From Takakia lepidozioides (taxonomy: Eukaryota > Plantae > Bryophyta): DNA of 64,000 nt. Where the stretch lies: the NCBI GenBank assembly GCA_030704615.1, contig CM060732.1:1736001-1800000 (forward strand). The letters run 5' to 3'. Positions within the stretch are counted from its first letter, which is position 1. Each line of letters opens with the position of its first letter. Position numbers and translations under genes: made by a program. Positions 1 through 64,000 of this stretch are shown in pieces. Under the pieces are notes generated by a model that worked only from the letters and a program-made list of their open reading frames with translations, was not told where the DNA came from and made no database searches.

Positions 1-1178
1 AACCAGCTCCCAGGAATCACCCTGGGGAATATGAGCATTATCCGGAAAATGAGATGGTATTTATAGCAGGTAAGAGATTTGAATACAAGGGCATACCCTA
101 GCCCAAGGAGGGCCGAAGGGCATATGGACTGAAAGAGACTTCCCAATGAGAAGAGGGAATTCATTGCTCCACAAGAGAAACAGACCAAAATTTCTGCATA
201 ACGATCACCGAATGGCTGGAAGAGCATGAAAGGAATTTTATAATGTCCCAGTGAAGGCCGAAGAGCCTGTGGACCCAAAGAAAGATCGAAAAAGAGAGAG
301 GAGGACCCACATCTCATCTTAAGCTGGCACAGATGTTGTAGTGTAACACTCTGACAAGAACACTCTTGAGGGCAGGACCCTTTTGTGGGGAGGAGGCTAT
401 CTTTGAGGCCAGAACCACCTTCTTCTCTGTCTTCTCTGATACATTCTGAAATAATGGTATACTGGTCTGCAGAAACTTAGACAGCGGGAGGAAGCCCTCA
501 AACAAATTGACGAATTTTCTCAGGATTCAGCAAGAAAGCAATTGGAGTCGCTGACGAGGTCCGAGTATTTCTTGTTGTGATTGTTGGTTTGGTTGATGTA
601 ACTGAAGTTTGAGTAGAATGGTCACTCTCACTTAATCCACTGAGGAGCTTGGGTCTCACGGTCTTGCTGTGCACCCTTTTTCCATACTGTCATCTCCCTG
701 CATAACCATATATAGTTAATCCTTCTGCTTTAATGGAGGAATCTGATCACCACCAGTCAATTTTGTGTACATGTACCAGATTTGGGGAAGACTTTGGTGT
801 CTTTTTACAGGGTTTTTCATTCCTTGCAGGAGCCTTAGTCATGAGGACCCACAAGTGTTTAGCGTCTTTCTTTCTTGCATAAGGCCTTCCTTCTTTACAG
901 AATCTTTGGGATTTGTTTTCTTCTTGGTTTTACTGGTTCCACTCTGTTGTCCCTGGACCCGCTGGGCCTGCCCTGGCGTAATAACATGATTTGTGTTCTT
1001 GTAGGTCCTCTGACAAGGCTGCAGGCTGATGAGTACATCATTTGATCTCTCTTTTGTATTCTTGAGGGTTGGGGCATTGCTTTCTGTGTGCTTCCCTTGT
1101 TTTGTTTTTTCCTTCAGCAAGTAGTCTGGAAGACACTCTTTAGTTCAATTGTGGCATGTGTGATGACCTCTCAGGGAG

Positions 1179-4100
1179 GTGGAGAAAGTGAAGTGTGAAC
1201 TGGCGGAAAAAAGCCAGGAACTTACGAAAGCATTTGCCTTTTCCAAACAGACTTACCAAGTGCATTCTCTTTCTTTCCTAAACACCCTAGTCTTTGTCCG
1301 TCTGTCCCTGGGAAACTGTTTGACTAGTGACACATCATGTTTCTGTTCCACCAAGTTTAGTAACATTCCAAGGCAGCAGAAGCAACAGATTGTGCACCAC
1401 GCAATTGAAGGATATGAGTGTAGTGTAGATGCAAAGGATAGTGTCTCGGGATTCTATCATTTCTTCAAACATGCTCACATCCAAAAAGTGCGATTGACAT
1501 TTTTTTGACGATTAATGTAGGATTGCTGTTGCCTGGGGTTGATCCACTTGGACAGGAGCTTGAAGAATTGAAGAAGTTTCGTCATAAAGAGGTCTGATAA
1601 CCCTCAAATTATCCTGCAAACTTGTCAGTGGAGAATGCTAAAACTGCATTAAGAGGAAAATTGTATGATATGAAAATCGAGAGTCATCTCTGCCATGATC
1701 CTTGTCATGGACTGTGCTCCAAGTGCAGACATCCACATGAAGTCTTTCATGTGAGCCCTGCAGCATTGGACTGGATACAAGCTGCATGCTAAAAAGATCT
1801 GGAAAACATTTGTCTTTGCTACTTACTGGCCTAATAACAATTTCAGTAATAGCAAGGAGACAATTAGGTGATAGTCCTTCAGGACTGATCATGTCAACTG
1901 AGGCCACATAAAGATGAGACATGATGTCGCTCACATCAGCTGGCACTGGATACAGCTTTTGAATTAAGACATACTAGTGTAGTGGGCTTCATTTCCGGAT
2001 GAATATACTAAAGCAGAAAGAGTGCGCAAGAACAGGGCCTATGGTTCCGCTTGGCAGATTGAGAGAGAGAAGCTGCATAGAAAATGGGAGGTTGGTGACG
2101 TCCTTGAGAAGGTACAAAAGGAAGTGCTGACAGCGACCCAACAACATTTTGCTAGGGAATTGGAACTCCAAGATCTGTGCAATAAGGAAAGGGATTGTCA
2201 TGGGAAGTCACTTGAGGTATATCAATATTAACCTTTGGAGATCTTCTTGTACTGCTCAGCAAGCACCACTCCTAAGAATTTGACACTACAAAGGAAGCAA
2301 AGTTTCAGCTTGGAGAAATATCTGGTGCAAGTTTTCTGTTTGACAGTAAGAGTTTGTGTGCTTCAATGGATGTAGGAGATGACTATTCTCCACAAGGCAG
2401 AGATTAAGAGATTGAAGGTATGCTTGCCTTCCTGTTAATTCCTATCGTATTTGCTTGGTTTTAGGGCCCAAGTGGTTGTTAACCTCCCTTCTATAAATTT
2501 GGTAATGCCTGTGCTTTGATGTGCCTTAACAAGAGGAAGAATAGTGATAAACAAGTGGGCAGTGTTGTTTGCCCACCCACAAAGCTATGAGAGTGCCAAC
2601 AGAATCTCAGCCTACTCCCTAAACGGCACTCGATTTCCCTTTTGAAGTCTCCATCCTAAAATTTGATAAGGCCTGGTGGCTAGATCAATATTGTAATTCA
2701 CACTGTGAAGTACTTTGAGAGTTGAATGCCATGTCCTAGGACTGAAGAATGACATGGGGTGTGAGTTAATCATTGTTGCAAAGAAAGATGGGTAGACTGA
2801 GGCATCATTTCTCTTCATCTGTTTTCAGGTCTGTTTTTTAGACTTTTGTCTCTTGCAGATGGAGCACATGAACAACATTGAGGAATGCTGTCAAAATCAT
2901 GCCTCCCTTGAATCTGAGTGGCAGGATAAGGTGTGTAACTTCTTAAATCCATAAGTTCTGAGTCTCTCTCTCTACGTTGTAAAGCACCATTTCATTTCAT
3001 TTCATTTCTCTAGGTTATAAGCCAGAGATGGTCACAGTTTTGCAAGTCTTTAAGGATCCATCGGTAATTTGAATACCATATTGTGGTATCACCAGGGGTT
3101 TGCATCCATTGTATAGTGTTTGGGTTCTGATCCCTCTGCAGGTTTATGGCCCTTCATTCATCCATTGCTACTGTGCTCTTTTGGGTCTCCTAGGTAGCTT
3201 GTACATTGATCGGGATATTAGGATGCCTATGTGAGGCACCTATGCATACTGAAGGGTCTCTACATATACCAGCATTGTCAATAGGGCCTAAGGATCATGA
3301 GTTGATTGTAGACACTTCCAAGGTCTCCATTGTACAACCTCATTGTAGTCAGTGATATTTCACATTCTTCATTTTCACAAAACTTTGGTATTTGATACAG
3401 GAAATGAATCTACAAAAGCAAATTTCAACAGCTGTTCAGGAGAAGACTAGGATCCTTCAGGATATGTTCTCTGTGCAAGAGAAGCTTCGAGGAACTGAGG
3501 ATCTACTGGAAGCTACTCAAACTGCCCTTGACAATGTGCATGCAAATCGACGAATTTCTTTGTGGGGGAAATGAAATGAATTGATACCTTATAATGTCTG
3601 TGGAAGAAATTTATGAAATAAGAAATCTCCAAATAAGATTGCGAAAACTAAAAGTGGACTGCAATCTCTTTATGGGACTCAGTAAGTTCATGCCTAACAG
3701 TTGCGGAGTGCTCATGCAGTATGCTGCTTCTGGTTCTCCATAAACAATCAGAAATAACTGTCACAGAGTCTCTGTGCTCAATCACTGGACATCCTTATAG
3801 AAGTTACTTGACAGCTCAATATTGACTACTAAGAATAGGCTTACTTGTCTAGACTTTGAATGGTAATGGACACCCATAAAATATTTTGGCTGTACGTGCT
3901 TGCAGGAGACATTGGCCAAAGCTGACTTGGAAGGGGATCTTAAGTTTGCGAAAGGAGAGAATTCTCTAGCTGTATGTTTCTCACTCAACTAGTGATTTCA
4001 AAGACTTTCCGGTCTTTAAGAAGAGTTGTTCATTGCATGATCAAACTCACTGGCTGCTATCCTGCATTTACAGCTTTTCTTCTGACTTGGAATGATCATT

Positions 4101-7100
4101 CTCAAATTGGTGACCTAAATTAGAGTTTAGGAATCGGACAAAATCTAGACTAGCTAAATTCATGAGGACCAAGATGTCTCCAGTACAATGAGTTCCTATA
4201 CAATAGGACTAAATCTAGTCTGAATGCTGGTAATTCGGAGGTCCTGAGATTTTTTAGTTGGTCTTTGAGAATGCCACAGGAAGAAAATCTGCAGAGTGCA
4301 TACAGAGAGGCAAGCAGTCTCTCAGCCGCTCTTGCTGCCGTCAAGCAAGAAGCCCTGTAAGGACAAACCAACCCAAAACCTCCAGATGTAGATGATTGTC
4401 CTACATCTACACAATCTTGTGAAAACTCACGACCCCAAGTTTTGAGGCATGCATGTGGGATTGATTGTTCTATCGAATGCTTCTTTAGGACTCAGAAAAT
4501 TGTTTTGGGCATCGCACCACAATTGAGTCTGTTTGTCATCCGTGTGTGCGGTTATGCTTCATTTCTGGATGGTACCTCTGCTAATCGTGGTTAGCAATGA
4601 GACTCCATTGCCAGCAAGGAACCAGGTTCTGGTTTGATCCTAGTAACTGCTAGGGTCTGGGGCTTGCTGCAGAACCACTTGAGTGAGTTGATTCTGGTTA
4701 GTTAATGCAGAGTTGGAAAACGTGCATTAAGATGAAATGTAGCTTCATTACAGATATGATATAATTAGATAATACTGGCTGACACTGGGAGAAAATGGAA
4801 GGAACTCACAGATTGCCACGGGAAAGAGTTAACTGTATAGGATTTAATTTCAACACGATCTAAAACATGTACTTTCAGGGAAGGTAAAGAATATGTTATC
4901 TCTCTTCTCTCGTGGGTAGGTTCCAGTTCACTCTTAAGTCCCTTGAGGTCCTCAATTCCCTTCCAGCAGACCCAACAAGCTGGCTCCAACAGCTTCTGTA
5001 TTCGAAGTTCAGTGGACTGCTTCATTGCTTCCCTAGTACATCCACTCCTTCACTGTAACTGTGAAACTCCAGAAACCAAATATTAATTCCAGATTTGCCA
5101 TACTGTCTCTTCTTGTGAACAGGTTAATAGAAGAATATATAAAAGATCTTCCCTTTCTAATTCATGTGGACATATTCTTGTGCAGGGATGCCAAGCTAAC
5201 CTATAATGCAGCTGTCACAGCCATTGTAAGTGGCCTGTCATGCACTCTGCTAGATCGCCTACATAGTCCTTCCAACTAATAATAACTCCGTTGTCAACAT
5301 GTGACCTTTGCTTTGAAATTTTCCCTCAATGTGATCATGATGACGTGCAAGGGCTTCACATATGAACTGAGCCTTAGTAACTCAATAGTTCTATGCTCTC
5401 AGGTGTTTGTCCTCATATTGGTGGATGTTATAAAGTTTTTTTCCTTAAAAGTACTATTTCATTTCATGTCTTTTGCGGAGGGATCGCCCAATGGCTTTGT
5501 GCACCCCACCCATGGGAACCTGGATTCTACTGTCAGAAGAGCAGTCAGCTGTCCATTGGCCCTCTGGACTGTCCATGAGGTGGTCTGATTTGACGTTAAT
5601 CTTCATTCCTTCTGTCTCTTGAGCTTCCCATGGACATTAGAAAATTTACAGGGAAATTGAAAGTGAGAACATTTCTTCTTTCACTTAGACAATCGCTAGA
5701 ACATTAATTGTGGTTTCTGGATTTGTTCCTCTCTCATGTTTTCTTCCATTTTGTCCCATAAGCTCTACGAGCTTTCCGCGGACGTTATAAAGCACCATTT
5801 CATTTCATTTCTTTCACTGCCCTTTATACTATGAGATCCATGGGAGATTCAACTGTCTATTCCAGGATACCCAATCTCTCACGGAGGTCTTCCATTACGA
5901 GGATCGGAAATGCTGGCAGCTTACCTGCATGAAGTATTGACTCTTAGACAATCCCTTGAGCTTTAGTTGCTTTTGGGCTGTTTGTGGCCCCTCTCTCTGT
6001 CTTGTTGTTTTCTTTCTCTTGTCCCATAAGCTCTTTGAGCTTCCTGCGGACGTTATAAAGTAAAATTTCATTCATTTCTGTCTCTCTCTCCTGTACTTCA
6101 ATAAGGCCAGGGGACTCCTCTGCTTGTGTATCCTTTAATTTGTAAATAAAAAAAGGGGAGATGGTTCTGGCAAAGTGTTAAGAAAAAGCCTGATGCATAC
6201 TTAATCCTGGCATGTATTCAGATTAGAGGAACTTACAAAGTGAGATACATTTTGAACTCAGTTGTTAGTCTTCTGCTAATCACTCACAAGAAATACCAAA
6301 TTCACAGGAGAAGAGGGCTTACTCAATTCAGAAGGACCTGGCAAATGTGACCAACACCTGCACTGTGAACGAACAAGAAGTCAAACATTACAAGCATAAG
6401 GTGCTTGCAAGAATTTCCAGCAACACAATCGCATATGTTTCACCAGCTAGACAGGATTATGCAAGTAAAAACTCTTTGGGGCCTCTTGTGAGTGTCGTTG
6501 AGGGTTATTTATTCTGTGTTTTGGTGATCTCAAGTGTTCAATTGTAGATGGAAGAATCGCAATTCAACCTTGCTACGACACGGAAGGACTTGCAGATTGC
6601 ATTGATGGATGTCCAGCAACTGCAACAAGAGGTGACCATTCTCTCTCTCTTACAGGCAACATTTCCTCTTTGGTGTCTTATGTTCTACTTTGTCCGATGA
6701 CCATGAGCCTCCCATGGATACAATCAACTTTTTCTTTGACTTCTTCCTGTTCTTTTTATCCTATAAGCTCTTCAGGCTCTCCGTGACTGTTATAAGGTTC
6801 TTCTTACTTCTTTCTTAGAGAATTCCTTTGGATCCGTGATAATTTTTTTTCTTTCATTATTTCTCTATGTGCCTGCTCATCATCAGCAAACCACCGTAGA
6901 AGAGGACCATTCCTTTTCTCTCTCTGTGCCCCCTTCTCTCTAAACCTTGACCATTGTACATCTTGTGTCTTGCTGACTCTCCTGCACTTTTGTCACATCT
7001 ACCTCTTTTGCAGTGGTTTGCCTTAATTCCAGCTGCACTTGATCTTGATTGCTATAGGACTGTCCAATCAGCAAATCTCGATATCTCTTTTGGGATAAGA

Positions 7101-8110
7101 ATGTGAGGACAGCAACTGCTGGATGACTTCCCGAAGGTCTGGCTTACAGATAATGTGATTATGAAGAATACCCCGTGGACATGTATGCCAAATGTGGGAG
7201 CATTGAGGATGCGGTGGGAGTGTTCAACGTGGATTACAAAGCTTATGACTGGACAATTTGGGGGGGTGGGGACTGGGGTGGGAAACAGTTACGTGGTGCA
7301 AATGCTGAGGTTGAATGCAAGGAAGAAGAGAAGAGGAGGATGAAGACCGAGTTTGATATGCAAAGCCAGCAACTCACAGCTAAAATTTCCCGACTTCAGC
7401 TTGAGGGAGTTGCTAAGGTGAAAGGCATATTGGTGTATGAAGTGTATCGTCAGTTAAGCTGCTTTAAATGCTATACAGTAACTCGGACCTTCACCAATTT
7501 GCTTCTGCAAAAATTGTTATTCCAACTAAAATTGTGCACCAAGTAAGAATACCACTGTTATATTTGTTTGATAGAATATCTGCTGCATGAAATGGCAGAG
7601 GCTGAATTGGATAGAATTCAGGCTCCTTATTTGAGGAGTGGAGAACTGGCCCTTAGCTTGACGGATTTCCAGGGCTACATTCACAATCCGCTAATGGAAT
7701 GGAACACGAACTGATGACAAACAAAATGTAATCTTGAGAGCAGAGTGAGCAGGCAGTCCTGAAAATGAAAGAGCTGATGGAATCGCGGCTGCGACAGCAA
7801 ATCCAAGCCCATGAAGAAATTCTTCAGAACTTGCAGAAAGCATTTATGACTCAGGTATGTACCATATGTTCTGGAGGTGCAAGGAAAGGGTGGAAGGTGG
7901 CTCTGACCTAAGTTGATAGAAAATAGCGGCCTTTCAAAGCTCTGTGCACAACTTTGCAAACCAGAGGAGGGAATTTGATACTCAGTGCAGATTCTTGGGG
8001 GAGCATGCTGTGTGTTTTGCAGTTGGAGGAGCAGAAGAAAGGAGGAAAGCTGCATCTTTCATCACTTGAGGGTCACTTATGCAGACTACGATGCAAGCTT
8101 GATAGTAGGA
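1179..8110 (+). CDS. Putative multi-exon coiled-coil protein gene (partial model, possibly a pseudogene)
   Basis: Short E/K/Q/L-rich open segments, many bounded by AG..GT. Examples: ~1179-1259 (VEKVKCELAEKSQELTKA), ~2020-2216, ~2376-2417 (EMTILHKAEIKRLK), ~2859-2930, ~3401-3535, ~6548-6631, ~7300-7417, ~7740-7854. No family recognised and exon phases not fully reconciled. Confidence 0.4.
5751..6078 (+). repeat. Two copies of a short dispersed repeat ending in a (CATTT)n tail; more copies at ~2949-3008, ~6757-6800 and inverted at ~3568-3625
   Basis: Consensus approximately CCCATAAGCTCT..GAGCTT.C.GCGGACGTTATAAAG.A..ATTTCATTTCATTT, read directly at 5751-5811 and 6019-6078. Resembles the 3' end of a non-LTR retroelement. 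Confidence 0.6.
7138..7230 (+). pseudogene. PLS-class PPR micro-fragment (about one S motif)
   Basis: Reads SGLTDNVIMKNT / [18 protein letters not shown] across a frameshift. DMYAKCGS..DA..VF is the PPR S-motif signature. Confidence 0.7.
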
Positions 8111-8486
8111 AGAGACCACACCTTGATTCCTGACGAGCCAAGTATAGGGGATGTGCTAATCTGCTTCGGCCGTCGCTCAGCAAATGCATATGCTGAACCA
8201 CGTTTGTATTTCTTTAACCCTGCTTAGAGAATCATTGATGGTGACTTGTGCCTTAGGGTGATACATGCTGGTCGTAGGACCAGCATAGCACTGTGGATTC
8301 GTGAACAGGGAAGATGGGAGAAAATCAATACAATGGCACGAGAGGTGACATGGGGAGGTAGAGTAGAGATGTTAAGAAATGGACAGTGGGAATGGTATAG
8401 AGGTCAGATTTAGAGTTCCTGTAGAGAGAATTTAGAGTGCATTAGATAACCAATCAGCTTAGCTTCCAAGTTGTAAGGTAGAAGAA

Positions 8487-9245
8487 TGACTAGTCCTACT
8501 AGTGTAGATGTACCTTATTATGGTAGGAATAGTGAGGACGTGAATGACTGGTTGGAGAGAATTCAAATGGAGGTAGATGTGAGGGATCTGAATGAGGACA
8601 AAACCTTCAAAGTGGCAAGGCTAAATCTGAGGGCCAAAGCTGATGAGTGGTACCGCAAATAGAACCCTAGACTAGACAACTGGGAGGACTTCAGAACAGC
8701 CATAGCTGCAAAATTTGGTGTCATTGATCTGGCAGAAATCAGGCTGCGGATGGATGTCATCAAGCACAAAGGGTTCAAACATATTTCGATAGGTTGAACC
8801 GCCTGTTCATGAGGAGTGAGGTGTCTGATTTGGAGCAAAGGCGTAGATTCATAGGAGGTTTGAGACCAGAGATAGCGAGAGTGATGCTGGGCAGGCGCTT
8901 TTCTGACGTAGAGGCAGCACTTGAAACAGCCATTGAAATTGAGAGAGGTCTGGGCAAGTTGGGGGAGATACCTCTAGAGCCCTTGGAAGGAGAGGATTCA
9001 GATGAATCAATCGTGTTTGTTAGTCCTGTAGACAAAATTCGATCAGTTGAACACTACCCTACAGAAGTACTTCGAGAGAGGACCAGTCATAGGAGAGAAC
9101 TCAGGATCTAGGACACCACCTCGTGCTTGCCTTTGTAACACTTGCCATGAAGAGGGTCACATAGCTGCATATTGTCCAAAAAGAAGAACCCAAGCCAAGT
9201 GTGACAAGTGTCACCGGTTTGGGCATTCCATGCAAATGTGTGGTG
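8487..9245 (+). mobile_element. Ty3/gypsy gag pseudogene (capsid plus two CCHC knuckles), truncated
   Basis: EDVNDWLE..ARLNLRAKADEWY..WEDFRTAIAAKFG; RRFIGGLRPEI; CNTCHEEGHIAAYC and CDKCHRFGHSMQMC. Contains stops and frameshifts. Confidence 0.8.
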
Positions 9246-9839
9246 TGTCATGCTCTTTCATAAGCTTGTAGAGGGCGGTTTGAGGAGTGTCTACAGGATG
9301 CTTCTCATGGTCATGCAAGTGAGAGAAGAGAGGAAAAAGAGAGTGTTGGGATGAGGGCATGCTGGGGATAGGCATTGCTTTAGCTTCCCTTCCTCATAGC
9401 TTTCCACCTTCTCAGTAGGTCGAGACCTTTCCGTAGGTGGAGACAAGAGTCAACCCGGTTTTGGGCTGGGGTGTTCTTGCAAGAGCGACATTGTGGAGTT
9501 GTTTTTGGTGTGGGGGAGCTGTTGTTTTCATTCTTGTGTTTAGATCCCTTCCACACCTGCATGCTTGATTGTGCGCCATGCTAGCTTTATTATAGGTGGT
9601 TGACTCGGATTTGATCACCGATCCAATCATAGAGCATGCTGTCGATAGTGAGGCTGGGGTTAGACCATCTTTGTTTCTCTTGTGGTGAGGTTGGAGGTGA
9701 TGACCAGCCAACCATAGAAGTGCCTGCGGTGAATGCAGGTGCAGGTTATCTTATGAACCTAGTATTCCAAACCATAAGCCACATCATGTTCTCTATCCGG
9801 TAACCTTGTGGAAAGGGGGTTAGGGACATGTTCATGACC
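9246..9839 (+). repeat. Candidate LTR of the downstream gypsy element
   Basis: Starts TGTCATG exactly where the upstream gag breaks off and ends CATGAC(C), an imperfect terminal inverted repeat. A gag ORF follows. No canonical PBS and no second copy in the window. Confidence 0.3.
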
Positions 9840-9989
9840 GGTTGAGTGTCAGTTTGTCAACACAGAGGTGTCACTAGTTGCTGGGGACAGTGCCGGTACG
9901 AGCACTAGCGATATTAGTGGGTACACAAGACGACGTATGCGGTTTAGGCCACCTTCACCTCCTATGTCTTCCAAGGAAAGTTCTAATTC

Positions 9990-10797
9990 CGATTCTGAAT
10001 CAGGAGGGTGCACGCCAACGCTTCCTTGCCATTGTTGTGGGATACAATGGAGATGTATACAGCTACCAAGGGGCCACGAAGATACTCTGGGGCGGTGGGC
10101 ACCATCGAGTTGGATGATTTCATTCAAGAATTTGATAGTTGGCGTGACTTGCAGCAAATGCGCAATCCACAATTGTTTACGCATTTTATGGCATGAAAGG
10201 GGCTGTTTCAACACCTTGAGGGGCCGCCCATGGATGATTACCATGAGTGTAGGCGGGGGCATGATGTTGAGATCGAGGACTGGAGAATGTACTGTCACCC
10301 GACTATGTCTCCATCACTAGAGGCACAAGGGCAGCGGCCACACCGGCAGCTTCCACAAGCAGCAGCAGTGGGACTAGTGGTACAGGGACTAGGACGTCCA
10401 CCCAAGCCATTGCTGCACCAGTACCAGTATCCATGCTAGTCTTCAACCCTGTTGTGGAGTTTTTCGAAGAGTTGAGAATGAACTACCAAGGGGTGAGGAC
10501 AGAGAACTTGAGGAGCTTGCAAGAGTTCCAGAGGAAGCCTACTGAGAGCTTGAGGGAGGTTTTCACTCGTATGAGGCGCAAGCTTGATAAATGTAACCCA
10601 AGGGGTTACGGAAGCTCAGGCAGTCCAATTCCGGTATGGGATATTGGACAAGGAGCTGAGGAGAAGGGTGCGGTATGCAACTCTCCTACAAGTGGCCCAA
10701 CTCACCTTAGCAAATGTGTTTTTGCTGGCAGAGCGGATAGAGCTCAACATGGTGGAAGAATGAGTGGTTATGGTGGGATTTGCTAAGGAGACACCAC
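9990..10797 (+). mobile_element. Ty3/gypsy gag N-terminal/capsid region without zinc knuckles, degenerate
   Basis: ATKGPRRYSG..ELDDFIQEFDSW..KGLFQHLEGPPMDDY; EFFEELRMNYQG..LRSLQEFQRKPTESLREVFTRMRR; LTLANVFLLAERIE. Retrotrans_gag-like pattern. Confidence 0.7.
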
Positions 10798-10853
10798 GGG
10801 GTAGTGGTCCTCCTAGCCAGCCACTACCCCAACGTGCTCAAGGCAACAATCAA

Positions 10854-10988
10854 GCAGTGTGGACATAACCAATCTCCATCAAGAACCCTATCAAGAGGTG
10901 GTGTCAAGCATCCCATGTGCCAACCCCTTGAGCATCGATCACATATCAGGATGGTGGCTGCCCCTTTGGCAGACCCACAGAGCATGCA
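10854..10988 (-). other. PHD finger at the integrase C-terminus
   Basis: CMLCGSAKGAATILICDRCSRGWHMGCLTPPLDRVLDGDWLCPHC is a canonical C4-H-C3 PHD with the conserved W. Confidence 0.92.
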
Positions 10989-11344
10989 CCTCAAACCTGC
11001 AGGTACCACTGCCAAGTTTGGATCAACTCTGCCATCGACATTGGGAAAGTGACATGACGCACAATTACGCACATGGTCCTTCCAAGTCATGCCATCCCAA
11101 CCCTCCAAGATCAGGACTCCTGAGGGCAACACCTCTCGAACCCTCAGAATAACACGCCCTGCAGTGACATCCAGGGTCGTAGGAGCAGTTACTGCAAATA
11201 AACATAGTCACTAGGGCTAAACCTTTGAACCCGAGGATGATATCCTCCACCCCGTATAGTGACATACCTCAACGTATCACGATGCTGTGCAATGGCAAGG
11301 TTATCAAAAGCCATAGGTATGACTTATTTGAATAACTCTGCACG

Positions 11345-12332
11345 CTACTCACATGCGCGTATCCACACGTCCGGATCGTCAAGGTTAAGGACTTGAACAG
11401 TGTCCCTCCGAATGGCTGCAGGCAAATCCGGCTCTCGGCCAAAGAGAAGGAAATATGGCGAGAAGGAGGCATGTGATGCTTGCTTGTTGAACCTGTAGCC
11501 CATAGCTAACCACGGTACCTGAAGATCCTGATCTCCTAGGTGTCCCTTCTGCAAGCCATACTTGCGCAAACCCCTCTTCACCGTCTGAACAACTCTATCT
11601 GCCAAGCCATCGGCCTTAGGATACTCCCGAGAAGTGGTACGGTGGTCTATCAAGGCTTTATCACACAAAGCCTGAAACTCCCCCAAGAACTCTTTCCCTT
11701 GGTCCGTGAGTACCTCTGCTAGAGCACCGAATCGGCTAAGCACACGATCCAAGAATGCATACACAGCCCCCTCATTAACCTTGTCAGACAACGGAACCAA
11801 CTCAATCCATTTGGAGAAGTGTTCCACCATTACCAACACATATCTGTGGTGACACATCGTCAGTGGCAACAGTCCTGCGAAGTCAAGACTTCACCTGTAG
11901 CCCAATCCCATGATCGGTAAATGATGCAACTGGGGTGTATGAGCGTTGAATGAAGCACGCACCCTGTCACACACCATGCACTTAGCCACGAACTGTTGCA
12001 CCTATGTGTGCATACCACGTCACCAATACTACCCCTGCAGTAGACTGTGAGTGCATCGCACTCCAAAATGCCCCAACTCCTCATGGGCATGCCGCACTAA
12101 CCGTGCAAGCTGTGTTGGGTGAGGCATGATCCTTACTCGACCATCCTCCTATACTCGGAGCAGGTGTATCCCATCTCACTTGAACCTCTTGGTTCATTGC
12201 AGGATCCGATCCCTCTCCTTGACAGTCACAGTGGCTGCTGTAGTCCAACATAGCCGAATCCTCATGTATATCTCTAGCACCGCCTGGCTCACCACTAGCC
12301 TCAGGGTCCTCAGACACTCCGTCTACAGTCAT
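11345..12332 (-). pseudogene. Gypsy integrase (HHCC plus core)
   Basis: AHEELGHFG...CMVCDR zinc-binding region; YVLVMVEHFSKW, VLTDQGKEF, YPKADGLADRVVQTVK, SPYFLLFGREP. Confidence 0.88.
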
Positions 12333-12459
12333 CCATGTTGGAGGTCCAATCTAGCCTCCCGCTGCCAAGATATACAAGAATGCAGATGCGTGCCACCCCG
12401 GCACCATCTCCTCATCCGTCTCATCATGCCACCGAGCTCCAGTGTCATCCTGCTGGCTC

Positions 12460-13816
12460 GTGCATGGATTGCGACTCAATCCATCTGCATCCCGATTGAT
12501 TTAAACCGGTCGATGCACCACCTGAAAGTCGTACTCTTGGAGAATGAGTGCCCACCGTGCAAGCTTCCCCGTAAGCTTGTCTGTCTCCATCAACCACTTA
12601 AGTGGCTGGTGATCCTTAACAAGGATGAAGAGATTGTCGTATAGATATCACCTGAAGTGTGCCACGGCCCACACTGCAGCTAAGCACTCTCCCTCATATG
12701 AACTATACTTAACCTCTGCAGCGTTGTTCGAGCGGCTAACATAAGCCACTTTAAACTTTCTCCCCTCATCATCCACCTGTGTGAGCACTGTTCCAAGCCC
12801 TAGCATGCTCCAATCCGTGTGCAGCTGAAAGGGACGCCCCCTGATATGTCGTCTCAAAATGGGCGCCGAGGTCAACCTCGCCTTGAGCTCCTGAAAAACT
12901 CGTTCTTGCTCATCTTCCCACTGCCACTCCTGGTCCACTTGGTCAGCTTGGTTAGAGCCTTTGCAATAGCACTAAATCCCTTGATAAACCGTTTATAATA
13001 GTTTGTCAACCCCATGAAAGCTCGAACTCGGCTCACATCCGTGGGGCGTGGAATTTGTGCAATGGCCTCTACTTTAGTCTGTTGTACCCCAATCCTCCAG
13101 GATATATCATGTGACCCAGATACTCAATCTGGTTGTGGAAAAACTTGCACTTCCCCGGATGCAGCTTCAATCCGTGCGCTCTCAAGTGCTCAAATACCAC
13201 CTGAAGATGTCTCTCATGCTTCTCCACCGTAGCACTGAAGATGATGATGTCATCTATATAGCACCAAGCAAACTCCACCCCTGCTAGAATCATGTCCATG
13301 ACTCTCTGGAACTCTGCTGGAGCGTTCTTAAGCCCAAATGGTAAGAACCGCCACTGATATAGGCAATCATTCTCGTGCTCATTGATCCCCCAGAATGTCG
13401 TCTTCTGCTTGTCTGCTTCCTTGATCGACAACTGGTGATATCCGGATCGTAAATCCAAAGTGCTAAAAACCTTAGCATGCCCAATGGCATCAAAGAGCTC
13501 CTCCGGTGTGGGCATGGCATACTTATCGGACTTGGTCTGACGATTTACAGGCCAGTCCGCATATATGTCTCTCCGTCCAATTGCCATAGACATACTTCTT
13601 GGCTGGCATCACTGTGGTTGAGGCATACTCTCCACCAGAGAGCTCCACCAAACGAGCCTCCCAGAGGTCTTGAGTCCTCATCCGAATAAAAGACCTCTCC
13701 ATGTCACTGTATCTATAGGGTCTCCGAAAGATTGACATGTCAGTGGCCAACTCAATACGAATTTCCTGACCCTTCAGTGCTCCCAAGTCATTCAAACTGA
13801 AGGCAAAGCAATTCAT
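12460..13816 (-). pseudogene. Gypsy reverse transcriptase plus RNase H
   Basis: ORFs 13523-13816, 13069-13593 and 12648-12938 carry RT motifs (KSDKYAMP, FSTLDLRSGYHQ, YIDDIIIFS, KLHPGKC, YLGH). RNase H motifs continue to ARWALILQEYDF. Confidence 0.92.
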
Positions 13817-14249
13817 GTAAGCCCTCAGAAACCACCGTATACGTCGTCTCTCTCCTCCGGTGACAATGGGTCCAATGTCAGGCTCCCAATTGTCCTCCGT
13901 AACTGCAACCTTAAGTCCAGCAGACTTAGAGGTAGGAGACGCGTCCCGTGGTTGCTATGCCGCAACCTCTTGAGTAGTGACCACTGCCTGCTCTGTCAGT
14001 GATAATGCCTTATCCTGCCCCATCATCTCATCCTTGAGGACCTCCTCAACCCGAGAATAATCCCCAACCTCATACATCACCGCCGCCTTGGCTGCCAACT
14101 CCCTCTGAACCTCGAGCACCTCCCACATATGCCATGGATGTCTGCACCCCGTGGTCCTCACCTGCTCGCCCCCACTTGCTGCCTGTACCGTCTCGGTAGG
14201 CAAAGAGACCATCAAAAGAAGTGTACTCCGCACTCTGCGCTGCTCAACC

Positions 14250-15190
14250 ATAGCCAAGCTAATAATCCAAGTCAAGCAATTGAGATCCATTGCTTGCCCC
14301 AACACCTGACGACGTGATGCCTCAGAAAGAGACGACACCGCCATGGTACAAGTGATAAAACCCATCGCCCGCTCACGCTTGTCAGCATTGGGCTCCACTA
14401 GCTGCTGCAACTGAACATCCCACAGGAGGCCAGGTCCACTATCTCGGAAAGCATGCGATCCTGGGAAACTGAGCAGTGTAGGTAGTGCTGCTTGTGGTTG
14501 ACCTACCTTATTGACCACTGCCAAAGGTCATGTCTCACACGCTGAGACTACCTCCATGTGTCCAAAATTCTATCCACTATGAGGTGTGGTGGTCGCTGCA
14601 CCCTATCAAATACACATATGAGCAGTGCGGGTGGCATCAAGTTAGTCCACCATAGCCGTGGACGATGAGCCCGTGACCCCACTGCAGCTGCATCTAGCAA
14701 CACTGCTGACCCAAGCAATGACCGCACTTGATGTACACTGGCCATCACCTTGGCCCGAGAATCGCCCATCAGTGGCACATTCTCTAAGATGTATACTGGA
14801 GATACAGCTTGATGAAGTTATAAGTGGCGCAAAACCCACACCATCTCCCAAAACAGACCCGATCATGAGTCTCGCAATCCATTGTCATGTCCAGCTGATA
14901 AATACCCTTGGCAGGGCCAACCTGCCACTATCAAATGAATGGAGCCAACCCGCTCCAAATCATGCGACCCCAGCAATGAAATGTCTGCTGGCAAGGCCTG
15001 CTGATATCCACGAACTGCAGACACCGACAACAACTCAGAGTACTGCTGCACCAACTGACCAACATGACATAGTGAGACGCGTTGTGCAGTCTCATGCCTC
15101 TCTACATACAAGTATCTCTGAACTTGTACACCTGCTCCTGGCAGCCAATCCGGTGCTAATCCCGCCAAACAAGTCCAGAAAGCAAATGCT
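14250..15190 (-). pseudogene. DNMT3-like C5 DNA cytosine methyltransferase domain embedded in gypsy Pol
   Basis: Motif I ICFLDLFGGISTGL (~15146-15187); GVQVQRYLYVE; motif IV LIVAGWPCQG (PCQ at 14908-14916); motif VI YILENVP (ENV at 14776-14784); motif VIII LDAAAVGSRAHRPRLWWTNL; motifs IX-X ERAMGF..SEASRRQVLGQAMD. Three internal stops and two compensating frameshifts. Confidence 0.9.
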
Positions 15191-15586
15191 TTCATCCGAA
15201 TATTGTCACACAATATGTGTTGTGTCCAATGGTGACAACTGAGGTGGTCCTGGTGCAATCACCGCACTATCCTCCTCTCCTAACGGTCTAAAAGCCTCTA
15301 CCCAGGCTTGTTGCACCCGTCGATCAGCAACCCGCTGCAACTCCTTGCTCGTGCCCCATAGTGGGGTGTGAGCAACCATGGCAGACAACTCCGTCATACC
15401 ATACATGTCATTCTGCTCTCCTGGAGGTGACACATCCTCTGAATGAGCGTTGCCCTCCAGCAACTCTCCAGGCCAACTCACTGCAGCTGTGAATGCTGCT
15501 AGTGTCGGCACCTTGCCTCGCTGGACAACCGCAACTCCTCCTATGAACGTCACAGGGAGCTGCATATGCTGGCCCTCCCCTGACTA

Positions 15587-16000
15587 TCATCCAGACCTAT
15601 AGGAAGCTGACTCCTCCCAAAAATCCAGGGTGAAGCCCATGGGGTACAACATTACCCCACCAACAAGAACATCGTACGAGACCGTGTCTATCACAATGGC
15701 CTTAACTCTCATCACTGAGCCATCTGTAGGATGATCTGGCTGTAGTCCGATAGCCAACTCACACGGTATCATGCCCCAAACTTGCTCTGATCCTCCCAGA
15801 GATGTCTGTATCTGGAATGGGCAAGACTCCATGTCCGTCTTCGTAAGGCCCAAGCCTACAATAGTAGCTCTACCCAGCATCAGTGGTTGAGCTCCCGAGT
15901 CCAACAAAACTCGCAGTGGCCGGTACCTCTTGCCTGCCGGTCCACTCAAACATAAAATGTCATCCTGGTTGTCTAACAAGACAACTCCAGGTATCACCAT
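15587..16000 (-). pseudogene. Retropepsin aspartic protease
   Basis: LRVLLDSGAQPLML active-site motif and C-terminal YDVLVG. Confidence 0.85.
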
Positions 16001-16512
16001 GGCGCGCTCAATGGCTGGCCTAGCTGACAGCTGCAGCTTGCCATGGCGCCGCCGTGACAGTCTTGACCCTCAAATCCGAGGATCCCTCCACCACTACACC
16101 TTCCACTATCTCCGCAGAAGATGAAGTGACCTCCCCACTCTCACAGAGTGTAGCTGCCAGTCTAAACACTACAGCTGGTCGCACCCCCGGTGTCGCAATC
16201 ATGGTAGCCGAGAACAATGGAGCCTGGCACACAGATGTGGCCGCCCCCAACAGCACACTAGCTACCGTAGCCTTGGCAGCACTAGGTTGTGGTGCTGCCC
16301 ATGTAGTTCTCCCCAATGGCATAGTAATCTCCGCCTCGATAATAGTCGGACGAGAACTAGGTGTCATGGATGACGTCGACACTGTCTCCGCCAATGTGAA
16401 TGACTGAGGAAGCCTAGCCTGATGACTTGCCTCCCCTCGTTGTGGATCCAACTCCACCTCTGCATGGCTCAGGATCTCATGCTGCTCCTCGAGTCACGGC
16501 AGCAGCAGACTC

Positions 16513-16650
16513 CACCTGCACTAGTGGTAGTGCTGCCCGCACATAGTGGTAGTGGTAGTGTTGCCCTACACTAGTGGTAGTGGTGGCCTGCACATAGTGA
16601 TAGTGGTAGTGGTAGTGGTACCCTCACTAGTGGTAGTGCTGCCCCGCACA
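16513..16650. repeat. Short internal repeat (CACTAGTGGTAGTG / CACATAGTG units) in the gag-PR linker
   Basis: Several ACTAGTGGTAGTG copies, encoding GAALPLV-like repeats on the - strand. Confidence 0.7.
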
Positions 16651-17166
16651 TAAATCCCATGCCTCCCATGTCTCCTCCCTCAGGAGCAGGAGGGGGACCC
16701 TCATGCCTGGGAGCTGGTACCACCTGAGCTGTGGCTATAGCAGGAAGCCTCTGCTCTAGCTGCTGAAGCCGGTTGGCCATGCCTTGATCAACACCCTGAC
16801 CTCCATGTCCTTGGCCATGTTGAGCTTGCCTTTGGCCTGCACCTCGTGCCTGACCACCTCGTCCCCTCTGAGCTGCTCCACCTCGCCCCGGCTACCACTG
16901 TTCTGTTGGAACTGGCCAGGGCGCAACTCAGGATGCAAGTCATAGCATTGGGCTTCTCCATGTCCATACTTGTCACAATGCCCACACTGCAACTGTGCAG
17001 GCTGTGCCTGAGCTGGCCCTCTGCCTCCCTCTGGGCAATCCTTCTTGACATGGGGTCCTCCACATGTCCAACACACGACACCCGCCGGTTGTTGGCCTGC
17101 AAATGAAGGGAGAGATCCCTGCACCTGAGATCCTCTCTGTCCTTCTATGGGCTTCACCTGAGCCCC

Positions 17167-18247
17167 TGCACTAGTGGTAACTAGTGGCAGCCTAGTGGTG
17201 CACTAGTGGTGGACTAGTGATAGACTAGTGTTTGGTGTGCACATGTGTTGCGTGGTTTTGGACAGCGATGTAGTTATGTAGCGATATGTATGCGCACGAT
17301 AGCTGTCAAATTATTTTACCACTAGTGTGAAACTAGCTAGGAAATAGTTGGTTTTGATATATTGACATTTGGGATTGACCCAAGTATCAATCCAGGGGCC
17401 AATGTATGTTTGGGCACCTGGCGTGGTTATCTTCACGGCAGATCGCGGTGGGCTCATCTTTCTCGAGTTGAGCCTCACCGCGTCTAGCTATGGCGTTGTA
17501 GTGTGGATTCCCCATAGCGTGGGGTGCACTTGGCTCGACTTGTATTTGAGTGATGATTTATACATGCATCAATTGTGTGAGACATGTGAACTTATATTCT
17601 TCTTGTTTATCATTGTGATGGACTAGTGGCTGCACTAGTGGTGACTAGTGGCAGCCTATGGTGCACTAGTGGTGGACTAGTGATAGACTAGTGTTTGGTG
17701 TGCACATATGTTGTGTGGTTTTGGACAGCGATGTAGTTGTGTAGCGATATGTATGCGCACGACAGCTGTCAAGTTATTTTACCAATAGTGTGAAACTAGC
17801 TAGAAAATAGTTGGTTTTGATATATTGACATTTGGGATTGACCCAAGTGTCAATCCAGGGGCAATGTATGTTTGGGCACCTGGCGTGGTTAGCTTCACGG
17901 CAGATCGCGGTGGGCTCATCTTTCTCGAGTTGAGCCTCGCCGCGTCTAGCTATGGCGCCGTAGTGTGGATTCCCCATGGCGTGGGGTGCACTTGGCTCGA
18001 CTATTTGAGTGATGATTTATACATGCATCAATTGTGTGAGACATGTGAACTTATATTCTTCATGTTTATAATTGTGATGGACTAGTAGCAGCCTAGTGGT
18101 GGACTAGTGGCTGCACTAGTGGTGACTAGTGGTTGCCTAGTGGCAGCCTAGTGGTGGACTAGTGACAGACTAGTGTTTGGTGTGCACATGTGTTGTGTGG
18201 TTTTGGACAGTGATGTAGTTGTGTAGCGATATGTATGCGCACGACAG
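17167..18247. repeat. Tandem repeat of ~2.3 units of ~465-480 bp, each headed by ACTAGTGG micro-repeats
   Basis: Near-identical units start at ~17167, ~17631 and ~18111. Duplicate ORFs 17369-17626 and 17825-18085 confirm the repeat. Confidence 0.92.
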
Positions 18248-18299
18248 GGGTCTTCATCATATCGTCTACAGCTCGGCCAATCTCGGGGCCCAACTCACC

Positions 18300-18720
18300 T
18301 GTCACAATAAAGAGATGGGAACTCACGAGTTCGGATTCCTTCTATGCAATGCATGTGTAGTATCAAAGTTACATGAGAGGGGTTGACGTGGCGCAAGACC
18401 AGTTGAGGGGTGCCTATAGCATGCAGTTGAAAACCCATAAATGGTGGCACAAAGTGTTTTCTTTCTTGTTGGATACTACAATAGTGAATGCGTACTTGCT
18501 GCCTTCTGCATACCTGAAGGGGATGGGCAAGTGTGCCCTCAACCATATGGAATTCAATTTGGCAATGGCCCACTATTTGACAGCCGGTACTTGGACATCC
18601 TTGGGTGTGGCTGGGGCAAATGCGGCGGGGTGTGGGGATTGGCACCAATGCTTGCGTTCCACACTTCGTCGACTGTGTGTTCGATGCAAAAAGCGGACAC
18701 CTTCTTCTTCGACCTATTTC
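18300..18720 (+). mobile_element. piggyBac/PGBD-like transposase C-terminal fragment
   Basis: YMRGVDVAQDQLRGAYSMQLKTHKWWHKVFSFLLDTTIVNAY matches the DDE_Tnp_1_7 C-terminal pattern (YN..MGGVD..DQ..Y..KWW..F..LD....NA). It is followed by H..RRLCVRCKKRT, the start of a Cys-rich domain. Confidence 0.8.
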
Positions 18721-18779
18721 AGCCTATTTTGCCCTCTCATCAGACTCGGGCCTGATATGCATACTGAATTGTCAAGGAC

Positions 18780-19040
18780 AAAGCATCGTGTTCCATGACA
18801 CCACATCTCGTTCAGCCATAGTGTTGAAAACTCCCTTCGCATCCTTAATGCACCCACATTTGGCATACATGTCCACCAGGGTAGTGTTCACAATGACATC
18901 TGGTACAATTCCTTGACAATGTCATCATGGACCTCTTTCCCCTTTTCCAGGGCTCCCAGGCTTGCACACGCATTGCAAACACAAATGAACGTGATGTGGT
19001 TGGGCTTCACCCTTTCGCGCATCATTTGCTCACCACATCA
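18780..19040 (-). pseudogene. PLS-class PPR fragment (L and S motifs)
   Basis: Manual translation: [37 protein letters not shown] / [44 protein letters not shown]. Confidence 0.88.
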
Positions 19041-19089
19041 AGGTGCCCTAGGGAGATTGCCCAAGAACATCAATAGCATGAGCAGCCTG

Positions 19090-20330
19090 AACTAGAGCAA
19101 CACTTTGAAGCTGCTACTGATCAGGATAGGTCTTCATTGGAACCTCAGCGGCAGATTGATTCCACCAATGAAGTCTTTACGTCAAATACTAGCCAACGAC
19201 CTATGCAACCTACTCGTCGTTCTACCAGAGCATCAAGAGGAAACATTCCGAATAAGTACAATGATTTTGAGCTCTACTTACCAGATGACGTGGAACTGTA
19301 TGTTGTGGAAATTAGTGACCAAGTGACTGATTCTATCACTTTCTCTGAGGCATTCAATGATCTGGGTTGGAATGCTGCAATGCGGGAAGAATTTGAGTCT
19401 TTGCTGAAGAACAGGACTTGGGAACTGACTAAGTTACCAGCGGGTAGACGTCCACTGTCGGCCAGATGGATTTATAGAGCTAAGCCCATCAATGACCTCA
19501 ACAGTCCAACCAGGACTCGTCTCAAAGCACGACTTGTGGCTAGAGGCATAGAGCAACAACACGACATTGATTACAAAGAAACTTTTGCTCCAGTTGTTCG
19601 TTGGTCAACTTTGAGGGCTATCATAGCGATGGCAGTTGCTGCTGGGTGGCCAATTTCACACATGGACGTTGTTACTGCTTTTCTTAATGGAAACCTTGAA
19701 GAAGTAATCTACATGCAGCAACCACTGGGCTTTGAAGAAAAAAGACTTGAGCATTTGGTATGCAAGTTAAAGAAATCTTTGTATGGGCTAAAGCAATCTC
19801 CACATGCATGGTATCACGAGATTGACTCATTTCTGAGAACTGAAGGCTGGATCCGCAATGACGCAGACCCTAACCTATATTATCTGGAGAAGGATCAGCT
19901 GTTGTTTTCCTGCTGCTGTACGTCGATGATCTCTTGATTACAGGAAATGATGCCTCAAAAATTTCTCAAGTAAAGTAGCAACTTCAAAATAAATATGAGA
20001 TGAAGGATCTCGGTGAGATCACTAAGTACCTTGGCGTTGAGTTTGCTTGCACAGATCAAGGGATGCTAATGCATCAACATACATATGCTCAACAAATTCT
20101 GAAGGACCAAGGCATGGAAGATTGCAGAATGGAGCACACACCACTTCCCGATGGATTTGTAACTCAATTTGAAATGGACACTGCTCCGGTTGATAGTACT
20201 GAGTATTGCCAATTGGTGGGAAAATTGTTGTTCTTAATTAACACTCGCCCAGACCATATGTTGTCGGATTGGTGGCTCGGTTTATGTCAAAACCGCAACA
20301 ACAACATATGGAAGCAGTATAGGGTACAAC
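19090..20330 (+). mobile_element. Ty1/copia RT block (RVT_2), lying upstream of gag
   Basis: WNAAMREEFESLLKNRTWEL, RLKARLVARG, ETFAPV, HMDVVTAFLNG, LKKSLYGLKQSP, YVDD (frameshifted), MKDLGE..YLG, Y.QLVGKLLFL..TRPD. Confidence 0.92.
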
Positions 20331-20429
20331 TACAGTTCTGACCATGTCGCCATGGACCTCTTTGCCATTTTCCAGATTATTTGATTACAGGTCTCCAAAG
20401 CCTTCCTACCACGTCCCTGCTATGGATAC

Positions 20430-23424
20430 CTTGAACGAGATGAAGTCTGGGACGAATTAAACTTTACTGGTGAAAACGCTGACAATGATTTTGCTGAGGA
20501 TGATGTAGGTGATGTAGCTGTCAACGAAGGTGGTGACGTCAATGCTCCTGTGCAACCTCGATATACTCCTCAGCAGATCCGACGTTTTAAAGTTAAAGCT
20601 CGTTCTATTCTGACTGCTACAGTCAAGGACAAGTTTTTGCCTACAATTCGTCAATATTCTAACGATCATGTTGGATGCTGGAATCACTTCAAACAACGCT
20701 TTGGAGGTGATTTGATTCAACGTCAGCTTCTTTTGGAGCAGCAGTTACAAGCGGTAAAAATGACAGAAAGCACAACCATCGAGGATTACCTCAAGGAAGT
20801 TGATGACTCTCTTCTCAACTGGCGGCCATCAACGCTGATGTTGACAACGTTCGGCTCATACACATTGTTCTTCGTGGGCTCCCATTGAGTTGGGGTCCAT
20901 TTATCTCCAGCTTTGGCTCTGATCTGTCTCAGCAACCTGCACCGACTTATAGCAATCTGGTGGAACGTCTCCAAGCCGAAGAATACTGGAGGAAAGGCAA
21001 ACAAGAAGAAGTTGCTGAACATGCTATGATGGCCTCTCGCTTTCGGGCCCCAGCAGGTGGAAGAGCTCCCGGGTCCATCTACTCCAACTCACCGTGGTTT
21101 CTCACGACCTAGTCCTAACCGTGGACGTCATGTAGCTGGGGCATGCAACTACTGTGCTAAGCATGGACACTGGGAAGCTGAGTGCGAACTGAAAAAGCTT
21201 GATGATCAGATCTCACAGCTATGGCTCCGAGCTTCCAATCTCCGCAGAGTGAAACCACAAGCTAATTTAGCTGAAGATATGATGACTATGAAGAAGAGGT
21301 TGGTGACTTCTCTGAAGAAATTTCAGCTAACTTTACAGAGTTAGGACTTGATCAGCGAGACTGGTACATGGACTCCGGTGCAAGTAACCATATTACCGGT
21401 GATAAAGCAACATTGTCCGAATTTGTGCCTAGCTCGTCTAATCCATCTGTAACCACAACTGGCGGCTCCAAGCTTCCCATTTTGGGCAAGGGCACTGCAA
21501 ATGTTGATAATAAAGCTGTACGCAATGTTCTTTACGTCCCGGGTGCACATAAGAATCTCATGTCTGTTGGCAAGCTAACAGATGCTGGGCATCTTATTCT
21601 TTTTTATTCCAAAGCTTGTTATGTGTTTGATAAAGATAATCCTCAGCTTGTTGCTCTCCAAGCTACTCGAAATCCACGTAACAACTTGTACCGTCTTTCT
21701 GCTGCATTGCCTGGCCAACACGTGCATCGATATTCACGAGGTATCACTTCTCTTCCTTCATTCAATCATTGTCGTCCACATACATCTCGGTATTTGTTAC
21801 ACGAGGTTGTTTCAGAACCACCCCAAGTTCTTGAAATTACACAAACCAATACCGATGTGGTCGATCTTTGGCACAAGCGGCTTAGTCATCTTAATTTCCA
21901 ATCGGCTTATCATATGACGACTAAGGAGCTAGTCACAGGGATTCCCAAACTTCCATTGGCCAAACGAACATGCACCTCTTGCATACTTGCTAAGCAGCAT
22001 CACGAAAGGATTCCAAAATGGGCGCAGACACAACCAACCCGACCATTTCAGCTGGTACATTCGGACTTATGTGGACCAGTAAAAACGACTGCTTCTGCGT
22101 TTTAACATTTATTGACGATTACTCTCGCTTTACTTGGGTGTATTTTCTCGCTAATAAAAGTGAAGCTTTTGCTCGTTTTAAGGAGTTCAAGGCCATGATT
22201 GAAAGTCAATTCCAGTTGAGAATTTCCTGTCTAAGGACAAATCGTGGTGGCGAGTACATGTCTCATGACTTTCTTCAATACTGCCACTACCATGGAATTC
22301 GTCGCCAATTGACTGCTCCCAACACCCCACATCAAAATGGTGTTGTTGAGCGGAAGAATCGGACTTTGCTCGAAGCTGCTCGTGCCATCTTCATAGACTC
22401 CAAATTCCCCAGTTCTCTTTGGATGGAAGCTGTTCGTGCTGCTGCCTACGTCCTCAACCGTTGCTGTACTCGGGCTCTACATCTCAAAACCCTTTTTCAA
22501 GCACTCAACGGTAATAAACCCAACCTTTCACATCTCCTTGTTCTCGGATGTACTGCCTTTGTCCATATTCCATCTCAATTTAGGTCCAAACTTCAGGCTA
22601 AGGCAGTTCAGGCAGTTCTTGTTGGTTATGATACTCAAACAAAAAGCTACCGGTGCTACGATCCACTCCGTCGTCGAATTCTCATTAGCCCGAATGTCAC
22701 TTTTGTTGAAGAGGCGCTTGGGGATTTCCAGCATGTGCCTTCTCCCACATTCTTCGATGAATTGTTGTCTGTTCTTGGTCCGGATCAGGCTCACCCTCGT
22801 GAGCCAGAAAAAAAACAATGGACTACGGTCTTTTCTTCCAGTGCAGCCCCGATCTCACTCTCGTCGGATGCTGATTATTTGGGTTGCTTAGAGACTCGGC
22901 GCTCTACTGGTGGTTATGTGTTCACAATGGCTTCTGGGGCAATTTCATGGTCAAGCAAAAGGCAAGCCACCGTTTCAGACAGCACTACACAAGCCGAATA
23001 TAAAGCTTTGTCTGAAGCCACAAAGGAAGTAGTCTGTCTTAGAAGGCTATTACAGGAATTAAAGGCCTTATATACCACTGCAGTCTCACTCAAATGCAAA
23101 AAGGTACAAATCCAGTCGGATCTCTCCAAGGCCTCCATTCCTACCCTGCAGGATCTTCACTTGAATTGCGACAATCAAGGTTCTATTAAATTGGCACTCA
23201 ATCCCGTTTTTCACGTACGTACCAAGCACATAGAAGCAAAACATCACTTCGTAAGAGAACGAATACTAGAAGGCGAGGTGAAACTCAAACATGTTGCCAG
23301 CGACGAACAACATGCAGACATTTTTACTAAACCTGTAGGCAGACAACTGTTTGAGAAGCATCGTCATTTTATTGGTGTTCGATCCTTATCTCATCTCTCT
23401 GCTGTTTCTGATGTCTGGCTGTAG
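20430..23424 (+). mobile_element. Ty1/copia gag-PR-INT fused directly to RNase H, with RT absent from its normal position
   Basis: UBN2-type gag with CNYCAKHGHWEAEC; WYMDSGASNHIT protease; LWHKRLSH..CTSC; FIDDYSR, LRTNRGGEY, QNGVVERKNRTL; then SDADYLG..RRSTGG, CDNQ, RTKHIE, ADIFTK. Confidence 0.92.
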
Positions 23425-23430
23425 AGAGGG

Positions 23431-24297
23431 TGTTGTAAATGAGGACAACCAGGCTTACTATCTTTACTAGTTAGATTAGTTGTATCTGCGTAGGCTTATC
23501 AGTTTGGTCTTTATTGTTTATCCTGTAGTTAGCCTTGTCAGCTTTGTTTTGTGCCTTACATTATAGGGATTAGATTCACTGTAGCTAGCTACGTCTGTCA
23601 CAGGGCGGCGCACCCTCCCTTCAACCTCATGTATATCTTTGGGGGTGTTACTGGTGCCCCCTCTATTCTCTCAGATTATGTTTTTATCCTCAGTTGCATC
23701 GGATCCTCCTACTGCCTTTACGAACGAATGTCATCCTGCTTCGTCTCCGCCTTCCCTCCCTGTCTCTCTGCTCCTCGCTGGCTTGGCGGCTCCCCCATCA
23801 TTTCTTTTCCATCGGACACTCCTCCTTCTCCCTCTTTTGCACTTGTAGACAAGTTGCGCGCTTCCCCATGCTCTGCATAGAAGCATGTCTACATGGCTGC
23901 ATTGAAGTCCCCACTCCATCCCACCTCTCTTTGATAAAGCTGTTGACAGAGCGCGCGATTTATCGATCTTGACAGATCCGCCCATCTGCTAGTGACAGCC
24001 AGTGGCGGCCCTCACTTTTATTCATCTGTCTCTCAACGAGCTTGCTTCTTCAGGGTATGTCTCTTCTCCTTTTCTCTCTCTTAGCTTGATTTTGCACTGC
24101 TCCTCTGTTTCTACCTCCACCTTCGTGGTTGGATCTTCTTTCACTTCCCATCTCTATGGCTTCTCACAGCGAACCTTCCCCTCGCTTGTGATCGGGCGTT
24201 TCCATCGGGCGTTTCCCCGTTTCCAACCGTCGTCATGTTGACAGTTCTTCTATCCTCGGTGCTGGACCCCTTGCTCCCTCTTCGCTTTCTTCTAACA
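23431..24297 (+). repeat. Probable copia 3' LTR preceded by a polypurine tract
   Basis: PPT-like AGAGAGGG at the RNase H stop, then TGTTG. Candidate end CTAACA at 24297. The end position is inferred because there is no second copy. Confidence 0.55.
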
Positions 24298-25359
24298 CTG
24301 AGACTGTCCTCTGGAAAGAGTCAGTTGCGTCAGTTTTTTATTCGTAGGAAGTTTTGGCCCTTGACATGGATCGAGGGCAGATGAGGCGTGAGCAGAACCC
24401 GTGAGCAAATTCCCTGATGCGTGAGCAGATTGAAAGCGTGGGCAGATTACTGATGCGGACCCCAAAACCGAGGGAACAAGTGGGCCTATAGCAGTGGACG
24501 CGAACTCCACTACAAGGACGCAGTGTCCATTCAATCGGATCGAAGACAGACAGGCTCCATAATGACAATGTGGCACAAAAATGTGATGAAAAAGGTTTTG
24601 GATGAATGTATGTGGGATGAATGCAAACGAGAATGGATGAACGCTGGATGATTCTCGGATGAAAAATTGCCCAGACGAGTAAACCATGGATAACTGCAAT
24701 AACATGTATCATCAGGGATGAGCATGCGCACGGAAGCGGCCATTAAGCTGTCGTCAATGACAGCTTAACAAAGTCAAACGCAGCCCATGTCAGCACACGA
24801 TAAAACCATAGGGGGGGGGGTTTCTTTTTTGTGCAGGGAAGCAGGCCTAAAGGTGCCCGACACGGCAGCTCAATTCCGAATAGGGACACATGACATTTCA
24901 ACTGAGGGAGCACATGCCTTACCGGTAAGTGGGTGTGTGGAGGGGCTGCAGATTAAGGTGTCGTTAATGACATCTTAATTCCCAGCTGCCCTGTGCCAAC
25001 CTGAGAATTGAACCCAACGGGAAAAAAAAAAACGATTACATGTCATTGAAGAGGGAACACATCCCAAACATGTGTGCAGGGGTTGGGGGATTAAGGTATC
25101 GTCAACGATACCTTCATTCGGTGCCCTTTCCGAACATGAGAAAACCAGAAAATCAAGCCCAAAAAAGAAAACCACAAAATCGACATAACATTGATGAAAG
25201 TGGATCCATTCAGAATGACTGGTCTCATTCAATACAGTGGATCAATTACATAGCATTGCTGCAGTCACGAAAGTGGAGCCATTCCAAAATATTGAAGTCA
25301 TTCAGCAAAATGGAGTCATCGTCAGAGATTGAACTCCTTCGGAACACTTCACATTTCAA

Positions 25360-25800
25360 CTATCATATCTTGCTGCAGAAGTGTCTGCACGTTACTGGGA
25401 CCCATTGTGCATTGGTGAATGCACGTGTCTCGTTGAGGATCACAAAACATCATATGAATGTAGATGTAGTAAAGATGTTTGCATGGGACAAATTTTCCTC
25501 TCTTTCCAATGGAGCTATTTTATCGTGTTATCGAAGTCCGGGCATGTGCAATTTGGAAAATTCCCAATAGTAATCTCATAAGTCATGTCATGAAGAACAG
25601 ATCCCGATGTCACCATACTGTACACCCGCCCATAGCCTGGAGGGGGGACATTCACAATTTGGATAACCCAACACTGCAGGGTTCTTGCAGACTCAATTTT
25701 GCACTGGTTATCTGGACCTGCCTCAACACGACGAACCAGTTTTCCATTCCTTTTTGTTGGCCAGTCGACCATCCCCTTCTTAAAAATAACAGTAAATCAC
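25360..25800 (-). pseudogene. SWIM zinc-finger coding remnant (transposon-associated)
   Basis: YEITIGNFPNCTCPDF, then after a lesion CPCKHLYYIY..F, giving the CxC..CxH SWIM pattern. Confidence 0.7.
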
Positions 25801-26967
25801 TACTGATGTGTCTAAGGTACATTTAAGCACCGACACCTAGTTAAAAAATTTAATTAATTTTTCCTAGAGTATCCATTACTATAACATAAAATCTCTTTTA
25901 TTTTAATCCTTCAGATCTGCCCCCTCCACCTGAATGGACCAGATCAAGCCACTTGTTTTTCATCCATCCAGAAATCCAGCTTGTAATCCATCCATCCACG
26001 GATTTCATCCAGTTGCATCCGTCCACTGTTATACCAGTACTTATACTCCTTCTGGCTATATCACTTAGTAGTATTTCTTCAACCTTGGGTTTCCGCTGTC
26101 GTATGTAAATATAAATATAAATATAAATATAATTTACATCCCTCTATATATATATATAATACTTATTCTCCTAGTATTTAGACCCAATATCTCCAATCTT
26201 TTAGCATATATACAATGTCTCTTCTCCCCGTTATTTCCTTCCATAATTTGAGTTCTATTTTCCGTTACCTATACTTTTAAAGCCATACCCTCTCTATATT
26301 AATGCTGAAAGTTTTATATATTGCAATCTTATCCCTTATATGTATCTAATCTTTCTATATTAATTATATAAATATACAAATATATATATTGGATATTTAC
26401 AAGGCTGGTTCACTAAGCCTTTAATATTTCAGCATGTATAATAATTTCTCTATCGTACTATACCATAAATTGAGTTGATTAGTCCACCTTCCTCCTCAAT
26501 CTACAACTCCATATATATGTCTTTGTACATATTAGCTATATATCTTTAAAATAGTTATAATTACTTCCATGCTATGTTGAGTTCAGGGAGAGGCTTCTAA
26601 GCTTGAATGATAGCGCTCAACTGCCTTGAGAGTCTTCTGTTGGTGAGCACCCCTTAGTAAAAATAGGCATATTAGCCTGCATGTGCTAACCCAAGGGACA
26701 TCGATCCTAAATCATTCTTGGCGTTGAAGACTATTTGTTGAGTTTTAGACATACCTCCATACCATGTAGCTTTTAGAGTATTGTTCGCAAACTAAAAGCT
26801 ACGTTCCTGTAACTGCCAACTCCTTGTCAGAAACTTCAAAGGTATAGTGTCGCTAGAACTATGTAAGAAATAGTGAAGACTGGCTTTGTTTGATAAAAGC
26901 TTTTCTATTTCCAGGGCCATAAAGCAAACGTAAGCACAACCCTGATATAAAAATAATCGAGAAAAGA

Positions 26968-27040
26968 GACAGTATTGGGTTCGAACCCTATAGCATCAAC
27001 GATACGCATGACATGTCTTACCGTCAGACCACCCATCGAC
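26968..27040 (-). other. tRNA-like Pol III A/B-box remnant (SINE head or tRNA pseudogene)
   Basis: On the - strand, TGGTCTGACGG (A-box-like, 27021-27031) and GGTTCGAACCC (B box, within 26977-26988) at tRNA-like spacing. No convincing cloverleaf. Confidence 0.45.
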
Positions 27041-29789
27041 TTTAGCATGTAGGCATGTTTTTAAATTTTTGAACATTGTTATTTCAGTCGCTGAATATTG
27101 TTCAAAGATACCATATTTTTTGGTATTCAGCCATTCTTGCTGAGTCATAGTAAATCCTTTCACTGTTATTTAAATTCTATATATATATATGTACACCTGT
27201 CAATGTCTACAAATCCAAAACACCAAGTAGACAAAACATTTGATAGTGGTAGTAAAATATATTACCATTGGTATGGTTTGAACACTTGTTAGTGAAGTTA
27301 TAGTAGAAACTTTCACTGTTAGTTATTGAAATTGAAATGTATATTACAAAATATATTTTTCATAATTACAGTTGACAATGTTTGACTTAGGGTGGTAGAA
27401 TAAAGGACTTTGTAGTGAAACTTTTGATAGTTGTAGTGAAGTCTTTTTACTACGTGGTGCTAGAAATAGTGAAAAGTGGCAAATAGTGAAACTCATAATG
27501 AAATACTGACAATGTTGAAAACCACATCCTACTCTAGTGTCTTTGAGCTCTAGTTTAATCACAAAAGCCTCTCCTCTTTCACAATCCAAAGCATTAAGCA
27601 AAATAGGTGTCATCGCTCAAGGTTGCAGAAGAAGTAGGAAAACACAGGAAACATCAAGCGGCTGATAGATGCACCAGCATCGCCGCTTCTTATGACCAAA
27701 AACGAGCGCGTAATCTAAGCAGCTTGAACGACACTGCCACCACCCTATAATTAGACTCAAGCCTCTACGCTCATGCAATAGTACCCGGGAGTCTCCAGTC
27801 TCCAGCACATTTTGTGCGTGGATGAGATTCGCCTCTCCTCACAAGATAGGGGTGTACAGCTCAGGAATTAGCATGCAATGCAAAGGGACCCGTAGAGGAA
27901 CGATCCACACTGTCACGAATGTCAAGCATGCAAGAGAGACAACACATCCACAGAGCTGTAGAGCCACAAGTACACCAGGCTGAACATACAAGAAGTTGAA
28001 CCATTTACTCAAGGTGAGAGTGACCACATATCCAAAACCCCAGGTTGAGATGAGCCACCACCTGGCAGCTTAACATAGATCAACGAAATTCCTTCACATC
28101 CCAGCCATTGGAGCTTGAAAGGCTAGGATGACGTCAGCTTCACCAAGGGTTAGCTGTACACTGCGCGTGACATGCCAAGTATAACGGCCTAACGCCGTCT
28201 TCTACTAAATGCATAGGATGAACCTGACAGGTACAGAATGATAAAGCCGATTCTAACCAGGTCATAGGGCATCACAACCCACACAACATCTCTTCCAAGA
28301 GGAAGAGTACATGCAAAGTATTCCATCATCAACTTCACAACGATTGCTTAGGAAGTTTTGCACTGAAGAGCTCCATTTCATAAATATATATATTTGCTGA
28401 CGCCTCTTACGTCCACATGGAGAGCATGTATTCAAATGATTTCAACTTTGAGGTTCTGTACTTGTGGGAAACTCCAAATCTATCACCTAACAAACTTCCA
28501 GGTAGATCTAATTTAACCAACTGTTGAAGCCATGAAACGGCACACACTTGGGTTACTGAACTGTTTTTTTGGGGAGGGGCACATAAAGTCCCGGAATGTG
28601 TACATCTAACAGTAAACCTTCATGTGCATGAATGATACTCATAAGAGTGCAGACTTCTTTTTATTTCCCGCAGCTTGCTTTACAACTGGTTCTATTTTTC
28701 TTGGAGTGTGCAGGTTCTTAAGGCCAACCAGTCAATCGCGGTCCGCATTTAGCAGATCAGCATGTGTCCATTTTCTAGCAGTGGAACAGGCAGCATGTGG
28801 CGACATCCTCATCAGCAAAGCTCAGTGCACCTAAGGAGACTGCCAATTTGCAGTTTGGACAAGAGACTGGTCTCAGATGCAAATTGAGCTCGTGAGGCCA
28901 TTTTTTTCACACGCCAGCATTGAAGAACATGACTATTTTGTAAAAACTTCCAATGTAGTTCTTAGATGCTTGAGCTCAGAGGATGGATCAACGTCAAGGC
29001 CTGACTGCATCTACATCGTCCAAGAGACAAATAGGGCAAAAGCAGGGAGGTATAGAGTCTAGAGGGGCATGGCCTGTGTTCCATTCGCCTTCTGCAAAGG
29101 AGGGGGTGGACCATGCTCCACTATGACTGTCTGTCATAGTAACAGGCAGTCTTGCCGAGCAGGAGGTGAGCGGAAGTTGTACTCTTTCCGCAATGACGCA
29201 CAAGTACAGGTACCTGTACTTGGACTTCAAGGGCTTACTTTCAAAGCAAATGTTTTCTCAGTGCAATTGCAGGAACCGCAACACTCACTCATCATTTTGC
29301 AATCACATACACATGTAAGTGCTGAGAAAACTACTGACTCATTTACAACATAAAGATAACATACATGACCTCAAAGGGACATCACTTTTAAATTTCACAA
29401 AATGCTATCACCTAGATGCCTCTCTACCTAGAGACTGTCGAATACTTTCTTTACCTTTGTTTGATAGTAGAATCCTAGGCTCAGTATTTCCTGCAGCATG
29501 ACTCCACCATAAAAAGGGGAGAAGCCGTAGTCACTAGAGAAGCTCGGCAACACATGGCTTCATGTTGCCGCACTTCCTTTGTTGCAGGTACACAGGAACT
29601 CCTCAACATGAACAGATAGATGTTCGGGATGTAGTCTTGCCTGCAACTTTGCACCGCACCGTCAATAACCTACTGGTTACGAAAAATTGATTTGGCTCAC
29701 ACAAGCCAATCACCGACTATACCAGGTAAGGGTTCGAAATTCTTCAATTCTGGTGTACATATTTTACAGTACCACTCTTCATCTACATA

Positions 29790-32700
29790 CTATCCGCCTT
29801 TCTTGGAATGCTCGCTTTTCATCTTGACTTCCTTTGTGAACATCCGTGGGGCAATGGCCATGGACATCAATTCTTGGAACAGAAGTTTGCACGCGTATGG
29901 AATGTGCACCTGCCACACCACCACCACTCTCATGAGTCTACACCTGACTTATTTATCCACCATAGCTTGGCACCCTTTGTCATTTTCCAGTATGAACCCT
30001 AGATTGCTAGGGGAAGTGGCTCTTAATTACGCTGGCATCGGCTGAAGTATTCTCACTCAATTAGGTACTAGTATCTTAACCAGTAACTAATCTAACGACA
30101 ACAGCACACATCCCCTTCCAGCTACTGACAGTATGGGCCCAGTTAAATTACAAGTGACAGTATGTGAGGTACTTGTACCAGCTACTGAGAAACATACGAC
30201 ACAGCACAGCAGAAACACGCACCTGAACTATATCTGTCTTGTTTTTACAGCCTCGGCATTCATATGTATTCTTCTTCAAATTGGCAATGGCTATTAGTCC
30301 ACAATGTTCACATACGTGAACACGGTAAGCATCACTTTGGTCAAACAGACGCTCCTTCAAAAAGTGGGCGGCCCCATGCGCAATCATGCAATCTCGTTCC
30401 ATCTCACCAAACCGCAGGCCTCCATCTCGAGACCGCCCTTCAGCAGGCTGGCGGGTCAATATTTGGACAGGACCACGCCCTCTTGAATGGATTTTGTCAT
30501 CCACCATATGTTTTAGCCTTTGATAATAGGTTGGTCCCAAGAAGATCATGGCACTCAACTTTCGGCCAGTATGCCCGTTGTACATCACCTCAAAGCCCCT
30601 CATCTGATAACCACATTTGTGCAGCGCCTTGCTTATATTATCCACCTTCAATTCCCCAATCACAAGTGAGTGAGTTCCCACTCTGATAAAGAGTAGAGAA
30701 AAGTTAACATTTGTGGCAATTTGCTCCTAAGGAACAACACACTAGAGCTTACTTGAGAACATGGATAACTCAAAGACATGAAATATGTGATCTTGTGATT
30801 TCAGTTTCAAGAGTTTAAAACTTGTCACCAAACTGCCTACCCCGGAATTTGTCTTTTTAGTACCCAGTGTCTCAGGCACAGAAGGAACACGCTGGGGCCC
30901 ATGCAAATGGTCATACAGAAGATGTCTGCACAGGAAACCCTTATCCAACTAAGCTTTCAAAATGGGGGGAAAAAAGGACAAAACTTGTGACCTACCGTCA
31001 CATCTGTAAATGGTGTTGCATCACCTTCCTTGCCCATGTGGGCAGCAACTTTGCCCATGATGCACTCGATAAGCTGACCGATGGTCATGCGTGAGGGAAT
31101 GGCATGAGGATTCACAATAATGTCAGGTGTTATGCCCTCTTGCGTCCAAGGCATATCTTCCTGCGTATAAGTCATGCCCACCGTTCCCTTCTGCCCATGT
31201 CGACTGCTAAACTTGTCTCCTATTTGAGGTATTCGGATTGACCGAACCCTGATCTTCACAAACCGCAGTCCATCAGCGTTGGTTGTCAACAGAACCTGCA
31301 ATCCAATGGCACCCAACTCTCAGCTCTCTTCCCTCCCCAAGTATGATACAACACCATGTTTAGACCACCCTGCCTCTTCCCTCTCCTTCACAAACACAAC
31401 TGTGCAAACCAGCATGCAACGCATATTTGATCCCCATGGTCAATGGGCAACAGAATAATGTGTCCACTACATGCAGACTGGTTGGGTGAAAACCTGATCA
31501 ATCATGCCACTTTCACTGTGGCGCAAGCATGTGCTCTGGTCACGCTTGGTGTAGCGCTGTGCTTGACTGGCATTGTCGTCCTGGGGCAGAGGTGTGGTCT
31601 TGCCAATTATCACATCCTCGCCTGACACACGAGTACCCTGCACCCTCCTCAAACATGTCAGTGCCAATATACAGGAGTTCACAGTCATGGCATGTTTGAG
31701 CACATTTTATTTGCAAGCATGTAATGATGTAATAATCATAGAAGAACTCCCACATGGAATGACTCTCCCTAATTACCAGCATGGCACTTTGCCTACAAGA
31801 AATAGATGCATCCTTCACTAACTTCTCACATGTGACACCATGATAGCATGGGGAAACCAGTTGGAAATACAGAGCTAGTTCACAGGAGGCCAAGCTTGAA
31901 TTCCAAAATAGTATTGTGAAGCTTACTGGGGGGGCAAGTCCATCATCATCCAACTTGTCATAAGACCCATGCCGCATGCCCTGCCACCCATCCAACCGTA
32001 GTCGGCCAGTAACGTTGAAAAAGCATTTTACACGAGTTCAACAACAATCTAGGAGCATCTAACCACCAAAAGAATAACAGAAAGTTTTCCTCACTGACAA
32101 GCCTACACTAGTTGTACAATTAGTAGAACCTGACGGGATGTCCAAAAGTCAAACAACCCACCCTCAAACAGCAATAAAACTTTGGCATCCTTGCTACAGT
32201 ACATAATCTCCACTACAATGAAGATAATGCAATGTAGCTCCACAGGCAACTCACTGTAGTGTTCTCCCTGTTTGGTCGCTCAAACTCCTCTTTGATCAAA
32301 GTGCCTTGCTTTTTCTCCTCATCCCTGATTCAAACACACAATTCCATACAGAGTTACATAAAAACTGTGAGTTGAGAGGCTAGTAAATCAGCACACGCAT
32401 ACAAGAACATCTTTAGAACTTTTCGCCTGTGTGTATACACCCAAGACATCGACTCCAACTCGTCAACATTCTGTACAATCAGATAGCCATCTGAAGAAGG
32501 TCCATCAAAGTCACAAAACGAAATGTGGAGAGAGTTTTTAGTGTTCCTTAAAATCCACTTCAATATCAAAAAGCCTTTCGCTTCCTTGTGGCAATGTAAG
32601 TGCCCTAAACCTGCCCCTGATTTGTAGAGGGAGAAAAGGAAACACTAATCTTTTGTATGGTCATAGGCTGGCAGTACGAGATAATTGCTTCCAAAATACC

Positions 32701-35700
32701 TGTAGGATCGATAAAAGATGGAGCGGAAGAAGCCACGATCAATAGAAGACTGGTTCATGATGACAGAATCCTCCTGATTGTAACCCGAGTAGCAGGCAAT
32801 GGCGACTACAGCATTCTGCCACCCCATACCCTCACTAAATTAATATGGTCTAGGAAAAGCAGGTAATAAGCATGGCCTTTCGATCCAATCTTAGATGGCA
32901 CTTTGTGACGAATATAAGAGAATATCTACAGCAACTAAGAATGTCACAACACAGAATGAACAGTATGTAGGTAGCACTCAAACACAGCTCAAGAAACGTG
33001 GAAACACAATGCAATTGAAACAAGGCTTACAATGCCGGCAGGGAGTTGCCGAAAATGCAGGTGCTCCATGGCTCGTGTTGTCACAAGTGGCTTTTGAGGG
33101 TAATACAGCACGTAGGCCAGAGTGTCCTGCTCCCACATACACCAAGTACCTCTTACAGTTCCCTTATACTATTTGAAGCTATCAATGACCTTCCCACTTC
33201 AAATAACTATGGAGAAGAGCATAAACAGTTTGTTTATGCCATTAATAGTACAAGTAAAGTTGGCCACAATAAAACTACAGACACACAGTCCAATTTCAAC
33301 ACAGCACTCGTATACTGACCATGCGGAGTTGATAATTTGTGACATAGATGCCCATTGCCTGCTTGCCCATAGCAGATTGATAGGTGTTACGTGGCGACTG
33401 CAAAACACAACACTTCGCCATTACACATTTGGCTCTCCCAACAAACTAATGCTCCCACAAGTATGGAGGTCAGATGCACATGCAAAATGAGCAAGAAGTC
33501 CTCAACTAACTTGAAAATGCCAAAAAATTACACTTAAAAGTGTGAAGCGAAGCGAAATTACAGTTAACAATCACACATCAAATATTAGGGCATAGGATGA
33601 TACCTGATTATGATCAGGAAAAGGAATGATTGAGCCACAGACCCCAAGAATCATGGAGGGATGAATTTCACAATGTGTGTACGTGTCTGAGTAGGCCTCC
33701 TCAGGATTGTTTCTTGCATTTACCAAATCCTGCCATCATTGACCAAAATTAGCCCTCTTACACAAACTAGTGTGCCCTCATGTTGGCGTTCTCACCTGTA
33801 GGCTGGAACCATTACTAACTAAAGATCCGAAGAGGTCTTTAGTATCATCCCATTCCTCTCTTTCCTCCAGTCACTCCGTCCACTTCTTCATGTCATTATT
33901 AACAGTTTGAATGTCCTATTACTGTTTCGTAGTTTATTCATTTGGAGCAGCTATTTCCTCAGAATGTCTATGAGAGTTGGCAATGAATGTCTTTTAAAAC
34001 ATCTCCCCAATTGTAGTTACGAATAAAACACATGTCACGTCCACCATACCGCAATTGTCATGGAGATCATGGTTGTCTCCTCTTCCTCTGTGTCCACATA
34101 CTCAATGAATCCTTTCGACACCAAGTCGTACCACCCACTTTCGGGAGCCTCCTGCAAACGGCAGATGCCGTTCAGTACATTTAGTAACATCAGCTCCCAT
34201 CCACAATTTAGTGCCACCTATCCCAATAAAACACATTATATCAAAGTTCATTGAGAAAGACAGACTCCGCACCTTCTGCTGCAGAGCTCGCACATCTTTT
34301 TTCTTGATAAGCAGCCGTTGCTTCTCTACAATGAAGAGAGGGCGACTGCAGCGGCCATAGTCTGTATAAAGCCGCAACTCCTTGAGTCGGATGTCTCGCA
34401 CTACTCCCACTTCTGTGTTGACATCAACCTGCCTCAGAGACATGTCAGCACCAATCTTCAGTGATCCCTAAGTTCTCTCCATCAAGCTCGTTCTGAGATG
34501 TGGAAGTATTTAGCAGCATCATTGAATTGAAGTTCGCTGCAACACCCTCCATCATCCCCTACGGCCAGTCTCATCATTCCTGGCAGTGGAACAGCCTACA
34601 AGGGACCATACCTGTCGACGAAGCTGTCGAAGAGTACGCACGAGCAGCTCAGGGTCACGATGAATGCCAACCCAGAGGCCGTTCACAAAAATCTTTGTTG
34701 AATTGGGAATAACAGCTGGAGATATTTCCTGCAATGTAACTCCTGGTCAACTTACAATTGTGCCAGTACACAGATATCCAAATATGCATTTCACAACTTG
34801 AGAGTAAGGAATCTGACCTCAAAATTTTCAGTACTCCATTCTTCCAAAAACTCCAGGATGGGGTTAGCAGCTGAGCCAACAGTGATGTAAGCCATAAGGG
34901 CCAAATTCTTTACCAGCCCACAGGCCTGCCAGAGCACAAACACAATTACACTTCATTTGGAAAGGCGACCATATGTGGAGCAATGTGAGAGCTTAGTAAA
35001 CTCTGAAGCCACATACGTAAATAAGCATAAATCGCAGCACAATTTCCAATTATGAGGAACAATGCACACCTGCCCCTCTGGAGTTTCAGCTGGGCACATC
35101 ATGCCCCAGTGAGAATTGTGCAGTTGCCGGGGCTTGGCCAGCTTTCCTGGAAAACGAACCCCAGTATTTGGGAGTGAGTGAAGTCTCTGTACCTTAAGCC
35201 TCCGAGAAAGAACGAAATAAATGAACTGGAGGTACATTGGACGTAATTAAAAGACAATGCCAACCGTAGTGTCCTCACCTTCACGCCCAATTGGAGAGTT
35301 GAGTCTGCGCAAATGTGAAAGCGTTGAAGCGTAAGTTAAGCGATTCAGCACCTACATCAGTACCATTCCAGCATGTGATGGAAGGATTGTCCCAAAATCC
35401 AACTGTCAAAATCATGCCTACATAAACCGCCAATGTCATAGTTACCAACTTCAGCAGGGATCCTTGAGCATCCAGAAGCACTTGGAAGGCACGGACTGTA
35501 GCATTCATTAGAGAAACAAACCCTAGATAGCTGATTCTTACTGAAGCCTGCACAGGAGACAATCTATTAAGAATGTCCCGAAGGCAACCACAGATGGTAG
35601 TCCTGGAATGATGTCCGACTAGCACCAGCCACCAACATGGAGAACAAGTTAGCGAAATCGCCCAAAGCAGCAGTCACACGTGTTAACGCTATGTTCAGAA

Positions 35701-38700
35701 ACTAGAAGAGATCATACCTGCGACACACCTGCCCTTACACCAGCTGTATTTGCTTGGCCCCAATTTCCAGTAGCCAGAGAGTACTTCAAGCCGCTGGTGA
35801 TGGTCTTCGCCTTGACTGCATATGCCAAATTTATCTCCTTCCCATTGTCGACACACTGTTCATGTACAAGCAGCCAACCCAACATGTGAAGAAACAGGCA
35901 TGTGTGTTTTTGTGAATGTCAGGTTCAGACATGCTAGATTGTTGAGTGGAAGAGACTTATGACAATCCATACTTACATTGTGGTCTGACTAAACACATTA
36001 TTGGCTACAAAGCTATGGCACGTCTTTAATGACAAAGAAGTCTACTTACAAATGTATTCTTTGTACCTCTCTTCACACACAAATTGGGCGATAGGTTTGT
36101 TACTTCCCCTCCCCCCGCACCACATGTTACATTCATCATGCATGCAACGAGCTGAACTACATCTCAATATGCAAACGGGATATTATCAGTCTCACAGTTG
36201 AATTTCGAAGACTTTCATCCTGGAGGGGCCACATCCCCTACGTTCCACTACTGAAATACTACAGCATCTGTGTTGTGTAGTGCCAAGCAGACACAAATTT
36301 GTCTCGCACGTTCTAAAACATATAAAAACAGAATTCTCTAATAACCTTCACAATCTGTTCCCAGATGGTGCAAAAGAAAGCCCATTGCACCTGTTTCTTA
36401 ATACTGAACACCACCCCATGGGCCATATCACCCCACCTGTCCCTCTCACATAAATGTGCAGAGGTTCAAGCTTTAGGGTGTACCTTTTGCAAATAGCCTC
36501 GCACATCCTTGGTGAGCTTCCGGAATAGCTGCACAAGCACAACCAACTTTCAAATATCATCTTCATTCCTCCTCCATTCCGACTTGCATTATAGAAATCC
36601 GAAATTTCACAGCAGTCCAAAACAGATCTTCACCACTCAAGACCCAGTTTCATTTGAGCTCATCAAAGTTGCCATCTTCGTAAGAAAAGCACAAGCAACG
36701 TGCACATACCATACGAAACAAGCCTCCAAGGAGAGGCCCAGCAAGATCTAGCCGCTTATTGCCGTAGTGATCCCGATCGTCCTCTGCTCGCCGTTCCAAC
36801 GCCACGAGGAGCAGACGATGGATAATATACCTACCCATACATCAGCATCATTGATGCCAGCTCAGTTGCTTTGATGCTTCTTTGAAATGAAGAGAAAGGT
36901 TTGCAATGCGTAATTGGTATTTGATATTTTTGGCTTCCAGTCAGGAGCACGCACCCAAAGAAGTAAGCCTTCTTTGTCTCACAAAACTCTCCTACCCCCA
37001 CATGAGGCAGCATCTCCTTCTGCAAAATCTCCTTAGCATACCTGCCAAGCCACCAACCTCTTACACCCCTGCACAACTACTACCTGAATATGCCTGCTCC
37101 ACTCTCCAAATCAAACGTGTTATCAGTGTCTACATCCAGCTTTCCTACAGAGAAGAATAACCCTCTTAAGGAGAAATAAGTTTCTTACCCACATGTCACA
37201 ACACACATCAATGCCTGCATCATATCCCAATAAGGCAGACAGACTAACATCAACATCTGCCACTCACTTGATACGTTTCTCCCTTGTGACTCCGACAGTA
37301 GAACCTCGCTTTCCAATGTAGTCAAGTGCCACCTGGCACAGAACAAATAACAAGCCAATGAAGCAAATCCTTGCATGAACAAGAAACGGAAATCAACCTC
37401 TTGTACAAGAGATAGACATACCTGTTGATTTTGGATCACAAATGCTTCCTCTAGAGAAGGCCTCAACAATTCCATCATGACCGTGTCGCTAAAGTCATAG
37501 CAGATGTGCTCCAATATGTCCTTGTCCGCCACAAAGCCCAATGCTCGAAATACTACGATGATTGGGACCTCCGAGCGTATGTATGGTAAGGTTGCTCGGA
37601 TGTATTGCCCAGAAGAGCCCTGCACGGCAGGTTACCATGCAAAGTACATGTAAGTCTGACAAAAAACCTCCAAGCAACCAAATAACAACTTGAAGGACAA
37701 GTCTATCCAGAAGGCAACACTATCTATTTATACCTTTATACACACACACACACACACACACACTACATGCTGTACACTGTCAGTAAGGGAATCATTATCT
37801 CAGCCCACAGTATCATATTGACATAGTACAACAACAGGATACTTCTCATTTCCAATCCACGTCACAGGGCCCGCTAGAGCACAGTTCCATCTTGCATGTA
37901 GGATGCCAATACCATGCGAGATACCTGTGGCAGTTCGGCATATAAATTCTAACCCAACAGAGCTTCAGTAGCGAGTGATCATTCACTCCAGCCTAACTAC
38001 ATGCTCTCCAGACTGTATGAGAGAGTCGGCCATTATGTCGCTCACTGACTCTCCTTTCCACCTTATTTGTAGGAAACGGGCTCCATGGACTGCGACTTGT
38101 TGGGTGCCCTTTCCACCCACTGACGTCTCAGTTGGATTGACAGTGGGCACCCGATGTGTGATCATATATGATGTACACACATCAATATAATGCAATCATG
38201 ACGGCATAACAAAAGTATAAATACGCCAACTATTATTACCAGTCACTCAAGGAGATTAGATGCTGATAGCTCATTGGATGTGAGTCTCCAGCATCTCCTG
38301 CAATGGTTGAGTGGTACAGCTTAAGACTACGTCCTCCACTCAACCCGTCCTCTCTCTCTTTTCAAGCCCAGAAGCTGATAAAGGGGTATAGCCAAGGAGA
38401 ATAACTGACCCCTTTTGCACCAGCTCTGGAGAGCATCCGGACAAACATGCTACTTGCAGGCCTGTTCTGTGTCTCAGCCATCGAACGCACTTCGGCCACA
38501 AATGCGTACTTGTTGGGCTGTCTCTTCTTGAACACATAAACATGGTTGGTGCTCATTTTCTCTTGAGCAATTAGCACCTTCTCACTCCCATTGATGATGA
38601 AATAACCTCCTTGATCATATGGGCACTCCCCCAGCTCTGTCAGATCTTTGTCTGAATTCTGATACAATGTGCAGTAGCTCGACCTCAGCATGATGGGCAC

Positions 38701-40582
38701 CTGACAACATCAGCCCCATCCAAGCTGTAAATGCTAGCACAAACAGCTGAAGGTTGCGAGAGCTCAATCTTTTGGTGCGAGTAAAGTGCACATTTAAAGC
38801 AAAAGAGCTCTGGATTGTCAGGATTGCCCTTTGTGCATTATACTAGATGAACACTGCTAAAGCCGCTAAATTTTGGTTGGAGCTGCTGATAATTGTTGAT
38901 CAAACAACAACACATAAATGGAACCAGCCACTAACACCAAATGTAACAAAAACCATAACTGACATATCTGTACCCACAGGGCTTCCTCCCCCACGCACAG
39001 AGTGAGTGCAACAGAAAGAGGCAGACCTTGCCAATGTACACTTTCGGGAGATCCTCCTGCTCAGTCTCATCATCTCCCTCGTCATTTTTTCTTGTTACAT
39101 ATTTGGTGACATCAACGTACAAAGGAGCAGAGTACGTGAGATTGCGAAGCCTTGCAGCTTTGGGAAAGAGTGTCGCAGTCTCTCCATCAGACTCCGTCAT
39201 CATGGGTTTGCTGAGATAAATTTGGCCAAAATTGATCTTGTACGTTACCTAACAACCAGCAAGTCAACAGTTGCATCAGCCCCGTATTCAGAAATCTGAC
39301 TGAAACGTCACAAGGCATGACAAGAGAACAGGTGAGGTCAAATTCCTGTCGGATGGGTATGGGGAGCTTATGCCACTTTAGGTTACTGCATGTATACAAG
39401 TCCATGTTCCTTAAAAATGCTATCTAAACACTATCTGCCACTCTTCTTCCTTGTCACCAGTGTTCTTCAACTTCAAGCCAGCTGGATACCTATGCTAGAA
39501 CAAACTCTAACTACCAAAATTGCTTGTCCGTTATATAGTCATCAAAGACATCCCAGAATACCAGAGGAGAACCCTAGATCATTGGTACACCTAACAATAT
39601 AAACTCAGGCAGGCAAGCAACAATCACACCTGAGGGCATAACTACCGAAATGCTTCTGTAACTGTCATCAAAGATGAGTTCAAAGCCCTGATGAGACCCT
39701 ACAAGTATCCCAACGTTGGACGAATCCTAAGCCTCCCTAGGGTTTTAGACGTGATTTGACATAGAGTAATGTAGTCTCATGCAGCTCATGGATGCCAGTA
39801 AAGTGCTGTTAGATAGGAAATTGCTACAGCTTCACAATGAAACCATGACATGGTGATCACAAACAACGCTACAACTCCTAGAGAAGATGCAAGTCTACCC
39901 TGTTTCAGTCGGAATCTCCAAGACATCAGCATGACCACGCAGTAGTAATATTATGCATAAGAAGATTGCTGCAAACTGCAAACATCGCCACGAAACAACT
40001 ACTGGAGCGCTTCCTCTGTAGAAAATCTGAAACTACAAAACCCTAAGGAGCTGAACGACTGCAGTTTCAGGACACTAAGCTCGTTCACATGAAAGGAACG
40101 TCTTCCGGAGTAGACTTCTTAAAAGATTGAAGAAGTTATGTTACCCTACTCACCAACCGCTGAAGTGAACGAAAGAGTCCCAATACAGAAGTTAAGACTT
40201 CTACTGACAACGTTGCCACACGGCATAGCCGGATTCCTATTGAACCCTTCCCTCCGCCCCCTCCTTAGCTACCGCATAAAATGCGATCAACCCACAAACG
40301 CACCAGCCCTAACACAGACCCGCACGTAGAGAGAAAACAGAAAATAACCTCGCTATAATCCGCGCTGCGGCCTGGATTGTGTTGAGACTCAGGGCGAATT
40401 TCAATATCTGAAGATTCATCGACGATCTCCTGCATGGTGTTCTGGATAAACTCATCAAACGAATCCAGCTGCTGCCGCACCAGTCCCTTCTCTTCGAAGT
40501 AGGCACTGATGACAGCCCATGCATCCTCCTGCGTGATCTCCTCTTCCTCCTCATCATACTCCTCTTCATCCCCTCCATACAT
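29790..40582 (-). CDS. NRPB2: DNA-directed RNA polymerase II second-largest subunit (RPB2)
   Basis: 25 GT-AG exons spliced manually: 40582-40349, 39248-39027, 38700-38410, 37619-37422, 37332-37268, 37041-36955, 36830-36710, 36528-36484, 35855-35718, 35351-35279, 35146-35070, 34925-34818, 34728-34612, 34428-34273, 34151-34050, 33729-33604, 33397-33320, 33126-33031, 32815-32700, 32324-32255, 31980-31927, 31637-31494, 31295-30996, 30645-30223, 29909-29790. Total 3561 nt, 1186 aa. Motifs [51 protein letters not shown]. Confidence 0.97.
37740..37763. repeat. (CA)n microsatellite in an NRPB2 intron
   Basis: About 11-12 CA units read directly. Confidence 0.9.
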
Positions 40583-40839
40583 CTTGTTCTCCTACGCACC
40601 AGCAATATATTCTCTTCCCCCTCCTTTCCCTTCAGGTAAGCTGCTCAGCGTTGTATCAGCAAGGCTGGGCGCAGAGGGGCCGGGACACGGAAGCTCACTC
40701 GGCAACAAGCCCTTCCCTGTCTCGCCGCTGGGGTTTTATTCTGAGATGCACATGCATGCATGTATCCATCCGTCGCTCATGTGGGTATACATAGATACCT
40801 ATGAATGTCTCCCTAATAGAGAACAGCATGGGAGTTGAA

Positions 40840-41778
40840 TGCGCGCGTGCCAGAGCGTGGGCCCCGCTCCCCGGCTTCCGGCAACCTGCCGGTCTGCCAG
40901 TCAAATCCCCCCCCCCCCCAGCCCGCACGCGCGCCCCCCGTCGCCCGGCCCGCCCGACCGCCCGCTCCCCCGCGACTATGCTCCCCTGTTTCGCCCCCCT
41001 CCTCCGCTCCCATGTGTCTCCAGTCCCCTGCTCCGCTCCCCCCCCTCCGTTCCCTTGTTTTGCTCCCCGATGTACAACGCAGAGACACGTGGCTCTATCT
41101 TCACCGTTCATTGGACTATAAATAAGTGTATCGCTTAGGGTTCAGGCCCTTTTGAAGATTGATTGTTTTGTGCGGCTACCTTCCAACACCGGCCTGCTTC
41201 CACCACATCAGCAATCCCTCAGCGTTCCCTGCTCGTCAGCTTACCAGGAGCTCTGGTATTGTGCTACTACTGGATTGTCTTATTTGTGTGATGTGCGACC
41301 ACTTCCTGGTCTGTTGGCATTCATACGCAATGTCCCCTTATGTTCCAAAAGGCCTGCTAGTCTTCTGGATATTACAGTAGGCTCTCCATCACTGCCAAGT
41401 GAGGTTCGAAAGAGTCATGGTGCTTTCCATTTCATAATGAGGCATTATGCACAGACGGCAGGAGGCTGAGAAGTTGTTGCTCTTTTACCCGTGCTCGTGC
41501 TCTAGTTTCGAGTTTGTGCTTCATCGAATATGGGTCCTGCTGGATTGTCTTCCGTTACTTTGTGATCTGCGACCACTTCCAGGCCTCTTGACGTTCTCAC
41601 GTAATGCGTGACGATGGGAGGATGTCCGTAAGTTGTCGCCCTCCACGCAAATCACCGTTTACCTTGCTCCCCTGTTCCGCTCCCCTACACCTCCCCCCTG
41701 TATATCTGCTCCCATTTTCCGTGCCCCCCGCCGTGCTCTCGCACGCGTTGCCCTCGCTCCCCTGTTCCGCTCCCCACG
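40840..41778. repeat. GC-rich region upstream of NRPB2 with repeated GCTCCCCTGTT(C/T)CGC(T/C)CCCC motif
   Basis: Motif at ~40980, ~41025 (variant), ~41667 and ~41756, in CpG-rich flanks. Could be a promoter or transposon subterminal repeats. Confidence 0.45.
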
Positions 41779-42282
41779 TGTCGCGGCCCTTTGCCTTAAG
41801 GACGGGGGGTCGGGACACAAGAGGGGCTGCCCCTGTGGTGGGGGTAGCGGCAGCAAATAGGAAAGGGGGGCTGAAGCACCCTTGAGTGCCGAAGGCACTC
41901 AAGGTGGCGGAGGCGCTCACTAGGTGGAGCCTCGCAAACCGGGTTACGGTGGTGGGGGTTCCATGAGGGGTGGTGGTAGCTTAGGGAGTAGTAACCCCGA
42001 GAACGGTGCAAGCCCGTTGGTGACCAAAAACTAGTGAGTAAGCGTGCAAGCCGGAAAGCGACCAAGGTGTGGGGAGCTATTCCGGACTGCCATCTACCAA
42101 AGGGAATTTCCACTAGGCCCAAAGTGATGGAGGGTCTTTTGGAGGCGCAAGGGGGACCGTTATGCCCCGGTGAGCAGCTAAAGCTCCGAGTTGGCCCGAT
42201 AACCAGTTTGGGAGTTAGGTGTGCGCATCAAAACGAGTAACTATGACTTAAAAGGGAGTTTACCGAAGTGAGGTGTGCGACA
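41779..42282 (+). mobile_element. 5' LTR (TGTCGC...GCGACA) of a truncated LTR retrotransposon
   Basis: Terminal inverted repeat, PBS immediately downstream, short ORF start MGSGKTKRKR at 42338, and a homologous LTR at 63520. Confidence 0.9.
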
Positions 42283-42284
42283 CT

Positions 42285-42296
42285 TGGTATCAGAGC
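42285..42296 (+). promoter_or_regulatory. Primer-binding site complementary to tRNA-iMet
   Basis: TGGTATCAGAGC, 2 nt after the LTR's CA end. Confidence 0.92.
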
Positions 42297-43699
42297 TTAG
42301 AGTTCAGTACGCGATCGTCCTTGAGATCAACCTCACCATGGGGTCGGGCAAGACAAAGCGGAAGCGGAATGGCCCGAAAGACGATGATCCCAGTGAGCCT
42401 GGTGGGGGCGACGTGTTACCGACACTAGAAGCATTCGTGTCTTTTTCAAATCGACTGCATGTCCGCGACCACTCCGGGAACCACTTGGTAGTAAACGAGA
42501 CTACTGGAGAGTCGAAACAGACAAAATTTGAAAAAGCCAAAATTGCAAGTGGTTGTAATTACTGCACATGCGACTACAAATTTTCATTCCTAATTCGATT
42601 AATGGAATAAAGATATTTATTCATTAAAGTGAATATGTAGTCGACTCAACGACTCCATGAACCACTGCGCATTCATTGCACCCATGACTCGGCAGCACAT
42701 TTGCTGACGTGGCTTTCACAAAAAGAGGTAAACAAAATGTGGCCTTGGGGGAATAGATATTTTAATACATGTTGCCTCCACCTGGCCTGTCTGGCAAGGA
42801 TGCAAGTGCTGCGTCGGACATGGCGGAACGTGGGAATGCAAATCCTGACACGGCAAGGCCTTCGTATACTGTGAGCGCGCGTAGTGGCTTCTCAGAACGG
42901 TGTGACATCGGGTTCTTGGTCATTCAACATTTACAGAATGTGCTGGATGGAGGCACGATGGAGCGCACGGAGAGGTAAAGGCTGAAAGCGTTCATTAAGG
43001 TTGTGAACTACAATTATATCATGCCAAAACAGTTTTTCGGTACACAGATGGTGTCATGAGAGATTCTGCGATTTGCGTATAGGTGGACTTAATTTTGATG
43101 TTGACTTGAAGGCAAATATGACACCAGTGAAATTGGAAACTACAGGTAAGATGATGGCGTGTTACATCGCGACATAAACCTGCATTTGACATTCAGGCTT
43201 AGGATTCATGCAATTTGGTGCTACTCAGGCCTGCACAGTTCCAGAGCAGAAGTGGGAGCCCATCCTAGGGATAGGGACCTCGTAAGTGCTTCTTCATTTT
43301 GTACTCACCTTGTTTTTGCATCGCACTTGTGCTACAAGGGGTAGAGCCATTCGTTTGGCTGGAGGTTCAATTCCTCTACAAGTGAGCTATTCCCGTGTCA
43401 CTACAATCAGTTAGATGTGTTTGTGGTGGTTGCTGGATTTGCGGCTCTGGGGTGTCTTGCCAAGTGCTTGCAAGGATCAACGTTAATGTGGACGGGGCAG
43501 TACATGTAGCATAAAAGCTCATTCACTGGTGAAGAAGACCATGTGCGAACATATGTCATGTTATTGCTTCGAGAGTGCTGCTGTTGGGCAGGTGGGAGAA
43601 TGGAACAACGGTGAGAAAGAAAGCAAGGGAAGCACAAAAAGGTGTCGTTCGGTCCTGCTCCTTTGGAGACACCCCCCATTCCACTGGTCTTTGTTCCTG

Positions 43700-46600
43700 G
43701 AAACCCGTACTCATCCCGTTTCATGGTGGCATTCTCTCCTACCATATTGGCTTTTACCCAAGAACAACGGAATAGAATTGGCTTCACAAGACCATAGTCT
43801 AGTTTAAGGATCTCTTTGATCACTCCTACATATTGCACATGGCATGAAATTGGATTCCGATCTCGTGCACAACTCCTACTCTCTTGTTCAAAAAATGATG
43901 CCACTCCGCTGTCATAAGTCACCAGGAGGCTGGTGTTGGCATCGTCCACTCTATAGTGATTGCCATATGCTTTCATTGACCGGTACGAAGTGGCAATCAG
44001 CCCTGGGGGGAATGACAGACTCACCATGCCCTCATCTGGGTCCTCGTTCTCTGATGCGTACACTGCAATTGCAGATCTGACCCACACTGTAAAGGGCTGC
44101 AGCTCCTCCATTGTTGTTGGTTCTCCACCGGGGATCTGCGCCTACGACCGCCCCTCCGCCATGCTTTTGCAAATGCTCTCCGTTCCGTTTTCAGGCGGAC
44201 CTTCTCCGCTGCGTATTTTCTGGCAGAAACCAAATAGAAGCTGCAACTCAGTCCCCCTGACCAACACTATACTGTACATGCATGCCACATGTAGAGTGTG
44301 TCCTTTCAAGTACATTGTAGTGATGCAGCCTACTTCATGATCATTTGCAAGCAACAACACCAACTACGAAACACCCTCTGTTGTCGTCTGAAGCACCCTG
44401 TTAGTACACGATCCCACTCCCATAGTGGCCGGAATGACTTGTGACAATATATATGTAATTCATGCATACAAAGACCATTAAGAATAGCACAGGAGGGATG
44501 TAAAGTTTACACCCACTGTCTCCATGGTGTCATGGTTGTTGTGTTGTTCAGCACATAATCATGTGCCACATCCCGAAGGCGCGGGCTCATGGCACGCTTT
44601 GTTCCACCACCTTCTAGGACCTCGCCTACAACTCCTTCTTTCTCGTTCTCGTCCCACACCCGTCGTTGTATTGCATCAAATGAATACATATACTCTGTCA
44701 TGAAGCCCAGGGCTTCGTCGCGGATGTAGCCCTCAGCCATACTCCCCTCTGGACGTGCCATGTTGCGTACATACCCCTTCAGATCCTTCATGTACCTCTC
44801 CATGGGGTACATCCAACGGCTGGCTACGGGCCCACACACATGCAGCTCCTCTACAAGATGCACTAGCAAGTGCGTCATGACGTCAAAGAATGATGGAGAG
44901 AATTCTTTCTCCAGCAAACATAGGGTCACAGCCACATCCTCATGCAGCGATGTAATGTCCATCGGGATCCCACACCTTCGCACAAATCTTCCTAAACACT
45001 CGACTTACACGCATTATGGCTGTTCGAGGACCCGACGCCATCGTACCCCGAATGCACACTGGCAAAATCTATTGCATCATCACGTGTAGATCATGTGACT
45101 TCATCCCCTACCATTTCTTGTTTATGGCATGCTTTTGGAAAGCACCCGAGAATCCGGTTGGCACTTTCATGGCTCCCAATGTCTTCAAAAATTCCTCTTG
45201 CTCTGATTTGGTCAGGACGTATGATGCTGCTGGCATGAGCACTTTGCCTGGTCTATTTGGATCAGGCCTTAGCCACAGATGTGACCGTATCCCTTCAATC
45301 TCCATGTCCTTTCGTACGTTTATCGTATCCTTCTCCCCAAAGATAGTCTTCAGAATGTTCTCGCAGAAGTTCTTCTCACAATGCATGGGGTCAAGGAGGT
45401 ACCGCTGCAAGAGGTTCTGAAATGCCAAATGTCCTCCCATGAGACCAAGTTCTATGGGCAAAAATAGTAGAATATGTGGCAGAAGTTGTCCATGTTACTA
45501 CATTCTGCTTTCAACAACTGCACGATCCTCTACACAGTGAGGTGTACGACTTCAACATCTACTGCATAGTAGTTACACTGACTTAGGAGTTGGTGGAAGG
45601 ACTCCTGATAGTAAAGGTAATTCCAGGAAGCACAATGTGAAAGAAAGTGAGTGAATGGGGGGGGGGGATTCATGCACCTTCCAGTATGGCAAATCCCAAA
45701 GGATTGTCCGGCGCTTCATCCCGTGCGACATGGCTGGATCCGCACTACTTCCTTCTCTCCCTCCAATCTCCATGAACGCCTCTTTCTCCTTTGCAAATTG
45801 CAATGTCTCCTCCGGTGTCACAGCATTTGGTGCCATTCTCTTTTCAACACATCCATTGAAGTGTCGGCCTGCTCGTCGGTAGGGGTGGTTTCTTACAAGG
45901 TAACGTCGATGCCCCATGTATATTGTCTTCCCTAATGGCTTTGAGTGCCGTGAATCCACATAGGGCCCACAAATGGGGCACCCTTTGTAGCCCTTCGTCT
46001 TGCAACCCGCAACAAGGCCATATGCGGGGAAATCGTGGATTGACCACATGAGTATGGCACGGAGGGTGAAACTTCGTTGCCCTACTGGTTTCAAAATGTC
46101 GTAAGCTTCAACTCCAATCCATAGTTCCTGTAGCTCTTCAATCAATGGTTGCAAATACACATCTATGTTTGCATTTGTCACGGACTCCTTGCCTGGAATC
46201 AAGAGAGACAACCTGACAAAGAATTTCTTTGTTGTCAACCATGGTGGCAGGTTGTATGCCACCAACTGCACGGGCCATGTGGACCATGTGCAACTCTTTG
46301 ATCCGTATGGGTTTACTCCATCCGTAGATACAGCCAATCGCACATTGCGTGGGTCCTCGGCGAAATCGGGCCAAGTTGCATCTATATGCTTCCATGCAAG
46401 GGAATTTGGGACATACCTTACCAAACCATCGTTTGAGGCATTCCTGGAATGCCAAGTCATGAGCTCACTAATGGTCTTGCATTTGTACATTCGTAATAGA
46501 CGGGGGATAAGGGGAAAGTGCCTCAACACCTTGGCTGGCTGTTGTAACCTGCCCACATCATGGTATCGGGCTGCACCGCATTTGGGGCACTCCATAGCGT

Positions 46601-47423
46601 CCTTGTACTCTCTTCTGAAAAGTACATGTCCTTTTGGACATGCATGTATCTTCACGTAGTTGAGGCCGAGCTTCCAATCATTTTGTTGGCCATGTGACAG
46701 TTTTTTGGCATTTCATTTGGTTGTGGAAGCAAGTTCAGCCAAAGCAAAGAGAACAACTCGTCCACAAAATGGTCTGACACACCGTGGGTTGTGCACAGGT
46801 TCATCAACAACATGCTGGCAGCAAGCTTTGTGGATTTGCATCCCTCGTACAGTGGCACACATGCTTCTTCTAGTGTCATGTGTGCAGAATTCTCATTTCC
46901 ATCTCCACCTCCTTCCACGCCTTCCCCACGTGAATGCCTTCATTTCCTACGTCATCACCATCCCCAGTTATCGCAGCGCCGTCCCCTCTTCAGCATCGTC
47001 CATGATGTGGAATGCTTCCTGCAACATTCGAGTAATCTCCACCCCTCCGTCCATGCCTGGTTCCTGTCCTGCGCCCATGACATAGTCCTCGTCCGGCCTG
47101 TCTGTATGGCTCCCTCGGGGGTGTGCATTGTCCAATTGTGCCCACTCCTCATTGTCTTCGTCTGCAGGTCCATCTCCAATCCACACCCGAAATGCTTCAT
47201 GTCTTTTGTGGTGAAGGAGATGTGTGCGCACACTGTCCTCAGATCTACTTGTAGTGCCCAAACAACGTTCACATGGGCATGGCATCCTTGAAAGCCCAAG
47301 GGCTCGGGCACGTGCCACTTCTCTTTCCCACAACCTGTCATCCCGGTTGTTCTGTCTACAGGGGTGATTAATTGGAAGTCCTCCGCATGGGCGAGGGGAA
47401 CTCATTTCTGTTGGGGAACTCAA
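43700..47423 (-). mobile_element. CACTA (En/Spm) TnpD-type transposase gene, degenerate, with introns
   Basis: MPCPCERC N-terminal domain; KIHACP..CPKCG..VLRHFPLIPRL, PRNVRLAVSTDGVNPY, STWPV, YNLPPW, IDVYLQPLIEEL, IHDFPAYG (Transposase_21); DPMHCEKN; FFDVMTHLLVHL..RWMYPMER..RPEGSMAEGY (DUF4218); YVGVIKEILKLDY..LFRCSWV (DUF4216). Confidence 0.92.
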
Positions 47424-47974
47424 GACAGACAGGAGAGAGAAGTGGGTCTATGGGCATATCAGAATTACAAGAGCACACCAAAAGACTGGAGATTTGTTCC
47501 ATCTATGCACCTTCGGTACAGATGGTGAAGAGAGGCAAAGGCCGTGTGGGGAAGTACATACATCAACTCCCCCAACTGCACGAACTATTGGGCCCCTTGT
47601 TCTCTTCCATGGTATGCTCTGCCCCAATCCAAACACCCTGAATTCTCCATTGTTGCTACTGCAGCCTGCTTTCATTCACATCAACAGCATGTCAAGGGCG
47701 TCACAAGAACTTCCTATAGGAAATGTGACAGTTTATGGGAGAGGAGATATGTCAATCATATCTTCATTTACCAGGAAAGATGATAACCCCATCCCCACCT
47801 CACAGCCAACAATCTCCACGACGCCAGACTTTCATATGTCAGCATGCACCTGTTTTGACCTTCTGGCAGGCTGGCCCACACCTTCGAAGTAACACAAACG
47901 GATATGACCTGGTCAAATTTCCCCTTTTCAGCCTCAACAACACTCCCTGTGCCTAGCTGTAGAAGAGGGCAAGC

Positions 47975-48565
47975 AGGTCTTCGGATATTCTCAGCAAGGG
48001 CATGGCAAAGATGCTCTGCAACTTTTCAACCAAGTTTTGAAACAGCAAGGGATGAAGCCAAATGATGTTACACTCATTGCAGTTCTGTCTGCATGCAGCC
48101 ATATGGGCCTAGTAGATGAAGGACAACACTATTTCCATTCTATGAGAAGAGATTATAGATTGTACTCATAAGACGTTGTATGCCGTAGCCTTGTGGCCAT
48201 TGACCCTGCGCCCAGTTTGAGCGGGAACAAAAGGAACAGAACCTACCTCCGTCAGGGGCTGACGGTGGTAGTAAGACTTACCATCATATAAGGAATTAAT
48301 CCGGGTTTTCCAGATATCCTCTAGAAAACCCTTCACACAAGCATCAATCTGTTGTGTGTGATAATAGAATCATTCCAACAGGAAAACATTTTGGCTGCAT
48401 GGTTGACCTTATTGGCCGTGCAGGGCGCTTGGATGAGGCGGAGAATTTCATCAACAGAATGCCAATTAAACCAGATGCTTTAGTGTGGGGCTTTACTTGG
48501 TGCCTGCAGAATACATGGCAATGTGAAGCTAGCAGAGCGTGCTGCAGAATGTTGTCTCAAAGGTG
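47975..48565 (+). pseudogene. PLS-PPR C-terminal fragment (P2-L2-S2-E), interrupted by a LINE tail
   Basis: GYSQQGHGKDALQLF..GMKPNDVTLIAVLSACSHMGLVDEGQHYFHSMRRDY | [41 protein letters not shown] / [19 protein letters not shown]. Confidence 0.9.
48160..48363 (-). mobile_element. 204-bp 5'-truncated LINE 3' end with ATAGA target-site duplication
   Basis: The reverse complement matches ~52049-52150 of the LINE ORF. ATAGA flanks it at 48155-48159 and 48364-48368. Confidence 0.85.
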
Positions 48566-49859
48566 AAAAGTTTCAGATGCAGACATACGGTGTGACATTT
48601 CTGGTAGTCAGTGAAGGACCAAAAGTGAGGAAAGAGATATGTGTATCACGTCTGTGGGATTCCTGAAGGGCCACAAGGAGTAGAACAACAAACAAATAAC
48701 CATAGAAGGGCCCACAAAGAGTCAGAGAACTATTCAAGGCTAATATCGGTTCATTGTTGCAACTGGCCCCACCATCTGACCTTGAATTTATGTCGTCGGG
48801 AGCTTAAGGAACGAATGCCAAACTCGCCCCGAACAGCCACATTGGCTGTTTTGGAGCATGTTGACATGCACATGAAAACCGTGTCAAGGGCTTGGTGTCA
48901 ATTGTGCTAAGAGATCAGCTAGTGAGTCGAGGTAACCCTCCCCGTGATTGTGAAAAAGAAGACATACCGAGTCATTTTCTTATCCAAGCATATATTAACC
49001 ATGATAGATGAGACCTTTAGTTTTTGGATGGATAATAGACAATGCCGCTTTTAAGGACATTGACCATCCTACCAGGACTACCTCTCATTTGCTTGAAGCC
49101 TGGACCGCAATAAGACATTGAGGATATGAACTGTTCAAGCATTACAAAAAATGAAAGAAACAAAGAAACTGTATGATGTCCACTGGAGATTACAGAACAA
49201 GCCTGCATAACAGGCCAACCAAATGTCAGTTGTGTGAATCACTACATCTAGTTGTCTGGAGGCTGTAAGTGGTTTAGGGTTTAACGTCTCAAAGTGAAAA
49301 GGCCATAGTGTCGGATGCACGACACGTGTTCATATTTGAAATCAACAACGGCCGGATCTTCACCTTGAGCTCGGGGGGTGTGTGATCACACTCCCTCCTT
49401 GTCCTTCTTTCCTCCTTTGCATGTCTTGCGTCTTTGTCTTGCTCATGGTCTATGTCCTCGCTCGTCTTCATCTTTGTCATGGTCTATGTCCACGCCTAGT
49501 AAGAAGCGGTCGACCGCCGAGGCAGCATCACCTCCTCCCACTTGTGCACATTCCAGCCCCGCGGTGCGAAGGAGCCCCCGCCTGGCTCGACTGAATCTGG
49601 TACAGATGGCGTCGGTGCGAGAGGGAAGACAGAGCAGTGGGCGGTCTTCCAGTTCGGATTTTGACACAAGCGACTATAGCATGGGCGACGACGATGAGGT
49701 GGAGGACAGTTCGGCGGAAATTGCACCTCCATCTGCAGAGTCTTTCCAAAAGGTGCGCAAACGGCACAAACCCGCTACGCATGAGGTGAGTTCTACCCCT
49801 ACTTCTGTTCATGTTCTATGGGCGTTGAGTTCTCCTGAAACTGAAACTGGGATGCACAT

Positions 49860-50990
49860 ATCCATAAAGTTGTTCAATCGGATCTCGTAGTATAGAGGGC
49901 AGTAGAAGAAGAAGTGTTCTTCAGTTTCAATTTCCTTGCTGCGCCCTATGCAAGCTGGACATAGGCGGTCCTCCCGTTGCAGGTTTTCCCATCTGCCAGT
50001 CTCTATCCGTAGGTTGTGGGAACCCACCCTGAACTGCCCCAATGCCCTCAGGAGGGAAGGAGCTAAGGGTGCTGAAAGGTAATTTGGTCTCAAGATTCTA
50101 TCATCGCGGAGCACCAAGAATGTCTCTCGATAGAAGTGGAGCTTTGTTGTGAGATTGGGTAGCATCCAAGTTCTCTTCACATGTAATTCCATAAGCTCTC
50201 TCCGAATGAGTCTGTTGCGGTCATGTGTGGATGTGATGTCCACCTCATCTGGTTCATTGGTAATAGGAAAGTAGTAGAAAGTCCGTTACGTTGAAATAAA
50301 CTGTCCACTCGAGCATACCAGGAGTTCCCGAAACCTGCAGCTTTGAGCCTCATAGATGTTGTGAGGGCCCTTGCTACTAGCCCTTTGGGTGGAAGGGCCT
50401 GCAATCTATTCCTCACAGATTGTAAGCCTGAACTGTGCCTCGGATTGCAATGGTACACATGCGAACTCTGCACCTAGGATCTGAGAGGGAGTTGTGCTCC
50501 TGGCGCCAAGCATTACTTGGAGAAAAGATGACTGTAATGGTTCCAAAATCTTTTCCCACCAGGAGACAGGGACACCAGGTGCCCAGAACTCACAACCATA
50601 GATGGTAGCAGGGCTGACGACGGTGTCAAACAGACACTTTTTGGTCGGGGGATGCCGCACATGTATTTGCTTGCATTTGGCGTGAAGGCGGACGGAGACC
50701 GCCTTACCTTTAGTCAATCTGTCCAAGGCAGTGGCTGCAAAGTGAAACTTGGGGGAGTGGATAACCAGACCTAGGTAGCGGTATGATTTGACAATCTCAA
50801 TTTCCTGCTGGTTGAAGATGAATCTACGATCAGCCTGGCCATTGAAGACCATGATCTTGGTCTTGCTAAGATTGACTTGCATCCCATAGTCTTTGCAGAA
50901 CTGTTCCAAAATTTAGAGATGGTGTTGCAGAAAGACCGGGGATTGTGCCAAAAGGGCAACATCATCAGCGTAGAGGAGATGTGATTGGGC
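49860..50990 (-). mobile_element. LINE ORF2 3' half (RT from YADD onward plus C-terminal zinc finger), degenerate
   Basis: HLLYADDVALLA, MQVNLSKTKIMVF, YRYLGL, YGCEFW, FRVGSHNLRIETGRW, RLCPAC..ETEEHFFFYCPLY. Confidence 0.9.
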
Positions 50991-51010
50991 AGAAAATGAA
51001 GTTAGGCAGA

Positions 51011-52150
51011 AATGTGCAGTGGTAGCAATCAACGACAGAGGAGAGGGAGGAAGTGATCTTAAGTGGCAGTGGGGTAGCCAAGAGATCCCGGTCCTCCCTT
51101 CCTACACTTACCTAGGCGTAGAGTTTTCCTCCAATTGTAATTGGGATGCACATATATGGAAAGTTGTTCAAACTGGCAAGGGCAAAGCTCTGGGGCTCAC
51201 TAAATTTTTCCACTGCAGAGGGGTCATCTCTGAGGTTAAGAAAACCATGCTTTGTCGCGTTATTAGACCTGCCTTGGAGTACGGATCTGCTATATGGGTT
51301 GATAACTCCAACCAGGCTAAGTCTCTAGAATCCATTCAAGTGGGGGTGCTTAAGGAGTGTATGTCAGCATGGAGAAAACAGCCAATGTGGCTATTCGGGG
51401 GTGAGTTTGGCATCCCATCCTTAAGCTCCCGACGAGATGAATTCAAGGTCAGATGGTGGGGTCAGCTGCAACATATGCCCAACACCAGATATCCTAAGTT
51501 GATCGACTCTAAATCTTGGAAACAGGACCGCCCTGTCAAACAGACTAAGTCTTGGCAGAAGAGAGTAGAAAAGATTCTCAAGGACCTGGACCTGGATCCG
51601 CAAGTCTTGACCCTGCTGGATAAATCTGCCTTAGAGGCTGTAGTGTCTGAAGCCATGTCTGTTGCCATGAGATTGTCTGATGAAAATGAAGTTAGGCAGA
51701 GAACTTCCCTGAACTTGTTTCCAGTCAGTGACATAGGGGTGGAAATTTTGGATGACCTGAAGGGTCCACCCACTCTCGGCACTAGACTGAAATTTAAACT
51801 CAGGGCAGGAAGCCTACCTTTGAACAGCAAACAGAAGCAGATCGGAAAGGGAGAGTGCAATTGTCCGTTGTGTGGGCAATCTGAAGACAGTATTCATTTT
51901 CTGATACGCTGTCCGGGGTTCTCTCACCAAAGAGACGCTCTCTTCAATTCTATCAAGGGAATTGTGCCTGTACCCCTGTTTACCAACTTTGAAAGACTCG
52001 AGGCTGAGCCAAAAGCCCGGGCCCTCTTGAGGCCTAGTTTTTGGGCAAATCACACACAGCAGATTGATGCTTGTGTGAAGGGATTTCTAGAGGATATCTG
52101 GAAAACCCGGATCAATGCTTTATACGAAGGTAAGTCTTACTACCAACGTC
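51011..52150 (+). mobile_element. Second LINE ORF2 3' half (different family), open for ~380 codons
   Basis: YTYLGVEFS, IRPALEYGSAIW, LKFKLRAGSLPL, CPLCGQSEDSIHFLIRCP, IWKTR. Confidence 0.88.
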
Positions 52151-52924
52151 ATAGGGTCATTGTCTGACTCACTGCCCGGGGTGCTATCACCATATAGACC
52201 ACCGATATCCAAGCTATCAATTGAATTGTGTCTACACCTGTGTTTACAAACATTGAGAGTCTTTAGGCCTTTTGGGGCTCCGATGTTGGGCTCTGCCATA
52301 CAGCCATTTGCTGATTGTGTGAATAGATGTCCACTCCCTATGTGCAAAACCCAGATGGATGTTCTGTTTCCTGGTAAGTGTGTATGATGGTACTGATGTG
52401 AACCCGCCTACATTATGTTTCTTCACCAATGAATGGCCTTACATGTTATGAGGACATTCTGTCCCTCTCCTTTTCAGTTTTTGGCACTTGCGCTGCAGGG
52501 GAGTGGGTTTGAGGTCAGCCAATCCATAGTTGTGGTTGTGGGATCGTTTGTGCTCTGGTGACGTTGTGTTCAGTAGGACTACAGCTGATGCACCTTGTGT
52601 GTGGGATGTTTTTGGCAGCGGAAGGGGAGTGAAGCTGCAGCAAAGCACTCACAGCCACCACACAATGCCAACCAACACCAACCTTGGCACCCACCCCCTG
52701 CCACATGGTCTCCACAACAGAGTGCACCATGGGGAGCCCCCCTGCTTCGGGGTCGTGGCGCTGGCTTCCTGATGCTGGCACGTCACAATGGGGGCCTCCC
52801 ACATCTCCATACGACCCTCCCCCCTCCAGTCACCCCCCACAACGTATGACGGCGCTGCTCCAGAGCATGGGGGCAGGAAACGGACATCAGAGCTGAGGAA
52901 GGAACGACGCAATGCCATGAAACA

Positions 52925-53417
52925 ATGGAAGGAGATGGAGAGGGAAGGGTGGCTACACGGCTAAAGCGCCACAAGGTGGAGGTGCATGGAAATGGAGTCA
53001 TCAATGTTGGCTGCGAAGGTAAGGAACACTGGCAGCGTGATTTGCGTGGCCTGGCATTGCGTTACCTTGATCAAGCGTACAAGACATTGACCAGCAGTCC
53101 AGAGTGCCATGTCAACAGTAATAGAGGGCATAAATGGAATGTACGAGTACAGACCTATCCCTGCCAATCGTGATTTTATAGTGAAGCAATGTGGGAAGAT
53201 AATGAAAGGAGAAAGAGCAAAACTGAAAGATAAATGGGCAAAGACTGGTGTGAGGCCAATGAACACTGAACCCGCCTATTGGGATAAGCTTGTTGCCTAC
53301 TGGGAGTCCCCTCGTGGACTTGCAAAGGCTGAAGGGATGAAGCAAGCGCGTGCTTGTGTCACGAACCCTCGCGTTGGGGCCGGGCAGGAGTTGCAGGCCA
53401 AGCAGCCCGTTTGGTAA
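52925..53417 (+). mobile_element. CACTA TnpA-like (Ptta/En/Spm) coding fragment
   Basis: GERAKLKDKW..RPMNTEPAYWDKLVAYWESP..KAEGMKQAR resembles the TnpA-family P....W..LV.YW.S pattern. One frameshift. Confidence 0.6.
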
Positions 53418-54904
53418 TCTCCTCACCCCCTTCTCATTGCTCCTACGTTGTGGCATGTTCTGATGGAAGAGACACCCACGAGTGGGTTTTATTGCTTGTG
53501 CAGAATTAGTTGTTATGTGATATGCAGGGCAGTGCTTTGTTCATATGCTCCTGGCATTTTGTACTGACAGTGTGTGGATGGGCAAATACAGAAAAGACGC
53601 AAAGCGCGGAGCCCGTCACTGTCCGAGCTCGGGGCGGAGCAAAAGAACTATGCGACTGGCACCCCATCAGAGTCTGTTTTGAGCCAGGTATGTTTTGAAG
53701 TCCGGTTTCCATTCATGAATCTGTTGTTGTACTAAGATTTGGTGGGTATGTGGGGCCCCCACGCATGGTACACGAGGGGTGTTATGCCAAACCCAGCATC
53801 TCCGAATGCCTGAAATCCTGCACATTCGGCCTCTTCTTCTGGTTTTTAACAGTACGGGTGGTTTGTATGCGTAGGGAGCGGGGAACTCAATGGCAGCCCG
53901 CATCGGGGCCCTGGAGAGGCTTGCGGCTCTCTCTGCGGAGCGGGAGAGTCAAATTAGTGCGAATGGCGGCACCGACGATGGGCCAGCTAGAACATCCTGT
54001 AGTCATCAACTCTAGGCTTGGTTCAGGCAGTAATTGCTTGGGCAAGTGGGGTAGGGGACTTAAGGGCCATTCACAGATGATGGACTTCTTCTTGCTTTGC
54101 GGAGACAATAGTGGGTAGCGAAGATGAAGTGGAGATGGTGACATGAGGGAGAGGCTTGGGCTTTAAGCTGCAGATTTCATATTTCGTGTAGGTGAAGGAT
54201 TATACCGACGGGGAAGTAAAATTGACGGATTTTGGGTCACCTCTCTATTTTCGTGTTTGGAATCACAACTGCATAATGCATCAGTCCCTGCGTCGTTGTC
54301 AGTAGGGAAATCTGATTGCAGTTCGGGTCAGACTGAGCATGTAAAGGGTGTAGGTGCAATAGCTGGGAAATCAGGGCATGTATGTAGCATCGAGGCATCA
54401 CTCAAACCACTTAGTGGGGGGGGGGGGGGGGGACTTCATATTGCATAGATGGAGGATTAGGATGCATCTGTAGAGGACAACATTGTTAACTCTATTCTAG
54501 TGATCGGTGGAACCCGCAGCTCGTGCGTAACGGATGAGTGTTATTGGATCTGACCCTTTGGACTTGAGGGGTAAAAGAAGTGAGAGTGAGAGAGATTGAG
54601 GTGATGCCGGATAGGTCTGGGTAGTTCGATCAAGCCGGTTGACGGGGTGGTGCCATGAACACCAGTGGGTGACGGTTCTCTACGGGCTATGCCCACCTTT
54701 CAAGGGAGCATCTGTGAAGGCAAATCTGGATACTTTGTAGCATACGTGATCACATGCAAGGCGGTTAATGATCAGTGATGGATGTGTGTCCTACCTATGT
54801 CTTCCCTTTCATTGAGGCATGGGTGAGACGAGATGATACTCTGGTGACTTAATGTGAATGTTGTGGGGAATGATTTTGCCCCTTTCTTTCACACCACAGT
54901 CTCC

Positions 54905-55820
54905 GAACAGTGGAGACAACGATCTTGAAAACCAATAACCACGATCTTGAAATAAAGCCAAAGCTTTATACAAAGCGAAATCATCCGATGTTGTGCTTAT
55001 CTCTATCATCCTACTTGAGCATGTGCACGAGTTTGTGGTGATGGCGTTCAAGGGGAGGGAGAACCCAGTTGTCTGTCTCTCTCCTCATTTTAGATTCCGA
55101 GCTGCTTTCTCAAGCTTTTGGATTTTTTTCAATGATATTCGATTTCGTCAAGGAATCGAGGATGTCACCAAAGAAGTTTAGTATGTGCCTAATCTGAGGT
55201 TCTGTAGAAGCTATCTGATGTATCTAGATGTCAACGTTGTCTCCTGATCACAGTGGAGACAACGACCTTGAAACCAATAACCACGATCTTCAAATAAGGC
55301 CAAAATCTTATACAAAGCAAAATCATCTGATGTTGTGCTTATCTCTACCATCCTACCTGAGCACGTGCGCGAGTTTTTTTTGTGATGAAGAGTATTGCAC
55401 CCATTGACCCCTCTCTCGTATCCTTGTTTTTTTTTAAATCCCCTTCAAGGGATAGAGAAAAAGTGCTCACCTTTGTTTGTCATAGCTTTCTGGCCTTTGA
55501 GCCCACTCTCATCTGAGGTTCTCTCTAGAAATTATCTGATGTATCTAGATGTCAACGTTGTCTCTTGACAGTGGATGCCTGCTATGACTTAGGTGATTAT
55601 GTCAAACAACTCCCACAAAGGCAACGACGTGCAACTGGAGCAAGTGATGCAAATCGGCACCAAGACTCTACGCTATGTAAATCACATGGAGGTGGAAATG
55701 TTAATGGGATCTCATCCGATATACAAAGCAAAATTATCCGATGTTGTGCTTCTCTCTACCATCTTACCTGAGCATGTGCGCGCGTTTTTCTGTGACGAAG
55801 AGTATTGCACCGATTGCAAT
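54905..55820. repeat. Degenerate tandem repeat (~340-bp period) that resumes at 61189-61265 after the chromovirus
   Basis: CAGTGGAGACAACGA..ATACAAAGC.AAAT.ATC.GATGTTGTGCTT at ~54908, ~55251 and partially ~55720. CACCAAAGAAGTTTAGTATG..TCTAGATGTCAACGT at ~55166 and ~61195. Confidence 0.8.
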
Positions 55821-55827
55821 TGCGTGA

Positions 55828-58800
55828 TTCTTCTTCAACATATTACGAGAAAGATCAGCATGCCCGAGAAATTTGATCGGACGAGAACAAGAACCATACG
55901 AGTCCCTACTGCAACAGCTCCTACAACAACGGTTCCTCTTCAACAGATTACGAGAGAACCAAATATCAGCATTCCCGAGAAATTTGATGGGACGATATCA
56001 AGATTTCGCGGTTTTGTTCAACAAGTACGACTGTTCCTACGACTATATCCACAACGCTACCCCGATGAAGGTATTCAAGTGGGATTCGTGGGCACCCTTC
56101 TATCAGGCAATGCCCTATCTTGGTTTGCACCACTATTAGAAAAAAAATCGCATTTACTATACAATTTTGAAGCATTGATGTCCGAGTTCACTGCAACGTT
56201 TGGAGAGAATGATAGAGAGAGAGTTGCAAAGACAAAGATGCGAAATCTTCGACAAGGAGCACGTCATGCTTCCGTTTATGTTGCCAAATTTCGACAACTT
56301 GCGTGCGACCTCGACTGGAATGAGAAGAGCCTCATTAGTCAGTTTCGATGTGGGCTAAAAGATGTTGTAAAAGATTTGTTGCTGACAATGCCAAACATGA
56401 GTACACTGAGCGAATTCATCACCCAAGTCATTGCATGCGATAATCATTTGTTCGAAAGACGTCAAGAGAAGCGATCTGGATGGTTGACGATGCATTATGC
56501 CGCTGCTACTACGGCACCAAACACAACGATCCATCAGACATCCGGTAGTGACCTATGCAGATTGATGCTGTCCGATTCAAGCCATTAACGCCACAAGAAA
56601 AACAAAGACAACGTTCGAATGGATTATGCCTCTATTGTAGAGAAGAAGATCACATATCATTAAACTGCCCTAACAAGAGAAGATTCAAAGCTCGGGGGCG
56701 CAACTCAAGTGTTCGATACGAGAAGGTCGGAAAACGAAGATGTCTAGTCACAATAGGGACTATGCAGCTGGACATCACAAATTCCACACCAAAAAAATGT
56801 CTCTTTCTACCTCCAGACCCTACACCTTGCCTCACAATTCCGGTAAAATCAGAGTGCAAAATCGAGATATCTCTGTAGAGGCACTTTTGGACTCAGGGGC
56901 TTCAGCATGTTTTATTGATAAAAACTTTGTGAAGCAACACAATTTAACGTTCGTAAGGAACTCTCGACCCCCGTTGAAGTCATCGATGGACCGGTTAACA
57001 TTAGGAAATGTTGACCATGAAACTCGACCACTTGAAGTGAAGCTTGAAGATCAAGCATCACATATTATTTCAACGTCATCCAGTCTTCAACGAATCATGT
57101 GATCCTTGGACTTCCCTGGTTCGTACTTCACAATCCTGACATCGACTGACGATCATGAAAAATTTCTGCAAGACAAAAATGTAGAAATATCAAAGGTATT
57201 CAAACCCTGTTCCTTGGAGCTAGAGCTTTAATGAGAGCTACCAAAATGGATGCAACATTTGCACTTTATGCGACTCCGATCAAGACCACAACACACAAAG
57301 GTACTTCAACATTACCCACTCAATATCAAAATTTCAAGGTTGTCTTCAAGAAGAAAAATGCAGACATATTGCCAGAACATCAACCTTATGACTGTGCAAT
57401 TGAGTTACAAGAAGGAGCCCAACCACCATTCGGCCCAATCTATAACTTATCCCAGACGGAGTTGGTTGCATTACGTGAGTACATTGATGAAAATTTGTCG
57501 AAGAACTTCATCCGACATTCAAAATCACCTGCGGGGGCGCCTATCTTGTTTGCGAAAAAGAAGGACGGATCATTACGCATGTGTGTAGACTACCGCGGTC
57601 TCAACAAAATCACAATTAAGAATCGTTATCCATTGCCGCCGATTTCTGGGCTTCTCGACCAGCTGGGACGAGCGAAGATTTTCACCAAAATTGACTTGAG
57701 AGGAGCTTATAACCTTGTACGGATAAAAGAAGGAAACGAATGGAAAACAGCTTTTCGAACAAGGTATGGACATTTTGAATATAGTGTTATGCCTTTCGGT
57801 CTTACAAATGCTCCAACAATTTTTCAACATATGATGAATGACATCTTTCTAGAATTTTTAGATAACTTTGTAGTCATCTATTTGGACGACATTTTGATAT
57901 TTTCACAGAATGAAGAAGAACATGGCCGCCATATACGCCTTGTCCTTGATAAATTAAAAGAAAGATGACTATATGTCAAGTTGGAAAAATATCTTTTTCA
58001 TCAATCTGAGGTCGAATTTCTGGGCTACATTATTTCCGACAAATACGTCTTTATGGATCAGAAGAAAATACAAACCATCATCGAGTGGATTAAACCAACT
58101 TCAGTCCGAGACATACAATGTTTTCTGGGATTTGCAAATTTCTATAGAATCTTCATCAATGACTACTCCAAAATTGCTGCACCATTGACACAACTCACAG
58201 GGAATGACAAATTTGTATGGGACGAGAAGGCTGACCAGGCATTTGAAAGGCTAAAGCATGCATTTACAACGGCTCCAATACTGGTAAATGCAGACCCATC
58301 TAAACCATTCTTTTTGGAAGCAGATGCATCGGACTTTGCACTTGGGGCTATACTCTCTCAATACGGTACGGATGGCCGACTTCACCCTGTTGGTTTTCGT
58401 TCTCGCAAATTTTCCGCTGCAGAGATCAATTATGAATCCATAACAAATAATTTCTAGCGATCATCGATGCTTTTGAGGAGTGGCGTTATCTATTGGAGGG
58501 AGCTAAACATCAGGTCATTGTCTACACCGATAACAAAAACCTCGAATATTTTATGAGTGCTCGTGTTTTGAATCGACGTCAAGCAAGATGGGGTATGTTA
58601 CTAGCAAGGTTTGATTTTGTTATTACCTATCGACCCGGACATCTTCAAGAAAAACCCGATGCTCTTTCTTGACGATCGTATCTTGCGCCGAAAAAAAGAG
58701 AGGCAACTTTCGACCACCATCATCTTGAAACCAGCAAATCTCCAATAAAATATGCTATCCATGTCCACCTATGACGATGCAGAGATCATAAAGGAGATTC

Positions 58801-61188
58801 AGGAAACACTGAAGAGCGACCAATTTGCTACGACACTATGAAGTCAACTAAATCGACCTCAAGACAACCCACACGTTACAAACGACTTCGAATTCAAAGA
58901 TGACTTATTTTATTTCAATGGATTTCTCTATATACCTCCAGGACCTACACGACTTTGAATTCTTCAAACATGTCATGATCTTCCGGCTGCAGGACATTTC
59001 GGTTACAACAAAACAATGGAATTGATATCCAAGGACTATTGATGGCCGCAGATGTGGAAACTCGTGAAAGAATTTATAAAATCTTGCGACACGTGTGCTA
59101 GAGCGAAGGGACCACGACATCAACGTTACGGCCTTCTTCAACCATTACCCATTCCCAAGGGTTCATGGTCGTCCGTGTCTATGGACTTTATTACGGACCT
59201 TCCAATTTCCAAGACTATCGATTCAATCCTTGTTATTGTAGATTGTTTTACGAAGATGACACATTTCATTTCATGTAATAAGACGGTTACCGGCGAGGAA
59301 ACTGCAAGACTCTTCCTCAATAATATCTATCGCATTCATGGACTCCCGAATGACATCGTACCTGATCGAGAACCACAGTTCATATCAAATTTCTGGAGGG
59401 GATTATTTCACATATTGGATACTAAGATCAACCTCTCTATAGCTAATCATCCACAGACTGATGGTCAAACCGAACGCGTAAACCAGATTTTGGAGCAGTA
59501 TCTTCGCTGTACGATAAATTATCACCAAGATAATTGGACGGACCTTCTGTCACTGGCTGAGTTTGCCTACAACAACACTATACATTCTTCGACCAAGCAA
59601 ACTCCATTTTTCTCCAATTATGGTCATCATCCTCGAGCAAACCCTTTCCACATAAAGACTGTTGGAAGCCCTGCTACAGAAAACCTTGCTACTGATCTTG
59701 CTATGATTCACAAGGAGCTGACATTCCACCTAGCAGAAGCTCAAAAACAATACAAGGAGTATGCAGATCAACATCGCCAACTCCAACCCCAGTTCAAGGT
59801 CATCGTGTGTGGCTTCTTCGACGAGATATACAAACCTCGTGATCATCAAGGAAGTTGGATTATCAACGTCTGGGACCATTCAAAATTATTCGACAAATAA
59901 ATCCGGTCAGTTTTCGGCTTGAACTTCCACGAAGTATGCGTATCCACCCAGTCTTCCATGTCTCATTATTAGAGTTGTATCATCACTCAAGTATCCCCGG
60001 ACGAGTTTCTGTACCACCTCCACCGATTGAAGTCAATCAGAAAATTGAGTATGAAATCGACGAAGTTCTAGACTCTCGCATCAAGTATAAACGTCTTGAG
60101 TATTTCGTACATTGGAAAGGCTACGACATCAGCGAACAAACGTGGGAACCTTCATCCAACCTCGCCAATGCATCTGACAAAGTCCAAGAGTTTCAGCAAC
60201 GATATCCAACTAAGCCCCGAGCTACACGTCAATAAGACGTCACAACGATGATGTCAGCCAAGTTAGCTTCAAGATGAAGACTCCACATTCAGTGTACCTG
60301 ATATACGCTAAGAAGAGAGGTTCTCCAACTCTAAGCAAGTCCGAGTTTTTACTGCTCCTCGAGGAACTCGGCGCTAGAGAAGGGGATGATGTCACGGACA
60401 TAGCCCAGAGGAACTTACCAGGAGTAAATACCAGAAGTTACAAAGTTACCATGTTACCAAAAGATACCATGATTTATCGTGATTTACCATGAGTTACTGT
60501 GAGTTACCAAGCTGTCTCATATTCTCAGTACAATACACCTCACCCAAAGTACAAGCCATACACGATAGCTACCAAGTTAACCGGAAATTTACCAAATTAC
60601 CGAAAGTAACTTGGGAAACTGCTCAGGAAGCTTCATTTGGAGGAAACTTCTTCATCAAGATACCTCCTTTGTTTGAGGAAACTTCTCCATCAAGAAACCT
60701 CCATTGGGGAAGCTTCTTATGGAACTTCCTAGTAGCCAATATATATAGAAGGCGAGACTGGACACTTCTCGGGCTCTTGCTTGCAGCACCCGCACTCCGT
60801 TATCTCGTTGCATGGTTCGTCATGTGCACGGGTAGTCACTTAACTCATATTCCGTGCATACTTCATGGCAGTGATCCTTGGCTACTTTGCTTACTTGTGC
60901 AATCTATCAACACAAGTTCAAGCTACTCTTGTTTCCAGTCTCAGTACTCTAGTTCAGCTTCCAGTATTCTAGCCCAGTTTCCAGTATCTGGCACTTTAGT
61001 CCAGTTTCCAACATTCCGGTATTCAAGTCGCATTCCAGTATCTTGTACTCTTGTCCATTGTTATAAAGATCTTCTTGATTCATGTTTACCCATCATGCAT
61101 TCGGCCACGCTGACCTTGACTTCTTGTCTAGTCTTGTACCTCTAGTCTGATCCCTTGTTTGTGTTCAGTCATGTTCTCGTCCTTGACA
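55828..61188 (+). mobile_element. Ty3/gypsy chromovirus (Tcn1-like): gag-PR-RT-RNaseH-INT-chromodomain-PPT-3'LTR, 5' LTR missing, pseudogenised
   Basis: PEKFDG gag, CLYC..H..NC knuckle, LLDSGAS, YLDD RT, ADASDFALGA RNase H, SMDFITDLP and HPQTDGQTER integrase, chromodomain [23 protein letters not shown] (~60045-60220). Confidence 0.95.
60390..61188 (+). repeat. Chromovirus 3' LTR (799 bp)
   Basis: PPT AGAGAAGGGGATGA, then TGTCACGGAC...GTCCTTGACA (9/10 terminal inverted repeat). TATA-like AATATATATAG at ~60740. The host repeat resumes right after it. Confidence 0.9.
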
Positions 61189-61801
61189 TATGCCACCAAA
61201 GAAGTTTAGTATGCACCTAATCCGCGGTTCTGTAGAAGTTATCTGATGTATCTAGATGTCAACGTATTGTATTGTATTGTATTGTATTGATGATATGATT
61301 GTATTGCAATTGTATTATATTGATGATTTGATTGGATGATTTGTTGATTTGAAGTTTGATTTGATGTTGATTTTGAAATAAAGCCAAAGCTTTATACACC
61401 GAGTGATCTCCAATAAGAATGATCTACTTCAGTTCCTTTATCTGGGTAATAATAGCAGTATCTGCTTCTACTTGTTGTGCAGCCTCATCAATTATTACGC
61501 AATTAATAGCTTCAACGATCGTTGGCCTGCTATGGAGACAGTGCAAAAAAACAATGCAAGCATTCTCCATGCATTCCATCTCCAACCATTTCAGTGATGA
61601 AGCTGCAGAAGAAGGAAGCATGTCATATGCAGGCTCTAAGCCGATCATAATTTGAAAAATGTCTCTGTCAATTCAGAAAACAGCTCAGTGCCAGAACTTC
61701 CTAGTTTTCCAAATCCATTTTCGTCTTTGTTGTATCCCGAGGAAAACTTTGCAGCGTCTTTACATTCCAGAGTCTGTTGAGGAAATAATTTTATTTCATT
61801 A

Positions 61802-62254
61802 TTAAACCATATGCTTAATGACAACATGTGCAATGTGCATTGCAAAATTTGGCAGTGAACAGACATCATCTGCACCCAAAACCATATTTTCTTCCCTCAT
61901 TTGCACTCCAAAGTTGAGTTCTCTTAAAGTTCATGCACTGTTGATGAGCATATTTCTTAATGTTGCTCATCTTTTGCGACTTTGCATATATGATCTGGAC
62001 ATACTTAAGCGCATGTGGACCAAATATGAGCTTGAACCAAGTTCATTCAATGGGTCATTCAAGTGTTAAACACATCTACGTGTTTTAGAGACGGAAAACT
62101 GCATTTCGTTTGCACATGATTTTTTTTAAATTCCGTTCTTAAACCATATGCTTAATGACAACATATGCAATGTGCGTACAAAATTTGAGAGTAAATAAAA
62201 GTCATTTGGACCCAAAACCATATTTTCTTCCCTCATTTGCACTCCAAAGTTGAG
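61802..62254. repeat. Direct repeat of ~115 bp, ~337 bp apart
   Basis: TTAAACCATATGCTTAATGACAACAT...CCCAAAACCATATTTTCTTCCCTCATTTGCACTCCAAAGTTGAG at ~61802 and ~62139. Confidence 0.85.
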
Positions 62255-62399
62255 ATGTTTTCAACTTCATGCACTCTTCATAGAGAGTTCTGCAATAGTG
62301 AACGAAGATTTTTTATTTATTTTTTAACATTTGTTTTTTGTCCAATCTTTTGCACGGATGTAGTGGTGCAAAGGTTGAATTCACATAACAAAATCAATC

Positions 62400-62919
62400 A
62401 TTACGTCGCAGAAATCCCCAATCATAGAACCCCAGGCGAAAGGGTATTGCGACGCCCTAGCTCGACTGCGACGGCGGGGAATCGCAACCTCGCCATTGTG
62501 GACGGGGGGCCGTTGCGACTCCATGGCGACACAGCCTCCCAGGGGCGTCGCAGGGTATGTCTGCGATTCCCGGATGTTGCAAACCCTAGCTCGAGCTGGC
62601 TCGGCCCTCCCCACGCGCCTAAGTGGGAGAGGGTGTTGTTGCGACTCCCGGGAGTCGCAGCCTGGCGGGGGCGTCGCAGAGCGTATCGGCGACTCCCGGA
62701 CGACGCAACCCCAGGCGCGCTAGCAGATCATGCCCCAATTCCAGTGACATGGTGGCAATGCAAGGTGGGGGCAAGGTCACCTGAGCGGTGCCGTTGCGAC
62801 GCTCCAACATCACAATTCATGGATCGGGCGCCTGCGCGGCCCTGCAGTCGCAGGGGGGTCGGCGCGTCCGGCACGCCCGGGGTCCCGTCGTCGCTAAACC
62901 CCCCCTAAACGTAGTAGTG
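62400..62919 (-). mobile_element. CACTA element terminus with GCGAC/GTCGC subterminal repeats
   Basis: Ends ...AAACGTAGTAGTG (reverse complement CACTACTACGTTT) at 62919. Preceded by about a dozen TGCGAC/GTCGCA-like motifs in both orientations, including the palindrome GCGACTCCCGGGAGTCGC. Confidence 0.7.
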
Positions 62920-63193
62920 CACATTTCCTTTGTGGCAGCTGGAGAAGAGAGTGATTATTGTGCTCGAATAGAATATAAATGACCTGAATATAACTATGAG
63001 CACACCACAAATGAGCTTGGAGGCTTACATTCGGAAGTGGAAAAGGCTGACATGGAGGTACTGTTTTTTCCGAGAGTTTGCCAAGGAAGGGAATATATCG
63101 AGATCCAGCGATTTGGACAATCAGGTTGGAGGCAAGTGGGCCATGATGAGGGTCGCTTATAGGTCCTCCCAAACTTTTCTCTTTTTTTCACTT

Positions 63194-63520
63194 TGTGATG
63201 ATCGTTAACGATCATTGTAGCAGGTTGTTGTCTGAGGGGGTCACTTTGTATGGCAAGTGCCAAACAAGTGATCGTTCACATGTGATGATCGTCGACGATC
63301 ATCACATGTTTATTTTTTAGCTGATTGCACTCTCAGGTTTTACATTATTTTTTTTGAAAATACAGTAGCAGTCGATTATGTTCTTCATGCTGTGTGTGTA
63401 GTTTCTTTCCAGGGAGAATGTGATAATCGTCGACGATCATTACATTCTCTTGTGTTTTACTGTGGCCGGGTATCATAGACTGCACCCTTCGAATGTGATG
63501 ATCTTCCAAAATCATCACAT
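63194..63520. repeat. Four related palindromes (TGTGATGATCGTCGACGATCATCACA family)
   Basis: Copies at ~63194, 63278-63309 (perfect 32 bp), ~63414-63449 and ~63492-63520. Confidence 0.85.
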
Positions 63521-64000
63521 GTCGCGGCCCTTTGCCTTGAGGGCGAGGGGTCGGGACACAAGAGGGGCTGCCCTTGTGGTGGGGGCAGCGGCAACAAATA
63601 GGGATAGGGGCTGAAGTACCCTTGAGTGCCGAAGGCACTCAAGGAGGTGGAGGCGCTCACTAGGTGGAGCCTCGCCAACCGGGTTGCGGTGGGGGGGCTC
63701 CGTGTGGGGTGGTGGTAGTGTAGGGAGTCGTAGTGGGGGTGGTATAGGACTCACCATGAGGCTGAGGCATTGTGGTGGAGTCGTGGGGAGTCTTGGGACT
63801 CACCACGGTCCATTGGGGCCGTGGTGGGTGGGCCAAGACTCACCGCAGGTTTATGACAAGGAGTCAAGGGTCGAGGTGGTAGTTCACCAGATTTGAACTT
63901 GGCTGTTTGTGGAACCCTCGCGGACACTTACAGAAGTATATATAGGGAGTAGTAACCCTGATAACGGTGCAAGCCCGTTGGTGAACAAAAGCTAGTGAGT
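63520..64000 (+). mobile_element. Second copy of the 41779 LTR family, running off the window edge
   Basis: TGTCGCGGCCCTTTGCCTT start and colinear similarity to 41779-42040, with an extra 222 bp. Confidence 0.9.

Follow-up and report, generated by a model that had tools for sequence, protein, structure and literature searches.

How a cytosine methyltransferase came to lie inside a moss retrotransposon, and with which of the element's proteins it would be made, is the question raised by the window, a 64,000-nucleotide stretch of Takakia lepidozioides DNA. The window contains a decayed, internally inverted Gypsy element, encoding Gag, protease (PR) and a DNMT3-like methyltransferase (DNMT), then reverse transcriptase (RT), RNase H (RH), integrase (IN) and a PHD finger. 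The order PR-RT-RNase H-integrase, together with an RT of Gypsy type, places it in the Ty3/Gypsy group. Its parts are as follows, in window positions:

10047..10849, plus strand: decayed N-terminal part of Gag (tblastn with Marchantia protein P0007, residues 4-249, 68-73% identity)
10850..17166, minus strand: inverted block with the remaining coding region (junction in sister copies; GagN-CCHC-PR collinear in relatives)
10850..12200, minus strand: integrase and C-terminal PHD finger (PF00665 E 1.8e-11, PF00628 E 1.7e-10)
12351..13954, minus strand: start of ORF2, RT and RNase H, frameshifted in the window (PF00078 E 7.7e-32, PF17919 E 6e-27)
13949..13957, minus strand: conserved amber stop and CAA-CCA (UAG-CAR-YYA context), between ORF1 and ORF2
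13958..14527, minus strand: end of ORF1, with methyltransferase motifs IX-X and a tail (motif X lies 114 codons before the stop)
14533..15135, minus strand: methyltransferase motifs II-VIII with PCQ, ENV and RxR (PF00145 E 1.9e-8; 65% identity to P0007)
15143..15202, minus strand: methyltransferase motif I (DLFGGISTG), in the protease frame, with a frame break just 3'
15590..16030, minus strand: aspartic protease (LLDSGA; weak PF13650/PF13975 matches, above cut-off in relative P0086)
16900..17166, minus strand: C-terminal part of Gag with zinc knuckles (tblastn with P0007 residues 272-354, 49%; zf-CCHC in relative L017)
17167..18246, plus strand: 3' terminal repeats B-A-B-A-B, period about 463, ending in GACA (laid out as the B-A-B end of L027)

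The Gag N-terminus lies on the plus strand as a result of an inversion. In sister copies, position 10849 is joined to 17166 on opposite strands (all four sequencing runs aligned), and the inversion is therefore internal to the window copy. Sequences of the family are abundant in the host species: 86,107 contigs were aligned in run X1, a figure that is not a copy number. Only 3' repeats are kept in the window, where the 5' A repeat was not found, and the repeats of the relatives are split, with the layout A-coding-B-A-B (as in L027) or A-coding-B, so that two complete matching LTRs do not flank these elements. All three loci with both ends (L016, L027 and L031) showed 4-bp target duplications, and the element starts with TGTC in two of them and with a variant in L016. 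The ends are thus of integrase type (TG...CA) with a short target-site duplication, and the element carries split direct repeats on an integrase element, like KnitGypsy-Dnmt3.

The coding sequence of a C5 cytosine methyltransferase lies, broken into three pieces, on the minus strand at 13958-15202, with DLFGG at 15175, GWPCQ at 14922, ENVP at 14784, HRPRLWW at 14667 and ERAMGF/GQAMD at about 14380-14290. The middle piece has two in-frame stops within the PCQ-ENV stretch and a frame break at its end; with X at the two stops it matched PF00145 with E 1.9e-8 (34.5 bits, cut-off 22), and its unbroken sub-pieces alone fell below the PF00145 cut-off (one at E 0.028, two without a match). Motifs I-X stand in canonical, non-permuted order with the catalytic C, E and R, as in DNMT3-type enzymes. 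Among solved structures (PDB), the family profile matched DNMT3A best (E 6e-24), then DNMT3B/C, with DRM2 at 8e-11 and HaeIII, HhaI and DNMT2 at about 1e-6. The top Foldseek matches were all DNMT3; the AlphaFold model used there had a mean pLDDT of 58 with a poor C-terminal half, and served the fold search only. Most of what an earlier, sequence-only reading had claimed for this domain is borne out: the motifs, their order and the PCQ, ENV and RxR residues, the likeness to DNMT3A, the sharing of the protease frame by motif I and of the pre-RT frame by motifs IX-X, and the death of this copy. It had further taken two compensating frameshifts as a sign of a polyprotein. This argument fails, because comparison with relative L017, whose domain is uninterrupted, resolves the breaks into two separate deletions, one of 5 bases and one of 10, and compensation is a one-in-three coincidence.

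A search with an 89-aa piece of the domain returned 64 relatives, the named ones from Marchantia, Calypogeia, Riccia and Sphagnum, in agreement with the land-plant Gypsy lineage that had been proposed. Marchantia polymorpha encodes several uninterrupted Gag-PR-DNMT proteins of 1278-1281 aa, and the covered parts of 36 metagenome loci, some short or partly deleted, are collinear as Gag-PR-DNMT-RT-RH-IN-PHD. The domain occurs in elements of liverworts, mosses, chlorophytes and Klebsormidium, and 432 clusters (50% identity) scored E < 1e-30. Of the 119 domains of the tree set, chosen by a single match covering at least 240 profile positions, 119 have the catalytic Cys, the Glu of motif VI and the second Arg of motif VIII. 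The rate comparison that the earlier reading had suggested gave dN of 0.24-0.30 vs dS of 1.6-2.9 between families (five pairs, dS being near saturation), and 0.49 vs 3.2 for a sixth pair, with L037. RT is under tighter constraint than the methyltransferase (RT dN 0.14-0.19 between families). Dead copies within one family showed methyltransferase dN/dS near 0.55-0.85, as expected from decay after insertion. These data indicate that the methyltransferase domain is under purifying selection, and that selection has kept a non-permuted C5 methyltransferase, DNMT3-like, as an integral part of this land-plant Gypsy family; the enzyme is predicted to be catalytically active.

Its place relative to Pol depends on one codon. 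The sequence-only reading had noted a TAG at 13955 followed by 46 open codons, and considered the enzyme built into Pol within a single PR-DNMT-RT ORF. The TAG is there, with 143 open codons in the frame beyond it. A stop occupies this junction, in frame with RT, in all 28 loci covering it (22 TAG, 6 TAA), and the next codon is CAA in 27 of them; these 28 of the 36 metagenome loci include near-duplicates and reduce to 19 distinct junctions from only two families. Eight loci do not reach the junction; in one of them, L023, a TAG occurs earlier and is not followed by CAA, which is tentatively read as decay. TAG-CAA-YYN is common to four divergent families with dissimilar linkers, the stop being followed by CAACCA in the window, CAACCA or CAACTA in L017, L028 and L029, CAACCC in the peat-metagenome family and CAATCA in L037. 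UAG-CAR-YYA is the readthrough consensus of plant viruses of the tobacco mosaic virus type (PMC3542737). The CAR-YYA part is exact in three of the four families, and the largest family sampled, with CAA-CCC, is one base off; the junction thus presents a conserved in-frame UAG in a type I (TMV-like) context, with CAA-CCC in the fourth family. CARYYA followed only 6 of 1188 stop triplets, counted in any frame of five element copies, and three of the six are these junctions. In four runs containing the window's own family, no variant reached the 1% threshold at 13948-13960, with 17 variant rows elsewhere in the 141 bases. L037, a distant relative, has an uninterrupted Gag-PR-DNMT frame, then TAG CAA TCA, then 1047 open codons of RT-RH-IN-PHD in one frame, that is, two uninterrupted ORFs in the same frame with only this stop between them. 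Proteins of the family end about 100-115 residues past motif X. The TAG at 13955-13957 is therefore a conserved family feature, not decay, and since a conserved stop precedes RT, the methyltransferase ends ORF1 (Gag-PR-DNMT) and does not lie in Pol. Of the earlier claim, the integral nature of the domain holds, as opposed to a later insertion, and its place in a single PR-DNMT-RT ORF does not. The search for intact copies had the same mixed outcome: uninterrupted Gag-PR-DNMT proteins exist, and the order PR-DNMT-RT in a single ORF was found outside the stop-bearing clade, for instance in a Klebsormidium protein. Folding of the 100 nt from the stop in four families gave z from -1.45 to -2.70 and no clearly common structure, and a contig guessed to be RNA spans the stop in one piece, which is too weak to serve as evidence. 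Judged by position and context, readthrough of the conserved UAG is likely.

The best 120 of 159 long proteins from the profile search fall into three layouts: (i) Gag-PR-DNMT, ending after the methyltransferase; (ii) a single ORF for DNMT-RT-RH-IN, preceded by protease wherever the sequence extends that far (seven proteins, including Klebsormidium KFL_009030040); (iii) RT-RH-DNMT-IN-PHD, the largest group, with named members from Chlamydomonas eustigma, Chromochloris and Cymbomonas. Most relatives among these 120 carry the methyltransferase in the same ORF as RT, and capsid-level expression is therefore not needed in general. Proteins P0088-P0170, with the domain between RNase H and integrase, often lack a PF00145 annotation and some have a G-patch; about half show Glu for Pro before the catalytic Cys and Cys for Phe in motif I. 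In the methyltransferase tree (FastTree, midpoint root; the trees contain no host DNMT3), the first two layouts form one clade (0.994), with the stop-bearing group as a subclade (0.996); P0095, labelled as ending after the methyltransferase, falls among the third layout. In a quick RT-RNase H tree with one long outgroup, the stop-bearing group (98) and the third layout (99) each hold together, and the single-ORF PR-DNMT-RT elements do not form one clade, nor is the Klebsormidium protein sister to the stop-bearing clade. A single origin of all three layouts is plausible. We tentatively consider, at somewhat less than even chances, an old green-plant Gypsy lineage with an integrase-PHD that already carried a DNMT3-like enzyme before land plants and moved it within the polyprotein, with RNase H-DNMT-integrase in chlorophyte members, PR-DNMT-RT in Klebsormidium and a place before a programmed amber readthrough in the bryophyte-containing clade, where a capsid-level methyltransferase would methylate cDNA before integration. 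L037 (1-9285), an uninterrupted DNMT-Gypsy of eukaryotic type, was assembled as a circular contig, with a terminal overlap of 127 bases, in the genome assembly of a cyanobacterium, where it is probably contamination. In IMG/VR, none of 47 candidate stretches from a first scan was confirmed as a relative, and a second scan gave 30 loci whose matches, short and weak, were confined to the methyltransferase region; these were set aside.

The best explanation of the bryophyte arrangement, to which we give an even chance as a whole, is a Gypsy element with Gag-PR-DNMT as ORF1 and with ORF2 expressed by programmed UAG readthrough, whose capsid-level methyltransferase methylates the element's own cDNA in the particle. 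Most ribosomes would stop at the UAG and release Gag-PR-DNMT, and a few percent would read on into RT and integrase. Because the domain ends the capsid-protease gene before a leaky-looking stop, the enzyme is probably produced in large amounts and enclosed in the particle; there the protease may free it, in many copies, beside the cDNA as the most accessible substrate. The likely gain would be a new copy that arrives with a CG-type mark like that of host DNA. In yeast, Dnmt3 domains from DIRS elements carry out de novo CG methylation, and cDNA methylation was proposed for DIRS-Dnmt3 by de Mendoza et al. (PMC5890265). CpG observed/expected ratios of 0.27-0.78 in the elements vs 0.52 in the host flank showed no clear separation and count against the model. 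Methylation of element cDNA by the packaged enzyme is, on balance, slightly favoured.

An integrase-PHD complex might instead direct the enzyme, away from particle cDNA, to chromatin at the insertion site, at the integrated copy or at other elements. A PHD finger is attached to integrase in all three architectures, the methyltransferase directly precedes integrase in the largest group of the best 120 of 159, and nucleosomal DNA is a substrate of DNMT3 enzymes, to go by PDB titles. However, the stop puts the enzyme in the Gag frame, apart from integrase, in the stop-bearing clade, and the Klebsormidium methylome is not unusual, which makes this account rather unlikely.

The same anatomy could also hold with the stop as an ordinary end of ORF1, ORF2 then being translated by reinitiation or from an RNA that is spliced or starts internally. 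A precedent is Candida Tca2, whose in-frame stop between gag and pol is not read through by local context (PMC2194720); the largest family sampled has an ATG three codons past the stop; and the Marchantia gene models P0004, P0006 and P0020, which are predictions, splice round the stop. Against this stand the strict in-frame position and the CAA-YY kept in four families. Moreover, a pre-RT stretch that is conserved with the single-ORF relatives lies upstream of the first ORF2 Met in three of the four families (Met at +47 in the window, +48 in L017, +117 in L037), which argues against reinitiation. Expression without readthrough is accordingly judged improbable.

It is a little less probable still that the element retains the domain for something other than DNA methylation, such as binding or methylating element RNA or a structural function in the particle. 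The Klebsormidium domain gave no DNA methylation in yeast, a result that its authors call inconclusive (PMC5890265), the domain is fused to Gag, and the C-terminal half of the structure model has low confidence; yet the catalytic residues of DNA C5 enzymes are all invariant in the 119 domains, and the profile favours DNMT3A/B far above DNMT2. That a piece of host DNMT3 was captured once and has since been carried neutrally would suit the ratios among dead copies, but is very hard to reconcile with the spread of the domain from liverworts to chlorophytes, with its 432 clusters and with strong selection between families.

The earlier doubt whether such a lineage had been described can be lifted, since the kind is published: KnitGypsy-Dnmt3 of Klebsormidium nitens is an algal relative (de Mendoza et al. 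2018, PMC5890265). Like it, the bryophyte elements combine Gypsy domains and DIRS-like repeats with an intronless, non-permuted Dnmt3-like domain under purifying selection. Klebsormidium KFL_009030040 (P0107), which is taken to belong to it, shows the order PR-DNMT-RT-RH-IN and groups with the window in the methyltransferase tree (clade support 0.994). The host there is an alga and here a moss. The methyltransferase there shares the ORF of RT and RNase H, whereas a conserved amber stop separates them in the bryophyte elements, which would make one polyprotein only if it is read through. SymbioDIRS-Dnmt3 of Symbiodinium is likewise a retroelement-borne Dnmt3 with split direct repeats, and its de novo CG methylation has been demonstrated, but it is a tyrosine-recombinase element of a dinoflagellate (PMC5890265). 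The EpiLTRs/DAM-LTRs are also Gypsy-like with methyltransferase and chromatin-reader domains, but theirs are an adenine methylase, a DNMT4-related domain and a chromodomain, and their authors call them distinct from streptophyte Gypsy-DNMT3 (bioRxiv 10.64898/2026.05.21.726589). Readthrough of an in-frame stop between two ORFs is known from MuLV (gag-pol), soybean SIRE1 (pol-env) and tobacco mosaic virus (PMC2194720, PMC3542737), the last with the UAG-CAR-YYA context of the moss junction (PMC3542737). In MuLV and SIRE1 the stop lies between gag and pol or pol and env, whereas here it follows protease and an added enzyme.

In the open-access literature we found no report of a DNMT3-carrying Gypsy in bryophytes or chlorophytes, nor of the conserved stop, although the main supplement of PMC5890265 may list further hosts. 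The REXdb paper does not mention a methyltransferase or PHD, and two later papers, in their accessible text, say 'streptophytes' without naming bryophyte elements. What appears new is the conserved stop, the A-coding-B-A-B repeats with 4-bp target duplications, and the larger RNase H-DNMT-integrase group with chlorophyte members. The reason that retrotransposons encode cytosine methyltransferases has been an open question since 2018, and the difficulty of working with the known hosts is part of the cause. Marchantia polymorpha is a genetic model with methylation mutants, and its uninterrupted Gag-PR-DNMT proteins make the question testable there. With a conserved stop, the enzyme is predicted to reach an unusual dose in each particle; the stop also accounts for the Marchantia gene models that finish after the methyltransferase or skip the stop by splicing. 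Anyone counting PF00145 domains in bryophyte genomes should be aware that transposon copies are among them.

The rest of the window holds one host gene among remains of other elements. A multi-exon gene for RPB2, the second subunit of RNA polymerase II, occupies 30151-40591 (minus strand); one exon has 95% identity to Sphagnum, 88% to Physcomitrium/Ceratodon and 84-86% to liverworts, which identifies the host as a moss. Directly upstream of the DNMT-Gypsy element, a gag-like ORF with two zinc knuckles (8500-9260, plus strand) was considered as part of it and rejected; it matched none of the 36 related loci and therefore likely belongs to another element. A decayed chromodomain Gypsy at 55593-60232 (plus strand; gag, RT, RNase H, integrase, SH3, chromo) served as the RT-tree outgroup. 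Copia fragments at 19077-23424 (plus strand) are permuted, with RT first and then gag and integrase, and parts of RT and RNase H are apparently deleted or rearranged (both by eye). Remains of a CACTA-type transposase (Transposase_21, DUF4218, Transpos_assoc) lie at 44510-47447 (minus strand). The stretch 48260-52164 contains two inverted-repeat pairs (48260/52151 and 48755/51473) and, at 50974-52164 (plus strand), a LINE-like C-terminal ORF recognized by eye, without a Pfam match. A transposase-like ORF fragment was seen by eye at 18361-18798, a PPR-like fragment within 18361-18990 is repeated inverted at 7153-7228, and the stretch 18780-19000 is very high-copy in the sequencing runs.
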